Shown here: positions 1 through 64,000 of the stretch, piece after piece | Layout: every line of letters starts with the position of its first letter | Numbering within the stretch: position 1 is the first letter of the stretch | DNA from: a phage | Assembly: GCA_015370545.1 (NCBI GenBank) | Contig: GCA_015370545.1_3932.1 | Strand: one strand, 5' to 3' | Length of the DNA: 64,000 bases | Notes under the pieces: model-generated | Told to the model about the DNA's origin: nothing | Seen by the model: the letters and a program-made list of their open reading frames with translations, nothing else | The model's database searches: none | Program-made: the position numbers and the translations under genes

Positions 1-24
1 CAAGACGTTAAACACGGAGACACA

Positions 25-264
25 GTGATGTACTGTGATGACCGAAGAGGAAGAAGTGCAATCTTGTTTGGAAAAGTTGTATGTAAAATACGCGGTAATT
101 ATGTTGTTTCAGATATGGATGTCAACGTCGCACAAAAGCTCAAAACAATCATGGATAGCAAGATTTCATCATGGCTCTTAAATTGTATGCACGCATCGTC
201 AATCACAAAGGTAAGTGATAAGTTTTACGATATGTGGCAGAATGAGCAAATTTTCAAGATTTAA
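25..264 (+). CDS. hypothetical protein
   Basis: 79-aa ORF ending just upstream of an intrinsic terminator; no recognisable motif. Confidence 0.3.
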   Translation: MMYCDDRRGRSAILFGKVVCKIRGNYVVSDMDVNVAQKLKTIMDSKISSWLLNCMHASSITKVSDKFYDMWQNEQIFKI

Positions 265-268
265 ACTA

Positions 269-293
269 GGGAGCCTCTTCGGAGGCTCTTTTC
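269..293 (+). terminator. intrinsic terminator
   Basis: GAGCCTC-TTCG-GAGGCTC hairpin followed by TTTT. Confidence 0.7.
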
Positions 294-310
294 ATCTGTA
301 GGATTTAAAA

Positions 311-2545
311 ATGATTAAGACAATTAAAAAATCAAACGGTACAGTAGTAAGCTTTGACCCAGAAAGACTGAATAAATGGGCATCATGGGCAGATAAGCGT
401 GGAATTATCTGGTCAGAAGTCACTATGGAAGCTATGAAACGTGTCTATGAAGGTTGCACCACAAAAGAGATGCACCAAGCCATGATTGATGTTTGTGTTG
501 ATAAACAAACTCAAGAGTACTCAGACATGGCTGGACGGCTACTTCTGGGGATTATCTACAAAGAAGCCTTTGGAGGCTTTACTAAGGTTCCTACACTGAT
601 TACCTTCGTTAAAAATATGGAGAGAGCAGGACTTTGGGAGAAGATGGATTATTCACAGGAAGAGCTTGAATACCTGCAAGGTTACATCGTGCACTCAAAA
701 GATATCTCTTACGGTTATGCAGTCTTGAAACAGTTCAGAGACAAGTATGGCATCCGTGATATTAAAACGGGAAGACTTTTTGAGTCACCACAATTTATGT
801 TCATGGGTATGGCTATGAAAGCCTTTGAGAAGCAACCAAAGCACCGTAGACTGCAAGATGTTATCAAGCTGTACACTTACCTATCTGACCTAAAGATTAA
901 CGCTCCTACGCCCTATTTAAACGGTTTAAGAGCAACTAAATCGGGCTATGCGTCATGCTGTTTGATTAAGGCAAATGATACTGCTGAATCACTTGGTATT
1001 GCTGCAAAGGTTGCTTATGATATGACTACAAAGCAAGCTGGTATTGGTATGCTGATGGAGACTCGCACTATTGGTGATGGTATCCGTCAAAATACGATTG
1101 AGCACATGGGTAAGCTACCTTATTACAAGCTTGTACGTTCATCTGTAGAGGCAAATAAACAGAAGAGTCGTGGTGGTTCAGCTAATAACTTCTACACTGC
1201 TCTAGACCCGCAGATTGAAGATTTACTGCGTTTGAAGCACCCTACAACGGTTCCTTCTAAACGTATTAATGAGATGGACTACTCATTCGGTACAAACGAT
1301 TATTTCTGGCAGTGTGTTCAGTATGATACAGATTGGTTGCTATTCTCTTACAAAGATGCACCAAAACTCTATGACATGTTCTACACAGCATCTGCTGATG
1401 AGTTTGCTATGGCAGTTGGTCACGCAGTACATTCAGGAGTTAAGCACAGACGAGTCAAGGCTCGTGAAATTGCTAAGCTGTTTATTCAACAGCGTTATGC
1501 TACAGGTCGTGTGTATCCATTCTTCACTAACAATGCAAACACACATACACCATTTAAAGAACCATTGAAGATGTCAAATCTTTGTATGGAAATTGTATTG
1601 CCAGTGTATGGTTTTGAGAAAGAGACAGACCTTTACAGAGACGATGCTGTGAAAGAGGATGGTGAGGTTGCTCTTTGCTTCCTAGCTAGTTTGGTTGCAG
1701 GGAGAATTTCAGAAGATGAATACGCTGACGTTGCTTATTATGCTCTTGCAATGGTTGACTCCGTTATTGACCTTATGGATTATCCGTATCCGTCGATGCG
1801 TAACCATGTTCAGAAGCGTCGTTCTGTTGGGATTGGCCTTACAAATGTGGCTCACTACCTTGCGAAGAACTACGTGAACTACTCTTCACGAGCAGGTAAA
1901 ACGAAGCTTCATGAGCTTGCTGAAATGCACTCTTACTACTTACACGAAGCTTCTTTAAGACTTGCTAAAGAACGTGGTGTGCCTGAGTATATGCAGTTCA
2001 CTAAGTATCCTGAAGGATGGGTTCCTCCAAAGACAGCTAACAGGAAGATTGATGAGAAGCATGATGCAAAGCTAAGATATGATTGGGATGACTTAGCACA
2101 ACGTATCAAAGAGAACGGTGGAATCCGTAACTCTGTATTAGAGGCTTACATGCCTAATGAGAGTTCTTCTCTGGCGACTAATACAACTAACGGCTTGTAC
2201 CCAATTCGTGACTTTATTTTAACTAAAAAGTCTGCAACTGGTAACGTACTGTTTATTGTTCCAGATTATGAAGAGTTGAAGTATGTATATGAAATTGCTT
2301 GGGATATTGATACCTTTGACCTGATTGATTGTTATGCAATTGTTCAAAAGTTCACTGGTCAAGCTATCTCTTCAGACTTCTATGTTGACTATGCAAAGTC
2401 TAAGAAGGTATCATTGGCTCAAGCTCTGAAGTATATGATTTATGCCAACTCGGTAGGTATGAAAACCATGTACTACCTTAACAGTCGCATCGGTGTAGGT
2501 AAGTCTGCACTGCAAGATGCTTATTGCGAGGGCTGTGGTGTTTAG
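311..2545 (+). CDS. nrdA: ribonucleotide reductase class I large subunit
   Basis: 744 aa; N-terminal ATP-cone-like region, SNLCMEIVLP active-site motif, C-terminal CEGCG redox tail; followed by nrdB. Confidence 0.9.
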   Translation: MIKTIKKSNGTVVSFDPERLNKWASWADKRGIIWSEVTMEAMKRVYEGCTTKEMHQAMIDVCVDKQTQEYSDMAGRLLLGIIYKEAFGGFTKVPTLITFVKNMERAGLWEKMDYSQEELEYLQGYIVHSKDISYGYAVLKQFRDKYGIRDIKTGRLFESPQFMFMGMAMKAFEKQPKHRRLQDVIKLYTYLSDLKINAPTPYLNGLRATKSGYASCCLIKANDTAESLGIAAKVAYDMTTKQAGIGMLMETRTIGDGIRQNTIEHMGKLPYYKLVRSSVEANKQKSRGGSANNFYTALDPQIEDLLRLKHPTTVPSKRINEMDYSFGTNDYFWQCVQYDTDWLLFSYKDAPKLYDMFYTASADEFAMAVGHAVHSGVKHRRVKAREIAKLFIQQRYATGRVYPFFTNNANTHTPFKEPLKMSNLCMEIVLPVYGFEKETDLYRDDAVKEDGEVALCFLASLVAGRISEDEYADVAYYALAMVDSVIDLMDYPYPSMRNHVQKRRSVGIGLTNVAHYLAKNYVNYSSRAGKTKLHELAEMHSYYLHEASLRLAKERGVPEYMQFTKYPEGWVPPKTANRKIDEKHDAKLRYDWDDLAQRIKENGGIRNSVLEAYMPNESSSLATNTTNGLYPIRDFILTKKSATGNVLFIVPDYEELKYVYEIAWDIDTFDLIDCYAIVQKFTGQAISSDFYVDYAKSKKVSLAQALKYMIYANSVGMKTMYYLNSRIGVGKSALQDAYCEGCGV

Positions 2546-2600
2546 TTTTAATAACTATGAGGGTCGTAAAAGACCCTCTAAAATTAACTTTGGAGAGACT

Positions 2601-2858
2601 ATGAAAGACTTAATAGCAAATCACGAGTGGCCTATATACTTGCTCCACAAACCTCGAAAAACGCTGTACTATGTGAGTAGCACAGATATGATGATAAAAC
2701 AAAATGATGACTCATGGGTCGCTGGTGTCTCTTACATCTCTACAGCAGATGGTAAAATCTATGCAAGACCTTATGACATGTTTAATAAAGAAAATTGGGA
2801 AGTTTTAGACAGAAAACAAGCCTTAGAGATGATAAAGAAAGGAGAAATCACATTATGA
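2601..2858 (+). CDS. hypothetical protein
   Basis: ATG at 2601 after hairpin 2559-2578, SD-like GGAGAG; stop overlaps nrdB start (ATGA); the longer 2517 ORF start overlaps nrdA. Confidence 0.4.
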   Translation: MKDLIANHEWPIYLLHKPRKTLYYVSSTDMMIKQNDDSWVAGVSYISTADGKIYARPYDMFNKENWEVLDRKQALEMIKKGEITL

Positions 2859-3928
2859 TTAACCAACACCCAATCTTTTTAGGTGGTGAGAGAAAGACAT
2901 TTGACTCACTTAACAAGCACTACCCAAAAATCTTTGAGCTATATAAACAACAAAAAGCGCAAGACTGGTCAGAAGATGAGTTCCCTTTTGAACAATCACG
3001 TCTTGATTTTGAAAGTGTGCCAGCATCAATGTCAGGTGTAATGCTTGAGATTCTTAAGTGGCAGTGGGAAGCAGATACCCAAGTTGCTAAAAGTTTAGCG
3101 TTTGCTTTTGCACCATTCATCTCTGATGACATTTATGCAACTGCAATTATGAAGCAGTCTGAGATTGAAAACCTACACGCCCTGACTTACTCGGAGATTG
3201 TAAGGCAATGTATTAAAAATCCTGAAACAATCTTAGATGAGATTAACCAGAACATTGCTGTACAAGACCGATTAAAAACTGTGAATCGTGTTCTTGAAGA
3301 ATTGCTGGATGAAGGTATAAACTATCGACTGAGTTATGTCCGTGACTCACTTCTGGACAAAGACCCTTTACACTTCCATAAAGTGATTCTGAAAGGTCTA
3401 TTTGCAGTGACTGCACTGGAAGGTATATCTTTTATGGCATCCTTTGCATGTACTTTTGCACTTGATGCTCAAGATAAATTTCAGGGTATTGCTCAAGCTG
3501 TGCAGAAGATTATGCTTGATGAAATCCTTCACACTAAAATTGATATTGAAGTTTTAAAAGAAACTTTAAGAGATGACGAGTGGCAGAAAGCTTTTCAACA
3601 AATTCTTCCAGAGATTAAAGTAATCTTAGATGAAGTAGTTGAAAGTGAAGAGAAATGGTCGTATTATATCTTCTCTGAAGGACGTGCTGTAGTTGGGTTA
3701 AATACAAAACTTCTTCATGAGTGGGTTTACTATAATGCTGCCCCACTGTATGATATGTTTGGCATTCCCAGAGATTTTGTAGCTCCTAAAGAACCACCTT
3801 TGAAGTACATGATTAAGAAGATGGAAATTGATAAAGAGCAGAATGCTAATCAGGAGCAACAGAACGGTGCGTACCTATTGAATACTGTTGTAGATGATTT
3901 GAATAGTGGATTTTTAGAGGTTCCTTAA
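2855..3928 (+). CDS. nrdB: ribonucleotide reductase class I small subunit
   Basis: ferritin-like diiron protein; start taken at ATG 2855 preceded by AAGGAG. Confidence 0.85.
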   Translation: MINQHPIFLGGERKTFDSLNKHYPKIFELYKQQKAQDWSEDEFPFEQSRLDFESVPASMSGVMLEILKWQWEADTQVAKSLAFAFAPFISDDIYATAIMKQSEIENLHALTYSEIVRQCIKNPETILDEINQNIAVQDRLKTVNRVLEELLDEGINYRLSYVRDSLLDKDPLHFHKVILKGLFAVTALEGISFMASFACTFALDAQDKFQGIAQAVQKIMLDEILHTKIDIEVLKETLRDDEWQKAFQQILPEIKVILDEVVESEEKWSYYIFSEGRAVVGLNTKLLHEWVYYNAAPLYDMFGIPRDFVAPKEPPLKYMIKKMEIDKEQNANQEQQNGAYLLNTVVDDLNSGFLEVP

Positions 3929-4170
3929 TGACTTATGTAATTTACTCCAAAACTGGATGCCCTCAGTGTGAGACCGCAAAGAATTTTGCAAAAGCTCGTG
4001 GTATTGACCATGTTGTGAGAATGTTAGGGTATGACTATGAGCTATCAGACCTGATGGATATTGCACAGATGCCAGTTCGTCAGATGCCATTCATCATGAA
4101 AACTGATGGACAAAACCTAAAACCTGTTGGAACGCTACAGAATTTTATGGCAGAGGTGAATAATGCTTAA
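3928..4170 (+). CDS. glutaredoxin-like redoxin (NrdH/NrdC-like)
   Basis: 80 aa with CPQC active-site motif near N-terminus; start overlaps nrdB stop. Confidence 0.7.
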   Translation: MTYVIYSKTGCPQCETAKNFAKARGIDHVVRMLGYDYELSDLMDIAQMPVRQMPFIMKTDGQNLKPVGTLQNFMAEVNNA

Positions 4171-4369
4171 ACGCCTTTGGGAAGGTTTGGTTGTTGATGC
4201 ACCAGCCATTGTGATTGGTATGCTTGTTGTTAACCTATTTACTGATTTTGAACAAGGTTCATTGTTTGGGGCCATGCTATTATGGGTTATCTTTGAAATA
4301 TTAGAGATACAGCTAGGCATCACTGAAAAACTAAGAAAACTCGTTTCAAAGTTTTCTAAAAAGATTTAA
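4163..4369 (+). CDS. small hydrophobic membrane protein
   Basis: 68 aa, two hydrophobic segments; overlaps upstream stop. Confidence 0.4.
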   Translation: MLKRLWEGLVVDAPAIVIGMLVVNLFTDFEQGSLFGAMLLWVIFEILEIQLGITEKLRKLVSKFSKKI

Positions 4370-4376
4370 AATGAAA

Positions 4377-4398
4377 GGGTCTCTTCGGAGACCTTTTT
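4377..4398 (+). terminator. intrinsic terminator
   Basis: GGTCTC-TTCG-GAGACC hairpin followed by TTTTT. Confidence 0.7.
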
Positions 4399-4417
4399 AG
4401 CATGTAAAGGGGCAATA

Positions 4418-6562
4418 ATGAACAAAGTACAGATTATTAAAAAGAATGGCTCACTTGAAGAACCTGATATCAAAAAAGTTTTAGCAGCAGTAACTAAGTC
4501 AGCTAACAGGGTTGGGTATAAAGAACTTCCACCAGATGTTACCCAAGCTCTTGAGTCAGCATTCATGAGGATTCTGGTGAAGTCCACTAAGCAGAATAAT
4601 TTGCTCATCTCGGTAAATGACATTCACAGTATTGTTGAGGGTGCTTTGGCAGAAGTCAATCACGAGATTTACGAGTCTTACTCAACATATAGAAATTACC
4701 GTAAAGAGGTTGCTCAAAATTGGGATGAGCTTTACCAAAAGACTAGAGACACACTCTTCTTAGGTGACCGTGAAAATGCCAACTTTGACAGCAGTTTAAT
4801 TTCTACAAAAGGTTCAATTATTCGTGGTTATCTGACTAAAGAAATCTTTAAACAATACCATTTAACACCAGAGGAACTTGAAGCCATTGAAAAAGGGTTT
4901 ATCTACATCCATGACTTAAGAGACTTAATTTTTGGTGGTATTAACTGCTGCTTGTTTGACATTGGTAAAGTACTGAAAGGTGGCTTTGAAATGTCTGGCA
5001 TCGAATACTGTGAACCGAAGTCTGTACTGTCAGCCTTACAGGTTATTGGTGACGTAGTACTTTCAGCAACTGCACAGCAATTTGGTGGTTTTACTTTAGC
5101 AGAGATTGATAAGGTACTTGTACCGTATGCTAAGAAGTCTCTACGCTATCATGCTGAGAAAGCATCATCTTATGGTATTCCTAAAGAGCATTACCACAAT
5201 TATGTAATGGAGCAGTTACAAATTGAACTGACTCAGGGTTTTCAGTCACTTGAGATGAAACTAAATACCGTACCTTGTAGCCGTGGTGATTTTGCATTCA
5301 CAACTTTAACATTTGGTTTACTTGACTCAGATATGTCTAATGAGGATAATCGACTCCAATACATGATTGCAAGTACTCTCCTAGATGTTCGTATGAATGG
5401 ACAAGGCAAGAGCAAAAAACCTGTTGTATTCCCTAAACTGGTTTATATTTATGACCAGAAGAGACATGATGAAAATATCTGTCAAGGCCACCTGTACAGT
5501 AAAGCTATCGAGTGTTGCTCTAAAGCGATGTATCCAGATTTCTTAAGTGTGTCTGGTCATGGTGCTGTAGCAGAGGCTTTTGAGCGTTCTGGTAAGGTAA
5601 TTTCACCGATGGGTTGCAGAGCCTTTTTATCTCCATATCTTAATGAGGGTGGAGAAGAGTTCTACGTTGGTCGTGCTAACATTGGTGCTGTATCTTTGAA
5701 CTTACCAATGATTTACCAGTATTCTAAAGAGAATGGTTTAGATTTCTGGAAAGAGCTTGATAAGTACCTAGAGATGATTCGTAGTTTCCATAAGAAACGC
5801 TACGAAATGATTGCTAATATGCCAGCAAGTTCTAACCCTCTTGCATTCACACAAGGTGGTCTGTACAAAGGAACTAAGAAACCTACTGACAAGGTTGGTT
5901 GGGATATTGTGAAGTCCTTCACAGCTTCTTTTGGTGTTACTGCGCTTGATGAGTTGTCTGTTCTTGCTGAAGGTAAACGACTTCATGAAGTTGGAAGCTA
6001 TAGTTTTGCATATGATGTTCTGGCATACATCAACATGAAAACCGAAGAGTTTAAAAATGAAGATGGCTTCTTATATGCCGTCTATGGTACTCCAGCAGAA
6101 TCACTATGTGGGACTCAGCTAAAACAGTTCAGAGATATGTTTGGCGTTATCAAAGGTGTTTCTGACAAGGAATACTTTACAAACAGTTTCCATATGAATG
6201 TTGCAGCAGACATCTCACCATTTGAGAAGCAGGACTTAGAAGAACCATTCTTCCATATCTGTAGAGGCGGTAGAATCCAGTATGTAAGAGTAGCTAACCC
6301 AGAAAACTTATCAGCACTTAAAAGTTGTATTACAAGAGGGATGTTGAAAGGTTTCTATCAGGGACTTAACTTTGACTTAGCAATCTGTGAGCATTGTGGT
6401 AACAGACCAAAGGCTGATGTTGAAGAATGTGAGGTTTGCCATTCACATGATATCTCTGTGATTAACAGGGTGTGTGGGTATCTTGGATGGACTAAGATTA
6501 AAGGTGAATCCCGAATGAACGATGCAAAAATCGCTGAGATTCGTGACAGAGTTTCTATGTAA
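4418..6562 (+). CDS. nrdD: anaerobic ribonucleotide reductase class III
   Basis: 714 aa; C-terminal CxxC...CxxC zinc ribbon and glycyl-radical motif RVCGYLG. Confidence 0.9.
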   Translation: MNKVQIIKKNGSLEEPDIKKVLAAVTKSANRVGYKELPPDVTQALESAFMRILVKSTKQNNLLISVNDIHSIVEGALAEVNHEIYESYSTYRNYRKEVAQNWDELYQKTRDTLFLGDRENANFDSSLISTKGSIIRGYLTKEIFKQYHLTPEELEAIEKGFIYIHDLRDLIFGGINCCLFDIGKVLKGGFEMSGIEYCEPKSVLSALQVIGDVVLSATAQQFGGFTLAEIDKVLVPYAKKSLRYHAEKASSYGIPKEHYHNYVMEQLQIELTQGFQSLEMKLNTVPCSRGDFAFTTLTFGLLDSDMSNEDNRLQYMIASTLLDVRMNGQGKSKKPVVFPKLVYIYDQKRHDENICQGHLYSKAIECCSKAMYPDFLSVSGHGAVAEAFERSGKVISPMGCRAFLSPYLNEGGEEFYVGRANIGAVSLNLPMIYQYSKENGLDFWKELDKYLEMIRSFHKKRYEMIANMPASSNPLAFTQGGLYKGTKKPTDKVGWDIVKSFTASFGVTALDELSVLAEGKRLHEVGSYSFAYDVLAYINMKTEEFKNEDGFLYAVYGTPAESLCGTQLKQFRDMFGVIKGVSDKEYFTNSFHMNVAADISPFEKQDLEEPFFHICRGGRIQYVRVANPENLSALKSCITRGMLKGFYQGLNFDLAICEHCGNRPKADVEECEVCHSHDISVINRVCGYLGWTKIKGESRMNDAKIAEIRDRVSM

Positions 6563-6716
6563 AACTTGACATGGTGGTGTGAGTCTTGATAGGCTTACAT
6601 CACCTTTTTTATTGGATGTTAGATATGGCAGAGAGTATTATTGGGTTGTTCATAGGTTCTGTCTTACTAGGGTTCTTTTTAGGACTCTCTTATTGTGAAT
6701 TAAGAGGCAAGTTAAA

Positions 6717-6917
6717 ATGTTTAAAATATCAAAAGCGTTGATATACATTCTCCACATTCTAATCTTCTTCTTTGGGGTTAGTGTTATGGTATGGGGTTTT
6801 TCAGACCCACAATGGAGTTTCGCATATCAGGGTCAGATGGATTTATGGTCATGCTTCAAACCATTTTTAGGGTTAGTCATAGCATTCAGTGCATTGCCAA
6901 CTAAGGTGAAATTATGA
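6717..6917 (+). CDS. small membrane protein
   Basis: 66 aa, two hydrophobic helices. Confidence 0.35.
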   Translation: MFKISKALIYILHILIFFFGVSVMVWGFSDPQWSFAYQGQMDLWSCFKPFLGLVIAFSALPTKVKL

Positions 6918-7309
6918 TTAAGTTGAACAAAAAACAGTTAGAGTGGATTAAAGATTATGCCTCAGAGTGTGGCTCTTGCGAAAAGAATCACGTAAGATAT
7001 TCAACATTCCATACGACCTTCACATTGTACATCAGCGACAACGTTCTAAGTGATTCCGTAGAAGATGGTGTAGCGTTACCTAATGAATTGCTTGACAAAT
7101 TAGCTGTAGTCTCTGGAACTTGGTCTGAAGAAGACGGTCATGAATTATCTAACGATGTTGTCTTCTACACTCTTGAAAATATTATGAATCCAGAGTACAT
7201 TATGCTAATGACTTGTGCACAAGATTGTGTGCCATTACAAAACTTCATTAAAGAACACTGCGAAGAATTTATTACTAAACAGGTTCCTTGTCAGGTGGTG
7301 TTTGAATGA
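6914..7309 (+). CDS. hypothetical protein
   Basis: 131-aa ORF, start overlaps upstream stop. Confidence 0.4.
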   Translation: MIKLNKKQLEWIKDYASECGSCEKNHVRYSTFHTTFTLYISDNVLSDSVEDGVALPNELLDKLAVVSGTWSEEDGHELSNDVVFYTLENIMNPEYIMLMTCAQDCVPLQNFIKEHCEEFITKQVPCQVVFE

Positions 7310-7605
7310 GTAAAACAATTCGAAGAAAAGGTTTAAAGAACGTTCATGGACTCTATGAGTGGAGAAATGAGGTACGTAACAGAGAAAATGCTTCAGATGT
7401 CTACTTCCATTCTGATATGATGTCCAGAAAAGGTGGCTCTTACGACTTCACAAGCCAGCCTTGTAGAGAGATTAAGAAGGCCACTAAACGTCTTACAAGA
7501 ACACAAATAAGGCAGCTTTCTAAGACATCCTTCTTAGATGAAGATTTTGATATTGATAGCAAGTCTCCAAAGAAAGCCGCTAAGAACACTTATATGTATT
7601 GGTGA
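7306..7605 (+). CDS. hypothetical protein
   Basis: 99-aa ORF, start overlaps upstream stop. Confidence 0.4.
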   Translation: MSKTIRRKGLKNVHGLYEWRNEVRNRENASDVYFHSDMMSRKGGSYDFTSQPCREIKKATKRLTRTQIRQLSKTSFLDEDFDIDSKSPKKAAKNTYMYW

Positions 7606-7614
7606 GGTAACTAG

Positions 7615-8100
7615 ATGAATTACATGGAGATTCGACCATTTGACACAGCTAATGGTGAAGGGGTTCGTGTAAGCCTCTTCGTAGCTGGTTGTAAGCATCA
7701 CTGTGAAGGTTGCTTTAATAAGGAATCTTGGAAGTTTAATGCTGGTAAAGAGTTCACTTATGCAAACCTTTATGGCATCATTAAGTTAATGAATGATAAT
7801 GCCATCAGTGGGCTGTCAATACTTGGTGGAGAACCTCTGGATGATAGAAACATTCAAGAGGTTACCAACATATGCAAACGTATTAAAACCGTTTACCCAG
7901 AAAAATCTATCTGGCTCTGGACAGGTTTTCAGTTACACGAAAAAATTCACCTAGATGTGATGAAATATATTGACGTGGTGATTGATGGTAAGTATGATTC
8001 ATCTAAACCAACAGTTAAACCATATCGTGGTTCTGATAACCAAAACCTCTGGAGAAAAGAGTATGGGTGGCAAGGTGATTGTCAGTGGCGAGCCGAGTAA
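7615..8100 (+). CDS. nrdG: anaerobic RNR activating enzyme (radical SAM)
   Basis: 161 aa; CKHHCEGC radical-SAM cysteine cluster near N-terminus; follows nrdD. Confidence 0.85.
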   Translation: MNYMEIRPFDTANGEGVRVSLFVAGCKHHCEGCFNKESWKFNAGKEFTYANLYGIIKLMNDNAISGLSILGGEPLDDRNIQEVTNICKRIKTVYPEKSIWLWTGFQLHEKIHLDVMKYIDVVIDGKYDSSKPTVKPYRGSDNQNLWRKEYGWQGDCQWRAE

Positions 8101-8224
8101 GTCTCGTCGTAAAGTAGGTTATCGGTAAAGGCCACTTTACAATGTTCTACAGAACAAACTTAACCGTTTTGGTGTCACTGAAGAGCAACTTAAAACCTTT
8201 TGTGAAAAGATTGAGAGATATGAA

Positions 8225-8482
8225 ATGGGACTTTGGAATAGTTTTAAATTAAAAGTAAAAGCAGCACTAGCTTCATTAGGTATGCTCACTGGTGTTGATG
8301 TGACTCATCTTATGCAGAATTTTAAGATGGATGAGAGGCTGGCTAATGAGATTATGGAAAGTATCTATGTAGGCCGTGGCAAAGGTGGTAAGAAACAAGC
8401 CCACCGCCAATCCGGTGCAGCAGCTATTAAACGAGCAGCTAAGAAAGCTCGTAACCGTAAACGTAACAAGAAGGTTAAATAA
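8225..8482 (+). CDS. hypothetical protein (basic C-terminus)
   Basis: 85-aa ORF with Lys/Arg-rich tail. Confidence 0.4.
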   Translation: MGLWNSFKLKVKAALASLGMLTGVDVTHLMQNFKMDERLANEIMESIYVGRGKGGKKQAHRQSGAAAIKRAAKKARNRKRNKKVK

Positions 8483-8484
8483 CC

Positions 8485-8805
8485 ATGAGCAAAGTTTATA
8501 ACACTCGTAAATTACAGATTTTCGTACTGTGCCAGTTTATGGCTAAAGAATACAACTTCTACTATTGTGGTACAGGTTTTATTAGTGATGATGATGGCTC
8601 ATACCTCCCATTCAAAGAGGCTGTAAAACTCTTCAATGAAGAGAAAAGCTCTAAGAAAGATATTGAAAAGGTTAAGCTAACCTACAGCAAGAGAGATAAG
8701 AAGATTATCTGCCTAGATAACTTTGTGAAAGTTACTGGAGAAGCAAAAGAGTTTATGGATGAGAGTGAGATTTCATTCACAAGCATCTTGAAAGTAGCTC
8801 AGTAA
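8485..8805 (+). CDS. hypothetical protein
   Basis: 106-aa ORF immediately after previous stop. Confidence 0.4.
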   Translation: MSKVYNTRKLQIFVLCQFMAKEYNFYYCGTGFISDDDGSYLPFKEAVKLFNEEKSSKKDIEKVKLTYSKRDKKIICLDNFVKVTGEAKEFMDESEISFTSILKVAQ

Positions 8806-8856
8806 ACAGATACTATAAGGGGACTGTAAAGGTTCCCTTTTTATTTTGGAGATAAC

Positions 8857-9372
8857 ATGTATCTGTCAAATCTGAAACGTTCGGCTGCAATGTCAGTTCT
8901 AAGACTCAGCTTTGAGGAACGTCAAGAGTTCATTGACTCCCACCAATACGACCCTTCTAACTCAAATCACATGATTCTCTGGAATCGTGAGAGCACTCGT
9001 GAAAGAGCACTATTCCGCTATTACCCACACTACACTATAGATAATTTGTATGAATGTTTTGTTGTGAAGAACACCATTACAGTTCTCAATAAACTTTGCA
9101 GATACACAGATAGTCAATCCTTCACATTAGGTCACCACAAGCCTGTTACAAAAGGTGGTGAACATCACTGTGCAAACTGGTTTATTCAGACTAAAGCTGA
9201 TAATCAAAAGCAAGGAGATAGCCTTCTAAGCACTCCCAAGATGACCTATGAAGAGCAAGAGAAATATATCAAAAATAATATGCCAGATGTGCTTGACAAC
9301 AACTATACAGATTTGGCAATATCTCTCCTGTTGAAGTTCGAGACAGTTTATAGGGCAACTTACAATGGCTAA
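8857..9372 (+). CDS. putative HNH endonuclease
   Basis: HHKPVTKGGEHHCANW...NQKQ resembles the HNH H-H/GG/N pattern. Confidence 0.55.
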   Translation: MYLSNLKRSAAMSVLRLSFEERQEFIDSHQYDPSNSNHMILWNRESTRERALFRYYPHYTIDNLYECFVVKNTITVLNKLCRYTDSQSFTLGHHKPVTKGGEHHCANWFIQTKADNQKQGDSLLSTPKMTYEEQEKYIKNNMPDVLDNNYTDLAISLLLKFETVYRATYNG

Positions 9373-9643
9373 AGAAAAGTGGGAGATTTTACCACTAGTC
9401 AGTGAGGGTGGTAATGGTTGTGAAATGTACATGATACGTGGTCATGTCCCAGAACCAATTGCACTTGAGATGGTAAACAATTTTACAGATGGCTCTTACA
9501 AAGACTTGGGAGAACCAACTGTCAAGCAACAATGGGTTAAACCTGTACCAGACAGCACAGGTAACTGTAGTGTACTTTATCACGTTGTAGACCCTGCAAA
9601 ATGCAAATCTGCAATGGCAGTAACAAACGTAACTTTTGATTGA
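9365..9643 (+). CDS. hypothetical protein
   Basis: 92-aa ORF overlapping upstream stop. Confidence 0.35.
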   Translation: MAKEKWEILPLVSEGGNGCEMYMIRGHVPEPIALEMVNNFTDGSYKDLGEPTVKQQWVKPVPDSTGNCSVLYHVVDPAKCKSAMAVTNVTFD

Positions 9644-9658
9644 GAGAGAGAGAAAACT

Positions 9659-10123
9659 ATGATTTTTTGCAATTCCCAGAAGCATGTAATAGAGATTCTA
9701 TATAAGGAGTTTGGTACAGAGAACACCTTTGACTCAAATGAAGCAATTGATGTACTAAGAGAAAAAAGCCTCTTTATAAGAGGTCAATCAATTAACAATG
9801 CTCGTGGCTACCTAACAGTGCTAAGGCAATCCGGTGTACTGATAACTGTAGGCCAAATAAAAAGTAAGGGGAGACTAAGCATCAACCAGATTAACCGAGC
9901 TTTTATGGAGAAACACCCACAACTATCACGAATGTTAGATGATGGACATGGGGAGGTAAAGAGCCTTCAAAAAACAACCTCGACCGATGTTAATTCAGTT
10001 GACATACAACCAGATGTTAGGTATTTTATTGAGGATGTGATGTTTAAAACAATGGATGAAGCAGTTGAACACTGTAAAAAACATCTGATTAAAGTTAAAC
10101 GTGCAAAGATTGTTTGGGAATAA
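9659..10123 (+). CDS. hypothetical protein, tandem paralog 1
   Basis: 154 aa; shares ILYKEFGT..FDSNEAI and C-terminal YFI..MF.T..AVE.CKK..IK.KR.KI.WE with 10157-10609. Confidence 0.5.
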   Translation: MIFCNSQKHVIEILYKEFGTENTFDSNEAIDVLREKSLFIRGQSINNARGYLTVLRQSGVLITVGQIKSKGRLSINQINRAFMEKHPQLSRMLDDGHGEVKSLQKTTSTDVNSVDIQPDVRYFIEDVMFKTMDEAVEHCKKHLIKVKRAKIVWE

Positions 10124-10156
10124 TACTTCAAAAACTTCTATTGAGAGAAAAAGAAC

Positions 10157-10609
10157 ATGTTAAGTTCATTTTACATAGCACTGACTGAGATTCTATATAA
10201 AGAATTTGGTACAGATACCATCTTTGACTCTAATGAGGCTATAAAAGCTCTCAGAAGTGGAAGTGACTGCCTAAGTAAAAGCCCTATAGCAAACATTCGG
10301 TATTACTTGACCACAATGCGTAAAATGGGGCTACTGATGGCTGTAAGTCAGGGAACAAAAGACTGTGCTTCTCTATACCTAAACCAACTAAATAAAATGA
10401 TGATAGAGAGCGACCCACAACTATCAAGACTACTTGATAGTGTTGACAAAACTAATAGGAATACAAGAACATCAAAACCAAAAGGTGAGTTCCTCCCTGA
10501 TGCAAAATACTTTATTGATGAACTAATGTTTGATACCATAGAAGATGCAGTTGAGTATTGCAAAAAGAATATTATTAAGTTGAAAAGAAAGAAAATTATT
10601 TGGGAATAA
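10157..10609 (+). CDS. hypothetical protein, tandem paralog 2
   Basis: 150 aa; paralog of 9659-10123. Confidence 0.5.
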   Translation: MLSSFYIALTEILYKEFGTDTIFDSNEAIKALRSGSDCLSKSPIANIRYYLTTMRKMGLLMAVSQGTKDCASLYLNQLNKMMIESDPQLSRLLDSVDKTNRNTRTSKPKGEFLPDAKYFIDELMFDTIEDAVEYCKKNIIKLKRKKIIWE

Positions 10610-10635
10610 AACTACCATTATCGAGAGAGAAAACT

Positions 10636-11517
10636 ATGAAAACATCTATCCGTGTTACAGTTCATTCACCAACTAAAGGAACTCATGAAGAAGAGTTTAA
10701 CATCATCCAATTTCCTTCTGGTGAGATTGGTGGACACTTTTCGCCAGAGTTTGTTGATTTCACTGCTTATGCAGCATCATCCATCAACAATGTGATTATG
10801 ATTGTAAAAGGTTATGATAAGGATACATTGTTTGCTGTGGCACTTGCTAAAGAAGCAATTGATGATTTAATTCCTCATGGTTATGCTTTAAAGACTGTCA
10901 TCTTTTACTACTTACCAAATGCACGTTATGACCGTCACATGTTTAAAGGCGACGCAGCAGCTTTAAAGGTTTTTGCTAAACAGGTAAATGCAATGGGATT
11001 TGGTGCAGTCTGTGCAGTTGACCCTCACAGCTATGTACCAGATAACCTGTTTAACTGCTTCCAGAGTATTCCTCAAAAGGAAATTGCAGTCCACTATGCA
11101 AATGACCCACTGATTGATTACTTAGTAGCCCCAGATGCAGGTGCTGCTAAGAAGATTGCAGAGACTGCTAAAGAGGTGGATAAACCATATATCACAATGT
11201 CTAAAGTACGCAACCTTAAGACTGGTGAAATTACTGGTATGCGAATCCTTGATGATGTTGATTTGACAGATAAAACCGTCATGATTCTGGATGATATCTG
11301 TGATGGTGGTCGAACCTTCATAGAAGCAGCTAAACATCTTCGTGAAGCAGGTGCAAAACGTGTGGAACTCTATGTAACACACGGTATCTTCTCTAAAGAT
11401 GTTGAAAACCTTCTTGACAATGGCATTGACCACATCTACACTACAAACTCTTTAGGGGAAGCTAAAGACCGTGGCTTAACACATTATGGTCAAGTTACTG
11501 TAGCAAACCTTGATTGA
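10636..11517 (+). CDS. Prs-family pyrophosphokinase (PRPP synthetase-like; possibly ADP-ribose diphosphokinase Adps)
   Basis: ILDDICDGGRTFIEAAKHLREAGAKRV matches the Prs PRPP-binding loop; start at ATG 10636. Confidence 0.75.
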   Translation: MKTSIRVTVHSPTKGTHEEEFNIIQFPSGEIGGHFSPEFVDFTAYAASSINNVIMIVKGYDKDTLFAVALAKEAIDDLIPHGYALKTVIFYYLPNARYDRHMFKGDAAALKVFAKQVNAMGFGAVCAVDPHSYVPDNLFNCFQSIPQKEIAVHYANDPLIDYLVAPDAGAAKKIAETAKEVDKPYITMSKVRNLKTGEITGMRILDDVDLTDKTVMILDDICDGGRTFIEAAKHLREAGAKRVELYVTHGIFSKDVENLLDNGIDHIYTTNSLGEAKDRGLTHYGQVTVANLD

Positions 11518-11525
11518 AACTTTAT

Positions 11526-11548
11526 AGGGGCTTAAAAGCCCCATTTTG
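11526..11548 (+). terminator. intrinsic terminator or attenuator
   Basis: GGGGCT-TAAA-AGCCCC hairpin followed by ATTTTG. Confidence 0.55.
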
Positions 11549-11562
11549 AGAGAGATTAAAAG

Positions 11563-13344
11563 ATGACTAAATCACTTTATGCAGTACCAGCAGGTTTAAA
11601 CGCAGATGCTTACAAATCTGGTCATGTTTACCAGTACCCTAGTGCAACAGAGTACTTGATGTTCAACCTGACACCACGTAGTGACAAATGGTTTAACAGC
11701 CCCTTAGCAATTGATGGTGTAGTAGCTTTTGGTATTCAACGTTTCGTTAAAGATTACTTGATAGACCACTGGAACGCCACTTTCTTTGAACGTGATAAAA
11801 AAGAAGCCATTGATGAAATCTTAGAAGTCATGAATGGTGTTCTGGGTAAAGATGCTATCGGTCGAGAGCATTGGGAAGCACTTCACGACTTAGGTTATCT
11901 ACCAGTTGAAGTATACGCTGTAGAAGAAGGTACAGTTGTTCCTATGCGTGTACCAATGATTGTCTTCCAGAACACTGTTTCAGGTTTCCATTGGGTAGCG
12001 GGATATCTGGAAGATGCTTTCTCTGCTGAGATTTGGAAGGCTTGTACCATTGCAACTATTGCATTGCATTATAAACGCATCTGTAAGAAGTGGGCTGACC
12101 TTACTTGCGACAATGACTTACATTTACCTTATCAGTGCCATGACTTTGCTATGCGTGGTATGTCCGGCTTTACTGATGACGCATTTAACGCTGTAGGCCA
12201 CTTAACCAGCTTTAAAGGGACTGATAGCTTCCCTGCTGTATATACAGCTAAACGCATCTACGGACAGTCTTACCAAGTCTCTGATATTGGTGGTTCTGTA
12301 CCAGCCACTGAACACTCTGTAATGTGTGCAAACATTGCTTGGGAAGGTGGTAATGAGTTGGTTGAAGAAGAAAGACGCTTTAAAGGTGAGTTACAAACCT
12401 TCCGTCGTTTCTTAACAGAAACTTACCCAACGGGTATTGCAAGTGTTGTTTCAGATACTTATAACTTCTGGAGAACTGTGTCAGAAATCTTACCAGCACT
12501 CCGTAAAGAAATTATGGAACGTGATGGCAAACTGGTAATTCGTCCTGACTCTGGAGACCCTGTACACATTGTCACAGGTTATAAAACAATCCACTTAGAG
12601 TGTGCTAAAAAGGCTTATTACGAGCACCTAAGTAAGCTGGAAGCCAGTGACGCAATGCTGAATGCTGTTCTGAACATGAAGCTTGAAAACATCAGCTATG
12701 GTATTGCTGGATGGCTACTGTCAGAAGGCTACGAAATGGTTGTTGACAGAGAAGACTTTGAAGTTGCTGATACAGTGCTGTTGAAGAACGCTTATATGGT
12801 TGGCTCTGCAAACGTTGTAACACGCCCTGTAGCAGAGATTGATGGAGCTATTAAGACCTTGTATAACATCTTTGGAGGAACTATCAACTCTAAAGGTTTT
12901 AAGGTACTGGATGAGCACATTGGACTTATCTATGGTGACTCTATCACGTTGGAACGTGCAAACGAAATCCTGAAGCGTCTGTATGAAATGGGGTTTGCAA
13001 GCTCTAACGTGGTGTTTGGTGTAGGCTCTTACACTTACCAGTACATGACTCGTGACACCTTTGCATTTGCTGTCAAAGCAACTCTTGCAAGCATTGGTGG
13101 CAAAGAGATTATGCTTGCAAAAGACCCTAAAACAGATAGTGGTGTTAAGAAATCTGCCTTTGGTGGTGTAGCACCTATGTGGGATGGTGAGAATTTGAAA
13201 GCTGTAGATGGCTACGGATTCCAGAGCTTTGCAGATGCACTTGACCACCCAGCTTGTGCTTTACGTTTAGTCTTTAGCAACTCTGAGCAGTTCGGTTACA
13301 CATCTCTTGGTGATATTCGAAATAATATTGACAAGCAGCTTTAA
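11563..13344 (+). CDS. nicotinamide phosphoribosyltransferase family protein (NAMPT/NadV-like; possibly Namat)
   Basis: 593 aa; N-terminus MTKSLYAVPAGLNADAYKSGHVYQYP recalled as NAMPT-family-like; adjacent to Prs-like gene. Confidence 0.75.
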   Translation: MTKSLYAVPAGLNADAYKSGHVYQYPSATEYLMFNLTPRSDKWFNSPLAIDGVVAFGIQRFVKDYLIDHWNATFFERDKKEAIDEILEVMNGVLGKDAIGREHWEALHDLGYLPVEVYAVEEGTVVPMRVPMIVFQNTVSGFHWVAGYLEDAFSAEIWKACTIATIALHYKRICKKWADLTCDNDLHLPYQCHDFAMRGMSGFTDDAFNAVGHLTSFKGTDSFPAVYTAKRIYGQSYQVSDIGGSVPATEHSVMCANIAWEGGNELVEEERRFKGELQTFRRFLTETYPTGIASVVSDTYNFWRTVSEILPALRKEIMERDGKLVIRPDSGDPVHIVTGYKTIHLECAKKAYYEHLSKLEASDAMLNAVLNMKLENISYGIAGWLLSEGYEMVVDREDFEVADTVLLKNAYMVGSANVVTRPVAEIDGAIKTLYNIFGGTINSKGFKVLDEHIGLIYGDSITLERANEILKRLYEMGFASSNVVFGVGSYTYQYMTRDTFAFAVKATLASIGGKEIMLAKDPKTDSGVKKSAFGGVAPMWDGENLKAVDGYGFQSFADALDHPACALRLVFSNSEQFGYTSLGDIRNNIDKQL

Positions 13345-13358
13345 AAGTATATGATAAG

Positions 13359-13382
13359 AGGCTCCTACGGGAGCCTTTTTAA
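13359..13382 (+). terminator. intrinsic terminator
   Basis: AGGCTCC-TACG-GGAGCCT hairpin followed by TTTT. Confidence 0.7.
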
Positions 13383-13397
13383 TTTCTGGAGAAGATT

Positions 13398-13733
13398 ATG
13401 AAAATCAAAGAGATGAACATCAACATTGTCTTAGAAGAACGTTGGGAGAATATTAAGAAACCTGAAGATGGTAAAAAGCTCCTTAACAAAATTTTAGTAG
13501 CAGCTAAAGAAGAACTGAATGGCAAGATTGCAGCAGCAGTCACAATAAAAGTTTGTGTAAAAGGTCTTCCAGACAACCACCAATTTGCGCTTGACGAGTT
13601 TAAAAAAAGCTTCTACAATCCAAACAAACAGATGCTTGAAAGTAACTTTGCAGTATCTACAAGTATCGTCCATGACAGAAGCTTTATCCTTTACAAAAAT
13701 ATGAGAGGTGAGTCATGCAAGCATATTGGATAG
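13398..13733 (+). CDS. hypothetical protein
   Basis: 111-aa ORF. Confidence 0.4.
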   Translation: MKIKEMNINIVLEERWENIKKPEDGKKLLNKILVAAKEELNGKIAAAVTIKVCVKGLPDNHQFALDEFKKSFYNPNKQMLESNFAVSTSIVHDRSFILYKNMRGESCKHIG

Positions 13734-13891
13734 AAATTTTACTGTCACTTGGTAGCGTAGCAGTGTTTGTTTACCTTCTTTGCAAGTACTTTGCAGAACA
13801 CAAGAAGTGTGACTACTGTAACGGAGAAGGGTATACAAGAGCAGGTTGTTGCCCTATGTGTGGCGGTTCTGGTAAGATGTTTAATAAGTAA
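13715..13891 (+). CDS. small membrane-anchored zinc-finger protein
   Basis: 58-aa ORF not in the supplied track; SD GAGGTG; N-terminal hydrophobic helix then CDYCNGEG...CPMCGGSG (two CxxCxGxG motifs). Confidence 0.45.
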   Translation: MQAYWIEILLSLGSVAVFVYLLCKYFAEHKKCDYCNGEGYTRAGCCPMCGGSGKMFNK

Positions 13892-13919
13892 TTTAACAGT
13901 AAACTAAGAGGAAAGTATT

Positions 13920-16286
13920 ATGCGCATGGTAAATGACCACGCAGAAGTGATTAAGAGTTCGACTTCTTTAGAGACGTCTCAAGCACAGATTACAATGACA
14001 CCTGAGATGTTCAGCCTTTTGAGTTCTGGTGTATATACATTTAAAGAAAGGGCAGTGATTCGTGAACTGTCATGTAACGCAGTAGATGCTCAGAAAGAAG
14101 CTGGAAAAGAGAAAATCCCATTCCATGTGCATTTACCTACTCGTTTTGAGCCTTACTTCGAAGTTCGTGATTTTGGAACTGGATTGACTCATGATAAAGT
14201 TATGAGTTTGTACCTAAACTACGGGGCTTCTACGAAGAATGACTCTAATGACTACATTGGTGCAATGGGTATCGGCTCAAAGTCACCATTTGCAATTGCT
14301 CAGTCATTCACAGTATCTAGCTATGTTGACGGTGTTGTTAATAAGTACTCTGTTTATCTTGAGAATGGTATCCCTCAAGTAACTAAGCTGACAACTAACC
14401 CAACAAAAGAACCTAATGGTTTAGCTGTACGTGTGGCAGTTGCTGACCACCGTATCTCAAAGTTCTTTGAAGAAGCTGGGAATGTGTACTCATACTTCAC
14501 TGTAAAACCAGAAAGTAATATTGAGTACGACGATGTATTAGCAGATATGAACGTCATTGCCCGTGAAGAAGGTGTTTATGATGCCATGATTCATAAGCAA
14601 AGCTGGCGTTCTGGCGCTAACAGAACAGAGTTTAATGTGGTGATGGGTAACATTGCCTACCCTGTTAACATGGAAGCATTACTTGGAGATGATTTCTTCA
14701 AAGTATTGCCAGAATTTTTCCGTAGGAGCGTAGACCTTGTAAACATCTACATGCCTATTGGTTCAGTTGCTATTGCAGCTTCTCGTGAAGCATTGCAGAT
14801 GAATGACACGACAAAAAATGTTATCATCGAGGCTACTAAAAAGATAACTGAAGCAATTACAAAGGATGTTATCAAGAAAGTTAATAGTCAACCTACACTC
14901 ATGGATGCTGCACAGGCTTATGCTGAGTTACGCTTGAACTCACGAGAGATGTTTAATGCTGTGTGTCCAAAGCTAGAGTGGGGAGGCGTTAAGCTTGATT
15001 CTCTGGAAGAAGAATTACTAAACATTCGTCGTGGAATTATCTACGCAGAAGACGGCTCAGTTATTTATGAACGTGATGGTAAAGGTAATATTAAGGTTGA
15101 TAGGAACGGAAACAACATCCCTAAAGTAGATTATCTTTATAATCCAGTTGCTTATGTTAAGTTCAACTCTTTAGAAAGTAAGATTCGTGCAACAGCACTT
15201 TCCTACACTCAAGAGGCAAGTATGTTCAATATCTTTGGCGTAATGCGCAAAAGCCAAATTGAACAGTTTTTGTTTGTTATCAATGACCGTCGCAATAAAA
15301 ATGGTACTGAGAAGACTGTAGGACGCAACCAAATCTTGCGTGGTGCATGTCGAGACTATGCCAGTGAGTCAAGTCTGTTTCACAGATATAATGGTATTGT
15401 CTTTGTATTCCCTAATGAGGAAGAGCTAGATGATTTAATCAATCTGCACAAACTTGATAAAAGCTTGTTAAAGATTGTGAAGATGTCTGATAAGGAACAC
15501 CATTACCAGCGTAAAGAAGCTGTAAGAGGTGTTGTAAAACTCTGGAAAGCTGTTCCAGCAGAAGGTGTAGCTTCCTATAAAGAGGTTTCAGAAGACTTAG
15601 ATACGATTGAAGAGCCTCAACTTTATATTAAGGCAGTAGGTGACACAGTTGATGGCGAATGTTTTTGCTCATCTCCAGAAGATGTAGCTAAGTCAGTTGC
15701 CAATGTCATTGAAAAGACAGTCTATGTTTTCCGAAAAGCAAATTGGAAAAAGATACCAGAAGACTGGATTGAAGTAGATGAGAAGCTCTTGAACGACAGC
15801 TTAACTGATGTTCACTGGATTAATCATAACAGGTATATGACACGTATCTATATGAATGGTGTCCTAGACCTTACAAGCAGTTGGATTATTGCCAGAAACT
15901 TTACGTTCAATAACAGGAAGATTTCTCGCGGTTATTGCTATTCACGAGACACAAACAAAACTATCTTCTTAGAAGGTAATGAAGATGCTGTTGAGGCAAT
16001 GTTTGGTAAAATCCAATACGTTGCTGCACCGTTTGCATACACTTACACTATTAGTCGGTTGCAAACTTTGAAAGAGTGCCTTGACAACGATACAAAGCTG
16101 TACAAGAAAATTAAGAAAGCTGGTGACCGTATGGTCATTAAGGTGACAAACTATCTTTCAAAAAGAAAACAAGAAAACTTCTTGCTTTCTCATTTAGATT
16201 GGAATAAAGTGTCACCCATCGAAGTGAGTAAGTTCTTAGGCTTTGATGTGAAGTGTGTTCCAGAAGGGACTACAATTTACGATTAA
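13920..16286 (+). CDS. rIIA: rIIA-like protein (GHKL ATPase domain)
   Basis: 788 aa; N-terminal VIRELSCNAVDA and FEVRDFGTGLT resemble the Bergerat ATP-binding fold; followed by an rIIB-sized gene. Confidence 0.6.
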   Translation: MRMVNDHAEVIKSSTSLETSQAQITMTPEMFSLLSSGVYTFKERAVIRELSCNAVDAQKEAGKEKIPFHVHLPTRFEPYFEVRDFGTGLTHDKVMSLYLNYGASTKNDSNDYIGAMGIGSKSPFAIAQSFTVSSYVDGVVNKYSVYLENGIPQVTKLTTNPTKEPNGLAVRVAVADHRISKFFEEAGNVYSYFTVKPESNIEYDDVLADMNVIAREEGVYDAMIHKQSWRSGANRTEFNVVMGNIAYPVNMEALLGDDFFKVLPEFFRRSVDLVNIYMPIGSVAIAASREALQMNDTTKNVIIEATKKITEAITKDVIKKVNSQPTLMDAAQAYAELRLNSREMFNAVCPKLEWGGVKLDSLEEELLNIRRGIIYAEDGSVIYERDGKGNIKVDRNGNNIPKVDYLYNPVAYVKFNSLESKIRATALSYTQEASMFNIFGVMRKSQIEQFLFVINDRRNKNGTEKTVGRNQILRGACRDYASESSLFHRYNGIVFVFPNEEELDDLINLHKLDKSLLKIVKMSDKEHHYQRKEAVRGVVKLWKAVPAEGVASYKEVSEDLDTIEEPQLYIKAVGDTVDGECFCSSPEDVAKSVANVIEKTVYVFRKANWKKIPEDWIEVDEKLLNDSLTDVHWINHNRYMTRIYMNGVLDLTSSWIIARNFTFNNRKISRGYCYSRDTNKTIFLEGNEDAVEAMFGKIQYVAAPFAYTYTISRLQTLKECLDNDTKLYKKIKKAGDRMVIKVTNYLSKRKQENFLLSHLDWNKVSPIEVSKFLGFDVKCVPEGTTIYD

Positions 16287-16298
16287 AGTGTTTGACAA

Positions 16299-16316
16299 GG
16301 GGCTTCAAAGCCCCTT
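16299..16316 (+). terminator. possible terminator hairpin
   Basis: GGGGCT-TCAA-AGCCCC hairpin; weak T tract. Confidence 0.35.
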
Positions 16317-16365
16317 AGAATAGCCTCACAAATTGATTGATTAACTAGCAAGAGAGAGTAATAAG

Positions 16366-17475
16366 ATGACTACTAAAACTAAAGCACAGATTGACGCAGA
16401 AATTTACAAACTGGTAAAAGAAGGTAAGCTGACCAAAACAGCTATTGCACAGAAATTTAACACTTCAACCCGTTCAGTTGGTCGTGCTGTAGAGCGTCAT
16501 GAAGCAACCCTAAAAGGGAATAAAAAGGCAACTTCTACACCAGCTACGAAGACTTTGAAACAAGTTGCTAAGACTTTTAAAAAGAAAGCTGGCAAACAAG
16601 TTGAAAAGGTCGTTAAAGACACTGTACAGAAAGCTCCAGTAAATAAACTGCACGAAGCTATGCAGAAAGATGACAAGATTGAGTACATGATTACTGGTGA
16701 TTCTGTAATTATGACTTATGGTTCAGAATCTGAAATTGTTGAGTCTACTCATCCGAACTATCAAGAGATTGTAGTTCATGTTGTGAAAGGTGAGTTCAAG
16801 AAAGCATTTGAACTGATGAACATTCGTAAGTCTATCGAAAACTTCACTCAGGGTGCTATCACAATCAAAGGCGACAAGCTATTCTACGGTGCTGTTGAGA
16901 TGCGTTCTACTCTGGTTGACCGTATTCTTCACATGATGAAAACTGGTGATAAAGGTTTTGAACGACTTGTAATGTTCTTCGAAAAACTGATGGAAAACCC
17001 ATCTAAAGATTCTGTAGAACAACTTTGGGGATTTGTATCTCACCTTGATGTTGAAATTGATGAAGAAGGTTACATCATTGGTTGGAAGAAAGTCTCTACT
17101 CGTGAAGGAAAGCTGGTTGACTCTCACACCTACAAAGTGCCTAATGATTTGGGTAACATTGTAGAAATGCCACGTTGGATGGTTGATAATAACCGTAACG
17201 TAACTTGCTCTCAAGGTCTTCATGTTGGCGCTTGGGATTATGTTCGTTGCTTCTCAGGTGATACCATCCTGAAGGTTCGTGTCCATCCACGAGATGTTGT
17301 ATCCGTACCAACTGATTACAACGATATGAAGATGCGTTCCTCTCGTTATGAAGTTGCAGCAATCGTTGATAATCAACGTAAAGTGCTGGAAGCATGGGAC
17401 GGTAAGACTGAAGCTTTGCATGTCATCGTTGGCACTGCTGGTGAACTCATCTCTCAACGTAAACGTGAAATCTAA
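16366..17475 (+). CDS. rIIB: rIIB-like protein
   Basis: 369 aa directly downstream of the rIIA-like gene; call is by position and size only. Confidence 0.5.
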   Translation: MTTKTKAQIDAEIYKLVKEGKLTKTAIAQKFNTSTRSVGRAVERHEATLKGNKKATSTPATKTLKQVAKTFKKKAGKQVEKVVKDTVQKAPVNKLHEAMQKDDKIEYMITGDSVIMTYGSESEIVESTHPNYQEIVVHVVKGEFKKAFELMNIRKSIENFTQGAITIKGDKLFYGAVEMRSTLVDRILHMMKTGDKGFERLVMFFEKLMENPSKDSVEQLWGFVSHLDVEIDEEGYIIGWKKVSTREGKLVDSHTYKVPNDLGNIVEMPRWMVDNNRNVTCSQGLHVGAWDYVRCFSGDTILKVRVHPRDVVSVPTDYNDMKMRSSRYEVAAIVDNQRKVLEAWDGKTEALHVIVGTAGELISQRKREI

Positions 17476-17490
17476 TAAGTAATTTCTTAA

Positions 17491-17516
17491 AAGGCTGCTT
17501 CGGCGGCCTTTTTTAT
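17491..17516 (+). terminator. intrinsic terminator
   Basis: AAGGCTGC-TTCG-GCGGCCTT hairpin followed by TTTTTATTT. Confidence 0.7.
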
Positions 17517-17575
17517 TTGTATTTTGTGCAGAGTGCTGTATAATTGTTGTCACGATAAACTAAACAGGAGAACCA

Positions 17576-18124
17576 ATGAAGAAATTGATTCTAGGTTTGT
17601 GCTTAATGTTTACAGCACACTTATCTTATGCAGTTGACTGCCCAGAGCTATCAATTAGCCAAAAAGTGAACATGTTAAAAGCTTACCAGTATGGTGAGAA
17701 TAACATGGGTAAAGGTTGGGGTATCACTCTAGCAGCTATAGCCTTACAAGAGTCAGAGTTAGGTCTGAAGGTAGAAAATAAAAAGACCCATGACTATGGT
17801 ATCTTCCAGAATCACTTGAAGACTGTTGTAAAGCGTAACAAAATTAGTCCTAATGTTGCTAAAAAGAAACTCTTAAAAGATTTTGACTATGCCGCAAAAG
17901 AAACACATAAAGAGCTTGAGTTTTGGACGAAGGTACATGGTCAGCCAAAGTCAAAGAAGACTTTACAAAAAGTTTTAGCATCATATAATGCTGGGTATTC
18001 GTACAAAATCCCTAAAGCTAAGAAATACTCTCAAGATGTCTATAACAATATGAAAGTTATCGCTCAATGTGAATTTGCAACAAACATTTCTAAGGTAAAT
18101 CATGAAAAAATTAAGAAAGTCTGA
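17576..18124 (+). CDS. secreted protein with lytic-transglycosylase-like motif
   Basis: N-terminal signal peptide MKKLILGLCLMFTAHLSYA; ALQESELGL...DYGIFQ resembles the SLT catalytic region. Confidence 0.45.
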   Translation: MKKLILGLCLMFTAHLSYAVDCPELSISQKVNMLKAYQYGENNMGKGWGITLAAIALQESELGLKVENKKTHDYGIFQNHLKTVVKRNKISPNVAKKKLLKDFDYAAKETHKELEFWTKVHGQPKSKKTLQKVLASYNAGYSYKIPKAKKYSQDVYNNMKVIAQCEFATNISKVNHEKIKKV

Positions 18125-18797
18125 TGAAGTCCTGTGCCACGCTTATGACTTGCATCCTCATGAGTTAGGTCTTGATTCCTGTGTATGGACTCCAGAACAG
18201 TGCAGGGATTTTGAAGACACTGCAAGAGAAGTTGTATGTTCACTGGAAGAGTTCCACACATCAGAACCAATTGTGAACGTTGTGGACAAAGAGACTGGAC
18301 AAACTATAGGTGTAAGGCGTGATAGTTTAGTCATAGTCAATAAAGACCTTGTAGAAAAAGGTAACCTCATCTTAGCAGATATTGATGGTGTTCTTACAAA
18401 TTTTAATCACGAAGATTGCTCAACGGAATTGACTGATGGGTCATTCTCACAGTACACTAATCTTCTTGACTCTGTAAGAGCAAAACCAACATATGTTTTT
18501 AGTATTATTGATGCAATTGCTAGTCATGCTGCCATTGGACTCTTGACAGCGAGAGGTGAATCTCAGAGAATACCTACTGAGATGTTTTTAAGGCATAACA
18601 TAGAGCATGATTACATGCTTTTTATGCGTGGTTTTGGAACTAACTCTATAAGTGCAGAAAGTTTAAAAGTGAGGATGATTCAGTCTTGCATTCTTCCTTA
18701 TTTTAATATAGTATGCTTTATAGAAGATACAGAGAAGAATGTTCAGAAGGTTAACAGAATCCTTCCACACATTAAAACCATGTTAGTTAAACATTGA
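18102..18797 (+). CDS. HAD-superfamily hydrolase-like protein
   Basis: LADIDGVLTN (HAD motif I-like), GLLTARGE and IEDTEKN; true start uncertain. Confidence 0.4.
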   Translation: MKKLRKSDEVLCHAYDLHPHELGLDSCVWTPEQCRDFEDTAREVVCSLEEFHTSEPIVNVVDKETGQTIGVRRDSLVIVNKDLVEKGNLILADIDGVLTNFNHEDCSTELTDGSFSQYTNLLDSVRAKPTYVFSIIDAIASHAAIGLLTARGESQRIPTEMFLRHNIEHDYMLFMRGFGTNSISAESLKVRMIQSCILPYFNIVCFIEDTEKNVQKVNRILPHIKTMLVKH

Positions 18798-18808
18798 GAG
18801 AAAAACTT

Positions 18809-19273
18809 ATGAACAATATCATTACGGTAGCACTGGACGATACGGCAAACAAATCTGAAGTAGTTCGTAAAATGATTCAAGGTAACTTTGAAGGTAAAAT
18901 TTTCCGTGCTGTTAATGTAAAAGCTGATGGTAGTATTCGTGAATATCGTGCATTGTTGAATGTTAAAAAGCACGTAAAAGGTGCTGGTTCAACGACTGCA
19001 CACAAAGAAAACCTGATGACTATCTATGATATGGGTAAGGCTTCAGAGTTAGGTGCTGAAGGTATCGTTAAAGAAGGTGCTCCGTATCGCTCTTTCAATC
19101 TGGAAACTACTCTTATGCTTTCCTTTACAAGTGGTTCTAAAACAATCACTTATCTCTTTACTGATGCTGCAACGGTATCTGCTATTAAGGATAGCACTGT
19201 CAAAGCTGGCGTAGTTGCTGCTGCAAAAGCTTCTTCGATGGCTGCAAATATCCTTGCTAAAGTCCTCGGTTAA
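18809..19273 (+). CDS. hypothetical protein
   Basis: start set at ATG 18809 after TTGAGAGAAAAACTT leader. Confidence 0.4.
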   Translation: MNNIITVALDDTANKSEVVRKMIQGNFEGKIFRAVNVKADGSIREYRALLNVKKHVKGAGSTTAHKENLMTIYDMGKASELGAEGIVKEGAPYRSFNLETTLMLSFTSGSKTITYLFTDAATVSAIKDSTVKAGVVAAAKASSMAANILAKVLG

Positions 19274-19284
19274 GGTTAAGATAC

Positions 19285-19306
19285 AGGCTCCTTCGGGAGC
19301 CTTTTT
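19285..19306 (+). terminator. intrinsic terminator
   Basis: AGGCTCC-TTCG-GGAGCCT hairpin followed by TTTTT. Confidence 0.7.
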
Positions 19307-19325
19307 CATTTCAGGAGATTGTTAA

Positions 19326-19673
19326 ATGACATTTAAAGAGTTCTGTCAAGCTACTTTCATAATTGTTTTCTTAGTTGGGGCAGGTGTCTGGGGAGGATAC
19401 TCTTACAGAGACTACCAAGTTGCTGAAGCTGAGTTAAGCAATGAGAAACTAATAAGTGTTGCTAAAGATGCTTATCAGGAAGGTTTAGCCACACTCAGCA
19501 CCAATTACAAAAATGATTTGAAAGATGTGCTTGCTAAGAATAAGCATACAAAAGAGGTACTAACATATGAAAAAACTAAGCCAGAGTTTTATAATGTTTG
19601 TGTTACTGATAATTATGTCAGGGTGTTCAACGAACAAAGTGAACAGTACATTCAAAAACTCCCAAGTAAGTGA
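19326..19673 (+). CDS. i-spanin (Rz-like)
   Basis: 115 aa; N-terminal transmembrane helix then charged periplasmic domain; contains an overlapping lipoprotein gene in another frame. Confidence 0.65.
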   Translation: MTFKEFCQATFIIVFLVGAGVWGGYSYRDYQVAEAELSNEKLISVAKDAYQEGLATLSTNYKNDLKDVLAKNKHTKEVLTYEKTKPEFYNVCVTDNYVRVFNEQSEQYIQKLPSK

Positions 19674-19836
19674 GAGTGACAAGTACACTCAAGAAGAGTC
19701 AAGATTCACTGTCAAAGGTAATACTGGTAGTGATGTGGCAGCAGCCCTTGAGTTTTATCGTGATGGTTTTTACCAGTGCACAATCAAAGCTAATAACCTT
19801 ATTGATATGATTTTATTAGGAAACAAACAGCAATGA
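19567..19836 (+). CDS. o-spanin (Rz1-like lipoprotein)
   Basis: starts inside the Rz-like gene in a different frame; signal peptide with lipobox IIMSGC. Confidence 0.65.
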   Translation: MKKLSQSFIMFVLLIIMSGCSTNKVNSTFKNSQVSESDKYTQEESRFTVKGNTGSDVAAALEFYRDGFYQCTIKANNLIDMILLGNKQQ

Positions 19837-20102
19837 CAGAGAATGAAGACACTTTCTATGTAGAAGGGTACTTACTGCTACCACGACCAAAAGAAACTTA
19901 TATGCGGGTTGATTTCTCACCAACCATTATGGATAATGTGATGTGTCATATCTTTATGCAAGGTGTCACAGCACAGCTTAAGCACGTTGGTAAAGAGTGC
20001 AAAATAAAGGTTGACACTCATCCAGAAATCAAAGAGAATCACTACACATGGTTCTTACCAGATTCTAAAGAAATCTTAGCAGTTCTTAAAACGAGGAAAT
20101 GA
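19833..20102 (+). CDS. hypothetical protein
   Basis: 89-aa ORF; ATGA overlap with upstream stop. Confidence 0.4.
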   Translation: MTENEDTFYVEGYLLLPRPKETYMRVDFSPTIMDNVMCHIFMQGVTAQLKHVGKECKIKVDTHPEIKENHYTWFLPDSKEILAVLKTRK

Positions 20103-20413
20103 TTATGCAATTCCAGCCAACCAATCGTGGATTTTCTTATGCAGAATTTAAAGATGCTAAAGGGGAAATTTGTACTTTACAAGAGAGTTCATCATATGAA
20201 CCATGTATTTGGTTAGGTGCTAAAGAGGTCTCTGTTCAGTACCTAGATGGTGGCTGGAAAACACTTGATATCCCAGCATTAGTAGGCAAAGATTTTGTAG
20301 GTAACCAAAGAATGAAACTCAACCAAGAACAGGTGAAAGAGTTATTGCCATACCTTCAGTACTTTGCTGAAAATGGTGAATTACCAACAGAGGAACTTAC
20401 AAATGCAGATTAA
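20099..20413 (+). CDS. hypothetical protein
   Basis: 104-aa ORF; ATGA overlap. Confidence 0.4.
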   Translation: MIMQFQPTNRGFSYAEFKDAKGEICTLQESSSYEPCIWLGAKEVSVQYLDGGWKTLDIPALVGKDFVGNQRMKLNQEQVKELLPYLQYFAENGELPTEELTNAD

Positions 20414-20729
20414 TGGAAGAGACTTTGTAGCCGTTTACTACGAGAAAGATAAAGAAGTTGGCGTAGCACAAGTATCTTATGGTAATGGTAAGTGGTTGTA
20501 TGGGACAATCGCAGTAGTCGGAACAAGAAGTGATACAAAAACTTTTAAAGATTGTGTTGACCTCCTTGAAGAATCCATTCAGAATCATTGGTGTCTGATA
20601 TGGATGACTGACAACGAAGTGATAGAACGCTTCAAAAAGATTGATATCAACATTGATAGTATTGAGCATGTTGATTTATATGAGCTAACTGAGAAGGTAA
20701 ACTATGAGAGTAATTCTAGCCAGAGATAA
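20403..20729 (+). CDS. hypothetical protein
   Basis: start set at ATG 20403 (MQINGRDF) overlapping upstream stop. Confidence 0.4.
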   Translation: MQINGRDFVAVYYEKDKEVGVAQVSYGNGKWLYGTIAVVGTRSDTKTFKDCVDLLEESIQNHWCLIWMTDNEVIERFKKIDINIDSIEHVDLYELTEKVNYESNSSQR

Positions 20730-20931
20730 AAAGACACGGAAACTCATCCGGTCAGCAGTATTCATTGGAAGAAATGAAGTCATCCCGTTTACAGCAAACG
20801 ATGTGATAGCCTACAGGAAAAACTTAGTGTTTAGTGATTGCTTGCGTGGCTTCATCTCCCAACCGTTGGAAGACTTTAAAAGCCGTTGTGGTAAAGGTAT
20901 CATCATTCAAGAGGCAATTATCAATGGCTGA
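20704..20931 (+). CDS. hypothetical protein
   Basis: 75-aa ORF. Confidence 0.35.
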   Translation: MRVILARDKKTRKLIRSAVFIGRNEVIPFTANDVIAYRKNLVFSDCLRGFISQPLEDFKSRCGKGIIIQEAIING

Positions 20932-21124
20932 CTTCTGCAAAGACTGTTCTATCGAAATGTTCGGACGTGATACAGGTGACTTAAAAGGTCTTATCACTGA
21001 AGATGACTTTAAAGCTGGTTATGCAATGCCAGTAATCTGTGAAGGTTGTGGGTGCATCTGGGTAGACCACGAAGGACAACGTGTAAAACCTTCAGAAGAC
21101 AAAGAATCTTGGGAGAGATGTTAA
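20924..21124 (+). CDS. small Cys-rich zinc-ribbon protein
   Basis: 66 aa; CKDC...CEGCGC cysteine pairs; start overlaps upstream stop. Confidence 0.4.
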   Translation: MADFCKDCSIEMFGRDTGDLKGLITEDDFKAGYAMPVICEGCGCIWVDHEGQRVKPSEDKESWERC

Positions 21125-21910
21125 ATGGGTATTGTAAAAATAATTAATGGTGATATCTTTGCCGCATTTGATAAAGGTAAGTTTGACATCATCGGTCACG
21201 GTTGCAACTGTATGAATTTAATGAGTGCAGGTATCGCTGACAAGATTTCTAAACTTTACCCAAAAGCATATGAGACCGATACAGAAGTTTATCTGTATGC
21301 AGGTGGTATAGGACACAAACCCTGTGAAAATTTACTAGGTAATTTCTCTGTAGCACGTTTAAAACAAGGTCGTATAGCTAATCTTTACACTCAGCTTAAG
21401 ACTGGTAAAGATGCCCGATACAGTGCTTTAGAGTCATCTTTGAAACAGCTTAACAGATACTGTGAAGTTAATCAGTTGAAGAAAGTTGGGTTACCTATGA
21501 TTGGTGCAGGTATCGGTGGACTTGACCCTCAAGCCGTTACCGTTATCATTAATCAGGTGATGAAGAGTGTAGATGTGTATCTGTATGTCTACGAAGGAGA
21601 GATGTACCACAAGTTACGCTCAGGTTGGAATAACTACTGCGAACCAGAATACTTTGCAGGTGTAGTAACGTTCACAGACAATGCAGTTACCCTCTTCAGA
21701 CGAAGAAAAGGTAAGATACATCAAAGTAACCCTCCGGTTGAAAAGATGTCTCTAAGTAACGCTCTAGTTACCCACCTGTCGAAGAGCAATCACAGAATTG
21801 CAGTAACATTTGGCAGTGATGCAGACACATATATCTATGCAAGGACTGATGAAGATATCGAGGAGATTTTCTCATCACAAGAAGTTACCTTCTTAGACGC
21901 AAAGAACTAA
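21125..21910 (+). CDS. macro-domain protein (Poa1p-like)
   Basis: 261 aa; N-terminal IIGHGCNCMNLMSAGIA matches the H-x-CNC...G-x-GIA signature recalled from yeast Poa1p. Confidence 0.6.
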   Translation: MGIVKIINGDIFAAFDKGKFDIIGHGCNCMNLMSAGIADKISKLYPKAYETDTEVYLYAGGIGHKPCENLLGNFSVARLKQGRIANLYTQLKTGKDARYSALESSLKQLNRYCEVNQLKKVGLPMIGAGIGGLDPQAVTVIINQVMKSVDVYLYVYEGEMYHKLRSGWNNYCEPEYFAGVVTFTDNAVTLFRRRKGKIHQSNPPVEKMSLSNALVTHLSKSNHRIAVTFGSDADTYIYARTDEDIEEIFSSQEVTFLDAKN

Positions 21911-21940
21911 TAAACTCTGTAGAATATTCACAATAGATTA

Positions 21941-21986
21941 AGCCTTCCTTATCTGGTAAATTTTTCAGGTAAGGAAGGCTTTTTTA
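21941..21986 (+). terminator. intrinsic terminator
   Basis: 10-bp stem GCCTTCCTTA / TAAGGAAGGC followed by TTTTTT. Confidence 0.65.
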
Positions 21987-22170
21987 TTTCAAGATTGTGC
22001 AGGTAGAGTTCTGTAGAGAAATCTGTAGAGAAAATTTTGAACTCCAAAGAGAAAATTCATTTTCAAACTGTGCAGGTAATCTCCAAAGAGCTTTTTCATT
22101 TTCAAAACGTGCAGACCCCGCTCAGGTCGGGCAAGAAAAATCATTTTAGAATTGTGCAGGTAGGTGGATG
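21984..22170. repeat. four tandem direct repeats, core CATTTTCAAA-N-GTGCAGGTA
   Basis: copies at about 21984, 22056, 22095 and 22140; CTCCAAAGAG also repeated twice. Confidence 0.6.
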
Positions 22171-22338
22171 CAGGTGGGGATGTCGCCATTTCTCACAAGG
22201 CTAACACATCTGGAAATAAAAGTCAACAGAAAAATTTGTAGCGGATTGAAAAATAATTCTTGATTGTAGTTCTGTTTTGTGGTAGTCGCGTGCGCCCGTT
22301 TCATTACAATTTTTGCAAAAATATTTTTAAAATTCCTA

Positions 22339-22430
22339 TTGACTCTTTGAGTATGGTTATCTAATATTTGCATCAACGGGGAGGGAATGACCTTCCCCAC
22401 TAAGTAAAGTCCTAAACTGGAGATTCTAAA
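22339..22430 (+). promoter_or_regulatory. type A cassette: promoter + 5' stem-loop + conserved SD
   Basis: TTGACT-17-TAATAT, then hairpin GGGGAGGG-AATGA-CCTTCCCC, then CCTAAACTGGAGATTCTAAA-ATG. Confidence 0.6.
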
Positions 22431-22811
22431 ATGGCATACCGTGCACCTAAATTCATCAACAAAGACAACTTCCGCAACGCACTGGAGAAGTCACTTGATG
22501 AAAAATTTAACGGCAAATTGATTGTTGTTCACGCATTCAATTTTAAGTATGATATTAACGGGAATAAAATCAACCATTACACGGCAACCATGTTAGATGG
22601 TACGCTATCAAGTGAAAAAGCCGTACTGAATGCACTTGCAGGACGTGGTAAAAACCTGATAAGCTGCAATAAGAGACGTTATCAAGGTGGCGCATATGGT
22701 TATGATGATGCTGTTTACCATCTTGAAAATATGGGCTATTCAGTGGAGAAAGCTGGAGCGTCTCAAATAATTGGTAGTGATGGTTATGTGACAATCTTCA
22801 AAATTAAATAA
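22431..22811 (+). CDS. hypothetical small protein (cassette gene 1)
   Basis: 126-aa ORF behind type A element. Confidence 0.5.
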   Translation: MAYRAPKFINKDNFRNALEKSLDEKFNGKLIVVHAFNFKYDINGNKINHYTATMLDGTLSSEKAVLNALAGRGKNLISCNKRRYQGGAYGYDDAVYHLENMGYSVEKAGASQIIGSDGYVTIFKIK

Positions 22812-22815
22812 AAGT

Positions 22816-22897
22816 ACTTTACAAGGGGCTTATAGTTCGATAAAGTAAGCCCCAGATAAAGAGCTTTATCACTCAATCCTAAATTGGAGATTCAAAA
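22816..22897 (+). promoter_or_regulatory. type B cassette: TTTACA + GC hairpin + conserved SD
   Basis: AGTACTTTACA, hairpin GGGGCTTA...TAAGCCCC, AGATAAAGAGCTTTA...CCTAAATTGGAGATTCAAAA-ATG. Confidence 0.55.
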
Positions 22898-23155
22898 ATG
22901 GCTATTATCAAAAACGTTGTAGTTCCTGCAAAAACTCGTGATGACGCTCGCATCATGGCGAAAAAGTTAGGCGGGAAAGTGGTTGACAACGGAAAACAAT
23001 CTGCTGTAAGATGGAGCGTGAAGGCTGATAAGCAACTAACCTTAAAACGCAGTTCAAACAATCTTTTTAAAGGTGTAAAATCACTCGGTAAAGTGAACGT
23101 GTTTACCAAAAAAGGCTATAAAATGCACTTATCATTAACTGGCAATTTAATCTGA
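22898..23155 (+). CDS. hypothetical small protein (cassette gene 2)
   Basis: 85-aa ORF behind type B element. Confidence 0.5.
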   Translation: MAIIKNVVVPAKTRDDARIMAKKLGGKVVDNGKQSAVRWSVKADKQLTLKRSSNNLFKGVKSLGKVNVFTKKGYKMHLSLTGNLI

Positions 23156-23163
23156 TAAAGTAC

Positions 23164-23245
23164 TTTACAGGGGGCTTAAAAGCTGATATCTTAAGCCCCA
23201 GATAAAGAGCTTTACCACTCAATCCTTAAACTAGGAGATTCAAAA
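23164..23245 (+). promoter_or_regulatory. type B cassette
   Basis: same architecture as 22816-22897. Confidence 0.55.
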
Positions 23246-23758
23246 ATGAAAACTGTAGAAGCTACCTTTGAAGTTGTAAAAGAAAAATTTTCCATCATTT
23301 ACGAAGCTGTTAATTGCTTTGAAGCAAGCCATAACCTTGATAATTGGGAGTTTACAGATGACCATCAAGGCGGCGTGACTATTAAAAACCCCAACTGTCA
23401 GCGTAATGATTTTAAATATGCAATCCCTTTACATTACAGCCTTAAACAGCTTTCAAGTGACTATGCAAAACAAGGCCGGGAAAATCCATCAAAAGAGGCT
23501 TACATAAGCTTACAGAAAGAACTAGAAAGAGATTTAGAGGCTTCAGAATACAACCTTGCCGCGAAAGTTGTCGATGCAAATGGTCAAACAATTTTAGATA
23601 GTTTTTATATTGGTTACGCTTTCGATTGGTGCTATAGTGACGGCGATGATTTAGAGGATAGACTAAAAGAAGAGGTGAGCAATTCAGACGCAGAATCTGA
23701 AGTATTAGAACGCTTGGAAGCATTAAAAGATTCAGTGATGAATATCTTTAAGAACTAA
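23246..23758 (+). CDS. hypothetical protein (cassette gene 3)
   Basis: 170-aa ORF behind type B element. Confidence 0.5.
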   Translation: MKTVEATFEVVKEKFSIIYEAVNCFEASHNLDNWEFTDDHQGGVTIKNPNCQRNDFKYAIPLHYSLKQLSSDYAKQGRENPSKEAYISLQKELERDLEASEYNLAAKVVDANGQTILDSFYIGYAFDWCYSDGDDLEDRLKEEVSNSDAESEVLERLEALKDSVMNIFKN

Positions 23759-23767
23759 ATAGATTTC

Positions 23768-23845
23768 TTTACACGGGGCTATCAAGCTGATAAGATAGCC
23801 CCAGATAAAGAGATTTATCAACTATCCTAAACTGGAGATTCAAAA
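23768..23845 (+). promoter_or_regulatory. type B cassette
   Basis: TTTACA, hairpin GGGGCTAT...ATAGCCCC, conserved SD. Confidence 0.55.
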
Positions 23846-24142
23846 ATGAAATTATCAAATAAAGTCCGTGAAAATCTAAGCAAGTTACTCAACAAAATTG
23901 ATTTTATCGAGACATCAAGGAATAGTCATGATGTTATGGAATGGTTACACGGAAAAATCAAAGGCCGTCGTGTAGTGATTTGCTTATGGAATAGTTGCAG
24001 GGAATATAAAAAACCTGTATTACAAGTCAATATCTATGATGATACTTTTAAAAGCCCTGTAAAGTCTAAAAGTGATTTATTAGAATCCTATGAGATAACT
24101 GTAAATGGCAAAGTATCAAGTAAAGAGGAAACACCATGTTAA
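23846..24142 (+). CDS. hypothetical small protein (cassette gene 4)
   Basis: 98-aa ORF behind type B element. Confidence 0.5.
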   Translation: MKLSNKVRENLSKLLNKIDFIETSRNSHDVMEWLHGKIKGRRVVICLWNSCREYKKPVLQVNIYDDTFKSPVKSKSDLLESYEITVNGKVSSKEETPC

Positions 24143-24468
24143 TGACTGGTATCACTGCAATCATTGCCATTTTCGCGCTATATAAGGCATATAAAGCCTA
24201 TAATCTAGCAAATAAGGCAATCACACAGCAGGTTAGCAATAGCCTTGTAGAAAGCTTTCTAGGGCGTCTCAGTGATGAGCAAATAAAGCGGTTAGAAATG
24301 AGCTTCAGATTCAAAGCGAAAACCTATCAGATAAGTGACATCTTCAAGGATGATTTCCAGTTAGTCGATGATTATAATTCTCTGATAAATGCTTTAAATA
24401 TCAGTGACTTAAAAGACTACTACGCTGTAATTGTTCAAGAGTTGAGCAAACGAAAACAAAACTGTTGA
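24136..24468 (+). CDS. hypothetical small protein with N-terminal hydrophobic helix (cassette gene 5)
   Basis: 110 aa; start overlaps upstream stop, no own cassette element. Confidence 0.45.
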   Translation: MLMTGITAIIAIFALYKAYKAYNLANKAITQQVSNSLVESFLGRLSDEQIKRLEMSFRFKAKTYQISDIFKDDFQLVDDYNSLINALNISDLKDYYAVIVQELSKRKQNC

Positions 24469-24557
24469 CACTGATTTTTAGATAGATTAAATTACACATC
24501 AACGGGGAGGGAACAACCTTCCCACTAAATAAAGTCCTTAAACTAGGAGATTCTAAA
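24465..24557 (+). promoter_or_regulatory. type A cassette
   Basis: TTGACA-17-TAAATT, hairpin GGGGAGGG-AACAA-CCTTCCC, conserved SD. Confidence 0.6.
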
Positions 24558-24830
24558 ATGTATACTACTAACAATGGCCTCACTTTGAACGTCACACTAC
24601 GTCACTATGTAGATGGTGTCATGCACTTTGAAGATTTACAAGCTGAACAACATATCTTAGATTGGCAAGTCGCAGGACTCCAAAAAACTGCTACGGGATA
24701 CGGTAAAAAGATTCCAACTAGTTGGAAAGTTCACTATGAAGGACGTTTGCGCAGAATTTATCAAGATGTGCAAAGCAATAGCGCATCGAGTTACATTATA
24801 GTAAAAGGTGAAAAACTGCATTTAGTATAA
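24558..24830 (+). CDS. hypothetical small protein (cassette gene 6)
   Basis: 90-aa ORF behind type A element. Confidence 0.5.
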   Translation: MYTTNNGLTLNVTLRHYVDGVMHFEDLQAEQHILDWQVAGLQKTATGYGKKIPTSWKVHYEGRLRRIYQDVQSNSASSYIIVKGEKLHLV

Positions 24831-24835
24831 AGTAC

Positions 24836-24915
24836 TTTACATGGGGTTTAAAAGTTGGTATCTTAAGCCCCAGATAAAGAGCTTTACCCCTAAATCCTAA
24901 ATTGGAGATTCAAAA
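24836..24915 (+). promoter_or_regulatory. type B cassette
   Basis: TTTACA, hairpin GGGGTTTA...TAAGCCCC, conserved SD. Confidence 0.55.
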
Positions 24916-25320
24916 ATGGCTATTAATAATCGTGAGTTATCAATCTTAAAAGCACGTTTAACCGTTAATCGAATCAATGTTATCACGTCATCAGCACCAG
25001 ACGAGACATTACACAACATTATCGGGAAGATTCAAGGTGTTATCTTAGACGTTGAGAATGTAAAAAACTCATTAGCAGACGTTGCAGCAGGTGTTACACT
25101 AGACGGCGCACAATATGAAATGATTGACATGTTAGGCAAATCAAAGGTTATGAATAAAGAGTTAGACTTAAAAATGTTTCGATTTGCCGTGAAAGTATGG
25201 CTATCTGTCGAGTATGATGCTAATTTTGCAATTGCTGATTTCTTTGCCACTTGGTTGCAACGTAACTTAACAAATCATGATTTTCGTGATATCTGTGATG
25301 CAATTTACGCAGAACTTTAA
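24916..25320 (+). CDS. hypothetical protein (cassette gene 7)
   Basis: 134-aa ORF behind type B element. Confidence 0.5.
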   Translation: MAINNRELSILKARLTVNRINVITSSAPDETLHNIIGKIQGVILDVENVKNSLADVAAGVTLDGAQYEMIDMLGKSKVMNKELDLKMFRFAVKVWLSVEYDANFAIADFFATWLQRNLTNHDFRDICDAIYAEL

Positions 25321-25328
25321 AAATTTTA

Positions 25329-25420
25329 TTGACACTGATTTTTAGATAGACTAAATTACACATCAACGGGGAGGGAACAACCTTCCCACTAAATAAAGTC
25401 CTTAAACTAGGAGATTCAAA
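25329..25420 (+). promoter_or_regulatory. type A cassette
   Basis: near-identical to 24465-24557. Confidence 0.6.
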
Positions 25421-25963
25421 ATGAAATGCTTTCACGGTACTACTCAAGAAAACTTTATCAACCTGATTAATAACGGTGATAAACCATCAGGTGTATGGAA
25501 TTGTTCGGATATGGACGGCAATTTTTACGTGTACCCAGAAAATAAACTCTATGGTGATGATGAGGAAGAGATAGCATCGGAAGGTATCCAGCAAGCTCTA
25601 GGAAATGCCACTATCACGGCAGCTTTTCAGATGAAAACTCAAAATATTGTTATCTTAGAACTTGACATTCCAGAGGATGAGCTAAATGATGATTATTCTT
25701 GTGATAACATGTCAAATATAGCAAGCTTTACAGAGTACTTTGATGTAAATTGGATTAAAAAGGTCTATACAACAGAGTTCAACGCTATGTATTCACCTTT
25801 TTGTCTCCCTTCACTGGATAACCCAAATTTGAATTATCTTGATGAAACATTGGAGCTACTTGCTAAAAGTATCCAACAATCCGACAGTATTCAGGTTTTT
25901 TGTGACATCATGGATACACTGACAGAAAACATTGTAGAGAGTGATTTAAAGGTCTTTTTCTAA
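25421..25963 (+). CDS. hypothetical acidic protein (cassette gene 8)
   Basis: 180-aa ORF behind type A element. Confidence 0.5.
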   Translation: MKCFHGTTQENFINLINNGDKPSGVWNCSDMDGNFYVYPENKLYGDDEEEIASEGIQQALGNATITAAFQMKTQNIVILELDIPEDELNDDYSCDNMSNIASFTEYFDVNWIKKVYTTEFNAMYSPFCLPSLDNPNLNYLDETLELLAKSIQQSDSIQVFCDIMDTLTENIVESDLKVFF

Positions 25964-26029
25964 AAACCTATACATTCACCTTATAAACACTGATTAACCC
26001 CTTACAGGGGCTTTTAGAGGGCTTAAATC

Positions 26030-26263
26030 ATGCTTACAACCATTTATCTCATCCTTTCTATCTGTAACGGTCATTCATGTGACTTTAAAGGGCTTGAAGA
26101 GTTTACAGGAAGTAAAGAAAATGCTATTCAGGTTTGCCAGATAGCAAGACAAGACTATCCCGCCAGTGACGACATTCAATGCTACTTTAAGACAGAAGAT
26201 GAAGACGGCATCTATTTTGACAGCGTTGACGGTCAATATGAAATTATCATTGAAAAAGACTAG
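26030..26263 (+). CDS. hypothetical small protein (cassette gene 9)
   Basis: 77-aa ORF; own SD after short hairpin CCCCTT-ACA-GGGGC. Confidence 0.45.
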   Translation: MLTTIYLILSICNGHSCDFKGLEEFTGSKENAIQVCQIARQDYPASDDIQCYFKTEDEDGIYFDSVDGQYEIIIEKD

Positions 26264-26354
26264 ACAAGCCTGATAAAAGTCTGTAAATTGTCAATCAACG
26301 GGGAGGGAATGACCTTCCCCACTAAATAAAGTCCTTAAACTAGGAGATTCAAAA
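26261..26354 (+). promoter_or_regulatory. type A cassette
   Basis: TAGACA-17-TAAATT, hairpin GGGGAGGG-AATGA-CCTTCCCC, conserved SD. Confidence 0.55.
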
Positions 26355-26696
26355 ATGGCTTATGTAACCGTAATTACCGATAAAGCTGGCTCATCTTGGT
26401 CAACTCAGGTTAGTGATAAGATGTCGCCTATGCAGTGCCTAAAATACTTTGAGCAGTGGAACAAAGGCGAGGATGTAAGCCCCTTTCAAGTGATGCAAAT
26501 CATCCATACAGATAACGAAGGGAATAAAACGACCTTGAACAGTGAATACTACGCAAGCCGTTTTGAAACGAGAAGTAAAACAATGAAGCTTTTACGTGAA
26601 TCCGGCTATTCTCATATTGCCGCGCTAATCTGGGATGACCTGCTAAAAAGCCAGCGTATCAGCTATGTAAAACCTGAAAAAATATTCATCAGTTAA
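26355..26696 (+). CDS. hypothetical protein (cassette gene 10)
   Basis: 113-aa ORF behind type A element. Confidence 0.5.
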   Translation: MAYVTVITDKAGSSWSTQVSDKMSPMQCLKYFEQWNKGEDVSPFQVMQIIHTDNEGNKTTLNSEYYASRFETRSKTMKLLRESGYSHIAALIWDDLLKSQRISYVKPEKIFIS

Positions 26697-26825
26697 TCAA
26701 TAACTTACAAAAAACTTTTAAAAAAGTGTTGACAATACCCCTTGACATTGGTAACTTTGTTCGAGGGGGTTTATCTAAAAGGGATTCACTTAATAGATTC
26801 TTTATAGATAAACTTAAAAAATTGC

Positions 26826-26917
26826 TTGCAAAGGCAAATCAAAACAAGTAAATTACTAATCAACGGGAAGGGATTAACCTTCCCACTAAGTAAAGTCCTT
26901 AAACTAGGAGATTCAAA
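26826..26917 (+). promoter_or_regulatory. type A cassette
   Basis: TTGCAA-17-TAAATT, hairpin GGGAAGGG-ATTAA-CCTTCCC (compensatory change), conserved SD. Confidence 0.55.
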
Positions 26918-27448
26918 ATGAACAAGTTTCAAGCTATCAACTATATTCGCTCATCCAACGTTATGACTAAGCCCGTTAAAGATACCTTCGAATTTCGTTG
27001 CAACGGTGTACACTTTGCAACTATCACTAAATCAGAAAACGGGGCTTATTATATACATCGTCGTAATGCCTCTACTGTTGTAGTCTCTCACTTTATGCAA
27101 GCTGTAGCAGAACTGTTACCGCTATTCTTAGGTATTTACTTAGATGAGTGCAAAAACGTTCGCAACCACGTTAAAGACCTTTTAAATGGTTATAAAATGG
27201 CTTATGAACGTTCTATCAAGAATCTTAACAAGTTCTATAAAGCCCCTGAAAATACTGTTTCAATGGCTTACAGTGTAAGCGGTGAGTTGGTTAGCCTCTT
27301 TGAAGTGGAAGAAATCGCGTTGCATGACTTACGCCCTAGCGGTTACTCTAAGACACTAGAGGAAGGTTTAACGTTCAATATCAAGAACTTAGAAAAAACT
27401 TTAAAAGATATTGAAAAAGATATTGACGAGACAATCAAAAATCTGTAA
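26918..27448 (+). CDS. hypothetical protein (cassette gene 11)
   Basis: 176-aa ORF behind type A element. Confidence 0.5.
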   Translation: MNKFQAINYIRSSNVMTKPVKDTFEFRCNGVHFATITKSENGAYYIHRRNASTVVVSHFMQAVAELLPLFLGIYLDECKNVRNHVKDLLNGYKMAYERSIKNLNKFYKAPENTVSMAYSVSGELVSLFEVEEIALHDLRPSGYSKTLEEGLTFNIKNLEKTLKDIEKDIDETIKNL

Positions 27449-27510
27449 ATTGTCAATCAACGGGGGATAACCTCCCCCACTAAACAAAATCCTAAACTGG
27501 AGTTATCAAG
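27423..27510 (+). promoter_or_regulatory. type A cassette
   Basis: TTGACG-17-TAAATT overlapping the upstream gene's 3' end; hairpin GGGGGA-TAACC-TCCCCC (compensatory variant). Confidence 0.55.
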
Positions 27511-27774
27511 ATGGAAAACGTAGAATTAACCACACTTTTACAAATTGCAACCGACAAAGAAGATGTAGCATTATTCCACCGTATCGAAAGCGATTTGTTC
27601 AATGGTGAAATCATTAAAGAATCTTACGAAGTTGTCGGATTCAAAGATGGTAAAGCATTTGGCTTTTTTGACCTCGACAAAAGCAAAGCGGTTACAATGT
27701 ACGATGTTCTATCTTGTGAAATTCTGACAAAATACAACGAAAAAAGGCTTGCAACCTACGCCAATATGCAGTAA
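27511..27774 (+). CDS. hypothetical small protein (cassette gene 12)
   Basis: 87-aa ORF behind type A element. Confidence 0.5.
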   Translation: MENVELTTLLQIATDKEDVALFHRIESDLFNGEIIKESYEVVGFKDGKAFGFFDLDKSKAVTMYDVLSCEILTKYNEKRLATYANMQ

Positions 27775-27841
27775 ATTACTAATCAACGGGGAGGGAATGA
27801 CCTTCCCACTAAACAAAGTCCTAAACTGGAGAATCTAAATT
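27749..27841 (+). promoter_or_regulatory. type A cassette
   Basis: TTGCAA-17-TAAATT, hairpin GGGGAGGG-AATGA-CCTTCCC, conserved SD. Confidence 0.55.
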
Positions 27842-28090
27842 ATGTCAACTATCCGCGTAACTGTTAATGCTTATGGCTGCCACAAACTTGATGCAAAATT
27901 CGATATCGGTGGAACAGATAACACCTTTGACCTTATCAAAATGCTGATTCAGCAGGTGATACCAGATTATAACCCTACTGATGACTTCTGGAAAGATGCC
28001 GTAAAAGAAGCCATAAACGAGGAATCTCACTACCATTATTGGGGTGACTTGATTGTCTCTCTATACTACAGCAAACAAGGCTACAACTAA
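27842..28090 (+). CDS. hypothetical small protein (cassette gene 13)
   Basis: 82-aa ORF behind type A element. Confidence 0.5.
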   Translation: MSTIRVTVNAYGCHKLDAKFDIGGTDNTFDLIKMLIQQVIPDYNPTDDFWKDAVKEAINEESHYHYWGDLIVSLYYSKQGYN

Positions 28091-28128
28091 TCGACGCAAC
28101 GGGGCTAAATAGCCCCAGATACCTTTAC

Positions 28129-28152
28129 AGCCCCTTAAATGGGGCTTTTTTA
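28129..28152 (+). terminator. intrinsic terminator closing the cassette array
   Basis: AGCCCC-TTAAAT-GGGGCT hairpin followed by TTTTTT. Confidence 0.7.
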
Positions 28153-29756
28153 CGTCTATCGAATCCTTATACAATCCCTTTCCCTTTCCTTTCTAGAATC
28201 TTATCAGACCTTAAAAAGCAATAACTCTATAGTCTACTCTATAACCTCTTATCAAATCAACTTAAATATAAGCCAATAACCCCAGAAAGGGGATGGCCCA
28301 TTAAAACGCTCTATAAAGCTCTATAACAGCCTTATCAACCTAACTTAAGCAATCATATTAACCCACTCTAAAAAGCCCTTTATAGAGCTTCCCAGAGCCT
28401 TAAAAGAATCTTATAAGGGTGAAAGCTTATAGGCTGGCTAGTATCTTGTGAATAACTAAACAATCCCCTTGATAGTCACTAAAAAGCATGTTATAGGGGC
28501 TATAAAGTTACTTCAAAGTAACGTAAAAAAGGCTATAAAGTTACGTAAATGCTAGCCCCCTTAACATTTTCTTAACAATTTCTTAACAATCCCTACATAG
28601 TTATGCTTGTTAGAGACTTGTTAGCCCCTTGTTAAATCTCTGTTACAACCATGTAAAAGCCTTGTAAGAACCTTTGACATAGCCTTAAAAGCCCTGTAAA
28701 GCCCTATAAAGAGCTATCCATACAGTTGGGCTGTAGTTACTAGGGAGAGACTTAAAAGGGGCTATACAGAGCTATAGAGGGCTTTTAAGAGGTATGTTTA
28801 AAGAATCACTAAGAATCAAAGGGAACGATAAGAAAAGAGATAGTGACCATGTTAATAGCTTGTTAAAAAGATTAAACACTTGTTAGAAACTTGTTAATTA
28901 TCCCTACAAAATAACTCTTTAAAATTAACTTGTTAGCTCTTGTTAGTCATCTGTTAAGACTCTGTAAAGACTATTCAGCACTTGTTAGAAAACTGTTAAG
29001 TTCTTGTTAGTTCTGTTAAGAAACTGTTAAGACCTTTGGAGAGTTGTTAAGAGCTTGAGAGAGTTGTTAAGAGATTGTTAAGGATATTTTAAAATTCTGC
29101 AAAGTACTTGTAAGGGAGCTGTTAAGGGCTACCAAGCAGATATACATCTTCTACAGATATTTTTCAGTTCCTTCAAAGACCCTAAAAAATGACTTGATAG
29201 CCCTATTTTATAAAAATTTTAAAATTCTGAATAATTACCTAGACAGTCTTTTAAAAATACAGGTAGAAACAGGCTTATAAGATACCTTGTTAGTACCGTG
29301 TTAGACCTTGTGAGATAAGGTCTGTGAAGATATTCCTGTTAAGTTTGTTAAAACAGTCTATATAGAGGCTTAGTAGTACCTAGTGAACATCTATAGAGGG
29401 TATCATAGCTAACCTAGAGATTAAGAGGTGTATAGGGGCTTCTAAGAGGGTATAGAGAGATGGTTAAGGTGATTGTATAGGTTGTTAAGAAGGATTGTTA
29501 GAAGAGTGTTTAGAGGGCTATTTAGAAGGGTTATACAGAGGGCTATTAAGACCACTAGATAGTTACTAAGATACTATATAGTACTATATAACTATATAGA
29601 GAGTAAGATTAAGAAGGTTGTTAAGAAGGATAGATATCTTATTCACATATGATGGTGACCCAGAGGTTGGGACAACCGATAAAATTTTATAAAAATATAA
29701 ATTTCGTAAATTTTACTCAATAAAAAGCCCCCAATTAAGGAGGCTCTTAAGATATT
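28153..29756. repeat. ORF-free region dense in short direct repeats (iteron-like)
   Basis: no ORF of 60 aa or more in 1.6 kb; roughly 25-30 copies by eye of CTTGTTAG / CTGTTAAG / GTTGTTAAGA, plus GCTATAAAG, CCTTAAAAG and TTTTAAAATTCTG repeats. Confidence 0.7.
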
Positions 29757-30305
29757 TTAAATCAGTGTTTCCAGAACTGTTTTTAGTGATGACTTGGTTG
29801 TCTGATAAAAATGAGTAAAGCCGTTGTTGTTATCAAATACCTGCATCATGATATCATCTCCCTTGATTGGGTACACTCGGATATCATAGTGAAAACCATT
29901 AAAGACACAAGAGCCATTACAGAATGCACTAAAGTCATCCACTGAGATATACTCTTCATGTCCTGTGATTTTTATACAGATACCTTTACTCGGTCTCTTA
30001 GGATTAATATCTTCCATCACAGACATATTCTGTCCGCCAAGAGATACCATAGTGACCACTTTACGGTTCTTCTGTCTAAAGTACATTTTAACTTTCTGCA
30101 AAGTGTCTTCATAGAACGGATAAGACTTCTCTACAAAGATTCCTTCAAGTGGCTCTTTACCATTTTCAACTTCTCTGTTATGCCGTACTGCAAAGATAAT
30201 TTGTTCGAACCAGTCAAGATTTTCTTCGGAGAGTGCTTCTCGAATATCCTTCCAGTCAAGGACTAGATAGTTACCTTCAACTTCTTTTAAGTTATCTTTT
30301 TCCAT
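29757..30305 (-). CDS. hypothetical protein
   Basis: start set at internal Met (MEKDNL) to avoid a 62-nt overlap; alternative start at 30380. Confidence 0.4.
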   Translation of the reverse strand: MEKDNLKEVEGNYLVLDWKDIREALSEENLDWFEQIIFAVRHNREVENGKEPLEGIFVEKSYPFYEDTLQKVKMYFRQKNRKVVTMVSLGGQNMSVMEDINPKRPSKGICIKITGHEEYISVDDFSAFCNGSCVFNGFHYDIRVYPIKGDDIMMQVFDNNNGFTHFYQTTKSSLKTVLETLI

Positions 30306-30318
30306 GTTTATCACACCA

Positions 30319-30783
30319 TTATCGTAAAACTTGATATTCTGGTACTGCGAATTTATTACTGTTGTTCTTGATGAGGTCATCTTCTGAAACTAAAAATGTA
30401 ATCCCACATAAGTGTCTGTAACGACTATCATACTCGAATATCTTAAACAGATATTTACCATCATGATAAACCTGTTGCACTTCACCTTCTGCAACAATCT
30501 CGCCTGTAATAAAATTTTTTAGTTTATACACATTACCAACTTTAGGTACTGTTTTCATCTCAGGCTCTTTTAGTGCTACATCTATTTTTGCATCACTGAG
30601 TAGATGAGAACTCTCAAAAGCTACGTGTTTCATATAAGCTTCTGAACATTCCCAGATAAAACAATGTACAAGAACCTTAGCAGCATGTCTTGAACAGTTC
30701 AACTTATCACAAATTTCTGTGTACATCTCATCTTTAGTTGAGTTGTCAAGCATTGCTTTTCGAACTGTTTCTTTAATTTTCAT
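30319..30783 (-). CDS. hypothetical protein
   Basis: 154-aa ORF. Confidence 0.4.
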   Translation of the reverse strand: MKIKETVRKAMLDNSTKDEMYTEICDKLNCSRHAAKVLVHCFIWECSEAYMKHVAFESSHLLSDAKIDVALKEPEMKTVPKVGNVYKLKNFITGEIVAEGEVQQVYHDGKYLFKIFEYDSRYRHLCGITFLVSEDDLIKNNSNKFAVPEYQVLR

Positions 30784-31195
30784 AAGCTCTCCGAATAACC
30801 CTATTAAGCATCTCTAAAGTCAGCTTTCCAGATTCTAAATGCGGCATAACAAGCTTTAAAGCTTTTTCAACATCATGCACAATATCAATTATACCTTCTT
30901 CATAGGCTTCTACGAGGATATCTTTTACACCAATATAGCCTTCATTGATAAGGATTTGCATATCAAAATCTTCTGATTGCTTGTTTAACTTACCTCTCCA
31001 ATACCCATCAGCATTAAAAGATATCACTTCACACTCTTTAAAATCCATATCATCTGCATGGAATGGAGTAATTATTGTGCATTGGATTGGGTACTCTACA
31101 CCAGTGGTGTCAACATCAAAGACCTTCACAGAAGTAAGTGGTTTCTTTGTTTTAGAGCAGTAAACTGTCAATCTTTTACCAATAAGCTCTTTCAT
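30773..31195 (-). CDS. hypothetical protein
   Basis: 140-aa ORF. Confidence 0.4.
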   Translation of the reverse strand: MKELIGKRLTVYCSKTKKPLTSVKVFDVDTTGVEYPIQCTIITPFHADDMDFKECEVISFNADGYWRGKLNKQSEDFDMQILINEGYIGVKDILVEAYEEGIIDIVHDVEKALKLVMPHLESGKLTLEMLNRVIRRAYEN

Positions 31196-31248
31196 TTCGC
31201 TACCTTCTAAGTTTCTACAAAGGGGCTATCAAGTAACCCCTCAAGTTA

Positions 31249-31473
31249 TTACTCAGACTTTTCAGTCTTCTTGTCGGATTTCTTACTAGTCTTCTTCTCA
31301 GCTTTCTGCTCAGGCTCCTTCTCAGAAGTTGCCTTAATAACCATATCAAGAAGCTCTGATAAGTCACTCTTCAGCAAAGTAACAGGCTGCTCATTGTAGA
31401 AGTTTTTGTCAAGATAAACTTTGAACTCTTCTATAGAAGGAAATCCAAAAATTGGTACAGGTGTCTTAATCAT
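31249..31473 (-). CDS. hypothetical protein with Lys-rich C-terminus
   Basis: 74-aa ORF. Confidence 0.35.
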   Translation of the reverse strand: MIKTPVPIFGFPSIEEFKVYLDKNFYNEQPVTLLKSDLSELLDMVIKATSEKEPEQKAEKKTSKKSDKKTEKSE

Positions 31474-31549
31474 TACTTAGTTTCTCCATAGGCATCTTTC
31501 AAGATTGCCTTGTTAATCATTTCAGCGATTGCAAAACGAACACATACAG

Positions 31550-32083
31550 CTATAATTGTAGGTTGCATTCTTTACTTACCTCTTCAAGTTTAACCTCAGA
31601 ATCCTTAAGTCGCTTCTTATGAACTCTGAATCTTAGTAGTGAGATGATGATACCAACTAAAGGAGCAGCATACAAGTACCAAACATCATATACCTTTGCA
31701 GTAATCTGTGTAATTGTTAAATCTTGAGCTATGTAGCTGATTGCTGATACGGCTAGTAATGTTGCTAAGAAGAAAACCAGTATCATAGCAATATTCAGAC
31801 AACCTCTGGCATGGTATTCATTCTTAATGCACTTATTCTTCTCTTCAACAACTCTGTTGTAGTCATTTGTAAAGTCTCTGTAGAAAGCTTTCAAGTATTC
31901 TTGACTGTAGCCTTCAAAGCAACCTGTACCGTACCAATAATCACCACCGAAATGTGCTATGATACCAGTATCTCCGTTTGGTTTTGTTACTCTTAGGGAG
32001 ACATGATGACCAGTCTTCTGGTAATCTATCTTGTATCTTTCTTCGTAAATCATTTTCCAATCCCTCTCAATCGTTTGTTCCAC
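31550..32083 (-). CDS. membrane protein
   Basis: 177 aa; two hydrophobic helices in the C-terminal half. Confidence 0.4.
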   Translation of the reverse strand: MEQTIERDWKMIYEERYKIDYQKTGHHVSLRVTKPNGDTGIIAHFGGDYWYGTGCFEGYSQEYLKAFYRDFTNDYNRVVEEKNKCIKNEYHARGCLNIAMILVFFLATLLAVSAISYIAQDLTITQITAKVYDVWYLYAAPLVGIIISLLRFRVHKKRLKDSEVKLEEVSKECNLQL

Positions 32084-32268
32084 TCAAGGTCAACAAGTCT
32101 TTGTAGTACTTTGCCTCTAGGTGTTACACCTTTTAAATCTGCATCGTAACAATGGTAAAAGTCACCTTCAGCGTGTTTACCATAGCATTTTCTGATATTC
32201 TGGCTTCTGCGATACTGTTCTAACAAGGACAGTTTGTAGTAATCTTCAACTGTAGTTAGTCTTTTCAT
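32050..32268 (-). CDS. hypothetical protein
   Basis: 72-aa ORF. Confidence 0.3.
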   Translation of the reverse strand: MKRLTTVEDYYKLSLLEQYRRSQNIRKCYGKHAEGDFYHCYDADLKGVTPRGKVLQRLVDLEWNKRLRGIGK

Positions 32269-32351
32269 TCTTTCACCGTAGTGTTTGTCTAGAAACTAAA
32301 AAGGGAACTACCTCTCGATAGCTCCCATCATAATCAATGTTGTATACTCGG

Positions 32352-32933
32352 TCAAGAGTATTTTTTAGGCAGTAATGCACTGCGCTTGTTGCTCTCTTCA
32401 CTCAATAGTGCGATAAATTCATCACCTTTGCCTTTCCACGGGCTAAATGTAGGGATGTGTTCTCTGATAGCCTCAATCACTGTCTTCAGTGCGTTATTCT
32501 TTAACCACCAATCAGATACTGCCGATGCTACAACATAGTAAGCACCATCATCTGTGAAGATTGGCTCAGAGATACATGGTGAAATCATGGTAGTGATGAT
32601 TGAGCCATTATTCATGTAATATGTTCTTTTTTCAACCTTATCAAGAAGCTTATGAAGGTCTGCAAAGAGACTCACCACCTCTTTATGGTCAATATCTTTT
32701 TCAAGATTTGCTCTGTACTTTAATAGTGCAGCATCAACCTCTTTATCATTGAATTTGAAGTACTGGACTTCTTCATTCACACATACACTGATATTGTTGG
32801 TGTTTATCGTCAATTTGCACAGTTTGACTGGAGAATTGATGTTGGTTTGAAAAAGTGCTACACAGCCTTCTACATTTCCGAAATGTTTTACTAATGTAAC
32901 TTCTGGTTGGATATGCTCATGTTCTTCTGACAT
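32352..32933 (-). CDS. hypothetical protein
   Basis: 193-aa ORF. Confidence 0.4.
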   Translation of the reverse strand: MSEEHEHIQPEVTLVKHFGNVEGCVALFQTNINSPVKLCKLTINTNNISVCVNEEVQYFKFNDKEVDAALLKYRANLEKDIDHKEVVSLFADLHKLLDKVEKRTYYMNNGSIITTMISPCISEPIFTDDGAYYVVASAVSDWWLKNNALKTVIEAIREHIPTFSPWKGKGDEFIALLSEESNKRSALLPKKYS

Positions 32934-33277
32934 TACAGTTTCCTCATTAAATACTTTTTAAGTTGTGTGTTAGGTTTCTCAAAAACTTCTATAGAAGATA
33001 TCTTAACAGACTCACCACGCATACCAGTATGTTTGAATATGTAGTACTCTAGCATCCCTATGTACTTTGCTGGTAAGTCATGCTTGACATATACCGTCAC
33101 AGAATCTTCAAACTCAACAACCTTTGTACCATCTTTGTAGTTAAACTCTTTAGGATGGTTGTAGTTGTCTATGTCATACATTAAAAAGAGTCTTTTACGT
33201 TGTAAGTCAAGCTTATTTGTTAAAGACTCTTTGATATCTGAGAAGTTTTTGTATACTGTGACATGGAGCTTACTCAT
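32933..33277 (-). CDS. hypothetical protein
   Basis: 114-aa ORF. Confidence 0.4.
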   Translation of the reverse strand: MSKLHVTVYKNFSDIKESLTNKLDLQRKRLFLMYDIDNYNHPKEFNYKDGTKVVEFEDSVTVYVKHDLPAKYIGMLEYYIFKHTGMRGESVKISSIEVFEKPNTQLKKYLMRKL

Positions 33278-33563
33278 CGTTAAACTCTCTGACGAAGAAA
33301 TAGTTGACTTTGTTATTACCTACCATAAGGTCAAAGCAGGTATTTTCAAAAGGCTTGTTGTAGGCATCATATGAAGTATATGTATCAGCTACTTGTTTAG
33401 TGTTGAGCTTTTTACTTGATGGATTTAAGAGGCCACCATACAGCTTCTTGATAGCCTCTTCTACAACAGACCAGATAATTTCGTCAGTAATTTCTTCGTA
33501 CAGGTCAAGTTCACGCTCTAGTGAGAAGTCACAAATAGGGAAAACAACCTGTACTTTACTCAT
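33270..33563 (-). CDS. hypothetical protein
   Basis: 97-aa ORF. Confidence 0.4.
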   Translation of the reverse strand: MSKVQVVFPICDFSLERELDLYEEITDEIIWSVVEEAIKKLYGGLLNPSSKKLNTKQVADTYTSYDAYNKPFENTCFDLMVGNNKVNYFFVREFNDE

Positions 33564-33961
33564 TAACGGATAACCTGTGAGACTTGAATTGCTTCGGTTA
33601 CTGACAAGTCACCTACTTTCTCTTCTTTGATAAAGGTGAAGGTAAGTTCAACAGGTTCTTGCTTTTCTTGCTCAACTGGAATGCCATTAAGCTCATCACG
33701 GATTGATTGAGTTGTCCAGTCTTCTCCACCATCTGGATAATGGATGGCGTAAAGAGGGAACTCCATATCATACCAGCCAAATACAGGGCAGCCATCTGCA
33801 TCATCTCGCATCCTACGTAGTGTGCTACCTGAGCCTGTAAAACGAAGGCAGATATTACCATTACACTCAAAGATTACTGCATCAGCAAGACCAGCGTCTT
33901 CACGGCCATCATGCCCAAACGTGTCAACTTTTACTTGAATATCTCTAACATCTTTATTCAT
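33563..33961 (-). CDS. hypothetical protein
   Basis: 132-aa ORF. Confidence 0.4.
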   Translation of the reverse strand: MNKDVRDIQVKVDTFGHDGREDAGLADAVIFECNGNICLRFTGSGSTLRRMRDDADGCPVFGWYDMEFPLYAIHYPDGGEDWTTQSIRDELNGIPVEQEKQEPVELTFTFIKEEKVGDLSVTEAIQVSQVIR

Positions 33962-34352
33962 AAAAACCTCTCTCTGCTTGTTCGATTTTTGCTCTTAAAG
34001 TTTCGCAATGCTGTAAATGGTAGTTAGCTTCTTGTTCATGTGTTGCTAACTGCCTTTCAAGAACAGTTTTATAGTAACCTGCAAGTTGCTCTTTTGTCAA
34101 TGGGTGCTCTGAAATAATATCAAGTCCACTTTCACCAAGAGGATTGAATTGTCCATACTCATTGACATTGTAAGTCTCAAACTTGAACATACCATTGTTC
34201 ACAGACTCAATAGGTGACAGTTCAACAAGCTCTACAGTAAACCGTGTATACACCTTGTCGCCTCTTGAAACTACATTGTTTCCAATGATGCGTACAAGCG
34301 AACCATTACGAGTGTATTTAAAAGTCCCAAAATCACTAGCCCAAAGCTTCAT
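33954..34352 (-). CDS. hypothetical protein
   Basis: 132-aa ORF. Confidence 0.4.
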   Translation of the reverse strand: MKLWASDFGTFKYTRNGSLVRIIGNNVVSRGDKVYTRFTVELVELSPIESVNNGMFKFETYNVNEYGQFNPLGESGLDIISEHPLTKEQLAGYYKTVLERQLATHEQEANYHLQHCETLRAKIEQAERGFYE

Positions 34353-34370
34353 AGTTTTCTCCTTAGAAAA

Positions 34371-34394
34371 TAAAAAAGGCTCCCGAAGGAGCCT
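34371..34394 (-). terminator. intrinsic terminator (minus strand)
   Basis: reverse complement reads GGCTCC-TTCG-GGAGCC followed by TTTTTT. Confidence 0.65.
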
Positions 34395-34403
34395 ATGAAG
34401 ATA

Positions 34404-34868
34404 TTACTTTGGATATACACTGTCAAGATAAATGTCAGCTTCCATTCTACGTCTGTTTTTCAGACCGTTTGAAGTGACCTTCTTACCTTTGACTGTAACC
34501 TTGTTCCACCACTGCATAGCTTCTGCACAACCTACCTTATTACCAGCATTGTGGCGCTTGATAAATGTGGAATCCTGCATAGCTGTGATACCGATGTTGT
34601 ATGTTTCACTTACAAGTGCATCGAACTCATTCTGAGTAGTTGGAACCTTGATAGCTTTGTTCACTGCTGCAACAAACTTCTCAACATCCGCGAGAAGATA
34701 CTGTTCAGCTTGTTCAGCGGTGATTTTCATTCCCATCTTAACAGGTTTTCCGTCAATACGGATTGTACCATACCCGATTGTTGGGATTCCGGCAGAGTCT
34801 TCGTAAGCCTCTAACTCCAGACCTTCGAAGAACTTAATAGCTTCTAAACCTTTTCTTGAGAGTTGCAT
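34404..34868 (-). CDS. endolysin, T4-lysozyme-like (GH24)
   Basis: 154 aa; FEGLELEAYEDSAGIPTIGYGT carries the Glu/Asp/Thr triad spacing recalled for T4 lysozyme. Confidence 0.8.
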   Translation of the reverse strand: MQLSRKGLEAIKFFEGLELEAYEDSAGIPTIGYGTIRIDGKPVKMGMKITAEQAEQYLLADVEKFVAAVNKAIKVPTTQNEFDALVSETYNIGITAMQDSTFIKRHNAGNKVGCAEAMQWWNKVTVKGKKVTSNGLKNRRRMEADIYLDSVYPK

Positions 34869-35752
34869 TATGCCTCCCCTGCTGGGTTAACTGTAACTGT
34901 TGCCGCATTAGATGTTACAGAGCCACCTGCACCAGTAACTACACAAGTGTAGCTTCCTGCATCAGAAGCAGTTGCACCTTCTTTGGTGTAAGTTGCAGCA
35001 GTTGCGTCTGGGATGACTTCCTCACCTTTCTTCCACTGATAACCTGTTGCACCAGTTGCAGTCACTGCTAAATTGATGTTTCCACCTTCATTAATGGTCT
35101 GATTAGAAGGTTGCTGTGTAATCACAGGCAGCGCGTTCACAGTAACTGTTGCTGCATCTGAGGTGACACTTGTTCCACCATCTCCAGATACAACACAAGT
35201 GTATGAACCAGCGTCAGAAGGTGCTACGGATTGTTTTGTGTAAGTTGCAGAAGTGGCACTAGAGATGTCCTCACCATCTTTCTTCCACTGATAACCAGTG
35301 GCATTAGATGCAACAACACTCAGAGTAAGAGTTCCACCTTCATTGACTGTTTGGTTTGTTGGTTGCTGAGTGATTGATGGTGGTGTGATGGCATCTTTCA
35401 ACTTAGCATTCAACATTGAGAACGGCTTAACTCTTGCCAACCATTCACAGTAAATTGTGTCAACATCTTTACCGTTGATGATTGCATACTGTAAATCCAT
35501 GAAGAAATCAGCAGTTCTCATCTGTGCACCAACACTGTAAAGGAGTTCATCACTAAAAGGAACTTTGTAGTCTGGTTTGTAGTCAAACTTCTTAACTTCT
35601 GCGATATCAGCTTCAGGCCAATATGAGCTATAGGTGAGTGGTAAAATAGCTTCTTGATATGTTCTAAAATCATATCTCTTACCAGCCTTTACATTTGCGA
35701 TGAAGCCCTTCACAAATTCTTTGAAGTCTGGGTAAGTCTTTGCTTTAATCAT
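34868..35752 (-). CDS. protein with two C-terminal Ig-like domains
   Basis: 294 aa; N-terminal ~130 aa paralogous to 35749-36120; C-terminus has two repeats ITQQP.NQT.NEGG...YQWKK...AGSYTCVV. Confidence 0.55.
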   Translation of the reverse strand: MIKAKTYPDFKEFVKGFIANVKAGKRYDFRTYQEAILPLTYSSYWPEADIAEVKKFDYKPDYKVPFSDELLYSVGAQMRTADFFMDLQYAIINGKDVDTIYCEWLARVKPFSMLNAKLKDAITPPSITQQPTNQTVNEGGTLTLSVVASNATGYQWKKDGEDISSATSATYTKQSVAPSDAGSYTCVVSGDGGTSVTSDAATVTVNALPVITQQPSNQTINEGGNINLAVTATGATGYQWKKGEEVIPDATAATYTKEGATASDAGSYTCVVTGAGGSVTSNAATVTVNPAGEA

Positions 35753-36120
35753 TTCTTTTTAGCCTCTAAACGTGCGTTTAATCTAAAATAGCCTTTATGT
35801 TGTGGAGACACATCACCAACAACGATACCTTCAACTTTATAACCTTTACCGATTACATACTGGATATCCATAAGAAATGTACCAAGTCCTACAATGTGGA
35901 ACATTGGATATAATAACTTATCTGAATCTGGGAGATTAATATCTGGGTTGTAGGTAGGTTGTTTACTAGTAGGTGTAATATCTTCTTCAGGCCATTTACT
36001 TAGTCTCCATGTCAAAGGTGTTGGGATAACATCATTAAGATTGTACCTCCCACCATTCTCCACGGAGCGGATATAGGATTGTAGGAAGCAATAAAAGTCT
36101 TTTGCACTCTTAGCCTTCAT
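35749..36120 (-). CDS. hypothetical protein, paralog of 34868-35752 N-terminal domain
   Basis: 123 aa; shared MKAK..F...Y....GKRY, F.MD.QY.I, LNA.L motifs. Confidence 0.5.
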   Translation of the reverse strand: MKAKSAKDFYCFLQSYIRSVENGGRYNLNDVIPTPLTWRLSKWPEEDITPTSKQPTYNPDINLPDSDKLLYPMFHIVGLGTFLMDIQYVIGKGYKVEGIVVGDVSPQHKGYFRLNARLEAKKK

Positions 36121-36167
36121 TAAATATCCTTATAAATAGATAAAGGGGCGTTAGCCCCTGTTTACAC

Positions 36168-36758
36168 TTAAGCTTTGGTCTTAAGTAGGTTCTTAAGCTT
36201 TTTGAGATTCATGCTCTCATCAAACTTAAAACCAAATCCATTGACATAATCAATGAACTCGGATTTCTTACTAAGTGATAGTGCGTAACTCATATCGAAG
36301 TTATTACTTGTTTCTGCGTCTGGACTAGAGTTCACATCAAATGAAATTTCTGTAGGTTCTTGTTTGCTGCTTCTCATATTATCAATCAATAGACAGGTAT
36401 AGTTTGCCGGATAGAAGTTAACACTCCCATCAACATACCCATACTTATTATTGTGAATGAGGCTGGAAAATACCTTAAGAAATGTTTCTGCGTCGTGGCA
36501 TACAAGTTTGAATTGACTGCATTCACCAAGAGCCACTAAAGAGTAAGGGCTTTCACTATCAATGTCATAATTCGGATTTGATGTTGTAACCGTCACACGC
36601 ATCAGGTTATTGGCGATAGTCTTCTGCTTAAAAGAATTTGGAACATAGTGAAGACCTCTGTCACACTGATTAACTAACTCTTTCAATAGGTCGTTTGCAT
36701 ATGGTGAATTAATTGATACAGAGCCATCACTATTGTAATTAAAACTTACTGTTAACAT
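36168..36758 (-). CDS. hypothetical protein
   Basis: 196-aa ORF. Confidence 0.4.
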   Translation of the reverse strand: MLTVSFNYNSDGSVSINSPYANDLLKELVNQCDRGLHYVPNSFKQKTIANNLMRVTVTTSNPNYDIDSESPYSLVALGECSQFKLVCHDAETFLKVFSSLIHNNKYGYVDGSVNFYPANYTCLLIDNMRSSKQEPTEISFDVNSSPDAETSNNFDMSYALSLSKKSEFIDYVNGFGFKFDESMNLKKLKNLLKTKA

Positions 36759-36985
36759 TTTTCAGTTCTCCTGCGATTTATAATTTTGCTGCAATAGAGA
36801 AACGAAGTAAACTCACTGGAAGAAACCATTAAGTGTTGTTCACTAGATTGAGCCATTGCCCTGAAATACATTCCAGTCAAAGCATCATAGTGACTATTCT
36901 TTCCAATTGAGGTTATATAGCCATGACTCTTTGCAGTTTGATATAAATCTATAATATCTGCGATTTCTAATTGGGAACTACACAT
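36752..36985 (-). CDS. hypothetical protein
   Basis: 77-aa ORF. Confidence 0.3.
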   Translation of the reverse strand: MCSSQLEIADIIDLYQTAKSHGYITSIGKNSHYDALTGMYFRAMAQSSEQHLMVSSSEFTSFLYCSKIINRRRTEKC

Positions 36986-37377
36986 AGATAATCCTCTTGT
37001 CTTCTGTAATTTTGAAAGAACAGGTACAGACCAATTTCAGAGGATGAATAGTAGAGTAACTCTACCCTTTTTGATTCCTTACAGTGATTGGTATTTTTAC
37101 CTTTCTTCGGGTTATTTGATTTTCTCATTAAGTCTCCTTTGTAGAACAAGGCAGACCTACAGCTTTAAGTAAGATGGTACAGTAATCCATACAACAAGTC
37201 AAGAACTATTGCAAGTTAAAAAAGTTGTTGACAAAGTACTTGACAAGGTGTAGGCTTATAAATACTTAGAAGATAACTTAAAAGGTTCCTCTAAAAAGGC
37301 TATTTAAACAGATATCTTTCTGGATATCTATCTTTTATCTTAAAAGCCTTTTAAGAGGTCTTATAAGAGGCATACCA

Positions 37378-44875: not shown

Positions 44876-44910
44876 AGGGGAAACATGGTTAACTATTTGG
44901 AGAAAACATA

Positions 44911-45111
44911 ATGAGCGAGACCGTTTATAAAGAACTTTATGAAGCTAATAAGAAGCTAGAATTTATGCAGAATACTATCATGGCAATTGCAGACAGATTA
45001 TCTGTAGCAACAGGTATTGATATTAAAGAAGCATCTATGGATGCACTTCTTGATGCTGTTGATGCAAAGTTCGAAGTTAAGAAAGAAGAGACTGCTACAG
45101 ACTCTGAATAA
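44911..45111 (+). CDS. hypothetical small protein upstream of terminase
   Basis: 66 aa; SD GGAGAAAAC. Confidence 0.45.
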   Translation: MSETVYKELYEANKKLEFMQNTIMAIADRLSVATGIDIKEASMDALLDAVDAKFEVKKEETATDSE

Positions 45112-45132
45112 TTCTATTTGCGGAGGCGCTTA

Positions 45133-46734
45133 ATGGACTTAAATGCTGTTAAGCAGAAGCGAGTGGAAGATGTTAGGAAAGTCCTAGCTGGAGAGTTGGG
45201 GCTTTCTGATGAAGTAAAAGAAATTATCAAATCATTCAGTAAAGACCCCTCTAAATTCCTTCCAACTCAAATTCTGACTTTATTAAGATACACACCAGAC
45301 CAAGTTAGACTTATCTTCAAATTGATGACTGATAAGAACTATGTAGCCCCTCAGCCGGGTTCTCAAGAGGTCTTTTTAAATACTAATGCTGACTTGGTTC
45401 TCTATGGTGGTGCTGCGGGTGCTGGTAAGACTGCTGCATTGTTAATGGACTCTTTAAGGTTTATTGATGACCCTAATTATAATGCTGTATATTTCCGTCG
45501 AAATACAACACAGCTACAAGGTGGTTTGTGGCCTGCTGCAAAGAAACTATTTGGTAAGTTTGGTGGGGTTCCTCACGAGCAGAAGATGACTATCACATTC
45601 CCTTCTGGGGCAACTATCAAGTTTACCTATCTAGAGCTTGAAAAGCACGCTGAAGGTCATCAGGGTATTGAGTATTCAGCTATTTACTTTGACGAAGGTA
45701 CTCACTTCTCTGCTTCACAGATTTCATACCTACAGACTCGTCTACGTTCTGGGGCTGAAGGTGATTCATACATGAAGATTTCTATGAACCCAGACAGAGA
45801 CCACTTTATTTACGATTGGGTAGAACCATTCTTAGATGAAGAAGGTTACCCAGACCCTGAAAAGTGTGGTCGTATTCGTTGGTATGTAATGAATGATGGT
45901 GTTATGGTTTCTGATTGGGAGAGAGACAAGATTCTTGAAATGTTTCCTCTTGAGATTCCTCAAACATATACATTCATCTCTGGTACGATTGATGATAACC
46001 CAATTCTTGACTTCTTAGAACCTAAATATCGTGGTAAGTTGGAAAACAACACCCCTGTAAACGTTGCAAGACTTCGTTTCGGTAACTGGAAGGCTCGTGC
46101 AGAAGGTTCAAACTATTGGCAAAGACAATGGTGTGAAATTGTTGATTCACTCCCAGAAGATGTATTCGATGTCAGAGCATGGGACTTAGCAGCAACTTTA
46201 CCATCTGAGATTAACCCTAACCCAGACTGGACAGCAGGTGTTAAGATGGGTAAATCTAAAAAAGACGGTTGCTATTATATCATTGATGTAGTAAGATTTA
46301 GAGATAGACCCTCTGGAGTCGAAACACAAATTAATTTGACTGCTGAAAGTGACGGTAAGCGAACTGGTATTTTTATCCCTCAAGACCCAGGCGCTGCTGG
46401 TAAATCCTACGCAACATCCCTCATCAGGAAACTTGCCGAGAAAGGTTATCGAGCAAGAGCTAAACCAACAAATAAAGACAAAGTTACCCGATTTGCGGGG
46501 TTTTCTGCTGCTTCTGAAGCTGGACTTGTAAAAGTCTTGAGAGGTAGTTGGAACGAAGCTTACTTTCAAGAACTTGAAGGCTTTTGTGGTGATGGTAAAA
46601 CTAAAGATGACCAAGTGGATGCTACCAGTGATGCTTTCAACAGTCTTAACGAAGTTAAATTATTCAAGCCACCATCAATGGGTGCTCACACAGACTTAGT
46701 GAGAGGAAACCCATATGAGGGGCTTAGACGTTGA
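45133..46734 (+). CDS. terminase large subunit
   Basis: Walker A-like LYGGAAGAGKTAAL; Walker B-like FDEGTHF; start set at ATG 45133 after GGAGG. Confidence 0.8.
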   Translation: MDLNAVKQKRVEDVRKVLAGELGLSDEVKEIIKSFSKDPSKFLPTQILTLLRYTPDQVRLIFKLMTDKNYVAPQPGSQEVFLNTNADLVLYGGAAGAGKTAALLMDSLRFIDDPNYNAVYFRRNTTQLQGGLWPAAKKLFGKFGGVPHEQKMTITFPSGATIKFTYLELEKHAEGHQGIEYSAIYFDEGTHFSASQISYLQTRLRSGAEGDSYMKISMNPDRDHFIYDWVEPFLDEEGYPDPEKCGRIRWYVMNDGVMVSDWERDKILEMFPLEIPQTYTFISGTIDDNPILDFLEPKYRGKLENNTPVNVARLRFGNWKARAEGSNYWQRQWCEIVDSLPEDVFDVRAWDLAATLPSEINPNPDWTAGVKMGKSKKDGCYYIIDVVRFRDRPSGVETQINLTAESDGKRTGIFIPQDPGAAGKSYATSLIRKLAEKGYRARAKPTNKDKVTRFAGFSAASEAGLVKVLRGSWNEAYFQELEGFCGDGKTKDDQVDATSDAFNSLNEVKLFKPPSMGAHTDLVRGNPYEGLRR

Positions 46735-46750
46735 TAGCTAGGTGAGAAGA

Positions 46751-48217
46751 ATGGCAGATATTACAGAAACACAAGAAAGCTTACCACCATTTAGAATGGG
46801 TGAAGTAGGTTCTTTGGGTCTGAAGGTTAAGAATGGAAGAATCTATGAAGAACCTCGTCAGGCACTAAGGTTCCCTGAAAGTATTAAAACTTTCCAATTA
46901 ATGATGCGTGACCCTGCTGTAGCAGCATCTGTAAATATTATTAAGATGTTTGTCAGAAAAGTCAACTGGAGATTCGTACCTCCAAAGGGAAAAGAGCAAG
47001 ACCCTAAAATGCTTGAAAGAGCAGACTTCTTTAATTCTTTAATGGATGACATGGAGCATGATTGGGCAGATTTTATTAACTCTGTAATGTCATTCTGCAC
47101 TTATGGGTTCTGTGTTAACGAAAAGGTTTATAAGAAACGTCAGGGTAAAAAAGGAAAGTACCAGTCAAAATTTGATGATGGTCTAATTGGGTGGGCTAAA
47201 TTACCAATCAGAAACCAGTCAACGCTTGATAAGTGGTATTTTGACGAAGACTTTAGAAAAGTTACTGGTGTTAGACAGAATCTGAGAAATGTTTCACATA
47301 TTGCTGGAGCAATCAATCTCGGAGAAAGACCACTAACAAGAAAACTTCCACGAGCTAAATTCATGCTGTTTAAGTATGACGATGAATATGGAAATCCAGA
47401 AGGTCGTTCACCATTACTTAATGCTTATGTACCGTGGAAATATAAAGTGCAGATTGAAGAGTATGAAGCTGTTGGTGTTTCAAGAGACTTAGTAGGTATG
47501 CCAAAGATTGGTTTACCACCAGACTATCTGGATGAAAATGCAGAACCTGAAAAGAAAGCTTTCGTACAATACTGCAAAACTGTTGTTAATGATATGATTG
47601 CTAACGATAGAGCAGGTTTAATCTGGCCTAGATATATCGACCCAGATACTAAAGAGGATATCTTTGAGTTCTCATTAGTTTCTAGACAGGGTGCTAAAGC
47701 ATACGATACAGGTTCTATTATTGATAGATATTCCAAGCAGATTATGATGGCATTCATGTCAGATGTTCTTGCTATGGGTCAGTCAAAATATGGTTCATTC
47801 TCTCTTGCAGATTCTAAGACAAGCCTATTAGCAATGTCAGTAGATATTCTGCTGAAGCAAATTAAGAACGTAATTAACCGTGATTTAGTTGCACAGACTT
47901 ATGCTCTTAATATGTGGGATGATGAAGAACACGTACAAATCACATATGATGATATCGAAACTCCAGACCTTGAAGCAATTGGTTCTTATATTCAGAAGAC
48001 TGTTGCAGTAGGTGCTTTGGAAGTTGACAAAGAGCTATCTAACAAACTTAGAGAGCATATTGGTCTTCCTCCTGCTGATGAGTCTCAGCCAGTATCTGAA
48101 AAGCTTTCTCCAAATAGCCAAAGCCGTTCAGGAGATGGTTATAAGACCGCTGGAGAAGGTACTGCAAAGACACCTTCAGCGAAAGACCCAAGCACAGCAA
48201 ATAAGGCAAATAAATAA
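46751..48217 (+). CDS. portal protein (putative)
   Basis: 489 aa immediately after the terminase gene; call is by size and position. Confidence 0.6.
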   Translation: MADITETQESLPPFRMGEVGSLGLKVKNGRIYEEPRQALRFPESIKTFQLMMRDPAVAASVNIIKMFVRKVNWRFVPPKGKEQDPKMLERADFFNSLMDDMEHDWADFINSVMSFCTYGFCVNEKVYKKRQGKKGKYQSKFDDGLIGWAKLPIRNQSTLDKWYFDEDFRKVTGVRQNLRNVSHIAGAINLGERPLTRKLPRAKFMLFKYDDEYGNPEGRSPLLNAYVPWKYKVQIEEYEAVGVSRDLVGMPKIGLPPDYLDENAEPEKKAFVQYCKTVVNDMIANDRAGLIWPRYIDPDTKEDIFEFSLVSRQGAKAYDTGSIIDRYSKQIMMAFMSDVLAMGQSKYGSFSLADSKTSLLAMSVDILLKQIKNVINRDLVAQTYALNMWDDEEHVQITYDDIETPDLEAIGSYIQKTVAVGALEVDKELSNKLREHIGLPPADESQPVSEKLSPNSQSRSGDGYKTAGEGTAKTPSAKDPSTANKANK

Positions 48218-48717
48218 TGGCTGAAGTTATCTCTATTTCAAATGCTACACGAGTGCATTCGTATAGGGGTGTCCTTATCATTACTGATAAGTTATCTGTA
48301 GAGGCTGGCTCAAGGGTCAGCCTTTCAGGTTATGTTAGTGATGGTGGAGTCTCTGACGTTTTCACTATTTGCAGGTTACTTGATGCACCAATGAGTGGTA
48401 AACCGTTTATTTCAGGAAATTGTAGTGAAATTGTTAAAATTCCATTTGACAGTTCATGCCTTTTGTGTGTAAAGTTATATAACTGCGAGAATAAACGTAT
48501 CAATGTTAATAGCATTGAAGCCGCTTTCATTACCCTCGACACTGCATTTCAATCCCCAATGACAGTTAACAAAGAAACAAACAGACTTGAATACATTTTT
48601 TCACAAAATGATTACAAAGTACTTGTCAAAGGTAAAGTATATGATATGATTGTAAATGTGGTAGATGAATCTGGTAACCATTCAACAGTCCTTAAACAAA
48701 AAGTAAGGTTTAATTAA
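48217..48717 (+). CDS. hypothetical head-module protein
   Basis: 166-aa ORF. Confidence 0.4.
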   Translation: MAEVISISNATRVHSYRGVLIITDKLSVEAGSRVSLSGYVSDGGVSDVFTICRLLDAPMSGKPFISGNCSEIVKIPFDSSCLLCVKLYNCENKRINVNSIEAAFITLDTAFQSPMTVNKETNRLEYIFSQNDYKVLVKGKVYDMIVNVVDESGNHSTVLKQKVRFN

Positions 48718-49049
48718 TGGGAACATTAACTATTGATGGTAAGAATAAAATCCTCGCCACGCTAACCCCAACGACTATTATTTTACACAATGTAGACCCA
48801 ACGGCAGACCCTACAGCAAATAAGGTTACTCAGCCAGTGGCTATTTATTTTTCTGAACCGGATAATGGCTTAATTGCCTCAGAAGATACAGTTAATATTA
48901 CTGTTCCAGCTTCTGCAACGGTCTCACACTATAGCTTGTGGGATGCTAACGATAAATGCGTGGCAACTGGTGCTCTTAGCAAACCTCAATTCTTTGCTGA
49001 AGAAGGTATCTATGTTATCTCTTCAGTCTCTGTAGATTTAAACAAATAG
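48717..49049 (+). CDS. hypothetical head-module protein
   Basis: 110-aa ORF. Confidence 0.4.
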   Translation: MGTLTIDGKNKILATLTPTTIILHNVDPTADPTANKVTQPVAIYFSEPDNGLIASEDTVNITVPASATVSHYSLWDANDKCVATGALSKPQFFAEEGIYVISSVSVDLNK

Positions 49050-49060
49050 GGTGAGTAAAA

Positions 49061-50407
49061 ATGAGTTCGAATATCTTCAGACTTGCTGATAGATTATTCA
49101 ACCAACCTTTACTAGCCACTGAATCACTAGCTCACTCAGCAGCAACTTATGTGAATAACAGATTGCTGGGTGATGTCCAAGCAGCAGTAAACTTTGATAA
49201 ACCTAAAGGTGAAGCAAGAAGTCTTTTAAAAGTAAAAGATGATATTGCTATTATCCCTATTATGGGTGGCTTAACCCATCGTATGACATTCATTGATGCA
49301 ATGTGTACAGGCGGTTTAAGCTCTTATGAAGGTTTACGCAGAGGCTTTGACGAAGCTTTAGCAGATGAGTCAATTAAGACTATTGTTCTGCACATTGATT
49401 CTGGTGGTGGTGAAGCTTCAGGTTGCTTTGAATTAGCACGTCACATTATGGCTTCAAGAGGCCAAAAGAAAATTATTGCTTATGTAGATGAGTTCGCTTG
49501 TTCCGCTGCATATGCTCTTGCATCTTCTGCTGAAGAAATTATTGCATCACCAGATGCAGATGTTGGTTCTATCGGTGTAATCATGGTTCATCAGGAATTA
49601 ACTAAGGCATTTGAAAAGAATGGCGTAACAATTAACGTCATCAAAGCTGGTGAGTTTAAAGGTATGGGTTCACCATTCCAAGCACTTTCAGAAGAAAGCA
49701 AAGAAAGACTTCAAAAGAGAATTAATGATACCTACGCAACCTTTACAGGTTTTGTAGCCGAATCTCGTAATCTCTCTGAAGAAGCTGTAAAGAATACTGA
49801 GGCGAATGTTTATTCTGCTCAGGAAGCTCTTGAACTTGGTTTAATTAACTCAATCATGTCTCAAGATGATTTCTTAAATTACTTACAAGGTTCTGAAGAG
49901 GCTCCTGTAAGTTTAAACGTTAACAATTCAGGTGAAGAAATGACTGAACAAGAAAAGCAAGAACTAGAAGCTTTGCGTCTTCAGGTTGCTCAAATGAAAG
50001 CTAAAGAACAGGAAGCTGCTTTGTCAGATTTGACTAATAAGATTTCTGCTTCTGCTGAAGCTTTTGGATTTGATGCAAAAGAAGCTGCAACGACTATTTT
50101 AGGTGCTGGTCTTGACAACCCTCTGAGTGTTCTGTTTATGAATGCTATGGAAGGTGCTAACCAGAAACTTAATGAAACTATCGCGTCCCATGCTTCTGCA
50201 ATGGAAGAAAAAGAATCAGAAATTACCAAGCTGAAAGAAACTGCTGGTGCTGTTCTTGAACATTCCAACGCTATGGAAGAAGTGGGTAATGACGGCGAAG
50301 CTGATTTAGTTGAAGAAGAAAAAGAACCAGCTAAGAATGCTTCCGAAGACACCGCTGAACAACGCAAACTGGCTCTCCAGAATGCTCTAAAATCTCTTAT
50401 CAAATAA
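49061..50407 (+). CDS. prohead protease (S49/ClpP-like) fused to scaffold-like domain
   Basis: IVLHIDSGGGEASG...FACSAAYALAS resembles S49 peptidases; C-terminal half is coiled-coil-like and acidic. Confidence 0.65.
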   Translation: MSSNIFRLADRLFNQPLLATESLAHSAATYVNNRLLGDVQAAVNFDKPKGEARSLLKVKDDIAIIPIMGGLTHRMTFIDAMCTGGLSSYEGLRRGFDEALADESIKTIVLHIDSGGGEASGCFELARHIMASRGQKKIIAYVDEFACSAAYALASSAEEIIASPDADVGSIGVIMVHQELTKAFEKNGVTINVIKAGEFKGMGSPFQALSEESKERLQKRINDTYATFTGFVAESRNLSEEAVKNTEANVYSAQEALELGLINSIMSQDDFLNYLQGSEEAPVSLNVNNSGEEMTEQEKQELEALRLQVAQMKAKEQEAALSDLTNKISASAEAFGFDAKEAATTILGAGLDNPLSVLFMNAMEGANQKLNETIASHASAMEEKESEITKLKETAGAVLEHSNAMEEVGNDGEADLVEEEKEPAKNASEDTAEQRKLALQNALKSLIK

Positions 50408-50418
50408 GGAACACAATA

Positions 50419-50796
50419 ATGGCATATCAAGGTTTTACTAAGTTAGGTAAAAGAGAACCTCTGAATGATATCATTCTTTGGGAACAGGTTACCCCAACAG
50501 GCCACTCTCGTAAAGAGTACACCCCACAGGCATCTACAGAATATCGTGTAGGTGAAGTTCTGAAAGCAGATGGTACTAAAGTTGCAGCAGGGGAAGAAGC
50601 TCAGGCTGATTCTGTATGTATCGTTAACTTTTATGCAGACCTGCAACTGTCTTACCACGGTCAGTTGAAAGTTGTTGGTATTTACCGTGACGCAGAACTG
50701 AAAGACATGCTGACTCTTGAGTCTGGTGTTAATGCCGAGAGCGTCAAGACAGCTCTGGCTGCTAAAGGTATTGATTTCGTACCAACTGGCCTGTAA
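50419..50796 (+). CDS. hypothetical protein (possible head decoration)
   Basis: 125-aa ORF between protease and capsid genes. Confidence 0.35.
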   Translation: MAYQGFTKLGKREPLNDIILWEQVTPTGHSRKEYTPQASTEYRVGEVLKADGTKVAAGEEAQADSVCIVNFYADLQLSYHGQLKVVGIYRDAELKDMLTLESGVNAESVKTALAAKGIDFVPTGL

Positions 50797-50829
50797 TAAC
50801 AATAATAAGACATTCTGGAGAATTTTACA

Positions 50830-51936
50830 ATGTTGACTAATTCTGAAAAAAGCAGATTTTTCCTTGCTGACCTGACTGGTGAAGTCCAGTCTATCCCAAA
50901 TACTTATGGGTATATTTCCAACTTAGGTCTGTTCCGTTCAGCACCAATCACCCAAACTACTTTCCTTATGGACTTGACTGATTGGGATGTTAGCTTGCTT
51001 GATGCGGTAGACCGTGATAGCCGTAAAGCAGAGACTAGCGCACCTGAGCGTGTTCGTCAAATCAGCTTCCCAATGATGTACTTCAAAGAAGTTGAAAGCA
51101 TTACTCCTGATGAAATTCAGGGTGTACGTCAGCCAGGCACTGCAAACGAACTGACTACTGAAGCTGTAGTACGTGCTAAGAAGCTGATGAAGATTCGTAC
51201 CAAGTTCGATATTACTCGTGAGTTCCTATTTATGCAAGCTCTGAAGGGTAAAGTTGTTGATGCTCGTGGTACTCTGTATGCTGACCTGTACAAGCAGTTC
51301 GATGTTGAGAAGAAGACTGTTTACTTCGACCTTGACAACCCTAATGCGGATATCGACGCTTCTATTGAAGAACTGCGTATGCACATGGAAGACGAAGCTA
51401 AGACTGGCACTGTAATCAACGGTGAAGAAATTCACGTAGTTGTTGACCGTGTGTTCTTCAGCAAGCTGACTAAACACCCTAAGATTCGTGATGCCTATCT
51501 TGCACAGCAGACCCCACTGGCTTGGCAACAGATTACTGGTTCTCTAAGAACTGGTGGTACTGACGGCGTTCAGGCTCACATGAACACTTTCTACTACGGT
51601 GGTGTTAAGTTTGTCCAGTACAACGGTAAGTTCAAAGACAAGCGTGGTAAGGTTCATACTCTGGTGAGCATTGATGGTGCTGGTGCAGAGGTTGGTGTAG
51701 GACACGCTTTCCCTAACGTTTCTATGCTGGGTGAAGCAAACAACATCTTCGAAGTGGCTTATGGCCCATGCCCTAAGATGGGTTACGCAAATACACTTGG
51801 TCAGGAACTGTATGTATTCGAATACGAAAAAGACCGTGATGAAGGTATTGACTTCGAAGCTCACTCTTACATGCTGCCATACTGTACTCGTCCTCAGTTG
51901 CTGGTAGACGTTCGTTCTGACGCTAAAGACGAATAA
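50830..51936 (+). CDS. major capsid protein (putative)
   Basis: 368 aa directly after the protease/scaffold gene; assigned by gene order. Confidence 0.6.
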   Translation: MLTNSEKSRFFLADLTGEVQSIPNTYGYISNLGLFRSAPITQTTFLMDLTDWDVSLLDAVDRDSRKAETSAPERVRQISFPMMYFKEVESITPDEIQGVRQPGTANELTTEAVVRAKKLMKIRTKFDITREFLFMQALKGKVVDARGTLYADLYKQFDVEKKTVYFDLDNPNADIDASIEELRMHMEDEAKTGTVINGEEIHVVVDRVFFSKLTKHPKIRDAYLAQQTPLAWQQITGSLRTGGTDGVQAHMNTFYYGGVKFVQYNGKFKDKRGKVHTLVSIDGAGAEVGVGHAFPNVSMLGEANNIFEVAYGPCPKMGYANTLGQELYVFEYEKDRDEGIDFEAHSYMLPYCTRPQLLVDVRSDAKDE

Positions 51937-51957
51937 TATTCTTAAGGAGGGTTATGA

Positions 51958-52407
51958 ATGTGTTATACAGGCGACCCAGCCAATAACCCTCTTGATAGAG
52001 TAAGAATCCTCTGCACAGACACCAATAATGATGAAATTCTTATTGAACAGTCTGTGCTAGAGTGGTTCTATCTAGAATCTGGAAAGGATGAAAAGAAAGC
52101 AGCCATCAAAGCTCTTAAATATTTACTCTTTCAAGTAGCCAAGATGGGAGATGAGAAGGTTGGTGGTGTTTATTTACGTAACTCTTCCAGATTCAAATCT
52201 CTGAAAGCTGTTTATGATGACCTTGTTAAAAGCTCTGTTTCAGGACTACCCTATGCAGGTGGTATTAACCAGTGCGATATTGATATGCGTCGTCAGAATC
52301 CTTGCTCTGTCAAGAAATACACAGAATATGGTGATGCTGCCAGATACGAAGGCAGAGATTACTGCAACCGTGTTAATGGCGTATTTATTATCGAGCGAGA
52401 TGAATAA
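51958..52407 (+). CDS. head-tail connector / head completion protein (putative)
   Basis: 149-aa ORF in neck position. Confidence 0.35.
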   Translation: MCYTGDPANNPLDRVRILCTDTNNDEILIEQSVLEWFYLESGKDEKKAAIKALKYLLFQVAKMGDEKVGGVYLRNSSRFKSLKAVYDDLVKSSVSGLPYAGGINQCDIDMRRQNPCSVKKYTEYGDAARYEGRDYCNRVNGVFIIERDE

Positions 52408-52889
52408 TGGTTAAAAGGGTTATTCACCCCGCTAGAGCAAAATTAGTCGGGGCTATGAAGAACTTGCAAACGGCTAATGCTCAAGTTGGGTATTTTCAAG
52501 AACAAGGTCAACATAGCTCTGGTTTTTCTTATCCTGCTTTAATGTATTTGCAAGAAGTTATTGGGGTTCCCTCAGCTTCTGGTAAAGTATATCGTAGGTT
52601 GTTTGAAATCACTATGATGCTAAACAGACAGACCTTGTTAGAGCAGACTAAGAAGAATCTATATAAGCAACTTAGCAGTCTCAACACAGACCCTTCAAAT
52701 ACCCTAGAAGCATTTGCAAAGAATGCTCAAAAGGCAATTAAAAGAGGTTTTGGTAATTCTGCTATCCTCCCTCCTAACGCACCTTCCACAGTCAAGAAAA
52801 AAGGCTTTAATGCACCTCTTGTTGAGACAGGTGACTTAAGGGATAACCTTGCTTATAAAATTTCTACTAAGAAGGGTATTAAGAAATGA
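52407..52889 (+). CDS. neck / head-tail joining protein (putative)
   Basis: 160-aa ORF. Confidence 0.35.
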   Translation: MVKRVIHPARAKLVGAMKNLQTANAQVGYFQEQGQHSSGFSYPALMYLQEVIGVPSASGKVYRRLFEITMMLNRQTLLEQTKKNLYKQLSSLNTDPSNTLEAFAKNAQKAIKRGFGNSAILPPNAPSTVKKKGFNAPLVETGDLRDNLAYKISTKKGIKK

Positions 52890-53287
52890 GACTCTTAAAC
52901 AGACACAGCTTTGTAGTAAAGCGTAAAGTCTCTGAAGACGGTTATTACAATGATGATGGTGATTGGGTAGCTTCACAAGATATTGTAGAGGTTAACTGCA
53001 AAGGTAATATCCAGCCATATATCAAAGGTTCTGTAAAGAACGGTACACAGATTGCTTTACCGGAAGGTATCAGGCTTACCGATACAAGAATCCTGTATAC
53101 TACATATAAACTTAGAACTTCAGATGATGTAGAGTGGAATGAGTCTGACATTGTTATGATTGATGGTCATGAGTATGAAGTATTTATGACTATGGATTGG
53201 TCACAGCAATTAGCCCATACGTCCCATTATGAATATATCATTATTAGAAGGGATAAAATGAATGCAGTTAGAAACAGCAGAACTTGA
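52886..53287 (+). CDS. neck / tail completion protein (putative)
   Basis: 133-aa ORF. Confidence 0.35.
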   Translation: MRLLNRHSFVVKRKVSEDGYYNDDGDWVASQDIVEVNCKGNIQPYIKGSVKNGTQIALPEGIRLTDTRILYTTYKLRTSDDVEWNESDIVMIDGHEYEVFMTMDWSQQLAHTSHYEYIIIRRDKMNAVRNSRT

Positions 53288-53861
53288 AAAAGGTCTAGTT
53301 AGAACCTTAGTGGATGTTATTGGTCACAGACTAGCTCGTGATAAAAATAATAGACCAAATGTAATTAGAGCTTACCCTTCTGATAACTCAAATGACAAAG
53401 GTTTAAAACCTGACCAGCCATTTATTACCGTATATTGTCAAGATGCTGCAACACCTTATGGTTGGGTTCTTGATAAGTTTGTTGAGGATGATGTAGTTTG
53501 CTACAGAATTGCTTTTCAGATTCCAGTATTAATTACGGTAAATGGTAAAGGTGCTCACAGTATTATGCTTGAGCTTAAACAACGATTAGAGATGAGTTCA
53601 GTCAGAGATTTAATTCTTGAAGAGACAGGAGCTACAGTTTTAGACACTGGAGCTATCCCGAATGACTATACCTATCTCAATACAGATTTCGAAAATTCTG
53701 CGCCTCTTGTTGTAACTCTTGTAAAAAATTCAGTCCTGAAAGATGAACGTGGGGGAATTATTGAACGTGTCATTGTTGATGGTGAATTAGTTTACGAAGA
53801 AGGACAAGAGCCACCAGAATATACTATCCATCTAGATGTAGACTCCAAAGGGGTAAAATAA
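53262..53861 (+). CDS. tail completion protein (putative)
   Basis: 199-aa ORF. Confidence 0.35.
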   Translation: MQLETAELEKGLVRTLVDVIGHRLARDKNNRPNVIRAYPSDNSNDKGLKPDQPFITVYCQDAATPYGWVLDKFVEDDVVCYRIAFQIPVLITVNGKGAHSIMLELKQRLEMSSVRDLILEETGATVLDTGAIPNDYTYLNTDFENSAPLVVTLVKNSVLKDERGGIIERVIVDGELVYEEGQEPPEYTIHLDVDSKGVK

Positions 53862-55214
53862 ATGTGGAATCCAATTGTTAATGTAGATATTACATTGAAC
53901 ACCGCAGGAACTACAAGAGAAGGTTTTGGGCTACCACTATTTTTAGCTTCAACAGATAACTTTGAAGAAAGAGTCCGTGGTTACACTTCCTTAACTGAAG
54001 TTGCTGAAGATTTCGATGAAAACTCTGCTGCATATAAGGCTGCTAAACAACTTTGGAGTCAGACTCCTAAAGTAACTCAGCTTTATATTGGTAGACGTGC
54101 TATGCAGTACACTGTATCAATTCCTGATGAGGTTACTGAGAGCACCGACTATTCTTTAACTGTAGCTGTGAGCGGTGGAGTTTCTCAGCCATTCCAGTAC
54201 ACTTCACAGTCAGAAGATACTGCTGAGAAGGTGCTACAGCAGCTTAAAACTCAGATTGAAGCAGAGCCTTCTGTAAAAGACCTTGTTACCGTCAATGTAA
54301 CTGGTGCTGGTGGTTCAGCAACAATGGTAATCACCAAAGCGGGTGACAATGACTTCGTGAAGGTTACCACTACAGCACAAACAGTGTCAATTGCAAGTAC
54401 AACTGCTGACACAGCATCGACTGCTCTGGCAGCTATTGAGGCTTATTCAACTGACTGGTATTTCATTGCAGCAGAAGACAGAACTCAACAGTTTGTCTTA
54501 GCAATGGCTTCTGAGATTCAAGCTCGTAAGAAGATTTTCTTTACAGCTAACTCTGATGTAACAGCCCTACAAGGTACAGAATTATCCAGTGCAAATGATG
54601 TTCCAGCACAACTTGCTAAGAATAAGTACACTCGTACAGTTTGCTTGTGGCATCACACAGCAGCAGAAGATTATCCAGAAATGGCATACATTGCTTATGG
54701 TGCTCCTTATGATGCAGGTTCAATTGCTTGGGGTAACGCACAGTTAACTGGTGTAGCTGCTTCTCTACAGCCATCTAATCAGAGACCTCTGACAAGTATT
54801 CAGAAGTCAGCTTTAGATGCACGTCACTGTAACTTTATTGACCTTGATGGTGGTGTTCCAGTGGTTCGTAGAGGGATTACTTCTGGTGGGGAATGGATTG
54901 ATATCATCCGTGGTGTTGACTGGTTAGAATCAGACCTGAAAACTTCTCTGAGAGACTTGCTAATTAACCAGAAGGGTGGTAAGATTACTTATGATGATAC
55001 TGGTATTACCCGTATTCGTCAAGTCATTGAAACCTCTCTGCAAAGAGCAGTCAACAGAAACTTCCTGTCATCTTACACAGTTAATGTTCCTAAAGCCTCT
55101 CAAGTTGCTTTGGCAGACAAGAAAGCTCGTATCCTGAAAGACGTTACCTTCTCAGGTATCTTAGCAGGGGCTATCTTGGATGTTGACTTGAAAGGTACAG
55201 TGGCTTACGAATAA
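53862..55214 (+). CDS. tail sheath protein (putative)
   Basis: 450 aa, immediately upstream of a tube-sized ORF, chaperones and tape measure. Confidence 0.5.
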   Translation: MWNPIVNVDITLNTAGTTREGFGLPLFLASTDNFEERVRGYTSLTEVAEDFDENSAAYKAAKQLWSQTPKVTQLYIGRRAMQYTVSIPDEVTESTDYSLTVAVSGGVSQPFQYTSQSEDTAEKVLQQLKTQIEAEPSVKDLVTVNVTGAGGSATMVITKAGDNDFVKVTTTAQTVSIASTTADTASTALAAIEAYSTDWYFIAAEDRTQQFVLAMASEIQARKKIFFTANSDVTALQGTELSSANDVPAQLAKNKYTRTVCLWHHTAAEDYPEMAYIAYGAPYDAGSIAWGNAQLTGVAASLQPSNQRPLTSIQKSALDARHCNFIDLDGGVPVVRRGITSGGEWIDIIRGVDWLESDLKTSLRDLLINQKGGKITYDDTGITRIRQVIETSLQRAVNRNFLSSYTVNVPKASQVALADKKARILKDVTFSGILAGAILDVDLKGTVAYE

Positions 55215-55229
55215 TAGAGGTAAATTGGA

Positions 55230-55676
55230 ATGGCTATGTATCAGCAATATTCCCCTAAAGACGTTGTGTGTAGCTGGAATGGTATTGCTATTGAAGGCTT
55301 TGCCCCAGACTCATTCTTACGTCTACAGAGAACATCACCACTTGTGACACCAGTTGTAGGTGCAGGTGGTCAAGTTGCTCTGACAAGAAATGCAGACAAG
55401 ACAGGTACTATTGAGATTGAGCTAATGCAGACTTCTCTCTCTAACCAGATGCTTTCTGCAATTCAAGCTAAACAAGACAACATGGAACTTGAAGAAGATA
55501 TCTCTTCTAACTTCGTAATCTACGACCCATCAGGCTCTGTTCTGGCAACTGGTATTAATGCTTGGTTGCAGGAATTACCACAGATTGAACTTGGTCGTGA
55601 CCAGAACTCTAAGACTTGGATTTTTGGTTGTGAGAAGCTAGACTACACTTCTACAATTCCAGCGTCAAGTGTTTAA
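55230..55676 (+). CDS. tail tube protein (putative)
   Basis: 148 aa after sheath candidate; followed by terminator. Confidence 0.5.
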   Translation: MAMYQQYSPKDVVCSWNGIAIEGFAPDSFLRLQRTSPLVTPVVGAGGQVALTRNADKTGTIEIELMQTSLSNQMLSAIQAKQDNMELEEDISSNFVIYDPSGSVLATGINAWLQELPQIELGRDQNSKTWIFGCEKLDYTSTIPASSV

Positions 55677-55688
55677 TAAATCCTATAA

Positions 55689-55722
55689 GGGGGAGACTTT
55701 AAAAGGTCTTCCCCTTTTTTTG
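55689..55722 (+). terminator. intrinsic terminator
   Basis: GGGGAGAC...GTCTTCCCC hairpin followed by TTTTTTT. Confidence 0.6.
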
Positions 55723-55750
55723 TTTCTTTTAAAAATATTAAGGAATCACA

Positions 55751-56149
55751 ATGAAAACAGAATCTAGAGTAATTAATGGTAAGAAAGTAAATATCGTTCT
55801 GCTTGGGGCAAGAGATGGTATTAAGATGTCTATGAAGTTGGGTAAAATTGTTGTTCCAACCTTTGCACAGATGCTGTCAAGTCTGACTGATAAAGACAAG
55901 AAAGAAGCTCCAATGGTTCCATTTAAAGAACTTGTTGAAGCTTGTTTTGACAGAATTGAAGAAATTAACCTTGAAGAAATGGCTACCTTACTATTTCAAG
56001 GGGCGACTGTTGATGACTTCCCACTAAATATTGATACCTATTTCCAAGCAAACTACGGTGAATTTATTGACTACTTAGCATTTGCGCTGGAGGCAAACTT
56101 CGGAAGTTTTTTCGAAGCAAGCATTTTCAAAAGCCTAACTTCTCAGTAA
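55751..56149 (+). CDS. tail assembly chaperone (putative)
   Basis: 132-aa acidic protein upstream of tape measure. Confidence 0.45.
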   Translation: MKTESRVINGKKVNIVLLGARDGIKMSMKLGKIVVPTFAQMLSSLTDKDKKEAPMVPFKELVEACFDRIEEINLEEMATLLFQGATVDDFPLNIDTYFQANYGEFIDYLAFALEANFGSFFEASIFKSLTSQ

Positions 56150-56151
56150 AC

Positions 56152-56390
56152 ATGGGTAACACTCTACAGACACCACTAACTGATGCTGCTGTAGAGGCAA
56201 CCTATGAAGAAGCAGACGAGATGAAATTTGTGCTTGCTATTTATGGTATGGAAGGGTGTAAAGAAACACTTGACCAACTCTTTGCTATGACATTCTCTGA
56301 TTTATTATCATTGAGACAATTTCTTGAGATTCAGAGGTCGTATAAAGAGGAAATTGCTTACAACGAACTTAGAAGAGCAGGAAAAATGTA

Positions 56391-56391
<1 letters not shown>
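56152..56391 (+). CDS. tail assembly chaperone, second ORF (putative)
   Basis: 79-aa ORF between chaperone and tape measure. Confidence 0.4.
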
Positions 56392-61775
<5,384 letters not shown>

Positions 61776-61776
<1 letters not shown>

Positions 61777-63245
61777 TGGCAGGATTAACTACAACAGGAT
61801 TACAAACTCTAAGATATCAGGAAATTTTTGATAATATCAAATCAAGACTTCTTAGAGATATTTCACCAAACCTTGACGTTTCTGAAGATAGCCAATTAGG
61901 TCTCTTCCTAGCTTCAATTGCAAGGTCTTTAGCAGATACACATGAGATTCTATCAGAAATCTATGACGGCGGGACAATTGACAAGGCTGAAGGGTTTAAC
62001 CTTGATGATATTACAGCTTTGAATGCTGTATACAGATATGTTGCTCAGGCAACAAGAGGTCAAGTAGAGTTTACTGGAACTACTGGTGCTACCATTCCTT
62101 CAACAACAAGATTAAGAAGTACTGCCGGAAACATCTTTTATCCAGTTAATAACATTACCCTTACTCCATCATATTGTGTTGAAGCTACACTTGAAGTTAA
62201 CTCTTTACGAACTGATGCAGATTATGTTATTATTATTGATAACGTCATTTTCTCATATAAACCAACCTCATTAGACACAATCACTACGCTGCTAACAAAA
62301 TTAGCAGAAGCTATTAATGGTGGTATTGTAGCAAAAGCAGAAGTCATTAATGATGGAGCCGCATTAAGAGTCTATAAAGACGAAGGTGATATCATTGCAA
62401 GAACAAACCCTATGGTTGTCACTGCAACAACGTTTCTGACCTTTACAAAGATTACAACTATTTCAGATGTAGTAGCTGAAGAGGTTGGTGCTACCCCTGC
62501 TTTGGCTGGTACGCTTATTGAGATTGAGACAACTGTTGATGGTCTTGACAGTATTTATAACAGGTATGACTTAACAACTGGTAGAAACGAAGAAACTGAC
62601 ACAGAACTTAGACAGAGATATTTAGAATCCTTAGCAGTTACTGGTGTAGGGACTTTGGATGCAATTGTGGCTGCTGTTAAAAGAGTTCAAGGTGTCTCAG
62701 ATGCTTCAGGTGTTGAAAATGATACTGAAGAGACAAACTCAGAAGGTCTTCCACCAAAGTCTTTTAAGATTGTTGTAGTTGGTGGTCAAAATGATAATGT
62801 TGCTCAAGCAATCTGGGATACAAAACCTGCTGGTATCAGGGCTTATGGCTCAATTTTTGGTACAGCCTATGATTTAGGTGGTCTGGCACATAATATCTAT
62901 TTTAGCAGACCAACACCAAAATACGCATTTGTTAAGGTGTCTTACTCATTATATGACGAAGAAAGTTTGACAATCCCTGAAGAAGATATCAGAGATAGTA
63001 TTGTGCAAGGTATTAACGCCTACGGAAGAACTCTTAAGGTTGGTAATGATGTTATCCCTAACAGAATTTATGGGTACATCTATGACGTAATCAAAGGTAT
63101 TGAGATTAATGAGGTGAAAGTAGCATTATCAAACAGCCAATCAGTTCCACCTAGTGACGGACAATATACTACAGCAAGAATTACTGTTGAAGGTGACCAA
63201 TATACTGTTTGGGAAAGTAGCCAGTATACCATCACTAAGGAGTAA
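61776..63245 (+). CDS. baseplate J-like protein (putative)
   Basis: 489 aa following the gp25-like gene. Confidence 0.45.
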
Positions 63246-63247
63246 TA

Positions 63248-64000
63248 ATGTTTGAAAAGATTGATAGTGTTTATTATAAAACACTTGATGAAAGGACTGT
63301 AACACAGTTTAAAGATAAATTTATCTATACAAGTATCTTGAAAGCAATCACTGATGAGCTACAAACACTAGAGGATGTTTGCTGGCAGATGCACACAGAG
63401 AGAAATATCAGGACGTCAGTAGGTCAACAACTTGATAATATTGGCTCACTGATTAAAGTTCCTAGACCTTTAGGTGCTGATGATGAAACATACAGAGCTA
63501 TGCTTTATATCCAAATCTTCCTAAGACGTTCTGATACTACTCCAACATTCTTGCAAAAAGCAATTATGACATTGTATGGTGCAACTTTCTCTCAGATTTT
63601 TGAGCATATCACTCCTAAGACTGGTGGTATCGTTATCCGTATTAATACTAGAAAAAGCGTTCTTGATGCTGCATATACACTGTCAAAGATTTCTGCAACA
63701 ACCACTGGTTCCGCTGTTATCTTAAGAGATGTTACTTTAAATGGGACCGCTTGGACACCTGTAGAGGTTGCTGATTCATCACTTGCTATTGTTGATGATA
63801 AAGAGAACTGGTTTGTAACTGATGCTAACAGAGGTCTGGTAACAAATAACACTGGTGGCTCTCTGGAGTCCAACTTAGTAGGTAGCCTTGCAGATGCTGG
63901 TGTTATTGATGGTTACTTTAAGGTTGACAGAACAGCAAACCCACAGAGCGATGATTATATGACTGTAGATAGGTCTAATAAGAGTGGTTATTTCATCGTT
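63248..64000 (+). CDS. tail/baseplate protein, partial (runs off window end)
   Basis: open frame from ATG 63248 to window end; not in supplied track because no stop in window. Confidence 0.4.

Follow-up and report, generated by a model that had tools for sequence, protein, structure and literature searches.

A G/A-alternating leader of Felix O1-like phage genes is probably a weak variant of the Shine-Dalgarno element

Short sequences that recur at translation starts have been met before in the T4-type phages. RegB of T4 cleaves its target at GGAG; RegA, a translational repressor, acts at a U/A-rich site overlapping the AUG, and T4 rIIB is one of its targets. The T4-type phages also carry mobile regulatory cassettes, the PeSLs, each made up of a strong σ70 promoter and a terminator stem-loop (Arbiol et al. 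2010, PMC2839356; Comeau et al. 2014, PMC4122927). For E. coli, one report describes upstream A-rich sequence as promoting initiation independently of Shine-Dalgarno (SD) strength (PMC7043885).

The stretch of DNA analysed here (64,000 nt, "the window") belongs to an E. coli myophage of the Felix O1-like genus Felixounavirus, ~96% identical to vB_EcoM-Pr103Blw. A purine-rich 10-mer had been picked out ahead of the ATGs at 9659, 10157, 10636, 11563 and 18809, with a related string before 16366; all five sites, and the related AGAGAGAG, are present in the sequence (Table 1). The 10-mer is exact in only two of the five copies and one base off in the other three; its first base lies 15-19 nt ahead of the ATG, and its last leaves a gap of 5-9 nt. 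Further copies precede the ATGs at 8225, 37831 (outside the interval first described) and, on the minus strand, 33277; hybrids with a canonical core lie at 21109 (GGGAGAGA) and, on the minus strand, at 32061-32070 (ATTGAGAGGG) and 33968-33975. The reading that we favor, with a probability of roughly 0.8, is that (A)GAGAG(A), an alternation of G and A over 5-12 nt, provides a weak-to-moderate SD for ~10-12 genes of this phage, mostly in its early/middle replication, nucleotide-metabolism and rII arm. The motif is real and conserved, yet ordinary: a lineage-typical weak SD variant. The 10-mer as written is a composite rather than a single element: a (GA)n SD preceded by the upstream 3' end and stop codon or by incidental T's. 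Its "TT(G)" front is without function, being either that 3' end with its stop codon or unconstrained sequence.

Table 1. GA-type leaders and associated features of the window (motif copies with the bases that follow in brackets; aSD, anti-Shine-Dalgarno)
Feature	Position	Strand	Gene or context	Purine run	Motif copy	aSD duplex (kcal/mol)
Leader ATTGAGAGAtatgaa	8211..8224	+	85-aa ORF 8225-8482 (phrog_4425)	GA, 8213-8218	ATTGAGAGA	-2.9
Leader TTGAGAGAGAGAGAAAACT	9640..9658	+	inserted ORF A (9659-10123)	(GA)6, 9642-9653	TTGAGAGAGA(GAGAAAACT)	-5.5
Direct repeat GAGAGAGAAAACTATGA, 17 nt, left copy	9646..9662	+	family D5, 100% identity, spacing 977			
Tandem paralogous ORFs, 154 + 150 aa	9659..10609	+	phrog_29478; between gp075 homologue and prs			
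Leader TTGAGAGAAAAAGAAC	10141..10156	+	inserted ORF B (10157-10609)	GA, 10143-10148	TTGAGAGAAA	-2.9
Leader TCGAGAGAGAAAACT	10621..10635	+	prs (10636-11517)	GA, 10623-10630	TCGAGAGAGA(AAACT)	-5.1
17-nt direct repeat, right copy	10623-10639	+	at prs leader			
Leader TTGAGAGAGATTAAAAG	11546..11562	+	NAMPT (11563-13344)	GA, 11548-11555	TTGAGAGAGA(TTAAAAG)	-5.5
Leader AAGAGAGAGTAATAAG	16350..16365	+	rIIB (16366-17475)	AG, 16351-16358, no preceding TTG	AGAGAGAG	-5.1
Leader TTGAGAGAAAAACTT	18794..18808	+	154-aa ORF 18809-19273 (phrog_2267)	GA, 18796-18801	TTGAGAGAAA(AACTT)	-2.9
Leader ATTGAGAGGGATTGGAAA	32054..32071	-	ORF 31550-32053; also starts ATTGAGAG, but canonical GAGG inside			-6.3
Leader (tc)AGAGAGtttaacg	33278..33292	-	ORF 32933-33277	AG, 33285-33290		
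Leader TGAGAGAAGAGAGTAAAAT	37812..37830	+	471-aa TROVE/Ro-like "RNA-binding protein" gene (37831-39246)	GA-type	TGAGAGAAGAGAG	-4.5

The number of motif copies is only modestly above chance (16 at no more than one mismatch, against 8.3 ± 3.1 in shuffles, and equalled in 2 of 100 shuffles). Their placement, searched relative to start codons in the window and in Pr103Blw, is far from random: copies concentrate at ATGs. In the window, 5 of the 8 exact TTGAGAGA copies (both strands counted) fall within 25 nt 5' of a called same-strand ATG, and in the complete Pr103Blw genome 6 of 11 do, as do 36-37% of GAGAGA copies; ~1.5% would be expected, and no copy of the complement, TCTCTC, is so placed. Of the ten alternating GA/AG runs that reach 6 nt on the plus strand between 8 and 19 kb, seven are leaders, and so are all four that reach 8 nt. 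The register is that of an SD: each of the nine GA-type leaders of the window has its 3'-most GAG 6-9 nt from the ATG, and the GAG core of 48 GGAG/GAGG leaders lies at a median of 8 nt.

The element resembles an SD in being a purine sequence of the mRNA strand whose GAG core, suitably spaced from the start codon, is complementary to the CUC at the 3' end of 16S rRNA; it resembles one also in being conserved, associated with start codons, and exchangeable in orthologues with GGAG or AAGGA. It differs from GGAGG in offering only three contiguous pairs (or, in the longer runs, five of six with an A-C mismatch), in being a short dinucleotide repeat of strain-variable length, and in its predicted pairing with the anti-SD (aSD) sequence: values run from -2.9 to -5.5 kcal/mol with a median of -5.1, whereas the medians for the genome and for the other genes are both -6.2 and that for random coding 20-mers is -2.2. 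The leaders of 8225, 10157 and 18809 sit at the weak end of this range, at -2.9 kcal/mol, a value that ~37% of random coding 20-mers also reach, so pairing alone hardly accounts for the conservation of GAGAGA at these three genes. By MFE, GA leaders have only marginally less structure than the rest (p = 0.03 for the window, 0.08 for the whole genome); the difference in accessibility between GA leaders and other leaders is not significant.

How might such a site work? Its GAG core would pair with the CUC of 16S rRNA, and in longer runs AGAGAG could also align with 3'-UUCCUC-5', a further register with a mismatch; little structure would be expected to form at the site, given its all-purine run and A-rich spacer (AAAACT, TTAAAAG). 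Ribosomes that terminate at an upstream gene's TGA or TAA abutting the run could re-initiate, coupling translation of the two genes. The arrangement suits coupling at 9641, at 18795 and, in most relatives, at prs, the stop being 12-15 nt from the next ATG: TGA 9641-9643 ends the ORF at 9365-9643, and TGA 18795-18797 ends the polynucleotide kinase gene (18102-18797). It does not suit coupling at 8225, 11563 and 16366, the leaders of which follow intergenic spacers of 124, 45 and 79 nt, respectively. What the analysis shows directly is where and on which strand the run lies, how far it is conserved, how strongly it is predicted to pair, that canonical SDs can replace it, and how an insertion (below) is built; ribosome binding, and the reason for keeping a weak SD, are what we infer. 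A search of the literature on the genus found no experimental translation or 5'-end data; the RefSeq record of Citrobacter phage Mordin annotates ribosome_binding_site features at these positions.

Among related loci (14-34 per site, Felixounavirus and Mooglevirus) only the purine run is conserved, and at five leaders it is invariant or nearly so: GAGAGA ahead of NAMPT is unchanged among 25 unique sequences (34 loci), the GAGAG core ahead of prs is retained in nearly all of 34 loci, every column of the run ahead of 8225 is at least 90% identical (12 unique sequences, 14 loci), rIIB keeps CAAGAGAGAG or AAAGAGAGA in 25 loci, and orthologues of the 18794 leader read CATTGAGAGA, CACTGAGAGA or CACTAAGAGAGAGA, the GA run thus being kept beside a stop codon that is TGA in some and TAA in others. 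(A σ70-like promoter is seen upstream of the rIIB leader, at 16292-16321.) The preceding bases and the spacer vary (ATTGA, ACTGA, ACTAA; CAAGAG at rIIB; TTTTG, CTTTG, TTTCG or CTAAG before the NAMPT run), as does run length among strains, from (GA)2.5 to (GA)7; the "TT(G)" differs between relatives and is often the upstream gene's end and stop codon. An excess of ATT before GAGAG over what composition predicts, noticed post hoc, tells against the weak-SD reading; it includes two sites without an upstream stop codon (8211 in the window and 57679 in Pr103Blw). Canonical SDs can take the run's place: in the distant Hafnia phage SarahDanielle (NAMPT 48% identical), prs and NAMPT are each preceded by AAAGGAA where the run would be; the leader of one ORF A paralogue in fBSPA4 is TTAGGAATACACT; and IMG/VR contig 3300045988_004931 fuses the GA leader of prs to the ORF that in the window has a GGAG leader (at 13398). 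With the run in exact SD register on the coding strand and swapping with canonical SDs in orthologues and paralogues, the original prediction of a distinctive translation initiation region holds up.

If the run is "merely" a weak SD, why has it not become a stronger one? A single A-to-G change would yield GGAG or GAGG, and this is seen in only one leader out of ~130 site-by-locus combinations; such rarity suggests that a weak SD, or some property specific to the GA run, is being selected, though the loci are phylogenetically non-independent. The run might accordingly be an operator as well as an SD: the target of an RNA-binding protein or nuclease, or an SD that escapes a GGAG-specific activity like that of T4 RegB. 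The recognizing protein could belong to phage or host, and would co-regulate a set of early/middle genes. We consider this improbable. The lack of drift speaks for it, as does pairing that, in three leaders, is too weak to be the sole reason for conservation; so does the distribution of pure GA-type leaders, which are found in the replication/nucleotide-metabolism/rII arm, in the leftward gene block and at the Ro-like gene and nowhere among structural genes, although this absence from late genes is statistically not strong (0 of ~29, against ~11 of ~98). As under RegB/RegA control, an early/middle subset that includes rIIB shares a distinctive initiation-region sequence, but GAGAG differs from the targets of both T4 proteins, homologues of neither were detected, and a Pfam search of 76 small non-structural proteins of a complete relative genome yielded no family of RNA-binding repressors or RegB-like nucleases. 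Outside the purine run no base is conserved, whether sites or orthologues are compared; the leaders showed no secondary structure in common, and Rfam matches are confined to tRNAs. That the motif is instead a phage-specific (middle or late) promoter element, read by a modified host RNA polymerase, is very unlikely indeed. Temporal control of transcription in Felix O1 is unknown (PMC3185647); TTGAGA matches the -35 consensus TTGACA at five of six positions; a consensus scan pairs TTGAGA at 18794 with TATCAT 17 nt downstream (10/12) and TTGATT at 9636 with TATGAT (9/12); and a terminator-like hairpin (GGGGCTTAAAAGCCCC, 11525-11540) precedes the NAMPT copy. These candidate -10 partners sit within ORFs, however, so that transcripts would begin downstream of the ATG, and none is common to the copies. 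Since only 4-9 nt, and no other SD, separate the end of the run from the ATG, a transcript initiated by the motif would be leaderless, with no room for a 5' UTR. The copies that overlap an upstream stop codon do so inside an operon, and genes 9659, 10157 and 10636 lie within a unit delimited by terminator-like hairpins at 8817-8839 and 13356-13379. The TTG is not conserved (ACTAAGAGAG or CAAGAGAG in orthologues), and the Hafnia phage has a plain AAGGA SD in its place. Nor was a sigma-like protein found: the sole Sigma70_r4 match, below cut-off, is a 99-aa Cro/C1 HTH protein. On these grounds the promoter half of the original prediction is set aside.

Some of the recurrence is explained by an insertion. 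The three neighboring copies (9640, 10141, 10621) exist because two paralogous ORFs, each bearing its own GA-type leader, were inserted at the prs leader; the 9640 leader is the ancestral prs leader of insertion-free relatives, and the 10141 leader is 88% identical over 16 nt to that at 9639 (repeat family D6). The insertion is 977 bp long and lies between perfect 17-nt direct repeats; Mordin has a 37-nt direct repeat around the insertion at the same site, and TP1 and all 28 IMG/VR loci are without it. The ORFs match no Pfam family, and phrog_29478 is confined to 16 phage records, with 2-4 copies in each. Could the leader be chiefly a recombination junction, its identical strings supplying microhomology for inserting, deleting or swapping cassettes that in turn spread the motif? 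Where prs-NAMPT is deleted, the leader runs into another ORF at a common ATGAAAA; the right-hand boundary of an inserted HNH_3 gene falls at the GA run of NAMPT; and for T4-type phages, shuffling mediated by PeSLs has been documented (PMC2839356). We nevertheless hold this quite improbable. Selection alone would place breakpoints at leaders, since an indel must fall after a stop codon and before the following SD to be viable. Flanking repeats occur at prs only; the copies at 8211, 11546, 16351, 18794 and 37812 are stably orthologous genus-wide, with no cassette turnover; and in IMG/VR the exact 18-mer was not found before genes outside Felixounavirus, its four matches there (three of them the same sequence) being followed by merely a 7-codon ORF. 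Recombination accounts for recurrence at one site, not for conservation or for the fixed spacing from the ATG. The likeness to PeSL cassettes lies in short repeated regulatory strings beside optional ORFs and at indel junctions (the direct repeats on either side of the phrog_29478 insertion, for example, and the fusion of the leader to another ORF); GA leaders differ in carrying neither promoter nor stem-loop and in showing no evidence of mini-circles. True PeSL-like units are seen elsewhere in the window, at 22.3-28.1 kb, with an AGGAGA SD.

Sequence matches place the window in Felixounavirus, among the Felix O1-like myophages that infect E. coli. Over the whole of bases 9000-19500, Escherichia phage vB_EcoM-Pr103Blw (Pr103Blw below) matches at 96% identity, and O157 typing phages and other relatives cover 91-93% of this interval (276 matching phage records); the remainder of the window also finds its matches in Felixounavirus. 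Gene names for the reported interval were taken from the annotations of Pr103Blw and typing phage 1.

Genes of the reported interval, further copies of the motif, and an insertion found in related loci (window coordinates unless a locus, L, is named)
Feature	Position	Strand	Following ATG, or window equivalent
Small ORFs of unknown function	within the reported interval		
prs, ribose-phosphate pyrophosphokinase	10636-11517		
NAMPT, nicotinamide phosphoribosyltransferase	11563-13344		
rIIA	13920-16286		
rIIB	16366-17475		
Polynucleotide kinase	18102-18797		
154-aa ORF (orf18809)	18809-19273		
Further motif copy	8211	+	ATG 8225
Further motif copy	37812	+	ATG 37831
Further motif copy	33285-33290	-	ATG 33277
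Motif hybrid with GGAG or GAGG	21109		
Motif hybrid with GGAG or GAGG	32061-32070	-	
Motif hybrid with GGAG or GAGG	33968-33975	-	
HNH_3 insertion	L007 10891-11382; also L012, L017, L018, L026, L028		window 11518-11562

The original prediction, that a purine-rich motif recurs 5' of several start codons, located its strings correctly: the exact 10-mer TTGAGAGAGA precedes the ATGs at 9659 and 11563, versions with one mismatch precede those at 10157, 10636 and 18809, and AGAGAGAG precedes ATG 16366. In number, the matches exceed those in shuffled sequence by a factor of only about two (16 versus 8.3 +/- 3.1). Placement is highly non-random: five of the eight exact copies of TTGAGAGA in the window lie no more than 25 nt 5' of a called same-strand ATG, where about 1.5% would be expected, and the complete Pr103Blw genome has 6 of its 11 copies so placed. 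For GAGAGA the corresponding fraction is 36-37%, for GGAG 12-13%, and for the complement TCTCTC it is zero. The enrichment just 5' of start codons is thus strand-specific, and because of it the motif cannot be said to occur with equal frequency away from starts.

What is conserved in the motif can be read from five leaders, compared across annotated GenBank relatives and 28 related IMG/VR loci collected with the prs protein. The purine run, an alternating (A)GAGAG(A) stretch referred to here as the GA run, is retained at all five, and GAGAGA is invariant before NAMPT (25 unique sequences from 34 loci). Conservation beyond the run was not seen at these leaders; flanks and spacer vary. The preceding bases read ATTGA, ACTGA or ACTAA before prs and orf18809, and TTTTG, CTTTG, TTTCG or CTAAG before NAMPT; the rIIB leader of relatives has CAAGAG or AAAGAG; the motif's TTG is exchanged for CTG, CTAA or CAA in orthologues; and the spacer between run and ATG may be AAAACT, AATATT or ATTAAAG. 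The TGA embedded in "TTGAGAG" terminates the upstream ORF at 9641 and 18795 and, in most relatives, before prs; some relatives have TAA in its place. Since the preceding bases vary and the run is kept, the 10-mer of the original prediction is a composite of an upstream gene end and an alternating-purine run, and constraint falls on the run only. (An ATT prefix was considered as a part of the element and discarded: upstream stop-codon context accounts for it at prs/9659 and 18809, and duplication accounts for it at 10157. The independent and otherwise unaccounted cases, at 8211 and at Pr103Blw 57679, we judged to be post-hoc coincidence.) In length the GA run behaves like a dinucleotide microsatellite, ranging from (GA)2.5 to (GA)7 among otherwise near-identical phages. 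This variation was noted in L003-L035 at the leaders of prs, NAMPT, rIIB and orf18809: one phage, for example, has AAAGAGAGAGAGAGAGAAACT before prs, and the (GA)6 of window 9642-9653 corresponds to (GA)5 in Pr103Blw.

The comparisons point to the GA run as a lineage-typical, weak Shine-Dalgarno (SD) variant, as predicted from its register, its pairing and its replacements. All nine leaders of the window that bear it (GA-type leaders) have their 3'-most GAG 6-9 nt before the ATG, and the GAG core of the 48 canonical GGAG/GAGG leaders lies at a median of 8 nt. Calculated pairing with the 3' end of 16S rRNA (ACCUCCUUA; RNAduplex) is -2.9 to -5.5 kcal/mol for the seven flagged leaders, compared with a median of -6.2 for other genes and -2.2 for random coding 20-mers. 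GAGAG alone yields -2.9 kcal/mol, and longer runs reach -5.1 to -5.5 through a second register with one A-C mismatch; at 8225, 10157 and 18809 complementarity to the anti-SD is weak, the GAG core alone pairing. In homologues a canonical SD takes over the very position of the GA run: Hafnia phage SarahDanielle, a distant member of the Ounavirinae (NAMPT 48% identical), has AAAGGAA at the same place before prs and NAMPT; Salmonella phage fBSPA4 has TTAGGAATACACT, an AGGAA leader, before one paralogue of ORF A (9659-10123); and in L041 (IMG/VR contig 3300045988_004931) nature has swapped leaders, the prs GA leader standing in place of a GGAG leader. The element is of a known kind, already annotated as a ribosome-binding site (RBS) in a related RefSeq genome: in that of Citrobacter phage Mordin, ribosome_binding_site features stand at GA-leader positions. 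A stop codon abutting an SD permits coupling of termination to reinitiation. A-rich sequence upstream of E. coli start codons aids initiation largely independently of SD strength (PMC7043885). Both effects fit the GA leaders. "Open structure" as an explanation is weak and not decisive: compared with other leaders, those with a GA run show only marginally less structure. A literature search for transcription-start or translation data on Felix O1-like phages found none.

One practical consequence is that, in gene calling and annotation of Felixounavirus and Mooglevirus, GAGAG should count as an RBS; several records start prs wrongly at an upstream TTG or run ORFs over it. (A note on gene starts in the window: mechanical ORF calling begins prs at TTG 10600 and orf18809 at TTG 18794, the motif's own TTG, and Pr103Blw annotates prs from an upstream start; orthologues support ATGs 10636 and 18809, both with a GA leader.)

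The original prediction had allowed two functions, a translation initiation region or a phage-specific promoter element. SD register, conservation and canonical-SD swaps favor the former; the latter is rejected on its geometry, its operon context and the variability of the TTG. The motif stops 5-9 nt, and its GA run 4-9 nt, short of the ATG, with no SD-like element in between, and a transcript started by the motif would consequently lack a ribosome-binding site. Overlapping upstream stop codons at 9641, at 18795 and, in relatives, before prs, the motif does not mark the heads of transcription units, and genes 9659, 10157 and 10636 all lie within a unit bounded by terminator-like hairpins (8817-8839 and 13356-13379). 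The only -35/-10 pairings in which it can take part, at 18794 and 9636, put the -10 inside an ORF, and no -10 partner common to the copies was found; sites that match sigma70 promoters well are at 13328-13355 and 16292-16321, away from the motif. Among 76 small non-structural Pr103Blw proteins there is no sigma-like or RNA polymerase-modifying Pfam family. The one Sigma70_r4 match, entertained as a sigma factor, is sub-threshold and belongs to a 99-aa Cro/C1 helix-turn-helix protein. The Felix O1 genome paper gives only sigma70-like promoters, reports no sigma-like factor, and describes temporal control as unknown; its RT-PCR timing table is too coarse for a test of co-regulation (PMC3185647). 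As to the two sigma70 matches themselves, the one at 13328-13355 is near-consensus (TTGACA-16-TATGAT) and directly 5' of the second of the terminator-like hairpins; the other, TTGACA-18-TAGAAT, is likewise near-consensus and has a hairpin, GGGGCTTCAAAGCCCC, between -35 and -10.

If the GA run is a weak predicted SD, why is it kept? The -2.9 kcal/mol of the three weakest leaders is attained by about 37% of random coding 20-mers, and these three pair so weakly with the anti-SD that pairing alone cannot account for their conservation. The stronger variants one mutation away (GGAG, GAGG) almost never occur at these sites in the sampled loci, and the pure GA-type leaders belong to the early/middle arm, the leftward gene block and a Ro-like gene, with none among structural genes. 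Weak pairing, the rarity of GGAG and GAGG, and this distribution of genes would be compatible with selection for low or tuned expression; a factor that recognizes the GA run is less likely. One can go further and imagine the (GA)n leaders as a translational regulon, in which a putative RNA-binding factor of phage or host would bind the run, or the run would persist through resistance to an SD-directed nuclease, and in which strain-to-strain slippage of the GA repeat would adjust expression. Such a regulon would explain how so weak a string as GAGAGA stays constant at several unrelated early genes in two genera without drifting to GGAG; we consider it very improbable. A region of the RegA/RegB type would show sequence conservation beyond the needs of an SD, whereas in the GA leaders the purine run only is conserved. 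Positive support for such a factor was sought in conserved flanks, in an Rfam family and in a RegA- or RegB-like protein, and was not found: at gathering thresholds Rfam returns only 24 tRNAs from the window, and no Pfam family of RNA-binding repressors or SD-cleaving nucleases is represented among the 76 small Pr103Blw proteins.

The number of copies of this weak predicted SD around prs has a history of its own. ORF A and ORF B (10157-10609) are tandem paralogues (phrog_29478, without a Pfam family) inserted between a gp075 homologue and prs. The insertion is absent from typing phage 1 and from 28 of 28 IMG/VR loci, where a single TTGAGAGAGAAAACTATG links the gp075 homologue to prs. In the window a perfect 17-nt direct repeat, GAGAGAGAAAACTATGA (9646-9662 and 10623-10639), borders its 977 bp on both sides, and the leader inside it, at 10140, shares 88% identity with the first leader; Mordin has an equivalent insertion whose flanking direct repeat, perfect over 37 nt, takes in the 3'-terminal part of the upstream gene (L035 2968-3004 and 3933-3969). 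Only 16 phage records have phrog_29478, with 2-4 matching places each (presumably tandem copies). The flanking repeats suggest that the pair was integrated or duplicated at the leader, and a circular intermediate may have been involved. It follows from the insertion at the prs leader that three of the five copies originally listed trace to a single history of insertion or duplication; those at 8211, 11546, 16351, 18794 and 37812 are independent of it and have stable orthologues. In L041 (241-258, minus strand; Felixounavirus) prs and NAMPT are deleted, and the prs GA leader precedes the ORF that starts at window 13398 and has a GGAG leader there; with its junction at an ATGAAAA common to both gene starts, this is a natural microhomology deletion as well as a leader swap. 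A role of the leader as recombination junction is real at the prs site; it is also to be expected of any stop-SD-ATG junction, and leaves the conserved spacing unexplained. A leader portable beyond the genus was not found in an exact 18-mer scan of IMG/VR: ten of the 14 matching stretches are Felixounavirus, and the other four (three of them one sequence) are followed only by a 7-codon ORF and look like chance.

For biology at large this changes little: the recurring pre-gene string is a weak predicted ribosome-binding site together with a neighbouring stop codon, multiplied locally by gene insertion. The flanking direct repeats do record the entry and exit of small accessory genes in these genomes. 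For the engineering of Felix O1-like therapeutic or diagnostic phages, the succession of stop codon, GA leader and ATG marks natural insertion points, and the leaders offer a set of natively weak predicted RBSs.

A gene for an HNH_3 endonuclease (163 aa; Pfam E = 9e-20) separates prs from NAMPT in 6 of the 28 related loci, taking the place of the hairpin at 11525-11540. In these loci NAMPT starts with ATGAGT rather than ATGACT; its (GA)n leader is kept, with TAA before it.

The promoter/stem-loop (PeSL) mobile cassettes of T4-type phages invite comparison. They combine a strong sigma70 promoter with a terminator stem-loop, and the GA leaders have neither; the PeSL trait of repeats flanking ORFs variably present in close relatives is seen at one GA-leader site only, the phrog_29478 insertion. 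At 22300-28100, the "cassette array" of the original prediction, some 14 small ORFs occur, 11 of them with a near-identical unit 5': a TTGACA-type promoter (where read, at 22.3 and 24.5 kb), a G-rich stem-loop (GGGGAGGGAA...CCTTCCC) and then ACTAGGAGATTCAAAAATG. These units resemble the T4-type PeSL cassettes and the direct repeats of the Felix O1 genome paper, and their SD differs from the GA leaders.

Further along the window, a 471-aa TROVE/Ro-like protein (37831-39246; PHROG "RNA-binding protein"; Pfam DUF2828 and DUF7788) is encoded behind a GA-type leader of its own, directly 5' of an array of 24 tRNA genes (39412-44685). The 1.6 kb or so at 28100-29750 are nearly ORF-free, the sole ATG ORF being one of 46 aa at 28139-28279. 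This stretch is dense in short tandem repeats of 8-24 nt, most of them 10-12 nt (for example, TGTTAAGA units at 28990-29090), and a non-genic copy of TTGAGAGAGT lies within it, at 29055. It matches the genome ends and the 581-bp direct terminal repeat annotated in Pr103Blw; the window thus crosses the ends of that record.

Follow-up and report, generated by a model that had tools for sequence, protein, structure and literature searches.

A probable recombination-mobile cassette of two ancient paralogues with predicted winged-helix folds beside the NARP1 genes of a Felix O1-like phage

The 64,000-nucleotide stretch of phage DNA analysed here (the window) carries two adjacent genes, A and B, that are true ancient paralogues and functional genes under constraint. 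It is very likely, on top of this, that together they constitute an accessory cassette, mobile through recombination, beside the counter-defence genes of NARP1. We propose more tentatively, and with the odds slightly against us, that their products are DNA-binding winged-helix proteins that associate through a C-terminal module, a mechanism based on structure models. Description and mechanism together are our best explanation, with a probability of about 0.5 that is a compromise weighted towards the mechanism. The window comes from a Felix O1-like myovirus (Felixounavirus, Ounavirinae), with positions 1-25000 being ~95% identical to many Felixounavirus records. A and B lie head to tail on the + strand, each preceded by a GAGAG-type Shine-Dalgarno leader at canonical ribosome-binding site (RBS) spacing, and the two adjacent open reading frames of ~150 amino acids described in an earlier note on this DNA are present exactly where that note placed them (A, 154 residues; B, 150 residues). 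The features of the region are as follows.

8817..8839, + strand: terminator-like hairpin preceding the six-gene unit 8857-13344
9365..9643, + strand: upstream gene, 92 amino acids, phrog_4726, orthologue of bas63_0078; left border of the insertion site
9646..9661, + strand: left flanking direct repeat GAGAGAGAAAACTATG, RBS plus gene A start codon
9659..10123, + strand: gene A, 154 amino acids, PHROG 29478; predicted winged helix at residues 1-95 (nucleotides 9659-9943) and predicted disordered linker at ~98-121
10010-10120, + strand: predicted beta-beta-helix module at the C terminus of A (residues ~118-154)
10140..10159, + strand: spacer between A and B, holding a degenerate leader copy (ATTGAGAGAAAAAGAACATG), RBS and start of gene B, from the sequence and a junction alignment
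10157..10609, + strand: gene B, 150 amino acids, PHROG 29478; paralogue of A, predicted to share its architecture
10623..10638, + strand: right flanking direct repeat, RBS plus Adps start codon, 977 nt from the left copy
10636..11517, + strand: Adps (ADP-ribose pyrophosphate synthetase, annotated prs), first NARP1 gene; Pfam Pribosyltran and Pribosyl_synth
11563..13344, + strand: Namat (nicotinamide ADP-ribose transferase, annotated nadV/NAMPT), second NARP1 gene; Pfam NAPRTase and NAMPT_N
13356..13379, + strand: terminator-like hairpin just past Namat

The formal pairwise alignment that the earlier note had proposed places the similarity of A and B far above chance, with 68 of 146 positions identical (47%), 64% positives and an E value of 4e-38 (BLASTP) over the whole length. 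The N-terminal (ILYKEFGT..FDSNEAI) and C-terminal (YFI..MF.T..AVE.CKK..IK.KR.KI.WE) blocks that it had singled out are shared by both proteins; in the DNA the former corresponds to 69 nt of 80% identity at a spacing of 495 nt, which amino-acid conservation explains. Its description of similar ends around a different middle holds for the ends, but the similarity extends throughout and only ~25 residues (A 95-121) align poorly. This stretch is predicted to be disordered, and non-synonymous divergence peaks there (pN 0.57). Over the full genes, pN is 0.36 and pS is 0.70, a value at which synonymous sites are saturated. Since pS is uniformly high in all 15-codon blocks (0.55-0.82), a recent conversion event between the two genes of the window was rejected. 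A-type and B-type orthologues are found in the same order in the Mooglevirus phages Mordin and Henu11 (75% and 56% identical to the window copies of A and B, respectively), and the duplication is therefore older than the split between Felixounavirus and Mooglevirus. The saturated pS and the Mooglevirus orthologues bear out the ancient tandem duplication with divergence that had been suggested from the sequence.

As dS between A and B is saturated, a formal dN/dS carries no meaning for this pair and the proposed selection analysis was carried out with orthologue pairs. A, with an orthologue pN of 0.11-0.13 against a pS of at least 0.72, evolves more slowly than B, whose orthologue pN is 0.26. 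The resulting pN/pS ratios of ~0.15 for A and ~0.35-0.4 for B indicate purifying selection on both genes and no positive selection, and the closely related pair Mordin and Henu11 gives a dN/dS of 0.16-0.22. Chance open reading frames or decaying pseudogenes without function might be missing from most relatives and lack a domain recognizable by sequence, as A and B do. However, a pN far below pS effectively refutes this reading, the frames are intact in every carrier across two genera, RBS spacing is canonical and the predicted fold is confident, so that it retains hardly any probability.

Both proteins match PHROG 29478, a family of unknown function, A with residues 1-154 on profile positions 1-150 (E 6.1e-70) and B with residues 1-150 on positions 2-150 (E 6.2e-58). 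An exhaustive profile search of 1.84 billion (1.84e9) representative proteins yielded only four clusters, each of them from Ounavirinae-like phages, and a word-indexed profile search of 5.8 billion (5.8e9) proteins returned 16 family clusters, with no remote homologue outside Ounavirinae-like contigs in either search. The closest records are Pr103Blw_00123 and Pr103Blw_00124, which share gene order and insertion site with the window and are 100% (A) and 98.7% (B) identical to its copies. These, and the family members Mordin gp8/gp7 and Henu11 gp29/gp30, are annotated as 'hypothetical proteins'. The pair was already known in this sense, in GenBank and as a PHROG, and is a real but ordinary one from a well-sampled phage genus. 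Pfam, NCBIfam, PADLOC and PDB sequences gave no credible match for A or B, and our literature search found no paper on the PHROG 29478 family or on accessory or anti-defence genes of Felixounavirus. Sub-threshold matches to Cas9_RuvC (E 0.012), NDUS4 (E 0.12) and NCK SH2 (E 0.26) were taken as chance, as was a match to SgcJ/EcaC (E 5e-4) that is below the family cut-off. There is no third copy in the 64-kb window by tblastn or by a search of all six-frame open reading frames with the family hidden Markov model (HMM); a weak tblastn match at 27881-28081 (E 0.8), considered as a third paralogue, was unsupported by the family HMM.

A survey of copy number across relatives had also been suggested. 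By tblastn, 16 of ~250 Ounavirinae records contain the family, with two copies in five of them and four in the other eleven, so that the cassette is absent from ~94% of relatives and the copy number at the same site is 0, 2 or 4. In the four-copy arrays, for example that of Salmonella phage vB_CECAV_041 (locus 1654-3380; 151, 131, 154 and 126 residues), long and short genes alternate (long-short-long-short) and all are mutually related. The first long copy of the vB_CECAV_041 array looks like a mosaic of A and B, and pS between the long copies is 0.17-0.25 in the last 30 codons and ~0.85 elsewhere, a pattern in the sequence that suggests local inter-paralogue gene conversion at the 3′ end. The most distant family member (P0011) is a single copy on a divergent Ounavirinae-like metagenomic contig. 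It occupies a different site, after rIIA-rIIB-SLT-PNK and 5.8 kb downstream of Namat, and is located behind its own near-consensus sigma-70 promoter (TTGACG-17-TATAAT).

The A and B pair is a 977-bp cassette between the bas63_0078-like gene and Adps, and has the flanking repeats at its edges. Allowing two mismatches, the 16-mer GAGAGAGAAAACTATG, which comprises an RBS plus ATG, occurs exactly twice in 64 kb (0.07 occurrences expected by chance), at 9646-9661 and 10623-10638, which are the two cassette edges. The prs-like gene directly follows the 92-residue phrog_4726 gene in most relatives, among them SP22, wV8, EC6 and Bas63, and in SP22 and Bas63 the junction of the empty site has a single copy of the repeat. 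The degenerate third copy of the leader in the A-B spacer implies a repeat unit of leader plus gene with a period of 495-498 nt. The flanking repeats of Mordin (37 nt; loci 1609-1645 and 2574-2610) and Henu11 (39 nt; loci 1607-1645 and 2573-2611) are perfect and reach back into the upstream gene, covering its final codons and stop. Between these two phages the repeat sequences differ (CATTTG versus CAAACG), but the copies within each genome are identical, which implies either recent (independent) insertion or homogenization by concerted evolution.

The window itself is a three-way mosaic with breakpoints at the cassette edges. Region 9000-11600 as a whole is 96% identical to Escherichia phage vB_EcoM-Pr103Blw; positions 9644-10606 differ from this phage by only two mismatches while the flanks differ by 3-15 per 100 nt. 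From 10623 to 12200 the window is nearly identical to the empty-site phage SP22, with the left flank differing by 4-20 per 100 nt. Compared with vB_CECAV_041, gene A has a pS of 0.72 and the flanking genes have a pS of 0.17-0.25. The breakpoints and the contrast in pS imply that the cassette is exchanged as a unit and that its alleles long predate the backbones in which they are found. The simplest mechanism for duplication, deletion and transfer alike would be recombination between copies of the leader. Homologous or unequal recombination at the repeats in the initiation regions may have produced the original duplication, in which each unit is a leader plus a gene, and the same process could generate the 0/2/4-copy polymorphism among relatives and move the cassette between co-infecting phages. 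As a natural case, the locus illustrates cleanly how small cassettes are acquired, lost, multiplied and traded among Felix O1-like phages through recombination at repeated translation-initiation leaders.

Patchy distribution, precise in-register insertion between flanking repeats and near identity between phages with differing flanks are also what a selfish cassette would show, one that promotes its own spread without benefit to the phage in the manner of free-standing homing endonuclease genes, in which Felixounaviruses are rich. However, A and B have no match to HNH, GIY-YIG, LAGLIDADG, integrase or transposase families, their invariant residues form no catalytic pattern, and gain and loss by recombination require nothing beyond the flanking repeats. 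We therefore consider a selfish cassette highly improbable. Phage 'morons' and the exchange of cassettes at repeated intergenic sequences, for example the PeSL-mediated shuffling of T4-like phages, are parallels to the accessory cassette, which is likewise an accessory unit between conserved genes, has short regulatory repeats at its borders and is gained and lost by recombination. Unlike in PeSL, the repeat here is an RBS/start region, joined in Mooglevirus by the 3′ end of the preceding gene, rather than a promoter-stem-loop, and the cassette in the window lacks its own promoter and terminator.

The earlier note had placed the pair in a nucleotide-metabolism module. This misreads the annotation, since the prs-like and nadV-like genes downstream of the cassette, annotated as ribose-phosphate pyrophosphokinase and nicotinamide phosphoribosyltransferase, are the Adps and Namat of NARP1, and the context of A and B is corrected to a counter-defence pathway. 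Over their full length, the window proteins share 79% (Adps, with Bas63 gp79) and 97% (Namat, with Bas63 gp80) amino-acid identity, and the best PDB sequence matches of Namat are chains deposited as nicotinamide phosphoribosyltransferase (E 5e-128). Experiments with Bas63 have demonstrated that NARP1 (Adps plus Namat) rebuilds NAD+ from ADP-ribose and nicotinamide, that it lets this phage (accession MZ501086; 10.1101/2024.10.10.617714, the PhageMaP preprint) overcome the NAD+-depleting SIR2-HerA defence, and that the pathway can be reconstituted from the two enzymes alone (10.1101/2024.02.11.579819). In Bas63, gene 78 is directly followed by gene 79 and the cassette site is empty. Since NARP1 works in Bas63 without A and B, these genes are not part of it.

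The start of Adps is placed at ATG 10636, behind the repeated RBS, in all annotated relatives; a mechanical list of open reading frames opens the gene at TTG 10600, so that it would overlap the last nucleotides of gene B. Between the window and SP22, Adps has a pS of 0.00, and between the window and Bas63 it has a pS of 0.55, with the differences nearly all in the first ~180 residues and ~97% identity in the last 113. This distribution points to a recombination breakpoint inside the gene and two deeply diverged N-terminal alleles.

On the + strand no terminator-like site lies between A/B and Adps, and within the region of the unit the only such hairpins are those at 8817-8839 and 13356-13379. 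This makes a common transcript of A, B and the NARP1 genes probable. An annotated terminator of the Mordin record is located at the place equivalent to 8817..8839. The sigma-70-like promoter of P0011 suggests early expression of the family, and A and B would then be produced early from a transcript that they likely share with NARP1. In containing small proteins of predicted helix-turn-helix type that are apparently co-transcribed with a counter-defence operon, the locus resembles those of the Aca (anti-CRISPR-associated) regulators, and A and B might by analogy be dedicated transcriptional regulators of the NARP1 genes downstream, as Aca proteins are repressors of anti-CRISPR operons. However, Aca genes are consistently linked to acr operons, whereas ~94% of Ounavirinae keep Adps-Namat in the same place without A or B and the distant P0011 is not linked to NARP1. 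No convincing operator-like inverted repeat was found near the cassette or upstream of the unit, only long-range pairs of low complementarity, and a single promoter has no need of two to four diverged paralogues. Regulation of NARP1 is accordingly an improbable role for the pair.

Structure modelling provides the orphan PHROG with a predicted fold. AlphaFold2 models, built on shallow family alignments of 9-11 sequences, predict for A an N-terminal winged helix (H5-18, b23-25, H26-36, H45-58, b61-67 and b73-78; pLDDT ~88), followed by two short helices, a disordered linker (98-121) and, at the C terminus, a beta-hairpin joined to a long basic helix, and for B the same order of elements. The predicted topology, H1-b1-H2-H3-b2-wing-b3, is that of a winged helix, and there is structural similarity to solved winged helices: the best Foldseek matches of B are the winged-helix proteins MukF, PadR, RovA and Fur, which are weak (E 0.018 or worse). 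Hence, we predict an N-terminal winged-helix fold for both proteins. Among long-type members, residues N47, R49, Y51 and R56 of the predicted recognition helix (H3) do not vary. Divergence between A and B is greatest in the H2-H3 turn, the variable H3 positions, the wing and the linker, and in the family alignment the wing of B is devoid of the basic residues found in A.

The C-terminal 35 residues are the hallmark of the family ([YF]F[IV]....F.[ST]...A[IV]E[HY]C[KR]..[IV]I..K..K[IV][IV]WE-COOH). This module is strongly basic, is the most conserved part of the family with an invariant end (...K-I/V-I/V-W-E), and is the one region through which the first profile search matched P0011. Its model confidence is low (pLDDT 33-71), which makes its fold and any role in dimerization conjecture.

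Sequence profiles set the predicted proteins apart from known winged-helix families. Structural alignments with the small dimeric winged-helix factors of the MarR/SarA-SarX, PadR, Fur and BlaI/MecI types are only 7-16% identical; the MarR, PadR, Fur and BlaI/MecI profiles of Pfam and NCBIfam gave no match even at E ≤ 1, and the family profile against PDB sequences gave nothing better than E 0.26. Unlike these factors, A and B have a C-terminal module that is without metal-site residues and has no detected counterpart. The winged helices of MukF/kleisin, ORC/Cdc6 and the NLR WHD are domains of large multi-domain proteins, whereas A and B are stand-alone products of 150 residues.

In the mechanism that we propose, the predicted winged helix would bind nucleic acid, most likely DNA, and the C-terminal module would probably serve in self-association, association between the paralogues or docking to a common partner. 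Because A and B diverge mainly in the turn that precedes the recognition helix, at non-invariant positions of that helix and in the wing, they would be expected to recognize different targets. As both genes appear dispensable for the basic lytic cycle, their most likely role would be to modulate host factors, or the expression of phage or host genes, in certain conditions. Three observations weigh against binding to DNA: winged helices also function as protein-protein modules, as several of the top structural matches do (MukF, NLR, ORC), the basic wing residues of A are missing in B, and the surroundings of the cassette yielded no candidate operator.

A winged helix that acts as a protein-interaction or DNA-mimic-docking surface would fit an alternative in which A and B are counter-defence or host-takeover effectors that bind a host immune or regulatory protein directly, the paralogues serving different host variants and the genes forming a small anti-defence island with NARP1. 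The pair lies immediately upstream of an experimentally proven counter-defence system with no terminator-like site in between, it is present in only ~6% of relatives and in 0, 2 or 4 copies, and its alleles are horizontally exchanged and deeply diverged relative to the flanks. Small size, orphan status and probable early expression, as in these proteins, are typical features of anti-defence genes, and the relatives carry other variable cargo around 8857-13344 (HNH endonuclease or methylase genes). However, neither protein matches a known anti-defence or defence family (PADLOC defence HMMs returned 0 families for A, B, P0010 and P0011), selection on the orthologues is purifying rather than diversifying, P0011 lies 5.8 kb from NARP1 beyond rIIA-rIIB-SLT-PNK, and the NARP1 of Bas63 works without the pair. 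We regard direct effectors as plausible but unlikely, at about one chance in four. Slightly less likely still is the bolder proposal that PHROG 29478 is a new class of counter-defence or host-takeover proteins, in which a diversifying winged-helix 'specificity' domain is combined with a conserved C-terminal effector or docking module and delivered as a 0/2/4-copy mobile cassette in the NARP1 operon; if true, Felix O1-like phages would assemble a modular anti-defence island by plugging this cassette into the operon.

The evidence on the arms-race function that the earlier note attached to such duplicate pairs is mixed. The orthologues evolve under purifying and not positive selection, which does not fit it, but the rare presence/absence polymorphism and the exchange of deeply diverged alleles do, and these are as expected of accessory genes for host interaction. 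Since the 0-, 2- and 4-copy states occur naturally at one site and the empty-site phage Bas63 is tractable, the function of the DNA-binding proteins proposed here is directly testable with isogenic phages.

Several further genes were noted in the course of the analysis. The divergent contig of P0011 carries a 178-residue gene without a Pfam match between Adps and Namat (locus 1892-2428) and, a few kb past the family member, a 246-residue Macro-domain (ADP-ribose-binding) protein (locus 12505-13245), and both are further candidate accessory genes related to NAD or ADP-ribose. The first gene of the six-gene unit in the window (8857-9372; 171 residues, phrog_3500) weakly matches HNH-endonuclease PHROGs (E 6e-4 and 4e-3) and, below the cut-off, DUF7167; it is kept in all relatives examined and is thus not obviously a mobile endonuclease. 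The nrdD gene of Bas63 (locus 6631-9517) is annotated as two joined pieces with a putative homing endonuclease gene between them, and the window has one uninterrupted open reading frame of 714 residues (4418-6562) in its place. A cluster of 26 tRNA genes occupies 39412-44688 of the window on the + strand.

Follow-up and report, generated by a model that had tools for sequence, protein, structure and literature searches.

Genomic context and gene models

The window analyzed here, a whole stretch of 64,000 nucleotides of phage DNA, represents a Felixounavirus genome that is 98.8% identical at the DNA level to that of Escherichia phage SP22. A preliminary description of this DNA had placed a Prs-like and a NAMPT-like gene next to each other, and both open reading frames (ORFs) were recovered on the plus strand at exactly the coordinates that it gave. 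The Prs-family ORF extends from an ATG codon at position 10636 to a TGA codon at 11515-11517 and encodes 293 amino acids, while the NAMPT-family ORF starts with an ATG codon at 11563, ends at 13344 and encodes 593 amino acids. The locus contains the following features:

10636-11517, plus strand: adps, predicted ADP-ribose pyrophosphokinase (Prs-like), probable enzyme 1 of NARP1 (ORF, Pfam, orthology, clade, residues)
11518-11562, plus strand: spacer of 45 nucleotides between adps and namat (read from the sequence)
11563-13344, plus strand: namat, predicted nicotinamide ADP-ribose transferase (NAMPT-like), probable enzyme 2 of NARP1 (ORF, Pfam, PDB match, model, SCH motif)
12580-12843, plus strand: insertion mini-domain in namat, about amino acids 340-427, not present in SPbetaL1 Namat or NAMPT
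13356-13379, plus strand: intrinsic-terminator-like hairpin, a 10-bp stem followed by a T-run (terminator scan and sequence)

A ribosome-binding motif, GAGAGAG, is located at 10623-10629 ahead of the adps start codon, and another, GAGAGAGA, at 11548-11555 ahead of the namat start codon. An upstream TTG start for adps at 10600 was dropped: homology to relatives starts only at about position 10620, and the annotated orthologues are all 293 amino acids long from the ATG codon. The spacer contains a hairpin (GGGGC-TTAAAA-GCCCC, 11527-11542), which failed the terminator scan because its T-run was too short, and in some relatives a gene for an HNH homing endonuclease is inserted between adps and namat. 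The terminator-like hairpin begins 12 nucleotides past the namat stop codon, and it likely forms the 3' end of the transcription unit. The promoter scan was uninformative, with 22 promoter-like sites against an expectation of 15.7 +/- 3.9, and no promoter is claimed.

Homologues of nrdA, nrdB, nrdD, and nrdG, including an nrdG-like ORF at 7615-8100, were located upstream of the pair with the aid of the wV8 annotation, and the term nucleotide-metabolism module used in the preliminary description is therefore a fair one. The genes rIIA and rIIB follow downstream. The DNA of the pair was matched by 252 phage records, in 225 cases with a coverage of 80% or more, which puts the association far beyond chance, and the pN/pS values of 0.07 to 0.32 indicated purifying selection on both genes. 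Two paralogous ORFs are inserted directly upstream of adps, at 9659-10609. They were considered as possible anti-defense genes of a known kind, but neither had a Pfam match, and they correspond to PHROG 29478, which is without known function.

Orthology to the NARP1 operon of phage Bas63

The pair is collinear with the operon of genes 79-80 (bas63_0079/bas63_0080) in phage Bas63 (JohannRWettstein), in which NAD+ reconstitution pathway 1 (NARP1) was discovered by Osterman et al. (bioRxiv 10.1101/2024.02.11.579819). Both phages belong to the genus Felixounavirus, and the 2 loci have the same gene order, the same protein lengths of 293 and 593 amino acids, the same spacing of 45 nucleotides, and the same flanks, with nrdG upstream and rIIA/rIIB downstream. 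The Prs-like protein was 79% identical to Bas63_0079 across 293/293 amino acids, rising to 97% to 100% in the C-terminal domain, and the NAMPT-like protein was 97% identical to Bas63_0080 across 593/593 amino acids. The option of an Adps plus Namat pair for NAD+ reconstitution, raised earlier for these genes, is thus borne out by full-length orthology. The Bas63 locus differs in carrying another allele of the N-terminal domain of Adps, and it lacks the 2 paralogous ORFs found upstream of adps in the window.

The Prs-like protein belongs to the Adps clade

The names attached to both proteins favor an alternative reading as classical salvage, in which a true PRPP synthetase and a true nicotinamide phosphoribosyltransferase would produce NMN, to be completed to NAD+ by the host enzymes NadR or PncC/NadD. 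The genes are called prs and nadV in GenBank records, and almost all of the 252 matching records describe the products as 'ribose-phosphate pyrophosphokinase' and 'nicotinamide phosphoribosyltransferase'. The family models for the first protein carry Prs names as well: it matched PF00156 (45.1 bits) and PF14572 (40.1 bits), both over the cut-off and indicating a Prs-like phosphoribosyltransferase fold, as well as the broad subfamily model TIGR01251 for ribose-phosphate diphosphokinase (121.6 bits, cut-off 113). Against this, it scored far under the cut-offs of all equivalog-level Prs models in NCBIfam (e.g. 103 versus 296 bits). The search against PDB sequences returned only ordinary Prs proteins, with E-values from 2e-18 to 1e-12, because the Adps structures (PMC13586617) were absent from the set searched, and an assignment as ordinary Prs from this search alone would have pointed the wrong way.

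Phylogenetic placement, which the preliminary description had proposed as a check, pointed to the Adps family. A neighbor-joining tree grouped the protein with the enzymes of SPbetaL1, FADO, ICP1-like phages, and Bas63, and this Adps-like clade was monophyletic in 100/100 bootstrap replicates against an outgroup of ten Prs sequences, all of gammaproteobacterial origin. Among the genes of the Adps clade, 97% adjoin a Namat gene, and the gene studied here likewise adjoins namat, on the same strand and across the spacer of 45 nucleotides.

The residues that characterize Adps were also identified. K190 aligned with the catalytic lysine in the beta-hairpin, K185 in Vibrio phage ICP1 and K162 in SPbetaL1, for which the mutants K185A and K162A abolish activity (PMC13586617; bioRxiv 10.1101/2024.02.11.579819). 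The residues of the acceptor groove were retained, such that R97, H131, D167, D219, D220, and D223 correspond to R87, H121, D161, D212, D213, and D216 in ICP1 Adps, for which structures and kinetics are available (PMC13586617). The stacking residue F18 of ICP1 corresponds to F26, within an FPSGE motif; in a first alignment of 4 sequences F18 had been placed opposite T16, which was replaced by the conserved F26 in a larger alignment. The identity to ICP1 Adps was 39% over the C-terminal two thirds of the protein. The second adenine-stacking aromatic residue of ICP1, F92, is not in register and aligned with M102, adjacent to F103. An aromatic residue at this site does not appear to be a family-wide feature, since SPbetaL1 Adps also lacks it.

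The PP loop reads DDICDGGRTF as compared to DDMIDTGGTL in Prs. It shares its start, DDICDG, with ICP1 Adps, which differs in the tail (GAAS versus GGRT), whereas the loop of SPbetaL1 Adps reads DDLSSFG. The arginine-rich regulatory loop of Prs is absent, with ARYDRHMFKGD in place of ARQDRRVRSARVP, and the C-terminus stops short of the Prs segment LAEAIRRISNEESISAMF, such that helices alpha11-alpha12 are missing, as they are in ICP1 Adps. Canonical class I Prs of E. coli and the NAMPT/NadV enzymes of human, Xanthomonas, and H. ducreyi share the folds and core catalytic residues with the window proteins, but local alignments gave identities of 29% with E. coli Prs and 24% with human NAMPT.

Namat signatures in the NAMPT-like protein

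The NAMPT-like protein matched PF04095 (121 bits), PF18127 (25 bits), and NF006629 (469 bits), the last of which is another family name that speaks for classical salvage. Its best matches in the PDB were the structures of SPbetaL1 Namat, 9W5W/9W5X (E = 5e-128), followed by HdNadV (7e-104), Xanthomonas (Xcc) Nampt (1e-52), and mammalian NAMPT (4e-40). The AlphaFold2 model, with a pLDDT of 93.2, gave the same order as the sequences: it was closest to 9W5X/9W5W (TM 0.95 on target), then to HdNadV and human NAMPT. The protein is thus closer to Namat than to Nampt/NadV. Clustering with housekeeping Prs and NAMPT, named in the preliminary description among the refuting outcomes, was not observed for the pair, judged by the tree for the Prs-like protein and by PDB matches, motif, and fold for the NAMPT-like protein.

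The SCH motif that defines Namat (PMC12774641) was present as GSYTYQYMTRD at amino acids 488-498. The equivalent regions read GAQTYQRNTRD in H. ducreyi NadV and GGALLQKVDRD in Xanthomonas Nampt and lack the motif; in NAMPT, unlike in the window protein, this region has no aromatic adenine clamp. The clamp loop, SCL, reads S40-D41-K42-W43, as in Bas63 Namat. The third residue of this loop can be R, K or Y, and in the latter two cases the adenine is stacked by the fourth residue, Bas63 Namat being a cited example (PMC12774641); in SPbetaL1 Namat, R40 stands in place of K42-W43.

When the residues that contact NAD+ in SPbetaL1 Namat were mapped by hand on the alignment from the PDB sequence search, we identified D15, Y17, F195, R198, D221, A248, H251, R327, D329, G458, D459, G488, S489, T496, R497, and D498 in the window protein. 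These include the NAMPT catalytic core (F195, R198, D221, H251, R327, D329) with its catalytic histidine. Two contacts were substituted, A196 for S190 and S460 for A362; the contact by A362 is through the backbone, while the kind of contact made by S190 is unstated in the source (PMC12774641). None of the 16 differences to Bas63 Namat fell on an NAD+-contact residue. Overall, the NARP1 system of SPbetaL1 agrees with the window in its two-gene operon, its catalytic and clamp residues, its fold, and its SCH motif (PMC12774641), at identities in local alignments of 36% for Adps and 43% for Namat.

The pair very probably encodes NARP1

On these grounds, we consider it very probable that adps and namat constitute the NARP1 operon of a Felixounavirus. 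The pair is a FelixO1-like phage copy of an already described pathway, a known system from which no new biology follows in itself. The preliminary description held that the type of chemistry could not be read from the sequence alone; this view was too cautious, as the published signatures of Namat (PMC12774641) and Adps (PMC13586617) are present and the operon is orthologous to that of Bas63. The chemistry can be assigned as far as sequence allows because the Bas63 operon has been characterized both genetically and by metabolomics. The preprint on NARP1 by Osterman et al. later appeared in Nature (2024).

By the proposed mechanism, a host defense system such as SIR2-HerA, DSR1/2, type I Thoeris, or SEFIR would split NAD+ into ADP-ribose and nicotinamide. 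Adps would then take the beta,gamma-pyrophosphate from ATP and attach it to ADP-ribose, at the 1'' position of the terminal ribose, yielding ADPR-PP. Namat would exchange the pyrophosphate of ADPR-PP for nicotinamide to form NAD+ directly, so that neither NMN as an intermediate nor the salvage enzymes of the host would be needed. In Bas63, deletion of the operon caused an approximately 20-fold loss of plaques on cells with SIR2-HerA, and ADPR-PP was detected in vivo, only when wild-type phage was combined with the defense system; Bas63 Adps purified poorly (bioRxiv 10.1101/2024.02.11.579819). The biochemistry is known from the homologues in SPbetaL1 and ICP1, which are only 36% to 45% identical to the window proteins. 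In vitro, both SPbetaL1 Adps and ICP1 Adps formed ADPR-PP from ADP-ribose and ATP (bioRxiv 10.1101/2024.02.11.579819; PMC13586617), and the preference for ADPR-PP over PRPP, with direct synthesis of NAD+, was demonstrated for SPbetaL1 Namat only (PMC12774641; bioRxiv 10.1101/2024.02.11.579819).

These experiments also bear on classical salvage. Namat homologues still make NMN from PRPP in vitro (PMC12774641; bioRxiv 10.1101/2024.02.11.579819), a point in favor of that reading. However, SPbetaL1 Adps yielded no product in a PRPP synthetase assay (ribose-5-phosphate and ATP according to the figure legend) and produced ADPR-PP from ADP-ribose, and Namat offered both substrates formed NAD+ only (bioRxiv 10.1101/2024.02.11.579819). 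Together with the presence of the Adps and Namat signatures and the absence of the Prs regulatory elements, this makes classical salvage as the function of the pair very unlikely. Because the homologues retain PRPP-dependent NMN synthesis in vitro, the window Namat may nevertheless have some classical activity.

It is highly improbable that the pair instead belongs to a pathway of the NARP2 type, as in Vibrio phage KVP40, in which PRPP is used by a NAMPT-like enzyme to make NMN and the phage supplies an NMN adenylyltransferase for the last step to NAD+. The NAMPT fold is common to both pathways, and relatives of the window protein were historically annotated as 'NadV ... resembles KVP40', but it has a Namat-type SCH motif. 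A Pfam scan of the 38 ORFs in the window identified no NMN adenylyltransferase or Nudix domain, nor did the wV8 annotation, through which alone the rest of the genome was covered; the wV8 gene annotated as 'NAD synthetase' encodes a SegE-like GIY-YIG endonuclease and lies outside the window. About 94% of the NARP2 Nampt genes co-occur with a gene for Nmnat, and no phage has been reported to have both pathways (bioRxiv 10.1101/2024.02.11.579819).

As a NARP1 operon, the pair would provide a broad counter-defense that lets the phage survive immune systems that kill through cleavage of NAD+ to ADP-ribose and nicotinamide. A correct call would help to predict host range, for example when FelixO1-like phages are selected for therapy against strains of E. 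coli or Salmonella in which SIR2, DSR, or Thoeris systems are present. In practice, the benefit lies in annotation, as the current GenBank names imply the wrong chemistry.

Divergence of the N-terminal domain of Adps

The main site of difference to Bas63 Adps was the segment of amino acids 1-90, with an identity of 57% to 63%, and the first 311 nucleotides of adps gave no megablast match to Bas63. The synonymous divergence in this segment was saturated (pS 0.85), which suggests that it is recombinant. Positive selection on the diverged N-terminus was considered and rejected, as pN/pS did not exceed 0.32. The window protein was 99.7% identical to that of phage SP22, and the same allele was found in 125 phage records at an identity of at least 95%.

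The N-terminal domain of Adps helps to bind the adenine of ADP-ribose, and the low identity and saturated pS could be taken to mean that the operon is NARP1 with an Adps that no longer binds ADP-ribose productively, which we regard as extremely improbable given that pN/pS is at most 0.32 throughout, that the mapped catalytic and acceptor residues are all intact, and that the window allele is the commoner one. By analogy, we infer that this NARP1 allele would behave as that of Bas63.

An unlinked Macro-domain protein

The gene at 21125-21910, unlinked to the pair, encodes a Macro-domain protein that is related to Adpp, the phosphatase associated with NARP1. In the NARP1-AP system of Vibrio phage Gary and its relatives, a gene for the Macro phosphatase Adpp is placed between those for Adps and Namat (bioRxiv 10.64898/2026.01.28.702374). 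The window shares the core of Adps and Namat with NARP1-AP, but its Macro gene lies 7.8 kb downstream of the pair, past rIIA/rIIB, and the ORFs flanking adps and namat contain no Macro domain, so that no Macro gene is part of the operon in the window. The protein shared 27% identity (E = 2e-12) with the Macro protein that Vibrio phage Pontus encodes within its operon, and it had the same profile of PDB hits as Adpp. Compared to the NARP1-AP Macro protein, it is extended at the C-terminus by about 100 amino acids. Members of its family were also found in many phages without NARP1.

A split version of NARP1-AP, in which the Felixounavirus NARP1 works with this unlinked protein, putatively by converting ADPR-1''-phosphate, the product of the aRES defense, to ADP-ribose for Adps, is conceivable but on balance doubtful. 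If true, genome scans that consider only the neighbors within the operon would underestimate the number of aRES-resistant NARP1 phages.

An insertion domain in Namat

Namat contains an insertion domain of 85 residues, at about amino acids 340-427, which had no fold match. A weaker possibility is that it adds a regulatory or protein-binding function missing in SPbetaL1 Namat. The latter is 491 amino acids long and lacks both this domain and a second insertion of 15 amino acids near positions 258-272.

Identification of the gene pair as NARP1

The window covers a large part of the genome of a Felixounavirus (FelixO1-like, Ounavirinae). The adjacent Prs-like and NAMPT-like genes reported at 10636-13344 in the preliminary description were found to be real, with open reading frames at exactly the same coordinates, and are here referred to as adps and namat. 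The locus contained the following features:

10636-11517, + strand: adps, ATG start, 293 amino acids
11518-11562: adps-namat spacer of 45 nt, with a small GC hairpin (GGGGC/GCCCC) at 11527-11542
11563-13344, + strand: namat, ATG start, 593 amino acids
13356-13379: strong terminator-like hairpin located 3' of namat

A search against Pfam identified phosphoribosyltransferase and Prs-associated domains in the adps product, and the NAPRTase family and the NAMPT N-terminal domain in the namat product. The ATG codons of both genes were preceded by a GAGAGAG motif. Homologs of the ribonucleotide reductase genes nrdA, nrdB, nrdD, and nrdG were located upstream of the pair, and rIIA and rIIB were located downstream of it.

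The NARP1 pathway, in which Adps converts ADP-ribose and ATP to ADPR-PP and Namat combines ADPR-PP with nicotinamide to NAD+, was first found in phage Bas63 (JohannRWettstein), where it is encoded by genes 79-80 (bioRxiv 10.1101/2024.02.11.579819). Bas63 is also a Felixounavirus (MZ501086.1), and its genes 79 and 80 were equal to the pair in the window in lengths, spacing, and neighbors, with gapless, full-length protein sequence identities of 79% for Adps and 97% for Namat. Deletion of the operon in Bas63 lowered plating on SIR2-HerA cells about 20-fold, and ADPR-PP was seen only when the wild-type phage infected defence-carrying cells (bioRxiv 10.1101/2024.02.11.579819). Judged from the sequence comparisons, the pair is very probably the already known NARP1, here in the genus of its first discovery. 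The proposal of a candidate NAD+ reconstitution pair was thus upheld by the Bas63 counterpart and by the Namat and Adps signatures described below, while the accompanying view that sequence alone cannot decide between classical salvage (Prs plus NAMPT) and the ADP-ribose route (Adps plus Namat) was not, since both the Bas63 match and the published features of the two enzymes are present.

Sequence features of Namat and Adps

Namat is defined by a "selectivity clamp", one part of which is a variable loop with R, K, or Y as the third residue (PMC12774641). In the window Namat, this loop reads S-D-K42-W43, as in Bas63, and the SCH motif of the clamp, GSYTYQYMTRD at residues 488-498, was also identical in the two proteins. 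The clamp was missing from the canonical enzymes, with GAQTYQRNTRD in H. ducreyi NadV and GGALLQKVDRD in Xanthomonas Nampt. When the NAD+-contact residues of SPbetaL1 Namat were placed on the window protein in a HMMER alignment, all were retained except for the conservative replacements A196 for S190 and S460 for A362; A362 makes a backbone contact, and the kind of contact at S190 is not stated (PMC12774641). The best solved relatives by sequence were the SPbetaL1 Namat structures (E 5e-128), compared with E 1e-52 for bacterial and 4e-40 for mammalian NAMPT, and these structures were also nearest to the AlphaFold2 model (pLDDT 93.2, pTM 0.91).

The window Namat contained an insertion of about 85 amino acids (residues 340-427) that is not present in SPbetaL1 Namat and was confidently modeled as a small alpha/beta domain, for which a fold search gave no match. 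In the ICP1-like Vibrio phage JSF17 (L003, 3607-5100), the annotated Namat was only 439 amino acids long, lacked the first 55 or so residues, including the clamp loop, and had GSYTYQYVTCD instead of a segment ending in TRD. A 37-amino-acid ORF was located directly upstream. In that isolate, either the gene itself or its annotation may be faulty.

The phylogenetic placement proposed in the preliminary description was carried out for the Prs-like enzyme, with Adps from the window, an ICP1-like phage, SPbetaL1, FADO, and Bas63, and with Prs from E. coli and nine other gammaproteobacteria. In the neighbor-joining tree, the window Adps clustered with Bas63 within a clade bounded by biochemically characterized enzymes, and this clade was separated from the narrow outgroup of only ten gammaproteobacterial Prs in 100 of 100 bootstraps. 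K190 aligned with K185 of the ICP1 Adps, described in PMC13586617, and with K162 of SPbetaL1, mutation of either of which abolishes activity (PMC13586617; bioRxiv 10.1101/2024.02.11.579819). The ICP1 acceptor-site residues were matched by R97, H131, D167, D219, D220, D223, and F26, and the PP loop started with DDICDG, as in ICP1, where Prs has DDMIDTGGT. The window Adps also lacked two elements of Prs, its arginine-rich loop and its C-terminal helices. The ICP1 contact F92 was not kept in register, and SPbetaL1 Adps likewise lacks it. NCBIfam gave only a subfamily-level Prs match, with all equivalog models far below their cut-offs.

A PHROG of 547 positions annotated as "nicotinamide phosphoribosyl transferase" (phrog_12872) matched Adps at positions 77-224 and Namat at positions 360-534, which raises the possibility of Adps-Namat fusions in some phages.

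Alternative pathways and a Macro-domain protein

Classical salvage by Prs and NAMPT is possible as a minor side activity only, because Namat homologs form NMN from PRPP if no ADPR-PP is offered (PMC12774641; bioRxiv 10.1101/2024.02.11.579819). NARP2, in which the Nampt route is completed by a phage NMN adenylyltransferase, is disfavored, since a Pfam scan of 38 window ORFs found no such enzyme and none is annotated in the close relative wV8.

The wV8 protein gp115, named NAD synthetase in RefSeq (L006, 28610-29107, outside the window), is misannotated, being a SegE-like GIY-YIG homing endonuclease (PF19835, E 9e-28).

One further gene of possible relevance to NARP1 was identified:

21125-21910, + strand: Macro-domain protein, 261 amino acids (PF01661, 29.5 bits; "phosphatase" in the annotation of relatives)

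Its product showed 27% identity (E 2e-12) to the Macro protein of Vibrio phage Pontus, the "phosphatase" gene of which is located between those for Adps and Namat. This NARP1-AP layout has been reported to defeat aRES defence (bioRxiv 10.64898/2026.01.28.702374). Both proteins had the same PDB match profile, with OARD1/TARG1 as the best match. In contrast to Pontus, the window gene is unlinked, 7.8 kb from namat, and its product is extended at the C-terminus by about 100 amino acids. Many phages that lack NARP1 also carry members of this family. The protein might supply NARP1 with ADP-ribose from ADPR-1''-phosphate, or might instead reverse ADP-ribosylation like DarG.

Variation at the locus

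The DNA at 10600-13344 was matched by 252 phage records, the closest being Escherichia phage SP22 (98.8%), followed by the wV8 group (97.5%). Compared with Bas63, residues 1-90 of Adps (10636-10910) were only about 60% identical, with a saturated pS of 0.85, and megablast gave no match for the first 311 nt of the gene, whereas the remaining operon was about 93% identical in DNA sequence. The 5' part is thus a distinct allele, and the pattern suggests recombination inside the gene. Both alleles were common among Felixounaviruses, the window allele being the commoner one in the databases. The pN/pS values along adps were 0.32, 0.21, and 0.07, and the gene is under purifying selection. Several relatives, among them Mushroom, pinkbiff, and VpaE1_ev78, carry a gene for an HNH homing endonuclease inserted between adps and namat.

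Two tandem paralogous ORFs were located directly upstream of adps:

9659-10123, + strand: ORF of 154 amino acids
10157-10609, + strand: ORF of 150 amino acids

Their products were 47% identical to each other and belonged to PHROG 29478, a family of unknown function; a Pfam scan gave no match. The ORF pair was absent from this position in Bas63, SP22, and wV8 and was found in only 16 phage records, one of which, phage Pr103Blw, matched at 98.8%. The segment looks like a variable accessory slot adjoining the anti-defence operon.

Elsewhere in the window, 26 tRNA genes were clustered at 39412-44688 (+ strand), and such a cluster is typical of FelixO1-like phages.

Namat-like proteins of about 496 amino acids were identified on chromosomal contigs of Cronobacter and Klebsiella, and Adps-like proteins of about 285 amino acids on contigs of Cronobacter and Superficieibacter, with 46% to 49% identity to the window proteins. 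These copies agree with an earlier report of NARP1 in bacteria or prophages (PMC12774641).

Follow-up and report, generated by a model that had tools for sequence, protein, structure and literature searches.

What does the short open reading frame (ORF) directly before rIIA in this phage DNA encode, and what could its product do? The window, that is, the whole 64 kb stretch of DNA that was analysed, is Felixounavirus DNA. An earlier sequence-only reading had singled out a 58-aa ORF in it as an unannotated membrane protein with a DnaJ-type zinc finger, and had suggested a role in host takeover or chaperone interference.

The 58-aa ORF and its annotation

The ORF starts inside the end of another coding region, and the features at its start are as follows.

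13398 to 13733, + strand: upstream 111-aa ORF (phrog_4262, Felix O1 ORF130), sharing its final 19 nt with the beginning of the 58-aa ORF
13705 to 13711, + strand: Shine-Dalgarno (SD) sequence GAGGTGA, 7 nt, within the coding end of the 111-aa ORF; the ATG follows at 13715
13715 to 13891, + strand, stop codon included: the 58-aa ORF, ortholog of Felix O1 ORF131 (Felix01p243) and member of phrog_3931

The product of the ORF is MQAYWIEILLSLGSVAVFVYLLCKYFAEHKKCDYCNGEGYTRAGCCPMCGGSGKMFNK. The good SD sequence, the overlap with the preceding ORF, and the place before rIIA (which begins at 13920) had all been claimed from the sequence and are all borne out. The same 19-nt overlap is found in XTG1, Sf17, and SUSP1, and purine-rich SD-like sequences stand equally distant from the start in the orthologs of XTG1, CHB7, Sf17, SUSP1, JSE, and Arno162. 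An SD sequence inside the end of the upstream ORF is an arrangement typical of translational coupling, and the 58-aa ORF would be translated through coupling to the 111-aa ORF. A programmed frameshift fusion of the two ORFs was rejected: the overlap has no slippery heptamer, and the −1 frame meets a TGA just before the ATG. The AF2 model of the 111-aa protein (pLDDT 65) gave only non-significant IF3-C-like fold matches (E > 0.27).

Residues 1-58 of the protein matched the phrog_3931 profile from end to end, at positions 1-59 of 59, with E 8e-34 and 116.6 bits. The 58-aa protein differs from the Felix O1 ORF131 protein by one residue, F26Y. Further orthologs are SUSP1 agp080, Sf17 gp109, and phiEa21-4 gp117, and RB49p046 is grouped with the phrog_3931 orthologs or close homologs. 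The Felix O1, SUSP1, and RB49 proteins show no difference in kind from the protein of the window. Existing records call it a 'hypothetical membrane protein' in Felix O1 and a 'putative membrane protein' in XTG1, and hundreds of genomes annotate it as "hypothetical/membrane protein". The ORF is thus missing only from the ORF track supplied to the earlier reading, which had a 60-aa cut-off; 'unannotated' is right for that track but not for Felix O1, XTG1, and many other phages. The predicted zinc knuckle of phrog_3931 proteins is unmentioned in database records, and the membrane-tethered single-zinc knuckle is new at the level of annotation. Considered by itself, the ORF adds another to the conserved 'hypothetical membrane protein' genes of phages.

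Conservation and selection

The earlier reading depended on amino acid conservation in related phages, and such conservation was found. Within Felixounavirus, dN was 0.020 and dS was 0.30 (dN/dS of about 0.07), and the variable sites were distributed 6/4/21 over the three codon positions, so that 21 of the 31 were at the third. Between genera, dN/dS was 0.2-0.3. Selection on the motif codons was examined in 42 loci with an intact ORF, which reduced to 30 unique nucleotide sequences. All seven motif codons vary synonymously among these (TGT/TGC, GGN), with zero replacements. The encoded residues, four Cys and three Gly (C32, C35, G37, C46, C49, G51, and G53), are invariant in 20 diverse homologs, unlike the transmembrane (TM) segment, which is freely variable. 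By these measures of codon and residue change, the 58-aa ORF is a real coding gene under strong purifying selection.

Felixounavirus, Suspvirus, Mooglevirus, Kolesnikvirus, and Arno162 all have an intact ortholog, and the gene order NARP1 – small genes – 58-aa ORF – rIIA – rIIB is kept in four Ounavirinae genera. All of the IMG/VR Ounavirinae loci having DNA upstream of rIIA (24/24) carry a 58- or 59-aa ORF before it. A search within 2.5 kb of divergent rIIA genes found such an ORF at 0 of 10 distant loci. The Krischvirus (JSE) homolog does not lie near rII; it adjoins nrdH and overlaps the end of this redoxin gene. As part of the joint explanation given below, we regard the ORF with moderate confidence as an accessory gene conserved across Ounavirinae.

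Single-base frameshifts in a few records, phiWec177 and the 'UNVERIFIED' GE_vB_B3, would fit a spurious ORF or a non-functional remnant. Each, however, is a separate loss of 1 nt from sequence that is otherwise conserved, and one comes from an unverified assembly; sequencing error is therefore the probable cause. The strong purifying selection and the invariant motif effectively refute a spurious ORF or remnant, an explanation that is almost certainly wrong. Pseudogenisation was rejected on the same grounds. An apparent duplication of ~350 bp in TP1-type phages turned out to be an unrelated extra gene, with no duplicate.

Membrane helix and topology

The protein consists of a membrane helix followed by a pair of CxxCxGxG motifs, the layout that had been claimed from its sequence.

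13727 to 13783, + strand: predicted TM helix, residues 5-23, WIEILLSLGSVAVFVYLLC, mean Kyte-Doolittle 2.1
13808 to 13831, + strand: first putative zinc knuckle, CDYCNGEG (C32, C35, G37, G39), with C32, C35, and G37 invariant
13850 to 13873, + strand: second putative zinc knuckle, CPMCGGSG, with C46, C49, G51, and G53 invariant

The hydrophobic N-terminal helix of the earlier reading agrees with the AF2 secondary structure, which has a helix at residues 3-28 and only short strands afterwards. In 15 family members, the mean Kyte-Doolittle value ranges from 2.0 to 3.05, and the N flank contains an acidic residue and 0 K/R. The protein of the window has 0 K/R on the N side of the helix versus 3 within 15 residues on the C side, and 14 of the 15 members carry 1-4 K/R just after the helix. 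The stretch of 15 residues that follows the helix has a net acidic character in the orthologs from Mooglevirus and Suspvirus (1 K/R vs 5 D/E), so the topology call depends on K/R counts alone. A signal-peptide-like n-region was not found in the N-termini of the family. The C-terminal tail is basic, GKMFNK in the window protein and GKKFKK as a variant. On the basis of the K/R bias, the product is predicted to be a bitopic inner-membrane protein with a single helix in the N-out/C-in orientation, which supplies the topology prediction proposed with the earlier reading. An N-terminus of 4-6 residues would face the periplasm, one TM helix of residues ~5-23 would cross the membrane, and the C-terminal ~35 residues would be cytoplasmic.

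The zinc knuckle

The claimed CDYCNGEG and CPMCGGSG repeats begin at nt 13808 and nt 13850, and translating the 64 kb window in all six frames yields no CxxCxGxG match besides these two. Markov-1 random 64-kb sequences contained a mean of 0.195 single motifs, and a pair appeared in 0 of 200. The overall spacing of the four Cys residues, C-x2-C-x10-C-x2-C, is identical to that of Anti-TRAP. The protein aligns without gaps over 25 residues to Bacillus licheniformis Anti-TRAP (3lcz), and it aligns ungapped to DnaJ motifs 3-4, half of the Cys-rich domain, as well. The family profile matched both repeat pairs of the Escherichia coli DnaJ Cys-rich domain (1exk, E 2.6e-9), and it matched Anti-TRAP 3lcz with E 0.01. 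TIGR02349 DnaJ_bact gave E 0.0025. Against PF00684, the protein scored 16.8 bits (E 0.0083), short of the gathering threshold of 32.7, and the match covered only the final 32 positions of the 65-position profile. PF15777 Anti-TRAP reached 9.3 bits, below its cut-off of 32 (E 1.5). Pfam and NCBIfam scans of the protein returned only sub-threshold matches to DnaJ, DUF5351, and Anti-TRAP, with no J domain.

The AF2 model of the 58-aa protein has a pLDDT of 80 and was built on a shallow alignment of 9 sequences. Its top Foldseek matches in the PDB are the Anti-TRAP structures 3ld0, 2bx9, and 3lcz (rmsd 1.1-1.3 Å over 29 residues). The best rmsd, 1.1 Å over 29 residues, was to 3ld0, and the Foldseek probability was 1.0 for 3ld0 and 2bx9; the E-values (0.06-0.15) are weak because the knuckle domain is tiny. 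The invariant Cys residues and the fold match suggest that C32/C35 and C46/C49 form one predicted Zn(Cys)4 knuckle, which in spacing and predicted fold is closest to the single-zinc Anti-TRAP module. The label of a DnaJ-type zinc finger therefore holds for the type of motif and for the 1exk match but not for the domain as a whole, with two of four repeats and a PF00684 score below the cut-off. Judged by its domain content, the protein is no J-protein.

Comparison with known zinc-knuckle proteins

Anti-TRAP (AT, RtpA/YczA) of Bacillus (PF15777; 2bx9, 3lcz, 3ld0) is the best structural match and has a similar size (~53-58 residues), a single zinc ribbon with two knuckles, and the same Cys spacing. 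It acts purely by binding TRAP, and we know of no TRAP in an enterobacterial host. Anti-TRAP is soluble and trimerises via a C-terminal helix, residues 38-50 (PMC11255114), whereas the 58-aa protein has an N-terminal TM helix instead. The DnaJ/Hsp40 Cys-rich domain (PF00684; 1exk) shares the CxxCxGxG repeat type, but it has four repeats and two interleaved zinc sites in place of the two repeats and one predicted site of the 58-aa protein. J-proteins also have a J domain with an HPD motif and, in type I, a G/F region and C-terminal substrate-binding domains, none of which is present here. The plant protein FIP (At5g02160) has one membrane helix and then a C-terminal finger of two CxxCxGxG motifs that faces the stroma, the equivalent of the cytoplasm, and it works by binding the membrane protein FtsH5 (PMC5915565). 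LQY1 and CYO1 are also membrane-anchored plant proteins with a DnaJ-like zinc finger that lack a J domain. These three are eukaryotic, plastid-targeted, and larger, and the likeness to FIP is architectural, by description only.

Features of a catalyst are absent from the knuckle domain, and its characterised relatives all dock onto a protein: Anti-TRAP onto TRAP, the DnaJ Cys-rich domain onto substrates, BSD2 onto RbcL, and plant FIP onto FtsH5. The mechanism is thus most likely stoichiometric.

The rII locus and its transcription

The 58-aa ORF lies between two groups of anti-defence genes that are read in the same direction.

10636 to 13344, + strand: NARP1 pair, Adps (prs-like) at 10636-11517 and Namat (NAMPT-like) at 11563-13344; anti-defence
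13328 to 13355, + strand: sigma-70-like promoter TTGACA-16-TATGAT, 11/12 matches, straddling the Namat stop codon
13356 to 13379, + strand: GC-rich hairpin and then a T-run, resembling a terminator, immediately downstream of the promoter
13920 to 16286, + strand: rIIA, 788 aa, the next gene after the 58-aa ORF
16366 to 17475, + strand: rIIB, farther downstream

Felixounavirus, Suspvirus, and Mooglevirus all keep the promoter sequence, Arno162 has a comparable layout, and the hairpin core GGCTCC-TACG-GGAGCC is invariant across genera. Transcription is predicted to start near 13362, which falls in the 5' arm of the hairpin. Together, the promoter and the hairpin are predicted to set the rII unit apart from NARP1 as a separate upstream transcription unit. 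The 58-aa ORF would then be part of a sigma-70-driven unit running on into rIIA. An Rfam scan of positions 13000-14300 gave no match at any gathering score.

The NARP1 pair corresponds to g79/g80 of Bas63 (bioRxiv 10.1101/2024.02.11.579819; PMC11482910) and counters SIR2-HerA (bioRxiv 10.1101/2024.02.11.579819). rIIA/rIIB act against RexAB and qatABCD, and the rIIA/B genes of SUSP1 and Bas63 are functional counter-defence genes. Because the 58-aa ORF lies in the rII transcription unit beside the NARP1 anti-defence genes, the host takeover role suggested earlier is plausible from genomic context. This position, directly after the NAD-reconstitution genes of NARP1, makes the ORF matter slightly more than average. 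A PADLOC scan, which covers defence-system and not counter-defence proteins, found no match for the 58-aa protein.

Functional data are available for the SUSP1 ortholog. In a CRISPRi-ART screen that used a laboratory host (PMC11879866 supplement), agp080 knockdown had a fitness score of 1.05 (p 0.11) and fell into the class 'Not Fit', and the gene was thus shown to be dispensable on that host in one screen. The upstream neighbours scored −0.64 and −0.49 and rIIA scored 1.83 (PMC11879866). The small size of the ORF, its non-essentiality in this screen, and the four point-mutation targets make it easy to study genetically.

Possible functions of the 58-aa protein

The analysis shows a real gene with a conserved motif, an assigned fold class, conserved synteny, and an ortholog that a laboratory host does not require, whereas zinc binding, topology, translation, a protein-binding role, and the identity of a partner are inferred. 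We consider it reasonably probable that the ORF, within the sigma-70-driven rII unit, encodes a zinc module that is tethered to the membrane, binds another protein, and is dispensable, with an accessory role in takeover or counter-defence. In the cytoplasm, C32/C35 and C46/C49 would together build a single Zn(Cys)4 knuckle, like Anti-TRAP or the DnaJ Cys-rich domain in type, ahead of the short basic tail. The TM helix would hold this knuckle against the inner membrane on its cytoplasmic side. There the knuckle may bind a membrane-proximal phage or host protein and recruit, sequester, or modulate it in the early or middle phase of infection. Such a role would be an accessory rather than a core function.

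A more specific but unlikely alternative is that the protein is a third, lineage-specific rII component, whose helix anchors and whose knuckle docks RIIA (with RIIB) at the inner membrane. Its purpose would be to counter RexAB- or Qat-type abortive infection via RIIA as a GHKL/HSP90-like ATPase. In every Ounavirinae genus examined, the ORF stands directly before rIIA and shares its predicted transcription unit, an arrangement present at all 24 loci that have upstream DNA. ATP-binding models of HSP90/GHKL and of sacsin match the N-terminus of RIIA, and the SUSP1 and Bas63 rIIA/B genes work in counter-defence. The agp080 score also lies above those of the upstream neighbours and nearer that of rIIA, which may be a polar effect. 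Adjacency is weak evidence, however, because whole-genome synteny is conserved in the subfamily. Co-occurrence with rIIA/rIIB does not extend to independent lineages, with 0 of 10 distant loci carrying the ORF and the Krischvirus homolog located away from rII. PhageMaP named only g84/g85 as counters of qatABCD (PMC11482910); the Bas63 ortholog of the 58-aa ORF is probably g83. The T4 gene rIIA.1, which takes the equivalent position, was considered as a positional analogue and rejected; it is unrelated and has no Cys and no TM segment. If this alternative were true, rII would be a three-component counter-defence machine in Ounavirinae, and the ORF would offer a small, tractable handle on the long-unsolved rII mechanism.

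Less likely than an rII partner, and on the whole quite improbable, is a role in lysis: the protein would be the holin that Felix O1-like phages are missing, an antiholin, or a factor that times lysis, and would permeabilise or regulate the inner membrane as infection ends. Felix O1-like phages are used therapeutically. Whichard et al. 2010 placed Felix O1 gp131 among five holin candidates for its TM segment and charged C-terminus (PMC3185647), and Felix O1 and SUSP1 are still without an identifiable holin according to the CRISPRi-ART supplement (PMC11879866). The 58-aa protein resembles a holin in its small size, its strong single TM helix, and its charged hydrophilic C-terminus with the basic tail. 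In the published Felix O1 RT-PCR table, from which ORF131 is absent, the lysin ORF35 peaks at 25 min, as do the neighbours ORF130 and ORF1, so that timing is compatible with a holin. Selection, however, acts on the Cys/Gly knuckle while the TM sequence varies freely, and holins are, to our knowledge, not characterised by a Cys4 zinc knuckle, which is predicted here to be cytoplasmic. Homologs also occur in RB49/JSE-type phages, which have a T4-type holin t. The gene is away from the lysin; the first half of the Ro111lw record has the lysin alone (5860-6324, far from the 58-aa locus) and no holin annotation. The 'Not Fit' class of the SUSP1 knockdown speaks weakly against a holin because the screen did not, as a rule, pick up lysis genes (PMC11879866).

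The opposite topology, N-in/C-out with a periplasmic Cys-rich domain, is very unlikely. It would make the protein a thiol-disulfide (redox) module or a disulfide-stabilised ectodomain, for example in superinfection exclusion. Distant CxxCxGxG proteins with signal-peptide or lipobox N-termini (P0085 and P0103; L019/L022), the net acidic C flank in Mooglevirus and Suspvirus, the overlap of the Krischvirus homolog with nrdH, and the oxidoreductase activity reported for the DnaJ Cys-rich domain and the plant CYO1/LQY1 fingers (cited in PMC5915565) are consistent with this orientation. However, the distribution of K/R, none before the helix and 1-4 right after it in 14 of 15 members, favours the reverse, and exporting a C-terminal domain needs a signal-anchor n-region, which is not present. 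The invariant glycines of CxxCxGxG also match the zinc-knuckle geometry seen in Anti-TRAP.

Chaperone interference, proposed in the sequence-only reading, is highly improbable. The protein would in this case imitate the DnaJ Cys-rich domain from a membrane tether and titrate DnaK or DnaJ substrates. The 1exk and TIGR02349 matches point to it. Neighbouring repeats bind separate zinc ions in the DnaJ structure 1exk, and a protein with two repeats therefore cannot reproduce either DnaJ zinc centre as it natively occurs. With two of four repeats, the sub-cut-off PF00684 score, a fold nearer to Anti-TRAP, and neither a J domain nor a G/F region nor the C-terminal domains of DnaJ, the proposal is left without specific support.

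To a similarly slight degree, the protein might modulate the host membrane protease FtsH (or HflKC), a possibility modelled on plant FIP binding FtsH5 and on lambda CIII inhibiting FtsH. The shared architecture with FIP, a TM helix and one cytoplasm- or stroma-facing finger of two CxxCxGxG motifs, the binding of FIP to FtsH5 (PMC5915565), and a weak Foldseek match to a subunit of the Ycf2-FtsHi complex (8xqw_R, probability 0.16) suggest this possibility, but it is an analogy only and the 8xqw_R match is not significant.

Distant CxxCxGxG proteins

Word-indexed homolog searches returned close relatives only. An exhaustive profile search gave 1225 matches, which, beyond a handful of proteins with a TM segment and one knuckle, were generic multi-repeat CxxCxGxG proteins. 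The viral-contig loci L019-L027 were considered as orthologs and rejected, since they are heterogeneous and have the motif alone in common. Their contents include lipoprotein-like proteins, one true phage DnaJ, and large polyproteins.

A conserved ORF upstream of rIIA

The window belongs to a Felixounavirus (Ounavirinae), and the kilobase around its 58-aa ORF shares ~98% identity with the O157 typing phages 8, 11, and 12 of E. coli. We conclude that this short ORF is a real gene.

13715-13891, + strand: 58-aa ORF, product MQAYWIEILLSLGSVAVFVYLLCKYFAEHKKCDYCNGEGYTRAGCCPMCGGSGKMFNK
13705-13711, + strand: Shine-Dalgarno sequence GAGGTGA, 5' of the ORF

The ORF overlaps the end of the 111-aa ORF (13398-13733) by 19 nt, and rIIA begins 29 nt past its stop codon. 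CxxCxGxG occurs twice in it (nt 13808 and 13850) and nowhere else in the 64-kb window translated in all six frames, whereas first-order Markov sequences of window size (n=200) contained a mean of 0.195 single motifs and never a pair. The sequence-only reading had described the ORF, its ribosome-binding site, the overlap, the position before rIIA, and both motifs, all of which are present. It had also called the ORF unannotated, which is correct for the supplied track, where ORFs below 60 aa are cut off, but not for the databases. Felix O1 ORF131/Felix01p243 ('hypothetical membrane protein') is the same ORF with one residue different, XTG1 labels it 'putative membrane protein', and SUSP1 agp080 and Sf17 gp109 are its counterparts. 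The protein is a member of phrog_3931 (function unknown), which it matches over its full length (E 8e-34), and tblastn found it at >90% identity in ~215 phage records. None of the database annotations inspected mentions a zinc-finger motif. In the examined locus of Enterobacteria phage CHB7 (MK562504; locus 3001-3253), an out-of-frame 46-aa 'gp2' (locus 3113-3253) is annotated in place of the conserved transmembrane and zinc-knuckle ORF (locus 3001-3177), which is a mis-annotation in the public record.

Conservation in related phages, which the earlier reading had named as a check, is evident at the amino-acid level. Within Felixounavirus, mean dN is 0.020 and mean dS 0.30 (ratio ~0.07), and codon positions 1/2/3 hold 6/4/21 of the variable sites. 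In comparisons between genera, where dS is saturated, dN/dS comes to 0.2-0.3. Among 30 unique nucleotide versions from 42 loci, each of the seven motif codons (C32, C35, G37, C46, C49, G51, and G53) varies synonymously and none carries a replacement. Orthologs of 52-60 aa with unchanged architecture occur in Suspvirus (SUSP1, CHB7), Mooglevirus (Sf17, Citrobacter phages), Kolesnikvirus (phiEa21-4 gp117), and Pectobacterium phage Arno162, and RB49/JSE-type T-even phages have a 52-aa homolog. In 20 diverse members those seven residues and M1 are invariant, G39, G44, P47, and K54 are nearly so, and the N-terminal segment keeps its hydrophobicity with variable sequence. Independent single-base deletions in phiWec177 and GE_vB_B3 give a 63-aa frameshifted product ending ...LISNLTVN. 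These few copies are probably sequencing errors, the simplest explanation, because the flanking sequence is otherwise conserved and the GE_vB_B3 record is flagged UNVERIFIED.

Predicted membrane topology and zinc module

Residues 5-23 are strongly hydrophobic (mean Kyte-Doolittle 2.1; family range 2.0-3.05). In 15 family members the N-terminal flank never contains Lys or Arg and usually has an acidic residue, and the 15 residues past the helix contain 1-4 Lys/Arg, Arno162 being ambiguous. By the positive-inside rule, this flank bias predicts an N-out/C-in protein with a cytoplasmic Cys-rich domain, with the caveat that the Mooglevirus and Suspvirus orthologs are net acidic right after the helix. 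A Zn(Cys)4 site would be chemically plausible in the cytoplasm. The AlphaFold2 model, built from a 9-sequence alignment, has a pLDDT of 80 and consists of a helix (residues 3-28) and, after it, short hairpins.

The top Foldseek matches in the PDB were to Bacillus Anti-TRAP (3ld0, 2bx9, 3lcz; rmsd 1.1-1.3 Å over 29 residues, probability 1.0); the very small size of the domain accounts for their weak E-values (0.06-0.15). The DnaJA2, DNAJA3, and BSD2 fingers came next. The family profile matches the E. coli DnaJ Cys-rich domain (1exk, E 2.6e-9) and Anti-TRAP (E 0.01). Both B. licheniformis Anti-TRAP (TCPNCNGSGREEPEPCPKCLGKGVI) and DnaJ repeats 3-4 give ungapped alignments with the last 35 residues. 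The C-x2-C-x10-C-x2-C spacing is identical to that of Anti-TRAP. However, the protein scores 9.3 vs 32 bits for Anti-TRAP (Pfam) and lacks its C-terminal trimerisation helix; for the DnaJ Cys-rich domain it scores 16.8 vs 32.7 bits, with two of four repeats and no J domain. It would work like Anti-TRAP but is a member of neither family. Since neighbouring repeats in DnaJ (1exk) bind different zinc ions whereas the two knuckles of Anti-TRAP share one, the two-repeat protein is best modelled on Anti-TRAP. The interpretation offered by the sequence-only reading is supported in part: its membrane-tethered zinc finger holds, as a hydrophobic helix plus a CxxCxGxG knuckle resembling Anti-TRAP and DnaJ.

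The architecture is not new, because plants have membrane-anchored J-less CxxCxGxG fingers; Arabidopsis FIP matches it in both arrangement and orientation (PMC5915565). A phage example conservedly linked to rII is uncharacterised, and our literature search turned up no publication that describes an Anti-TRAP-like or membrane-anchored CxxCxGxG protein from a phage. Two distant proteins from the profile search (P0085, P0103) and two viral loci (L019, L022) carry the same kind of CxxCxGxG pair behind signal-peptide-like or lipobox N-termini, an indication that the module also occurs in exported form, which one would not expect of a Cys4 zinc site.

Possible functions

The domain has neither the size nor the features for catalysis, and all characterised relatives of the module work by docking to a partner protein: Anti-TRAP to TRAP (PMC11255114), FIP to FtsH5, a membrane protease (PMC5915565), the DnaJ Cys-rich domain to substrates, and BSD2, one of the PDB matches, to RbcL. 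For these reasons a stoichiometric role is favoured. The helix would tether a single zinc knuckle to the inner membrane on its cytoplasmic side, and there the knuckle may bind a membrane-proximal phage or host protein in the early or middle phase, with an accessory counter-defence or takeover function as the outcome. The gene and structure part of this proposal is very probable; the protein-binding accessory role is tentative and somewhat short of an even chance. We put the proposal as a whole at evens.

It is unlikely that the protein serves the rII module as a third component peculiar to this lineage. The intact ORF lies upstream of rIIA in 24/24 Ounavirinae IMG/VR loci that include that DNA, whereas none of ten loci with distant rIIA (32-35% identity) has a paired-CxxCxGxG ORF within 2.5 kb. 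T4 rIIA.1, considered as a counterpart, is unrelated, and the 52-aa Krischvirus homolog in JSE (locus 2495-2653) shares 11 nt with the 3' end of nrdH, a glutaredoxin-like gene, and lies ahead of gene 55.2, a context unlike that in Ounavirinae. The linkage therefore has no exception inside the subfamily but does not extend to rIIA genes in general. On RexAB hosts SUSP1 requires its rIIA/rIIB (PMC11879866) and Bas63 rIIA/rIIB counter qatABCD by PhageMaP (PMC11482910). In the transcriptome-wide SUSP1 CRISPRi-ART screen, agp080 had a score of 1.05 (p 0.11) and was classed 'Not Fit', and rIIA was 'Semi-Fit' (PMC11879866); apart from this score, neither of the two papers (PMC11879866, PMC11482910) says anything about the ORF.

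A holin or lysis-timing factor is quite unlikely. Whichard et al. named Felix O1 gp131 in 2010 as one of five possible holins, purely from its transmembrane segment and charged C-terminus (PMC3185647). The CRISPRi-ART authors remark that Felix O1-like phages have no identifiable holin so far and that lysis genes did not score in their screen (PMC11879866). In the Felix O1 RT-PCR table, from which ORF131 is absent, ORFs 127-130 and ORF1 (rIIA) reach their maximum at 25 min and ORF2 (rIIB) at 10 min (PMC3185647). A periplasmic redox or ectodomain topology, opposite to that predicted from the flank bias, is highly unlikely. Interference with DnaK/DnaJ, the chaperone role raised by the earlier reading, found no specific support and is as improbable as modulation of FtsH (compare FtsH5, the FIP partner); both have very slim chances. 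A spurious ORF is scarcely credible given the codon-level conservation.

Gene neighbourhood

10636-11517: prs-like gene (Adps), upstream of the 58-aa ORF
11563-13344: NAMPT-like gene (Namat), upstream of the 58-aa ORF
13328-13355: near-consensus sigma-70 promoter, TTGACA-16-TATGAT, straddling the Namat stop
13356-13379: terminator-like GC hairpin and T-run directly after the promoter, core GGCTCC-TACG-GGAGCC
16292-16321: strong promoter-like site before rIIB
17489-17512: terminator-like site after rIIB

The first two genes are the NARP1 (Adps/Namat) counter-defence pair. In Bas63, a Felixounavirus, g79/g80 form this NAD+-reconstitution pathway, which protects against SIR2-HerA and further defences that deplete NAD (bioRxiv 10.1101/2024.02.11.579819; PMC11482910). 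For Adps, the listed TTG start at 10600 is probably wrong; an ATG at 10636 (MKTSIRV...) fits the 882-nt CDS annotated in XTG1 and Felix O1.

The hairpin core is invariant among Ounavirinae genera, and the promoter-hairpin layout is kept in Felixounavirus, Suspvirus, and Mooglevirus, with a similar one in Arno162. The hairpin would end NARP1 transcripts, and transcripts from the promoter would begin within its 5' arm and run into the 111-aa ORF, the 58-aa ORF, and rIIA. Because transcripts started at the promoter would lack that arm, the element could stop NARP1 read-through while the rII unit starts. The overlap of the 111-aa and 58-aa ORFs is equally long in XTG1, Sf17, and SUSP1, which fits translational coupling.

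NCBIfam models of the HSP90-family/GHKL (E 3e-11) and sacsin ATP-binding-like (E 4e-7) types match the N-terminal ~100 residues of RIIA (13920-16286), although none reaches its cut-off. The 111-aa ORF (phrog_4262) is conserved, and its low-confidence AlphaFold2 model (pLDDT 65) has a beta-alpha-beta-alpha layout; a fold search with it returned only a likeness to the C-terminal domain of IF3, short of significance. Some Felixounaviruses, namely E. coli O157 typing phage 1 (locus 1599-1943), TP15, and fjerdesal, have an additional 114-aa gene that separates Namat from the 111-aa gene and accounts for a ~350-bp gap in megablast matches; its origin as a duplicate of the 111-aa gene was rejected (BLASTP E 0.11). 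P0168, a 116-aa protein from metagenome assemblies, is an in-frame fusion in which ~60 N-terminal Adps residues are followed by the C-terminal half of the 111-aa protein, and represents a natural deletion removing most of NARP1.

Follow-up and report, generated by a model that had tools for sequence, protein, structure and literature searches.

Two-component spanins form a functional class that was reportedly defined by Summer in 2007 and by Kongari in 2018, and the described systems closest to the gene pair analysed here are those of phages lambda, T4 and, above all, Felix O1. In the spanin database of Kongari 2018 (PMC6139136), Felix01 (NC_005282.1) is listed with an 'ovl' pair of 115 and 89 aa at 5330-5678 and 5571-5841 that overlap by 107 nt; wV8, Mushroom and Moogle are entered likewise as overlapped 115/89-aa pairs with a 107-nt overlap, and further identical pairs are given for FSL SP-010/012 and UAB_Phi87. 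The same tables class 58 of the 88 periplasmic residues of the Felix01 i-spanin as helical, with no predicted coiled coil, and the pair tested experimentally in that study was that of T4, not that of Felix O1. The Felix O1 genome paper (Whichard 2010, PMC3185647) describes holin–lysin cassettes as absent and the holin as lying apart from the lysin as in T4, scattered lysis genes have also been published for Moogle (2015, PMC4319497), and the Mushroom announcement uses the term 'T4-like lysis system'. At the level of bioinformatic curation, the gene pair, its arrangement and the dispersal of the lysis genes are thus already known and, being present in both the literature and a curated database, they have little discovery value.

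Here we analysed a 64,000-nt stretch of phage DNA (assembly GCA_015370545.1), referred to throughout as the window. The window is a Felixounavirus sequence ~98% identical to several Escherichia phages, and the region shares 96-98% nucleotide identity with ~200 Felix O1-like myophages (Felixounavirus, Ounavirinae) with hosts in Escherichia, Salmonella, Shigella and Citrobacter. We conclude, with a probability of about 0.93, that two overlapping ORFs in this window are the two-component spanin (i-spanin and o-spanin) of a Felix O1-like myophage. To the published picture the analysis adds the correct start of the o-spanin, the position in the window of the curators' holin candidate, an adjacency of endolysin and spanin genes in phage Wc4, and the conservation of the overlap register across distant phages.

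Comparison with Felix O1, lambda and T4

The gene pair, its overlap, its +1 frame and the sequence around its ribosome-binding site (tttttcatttcAGGAGattgttaa) are the same in Felix O1 and in the window, and so is its place in the genome: it follows terminator t5, with rIIB, a RegB-like gene and the polynucleotide kinase gene lying upstream. The differences are strain-level substitutions only, and the i-spanin differs from Felix O1 p014 of the Kongari 2018 database at 4 of 115 residues. The Mushroom record annotates an i-spanin and an o-spanin of the same lengths as those in the window, and the Mordin record is curated likewise.

Phage lambda Rz/Rz1 has a similar composition: Rz is a type II protein of the inner membrane, Rz1 is a lipoprotein of the outer membrane read in the +1 frame of the same DNA, and periplasmic cysteines are present. 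By analogy, the window pair would presumably share the role of Rz/Rz1 in disrupting the outer membrane after endolysin action. In lambda, Rz1 lies wholly within Rz, but the window genes overlap only in part; the predicted mature o-spanin is 70 aa long, compared with ~40 for lambda Rz1, and unlike Rz1 it contains no proline; and lambda gathers its lysis genes in an S-R-Rz/Rz1 cassette, whereas those of the window are dispersed. Neither product matched Pfam Phage_lysis (PF03245) or Rz1 (PF06085), even at E <= 1, and searches of the curated NCBIfam families gave only sub-threshold matches to generic lipoprotein signals.

T4 PseT.3/PseT.2 is the closer parallel in layout. The T4 spanin genes are likewise unlinked to the holin (t) and endolysin (e) genes and lie one gene from pseT, which encodes polynucleotide kinase; rIIA and rIIB are found in T4 as well, and the i-spanins are of similar size (117 aa in T4 and 115 aa in the window). 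On the transcribed strand, the T4 order is alc, pseT.3 (i-spanin), pseT.2 (o-spanin), pseT.1, pseT, which places the T4 spanins upstream of pseT, whereas the window spanins lie downstream of their polynucleotide kinase gene. The T4 genes are classed as 'separated' and the window pair is overlapped; PseT.3 has no periplasmic cysteine and PseT.2 has two, whereas the window proteins have one each (T4 data from Kongari 2018, PMC6139136). Homology to the T4 proteins was considered and rejected: BLASTP aligned the i-spanins at E = 17, and the o-spanins in their signal peptides only, at E = 0.034. What the window shares with T4 is the organisation of the genome and not a spanin family, and the shared linkage to a kinase gene is either coincidence or too old to see. 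With no Pfam Rz/Rz1 match and no similarity to T4, assignment of the window pair to the spanin class rests on architecture, PHROG clustering and context.

An overlapped gene pair behind a terminator

Both spanin genes are read from the same strand, side by side and with the o-spanin second (Table 1), and their coordinates match exactly those of the 115-aa and 89-aa ORFs in different frames that an earlier note on this DNA had picked out. The o-spanin is read in the +1 frame relative to the i-spanin; its first 107 nt lie within the 3′ end of the i-spanin gene and it extends 163 nt beyond the i-spanin stop codon. The arrangement is therefore overlapped, not embedded, so that of the earlier wording 'embedded/overlapping' only the second half holds. 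Both start codons are preceded by a Shine-Dalgarno sequence, AGGAG 8 nt upstream of the i-spanin and AAGAGG 9 nt upstream of the o-spanin.

Table 1 Features of the window discussed in the text
Feature	Position	Strand	Description
rIIA	13920-16286		upstream of spanin pair
rIIB	16366-17475		upstream of spanin pair
RegB-like ORF	17576-18124		upstream of spanin pair
polynucleotide kinase	18102-18797		upstream of spanin pair
159-aa ORF	18794-19273		between polynucleotide kinase and terminator
rho-independent terminator	19285-19310	+	AGGCTCC-TTCG-GGAGCCT then TTTTTCATTT
i-spanin gene	19326-19673	+	ATG start, 115 aa
o-spanin gene	19567-19836	+	ATG start, 89-aa prolipoprotein
five small ORFs			after spanin pair, before macro-domain gene
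macro-domain gene	21125-21910		followed by a terminator
endolysin	34404-34868	-	soluble phage lysozyme family, 154 aa, no predicted transmembrane domain
putative holin	42770-43327	+	185 aa, one N-terminal transmembrane domain at ~9-27; curators' assignment by topology only

Several GenBank records (MW481326, PQ818761) place the o-spanin start at an internal codon, Met17 (window position 19615), which gives a 73-aa product that begins 'MSGC...' and has lost its signal peptide. Met17 is replaced by Ile in two of the 34 related loci and no Shine-Dalgarno sequence was found upstream of 19615, which identifies 19567 as the true start. The Center for Phage Technology (CPT) uses this start, which gives an o-spanin gene of 270 nt, in its annotation of Mushroom and Mordin.

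The terminator that precedes the pair, identified by a pattern scan, ends ~3 nt before the i-spanin ribosome-binding site, has a hairpin of ~-14 kcal/mol and is present in 32 of the 34 related loci. It is identical to Felix O1 't5' at 5291-5316 (Whichard 2010 Table 2, PMC3185647), and the phage Mordin record annotates the corresponding terminator. No sigma-70-like promoter fits into the interval between terminator and i-spanin ribosome-binding site. In RT-PCR of Felix O1, ORF 6 peaked at 25 min, in the same class as the lysin, ORF 35 (Whichard 2010, PMC3185647); from its place behind t5, with no ORF in between, we infer ORF 6 to be the i-spanin. The spanin pair is probably expressed by read-through of the terminator, at middle times. 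Further upstream, the RegB-like ORF gave a sub-threshold match to Pfam SLT, a possible hint of another wall-degrading enzyme close to the spanins, but no match among PDB sequences.

Predicted spanin features of the two products

The 115-aa protein has a hydrophobic stretch at residues ~6-24 (Kyte-Doolittle mean 1.75 over 19 residues), in line with the N-terminal transmembrane helix proposed in the earlier note. It is the single predicted transmembrane domain of the protein, with no second membrane-like segment, and its N-terminal flank carries the more positive charge, consistent with a type II inner-membrane topology and a predicted periplasmic domain of ~90 residues. A single N-terminal transmembrane domain followed by a mostly helical periplasmic domain, as in the spanin class, is thus what is predicted here. 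PHROG 1152, 'Rz-like spanin', matches the protein over its full length (residues 1-115, E = 8.9e-42), and its homologues in GenBank are labelled I-spanin or Rz-like spanin. An invariant cysteine, Cys92, lies in the motif E-K-x(4)-F-x-N-x-C-x(4)-Y-x(4)-N-E (alignment A1).

The N-terminus of the 89-aa protein, MKKLSQSFIMFVLLIIMSGC, comprises a basic n-region, a hydrophobic core and S-G-C, and fits a PROSITE-like lipoprotein pattern, as expected from the lipobox that the earlier note had seen. The predicted signal peptide spans residues 1-19 and the predicted lipobox is M-S-G-C20; signal peptidase II would cleave between MKKLSQSFIMFVLLIIMSG and C, which is followed by S-T, leaving a predicted mature protein of 70 aa that starts C-S-T. 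Among related loci, the lipobox -3 residue is Met or Ile, compared with the canonical Leu. In the E. coli Lol rule, Asp at position +2 is the avoidance signal, and lipoproteins without it go to the outer membrane. Ser at +2 is no Lol-avoidance signal, and the o-spanin is therefore predicted to be an outer-membrane lipoprotein; a lipobox cysteine without +2 Asp, the pattern of the o-spanin class, is present. A six-frame scan of the 64-kb window for ORFs of 50 aa or more with an ATG start and a lipobox gave a single hit, the o-spanin, against 0.85 +/- 1.1 per 64-kb window in a shuffled-sequence control. PHROG 4180 ('unknown function') matches residues 1-88 (E = 5.4e-51) and PHROG 456, Rz-like spanin, gives a weaker match (E = 8e-5). 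Cys71, predicted to be periplasmic, is invariant (alignment A2). Significant full-length matches to PHROG 1152 and PHROG 4180 together place the pair in the Felix O1 spanin family.

Structure-based comparison contributed little. Single-sequence AlphaFold2 models gave an all-helical i-spanin and a partly structured mature o-spanin, but with pLDDT values of 48 and 53 neither model is reliable enough for use. Profile searches with alignments A1 and A2 against PDB sequences returned nothing significant, and the best matches, FtsB (E ~0.1) and BamD/BamE (E of at least 0.2), reflect topology only.

Conservation of both reading frames

For the comparison we assembled 34 loci, 29 of them from IMG/VR contigs and the others from GenBank records and the window itself, with 31 distinct nucleotide sequences, the most diverged members being Mooglevirus loci with i-spanin identity down to 76%. 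All 34 loci retain the 115-aa and 89-aa lengths, the ATG starts, the 107-nt overlap and the lipobox. In the region that encodes the i-spanin only, variable sites fall at codon positions 1/2/3 of the i frame in the proportions 22/14/59, of 80 each, and in the region that encodes the o-spanin only they number 15/8/46 in the o frame, of ~54-55 each. Within the overlap, counted in the i frame, variation is reduced at every codon position (9/7/11, of ~36 each). Judged from these substitution patterns, both frames are under purifying selection with the overlap doubly constrained, the pattern expected for two real genes. The i-spanin Cys92 and the o-spanin Cys20 and Cys71 are invariant, distant homologues included, and Cys92 and Cys71 would each offer a periplasmic cysteine for disulfide formation, at least one being a feature of spanins.

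Homologous pairs in distant phages

A tblastn search with the o-spanin identified 359 phage records, of which 101 show <60% identity, and we examined four distant cases: Erwinia phage Omen (Kolesnikvirus), Pectobacterium phage Wc4 (Ounavirinae), Salmonella siphophage 9NA and Escherichia podophage SU10 (Kuravirus). Each carries a homologous pair, with i-spanin identity of 22-28% and o-spanin identity of 30-36%, in which the o-spanin always starts in the +1 frame of the i-spanin; all four pairs are overlapped, and that of 9NA consists of gp59 and an unannotated +1 ORF. Phages similar to phiEa21-4 carry such a pair as well. The lipobox is retained in 5 of 5 distant loci. In Wc4 the pair directly follows an endolysin gene whose product is 45% identical to that of the window (E = 1e-40), and in 9NA the order is holin, endolysin, membrane protein, spanin pair. 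This position beside endolysin or holin genes provides independent support for a function in lysis, and the distant contexts indicate that it is specifically in the Felixounavirus, Mooglevirus and Kolesnikvirus lineages that spanins and endolysin lie apart. Neither the polynucleotide kinase gene nor the 159-aa upstream ORF is conserved beside the distant pairs.

Dispersed lysis genes

The endolysin matches Pfam PF00959, Phage_lysozyme (4.5e-41), and PHROG 7, endolysin (4e-58), and its gene lies 14,568 nt from the o-spanin stop codon on the opposite strand, in agreement with the ~15 kb and opposite orientation given in the earlier note and with its view that the lysis genes are dispersed, a layout already in print for Felix O1 and Moogle. 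The neighbours of the spanin genes and of the endolysin gene are all without a predicted transmembrane domain, so that no holin is adjacent to either locus, as that note had also suspected. Its list of holin candidates among the small membrane proteins (4163, 6717, 13715, 24136, 31550) fared less well, omitting the ORF favoured by the CPT curators. This putative holin, assigned by topology, lies within a tRNA cluster with tRNAs on both sides and is the counterpart of a CDS that carries the label 'holin' in the phage Mushroom record; the Mushroom announcement places that CDS in class III, with one transmembrane domain, N-in/C-out. Its matches are to Pfam DUF7338 (2.8e-62) and PHROG 2143 (unknown function) only, with no named holin family matched in Pfam or PHROG. 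Five other holin candidates have been proposed for Felix O1 (Whichard 2010, PMC3185647).

Alternative readings of the pair

Existing annotation might suggest that only the 115-aa gene is real and that the +1 ORF arose by chance: many Felixounavirus records in GenBank leave the ORF out, call it hypothetical or start it at Met17, and one comparative paper reported 'only the i-spanin' in a Felixounavirus. The codon-position analysis refutes this reading, since variation beyond the overlap is concentrated at third codon positions in the +1 frame (46 of ~55 sites, with 15 and 8 at first and second positions), and length, start codon and lipobox are kept in 34 of 34 loci, with o-spanin homologues at 28-36% identity in distant phages; the ~0.85 such ORFs per 64 kb of shuffled sequence, moreover, would fall anywhere and not specifically at a spanin site. 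We consider the probability of a chance frame negligible, and the 'only the i-spanin' conclusion is instead an example of a missed o-spanin, which is where the annotation value of the present analysis lies. A real lipoprotein gene could still encode a surface or exclusion protein, similar to T5 Llp or Cor, that overlaps a membrane-protein gene by chance. Phage lipoproteins with non-spanin roles exist, and both the 'unknown function' label of PHROG 4180, the best match, and the generic lipoprotein N-termini matched below threshold in NCBIfam would suit such a protein. It is difficult to reconcile, however, with six lineages in which the lipoprotein gene is never without an Rz-like i-spanin partner and always takes the same +1 register, with pairs that abut endolysin or holin genes in two of them, and with a conserved periplasmic cysteine as in spanins; the PHROG 456 match is weak but significant, and the curated spanin database (PMC6139136) enters the protein as an o-spanin. 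Together these observations make an exclusion lipoprotein very improbable.

It is similarly improbable that the spanin pair is real but dispensable or vestigial, with some other factor such as a disruptin-like peptide disrupting the outer membrane. Spanin mutants of lambda are likewise 'non-essential' under shaken laboratory conditions, and the finding that lysis and membrane genes were mostly non-essential in a knockout screen of Bas63 (Felixounavirus) is therefore no argument against spanin function. The distance of the genes from the endolysin and their position behind a terminator would fit a decaying locus, but both genes show strong purifying selection with dual-frame constraint in the overlap, and Felix O1 ORF 6, the probable i-spanin gene, peaks with the lysin. 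We found in the literature no functional test of the Felix O1 spanin family by complementation, lipidation assay or deletion phenotype. A two-component spanin, as the earlier note proposed, accounts best for the PHROG 1152 match, the predicted topology, the dual-frame selection, the cysteines, the context of the homologues and the entry in Kongari 2018.

Proposed mode of action

By analogy with lambda Rz/Rz1 and T4 PseT.3/PseT.2, the i-spanin would be inserted N-in/C-out in the inner membrane, and the o-spanin would be lipidated at Cys20 and sorted by the Lol system to the inner leaflet of the outer membrane. Binding between the two periplasmic domains would create a periplasm-spanning complex, possibly strengthened by homotypic disulfide links via Cys92 and/or Cys71, and these complexes would be held within the peptidoglycan mesh until the wall is degraded. 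Release of the phage lysozyme by the holin would then lead to degradation of the wall and leave the complexes free to collapse, and their collapse would fuse the inner and outer membranes and remove the last barrier to lysis. As spanins of this kind would be harmless until the wall is gone, neither co-location nor co-timing with the endolysin would be needed.

A shared overlap register

The overlap register is identical in all six lineages, with overlaps of 107 to 164 nt. Within it, the lipobox [GA]-C-[ST]-T and the i-spanin's most conserved motif, Y-x-x-[VML]-[FY]-N-E, share ~10 nt (TGTTCAACGA; TGTACAACGA in 9NA), and in 9NA one T>A change explains both the i-spanin F>Y and the o-spanin S>T substitution. 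The tie to the lipobox may be the sole reason why part of the i-spanin motif is kept, or the lipobox may in turn be kept for the sake of the motif. We found no description of such register-locking of overlapped spanin genes in the literature examined; if true, it would refine the evolution of overlapping spanin genes and not define a new kind of system. We tentatively suggest, at somewhat less than even odds, that the overlapped spanin module is a single ancient invention that has moved as a unit among unrelated myo-, sipho- and podoviruses. In three of the six lineages, a macro-domain gene comes after the spanin pair.

A shared overlap register of the spanin genes

The overlapped i-spanin and o-spanin genes of the window have an overlap register common to six lineages, which include myoviruses, siphoviruses and podoviruses. 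About 10 nt (TGTTCAACGA) encode the i-spanin motif Y-x-x-[VML]-[FY]-N-E in one frame and the lipobox [GA]-C-[ST]-T of the o-spanin in the other, and in the Salmonella siphophage 9NA a single T>A substitution within the pair changes both products (F>Y and S>T).

In several Felixounavirus records of GenBank, the o-spanin is annotated from an internal Met (window position 19615 instead of 19567), giving a 73-aa product with the N terminus 'MSGC...' and thereby losing the signal peptide; in many other records of the genus the ORF is hypothetical or missing. Two relatives have Ile in place of this Met, and no ribosome-binding site precedes it; the correct start is therefore 19567 and the product has 89 aa.

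Genomic neighbourhood and expression

In Pectobacterium phage Wc4, an unclassified member of the Ounavirinae, an endolysin 45% identical to that of the window lies immediately upstream of a homologous spanin pair whose o-spanin is left without annotation. The 14.6-kb separation of endolysin and spanins is therefore specific to the Felixounavirus lineage. Homologous spanin pairs are followed by a macro-domain gene ('phosphatase' or Appr-1-p processing) in three lineages: directly in Erwinia phage Omen (44% identity) and podophage SU10 (25% identity, E = 1e-8), and after five small ORFs in the window. Spanin pair and macro-domain gene may constitute a co-transferred module. T4 spanins have no detectable sequence similarity to those of the window, and in both phages a single gene separates the spanin genes from that for polynucleotide kinase, the spanin genes being upstream of the kinase gene in T4 but downstream in the window phage.

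Only a few nucleotides separate the end of a conserved terminator ('t5' in Felix O1) from the ribosome-binding site of the i-spanin, too few to accommodate a sigma-70 promoter. Spanin expression probably comes from read-through of this terminator. The hairpin is absent from 2 of the 34 related loci, both of which differ in upstream sequence. Two genes upstream of the spanins, a RegB-like ORF has a sub-threshold match to the Pfam lytic transglycosylase family SLT (E = 0.0012; 18.8 bits versus a cut-off of 21.3) and no sequence match in the PDB; the Mordin annotation of this ORF also carries a 'lysozyme-like domain'.

Coordinates of the features compared
Feature	Locus	Position	Strand	Remark
Lipobox/i-spanin motif stretch	Window	19614-19643
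	L005-L009 (register comparison)	around 1555-1585
o-spanin, internal-Met start	L001	2616-2837		GenBank record
	L002	2612-2833		GenBank record
Endolysin and spanin pair	L007 (Wc4)	794-1776
Macro-domain gene	Window	21125-21910
	L006 (Omen)	1784-2551
	L009 (SU10)	1761-2201
Spanin and kinase genes	L040 (T4)	5003-6782
Polynucleotide kinase gene	Window	18102-18797
RegB-like ORF	Window	17576-18124
Terminator	Window	19285-19310
tRNA array	Window	39412-44688		26 tRNA genes
Putative holin	Window	42770-43327	+	185 aa, one N-terminal TMD; class III holin according to Center for Phage Technology annotators
tRNA genes and 'holin' CDS	L004 (Mushroom)	16514-20574

A putative holin within the tRNA cluster

The putative holin ORF lies in the middle of the tRNA cluster, on the same strand as the tRNA genes, and its sole matches are DUF7338 and PHROG 2143 (unknown function). 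The Mushroom GenBank record places the tRNA genes on the strand opposite its 'holin' CDS and in the reverse of the window order; ARAGORN places the window tRNAs on one strand together with the ORF homologous to that 'holin'. The tRNA strand in the Mushroom record is probably wrong.
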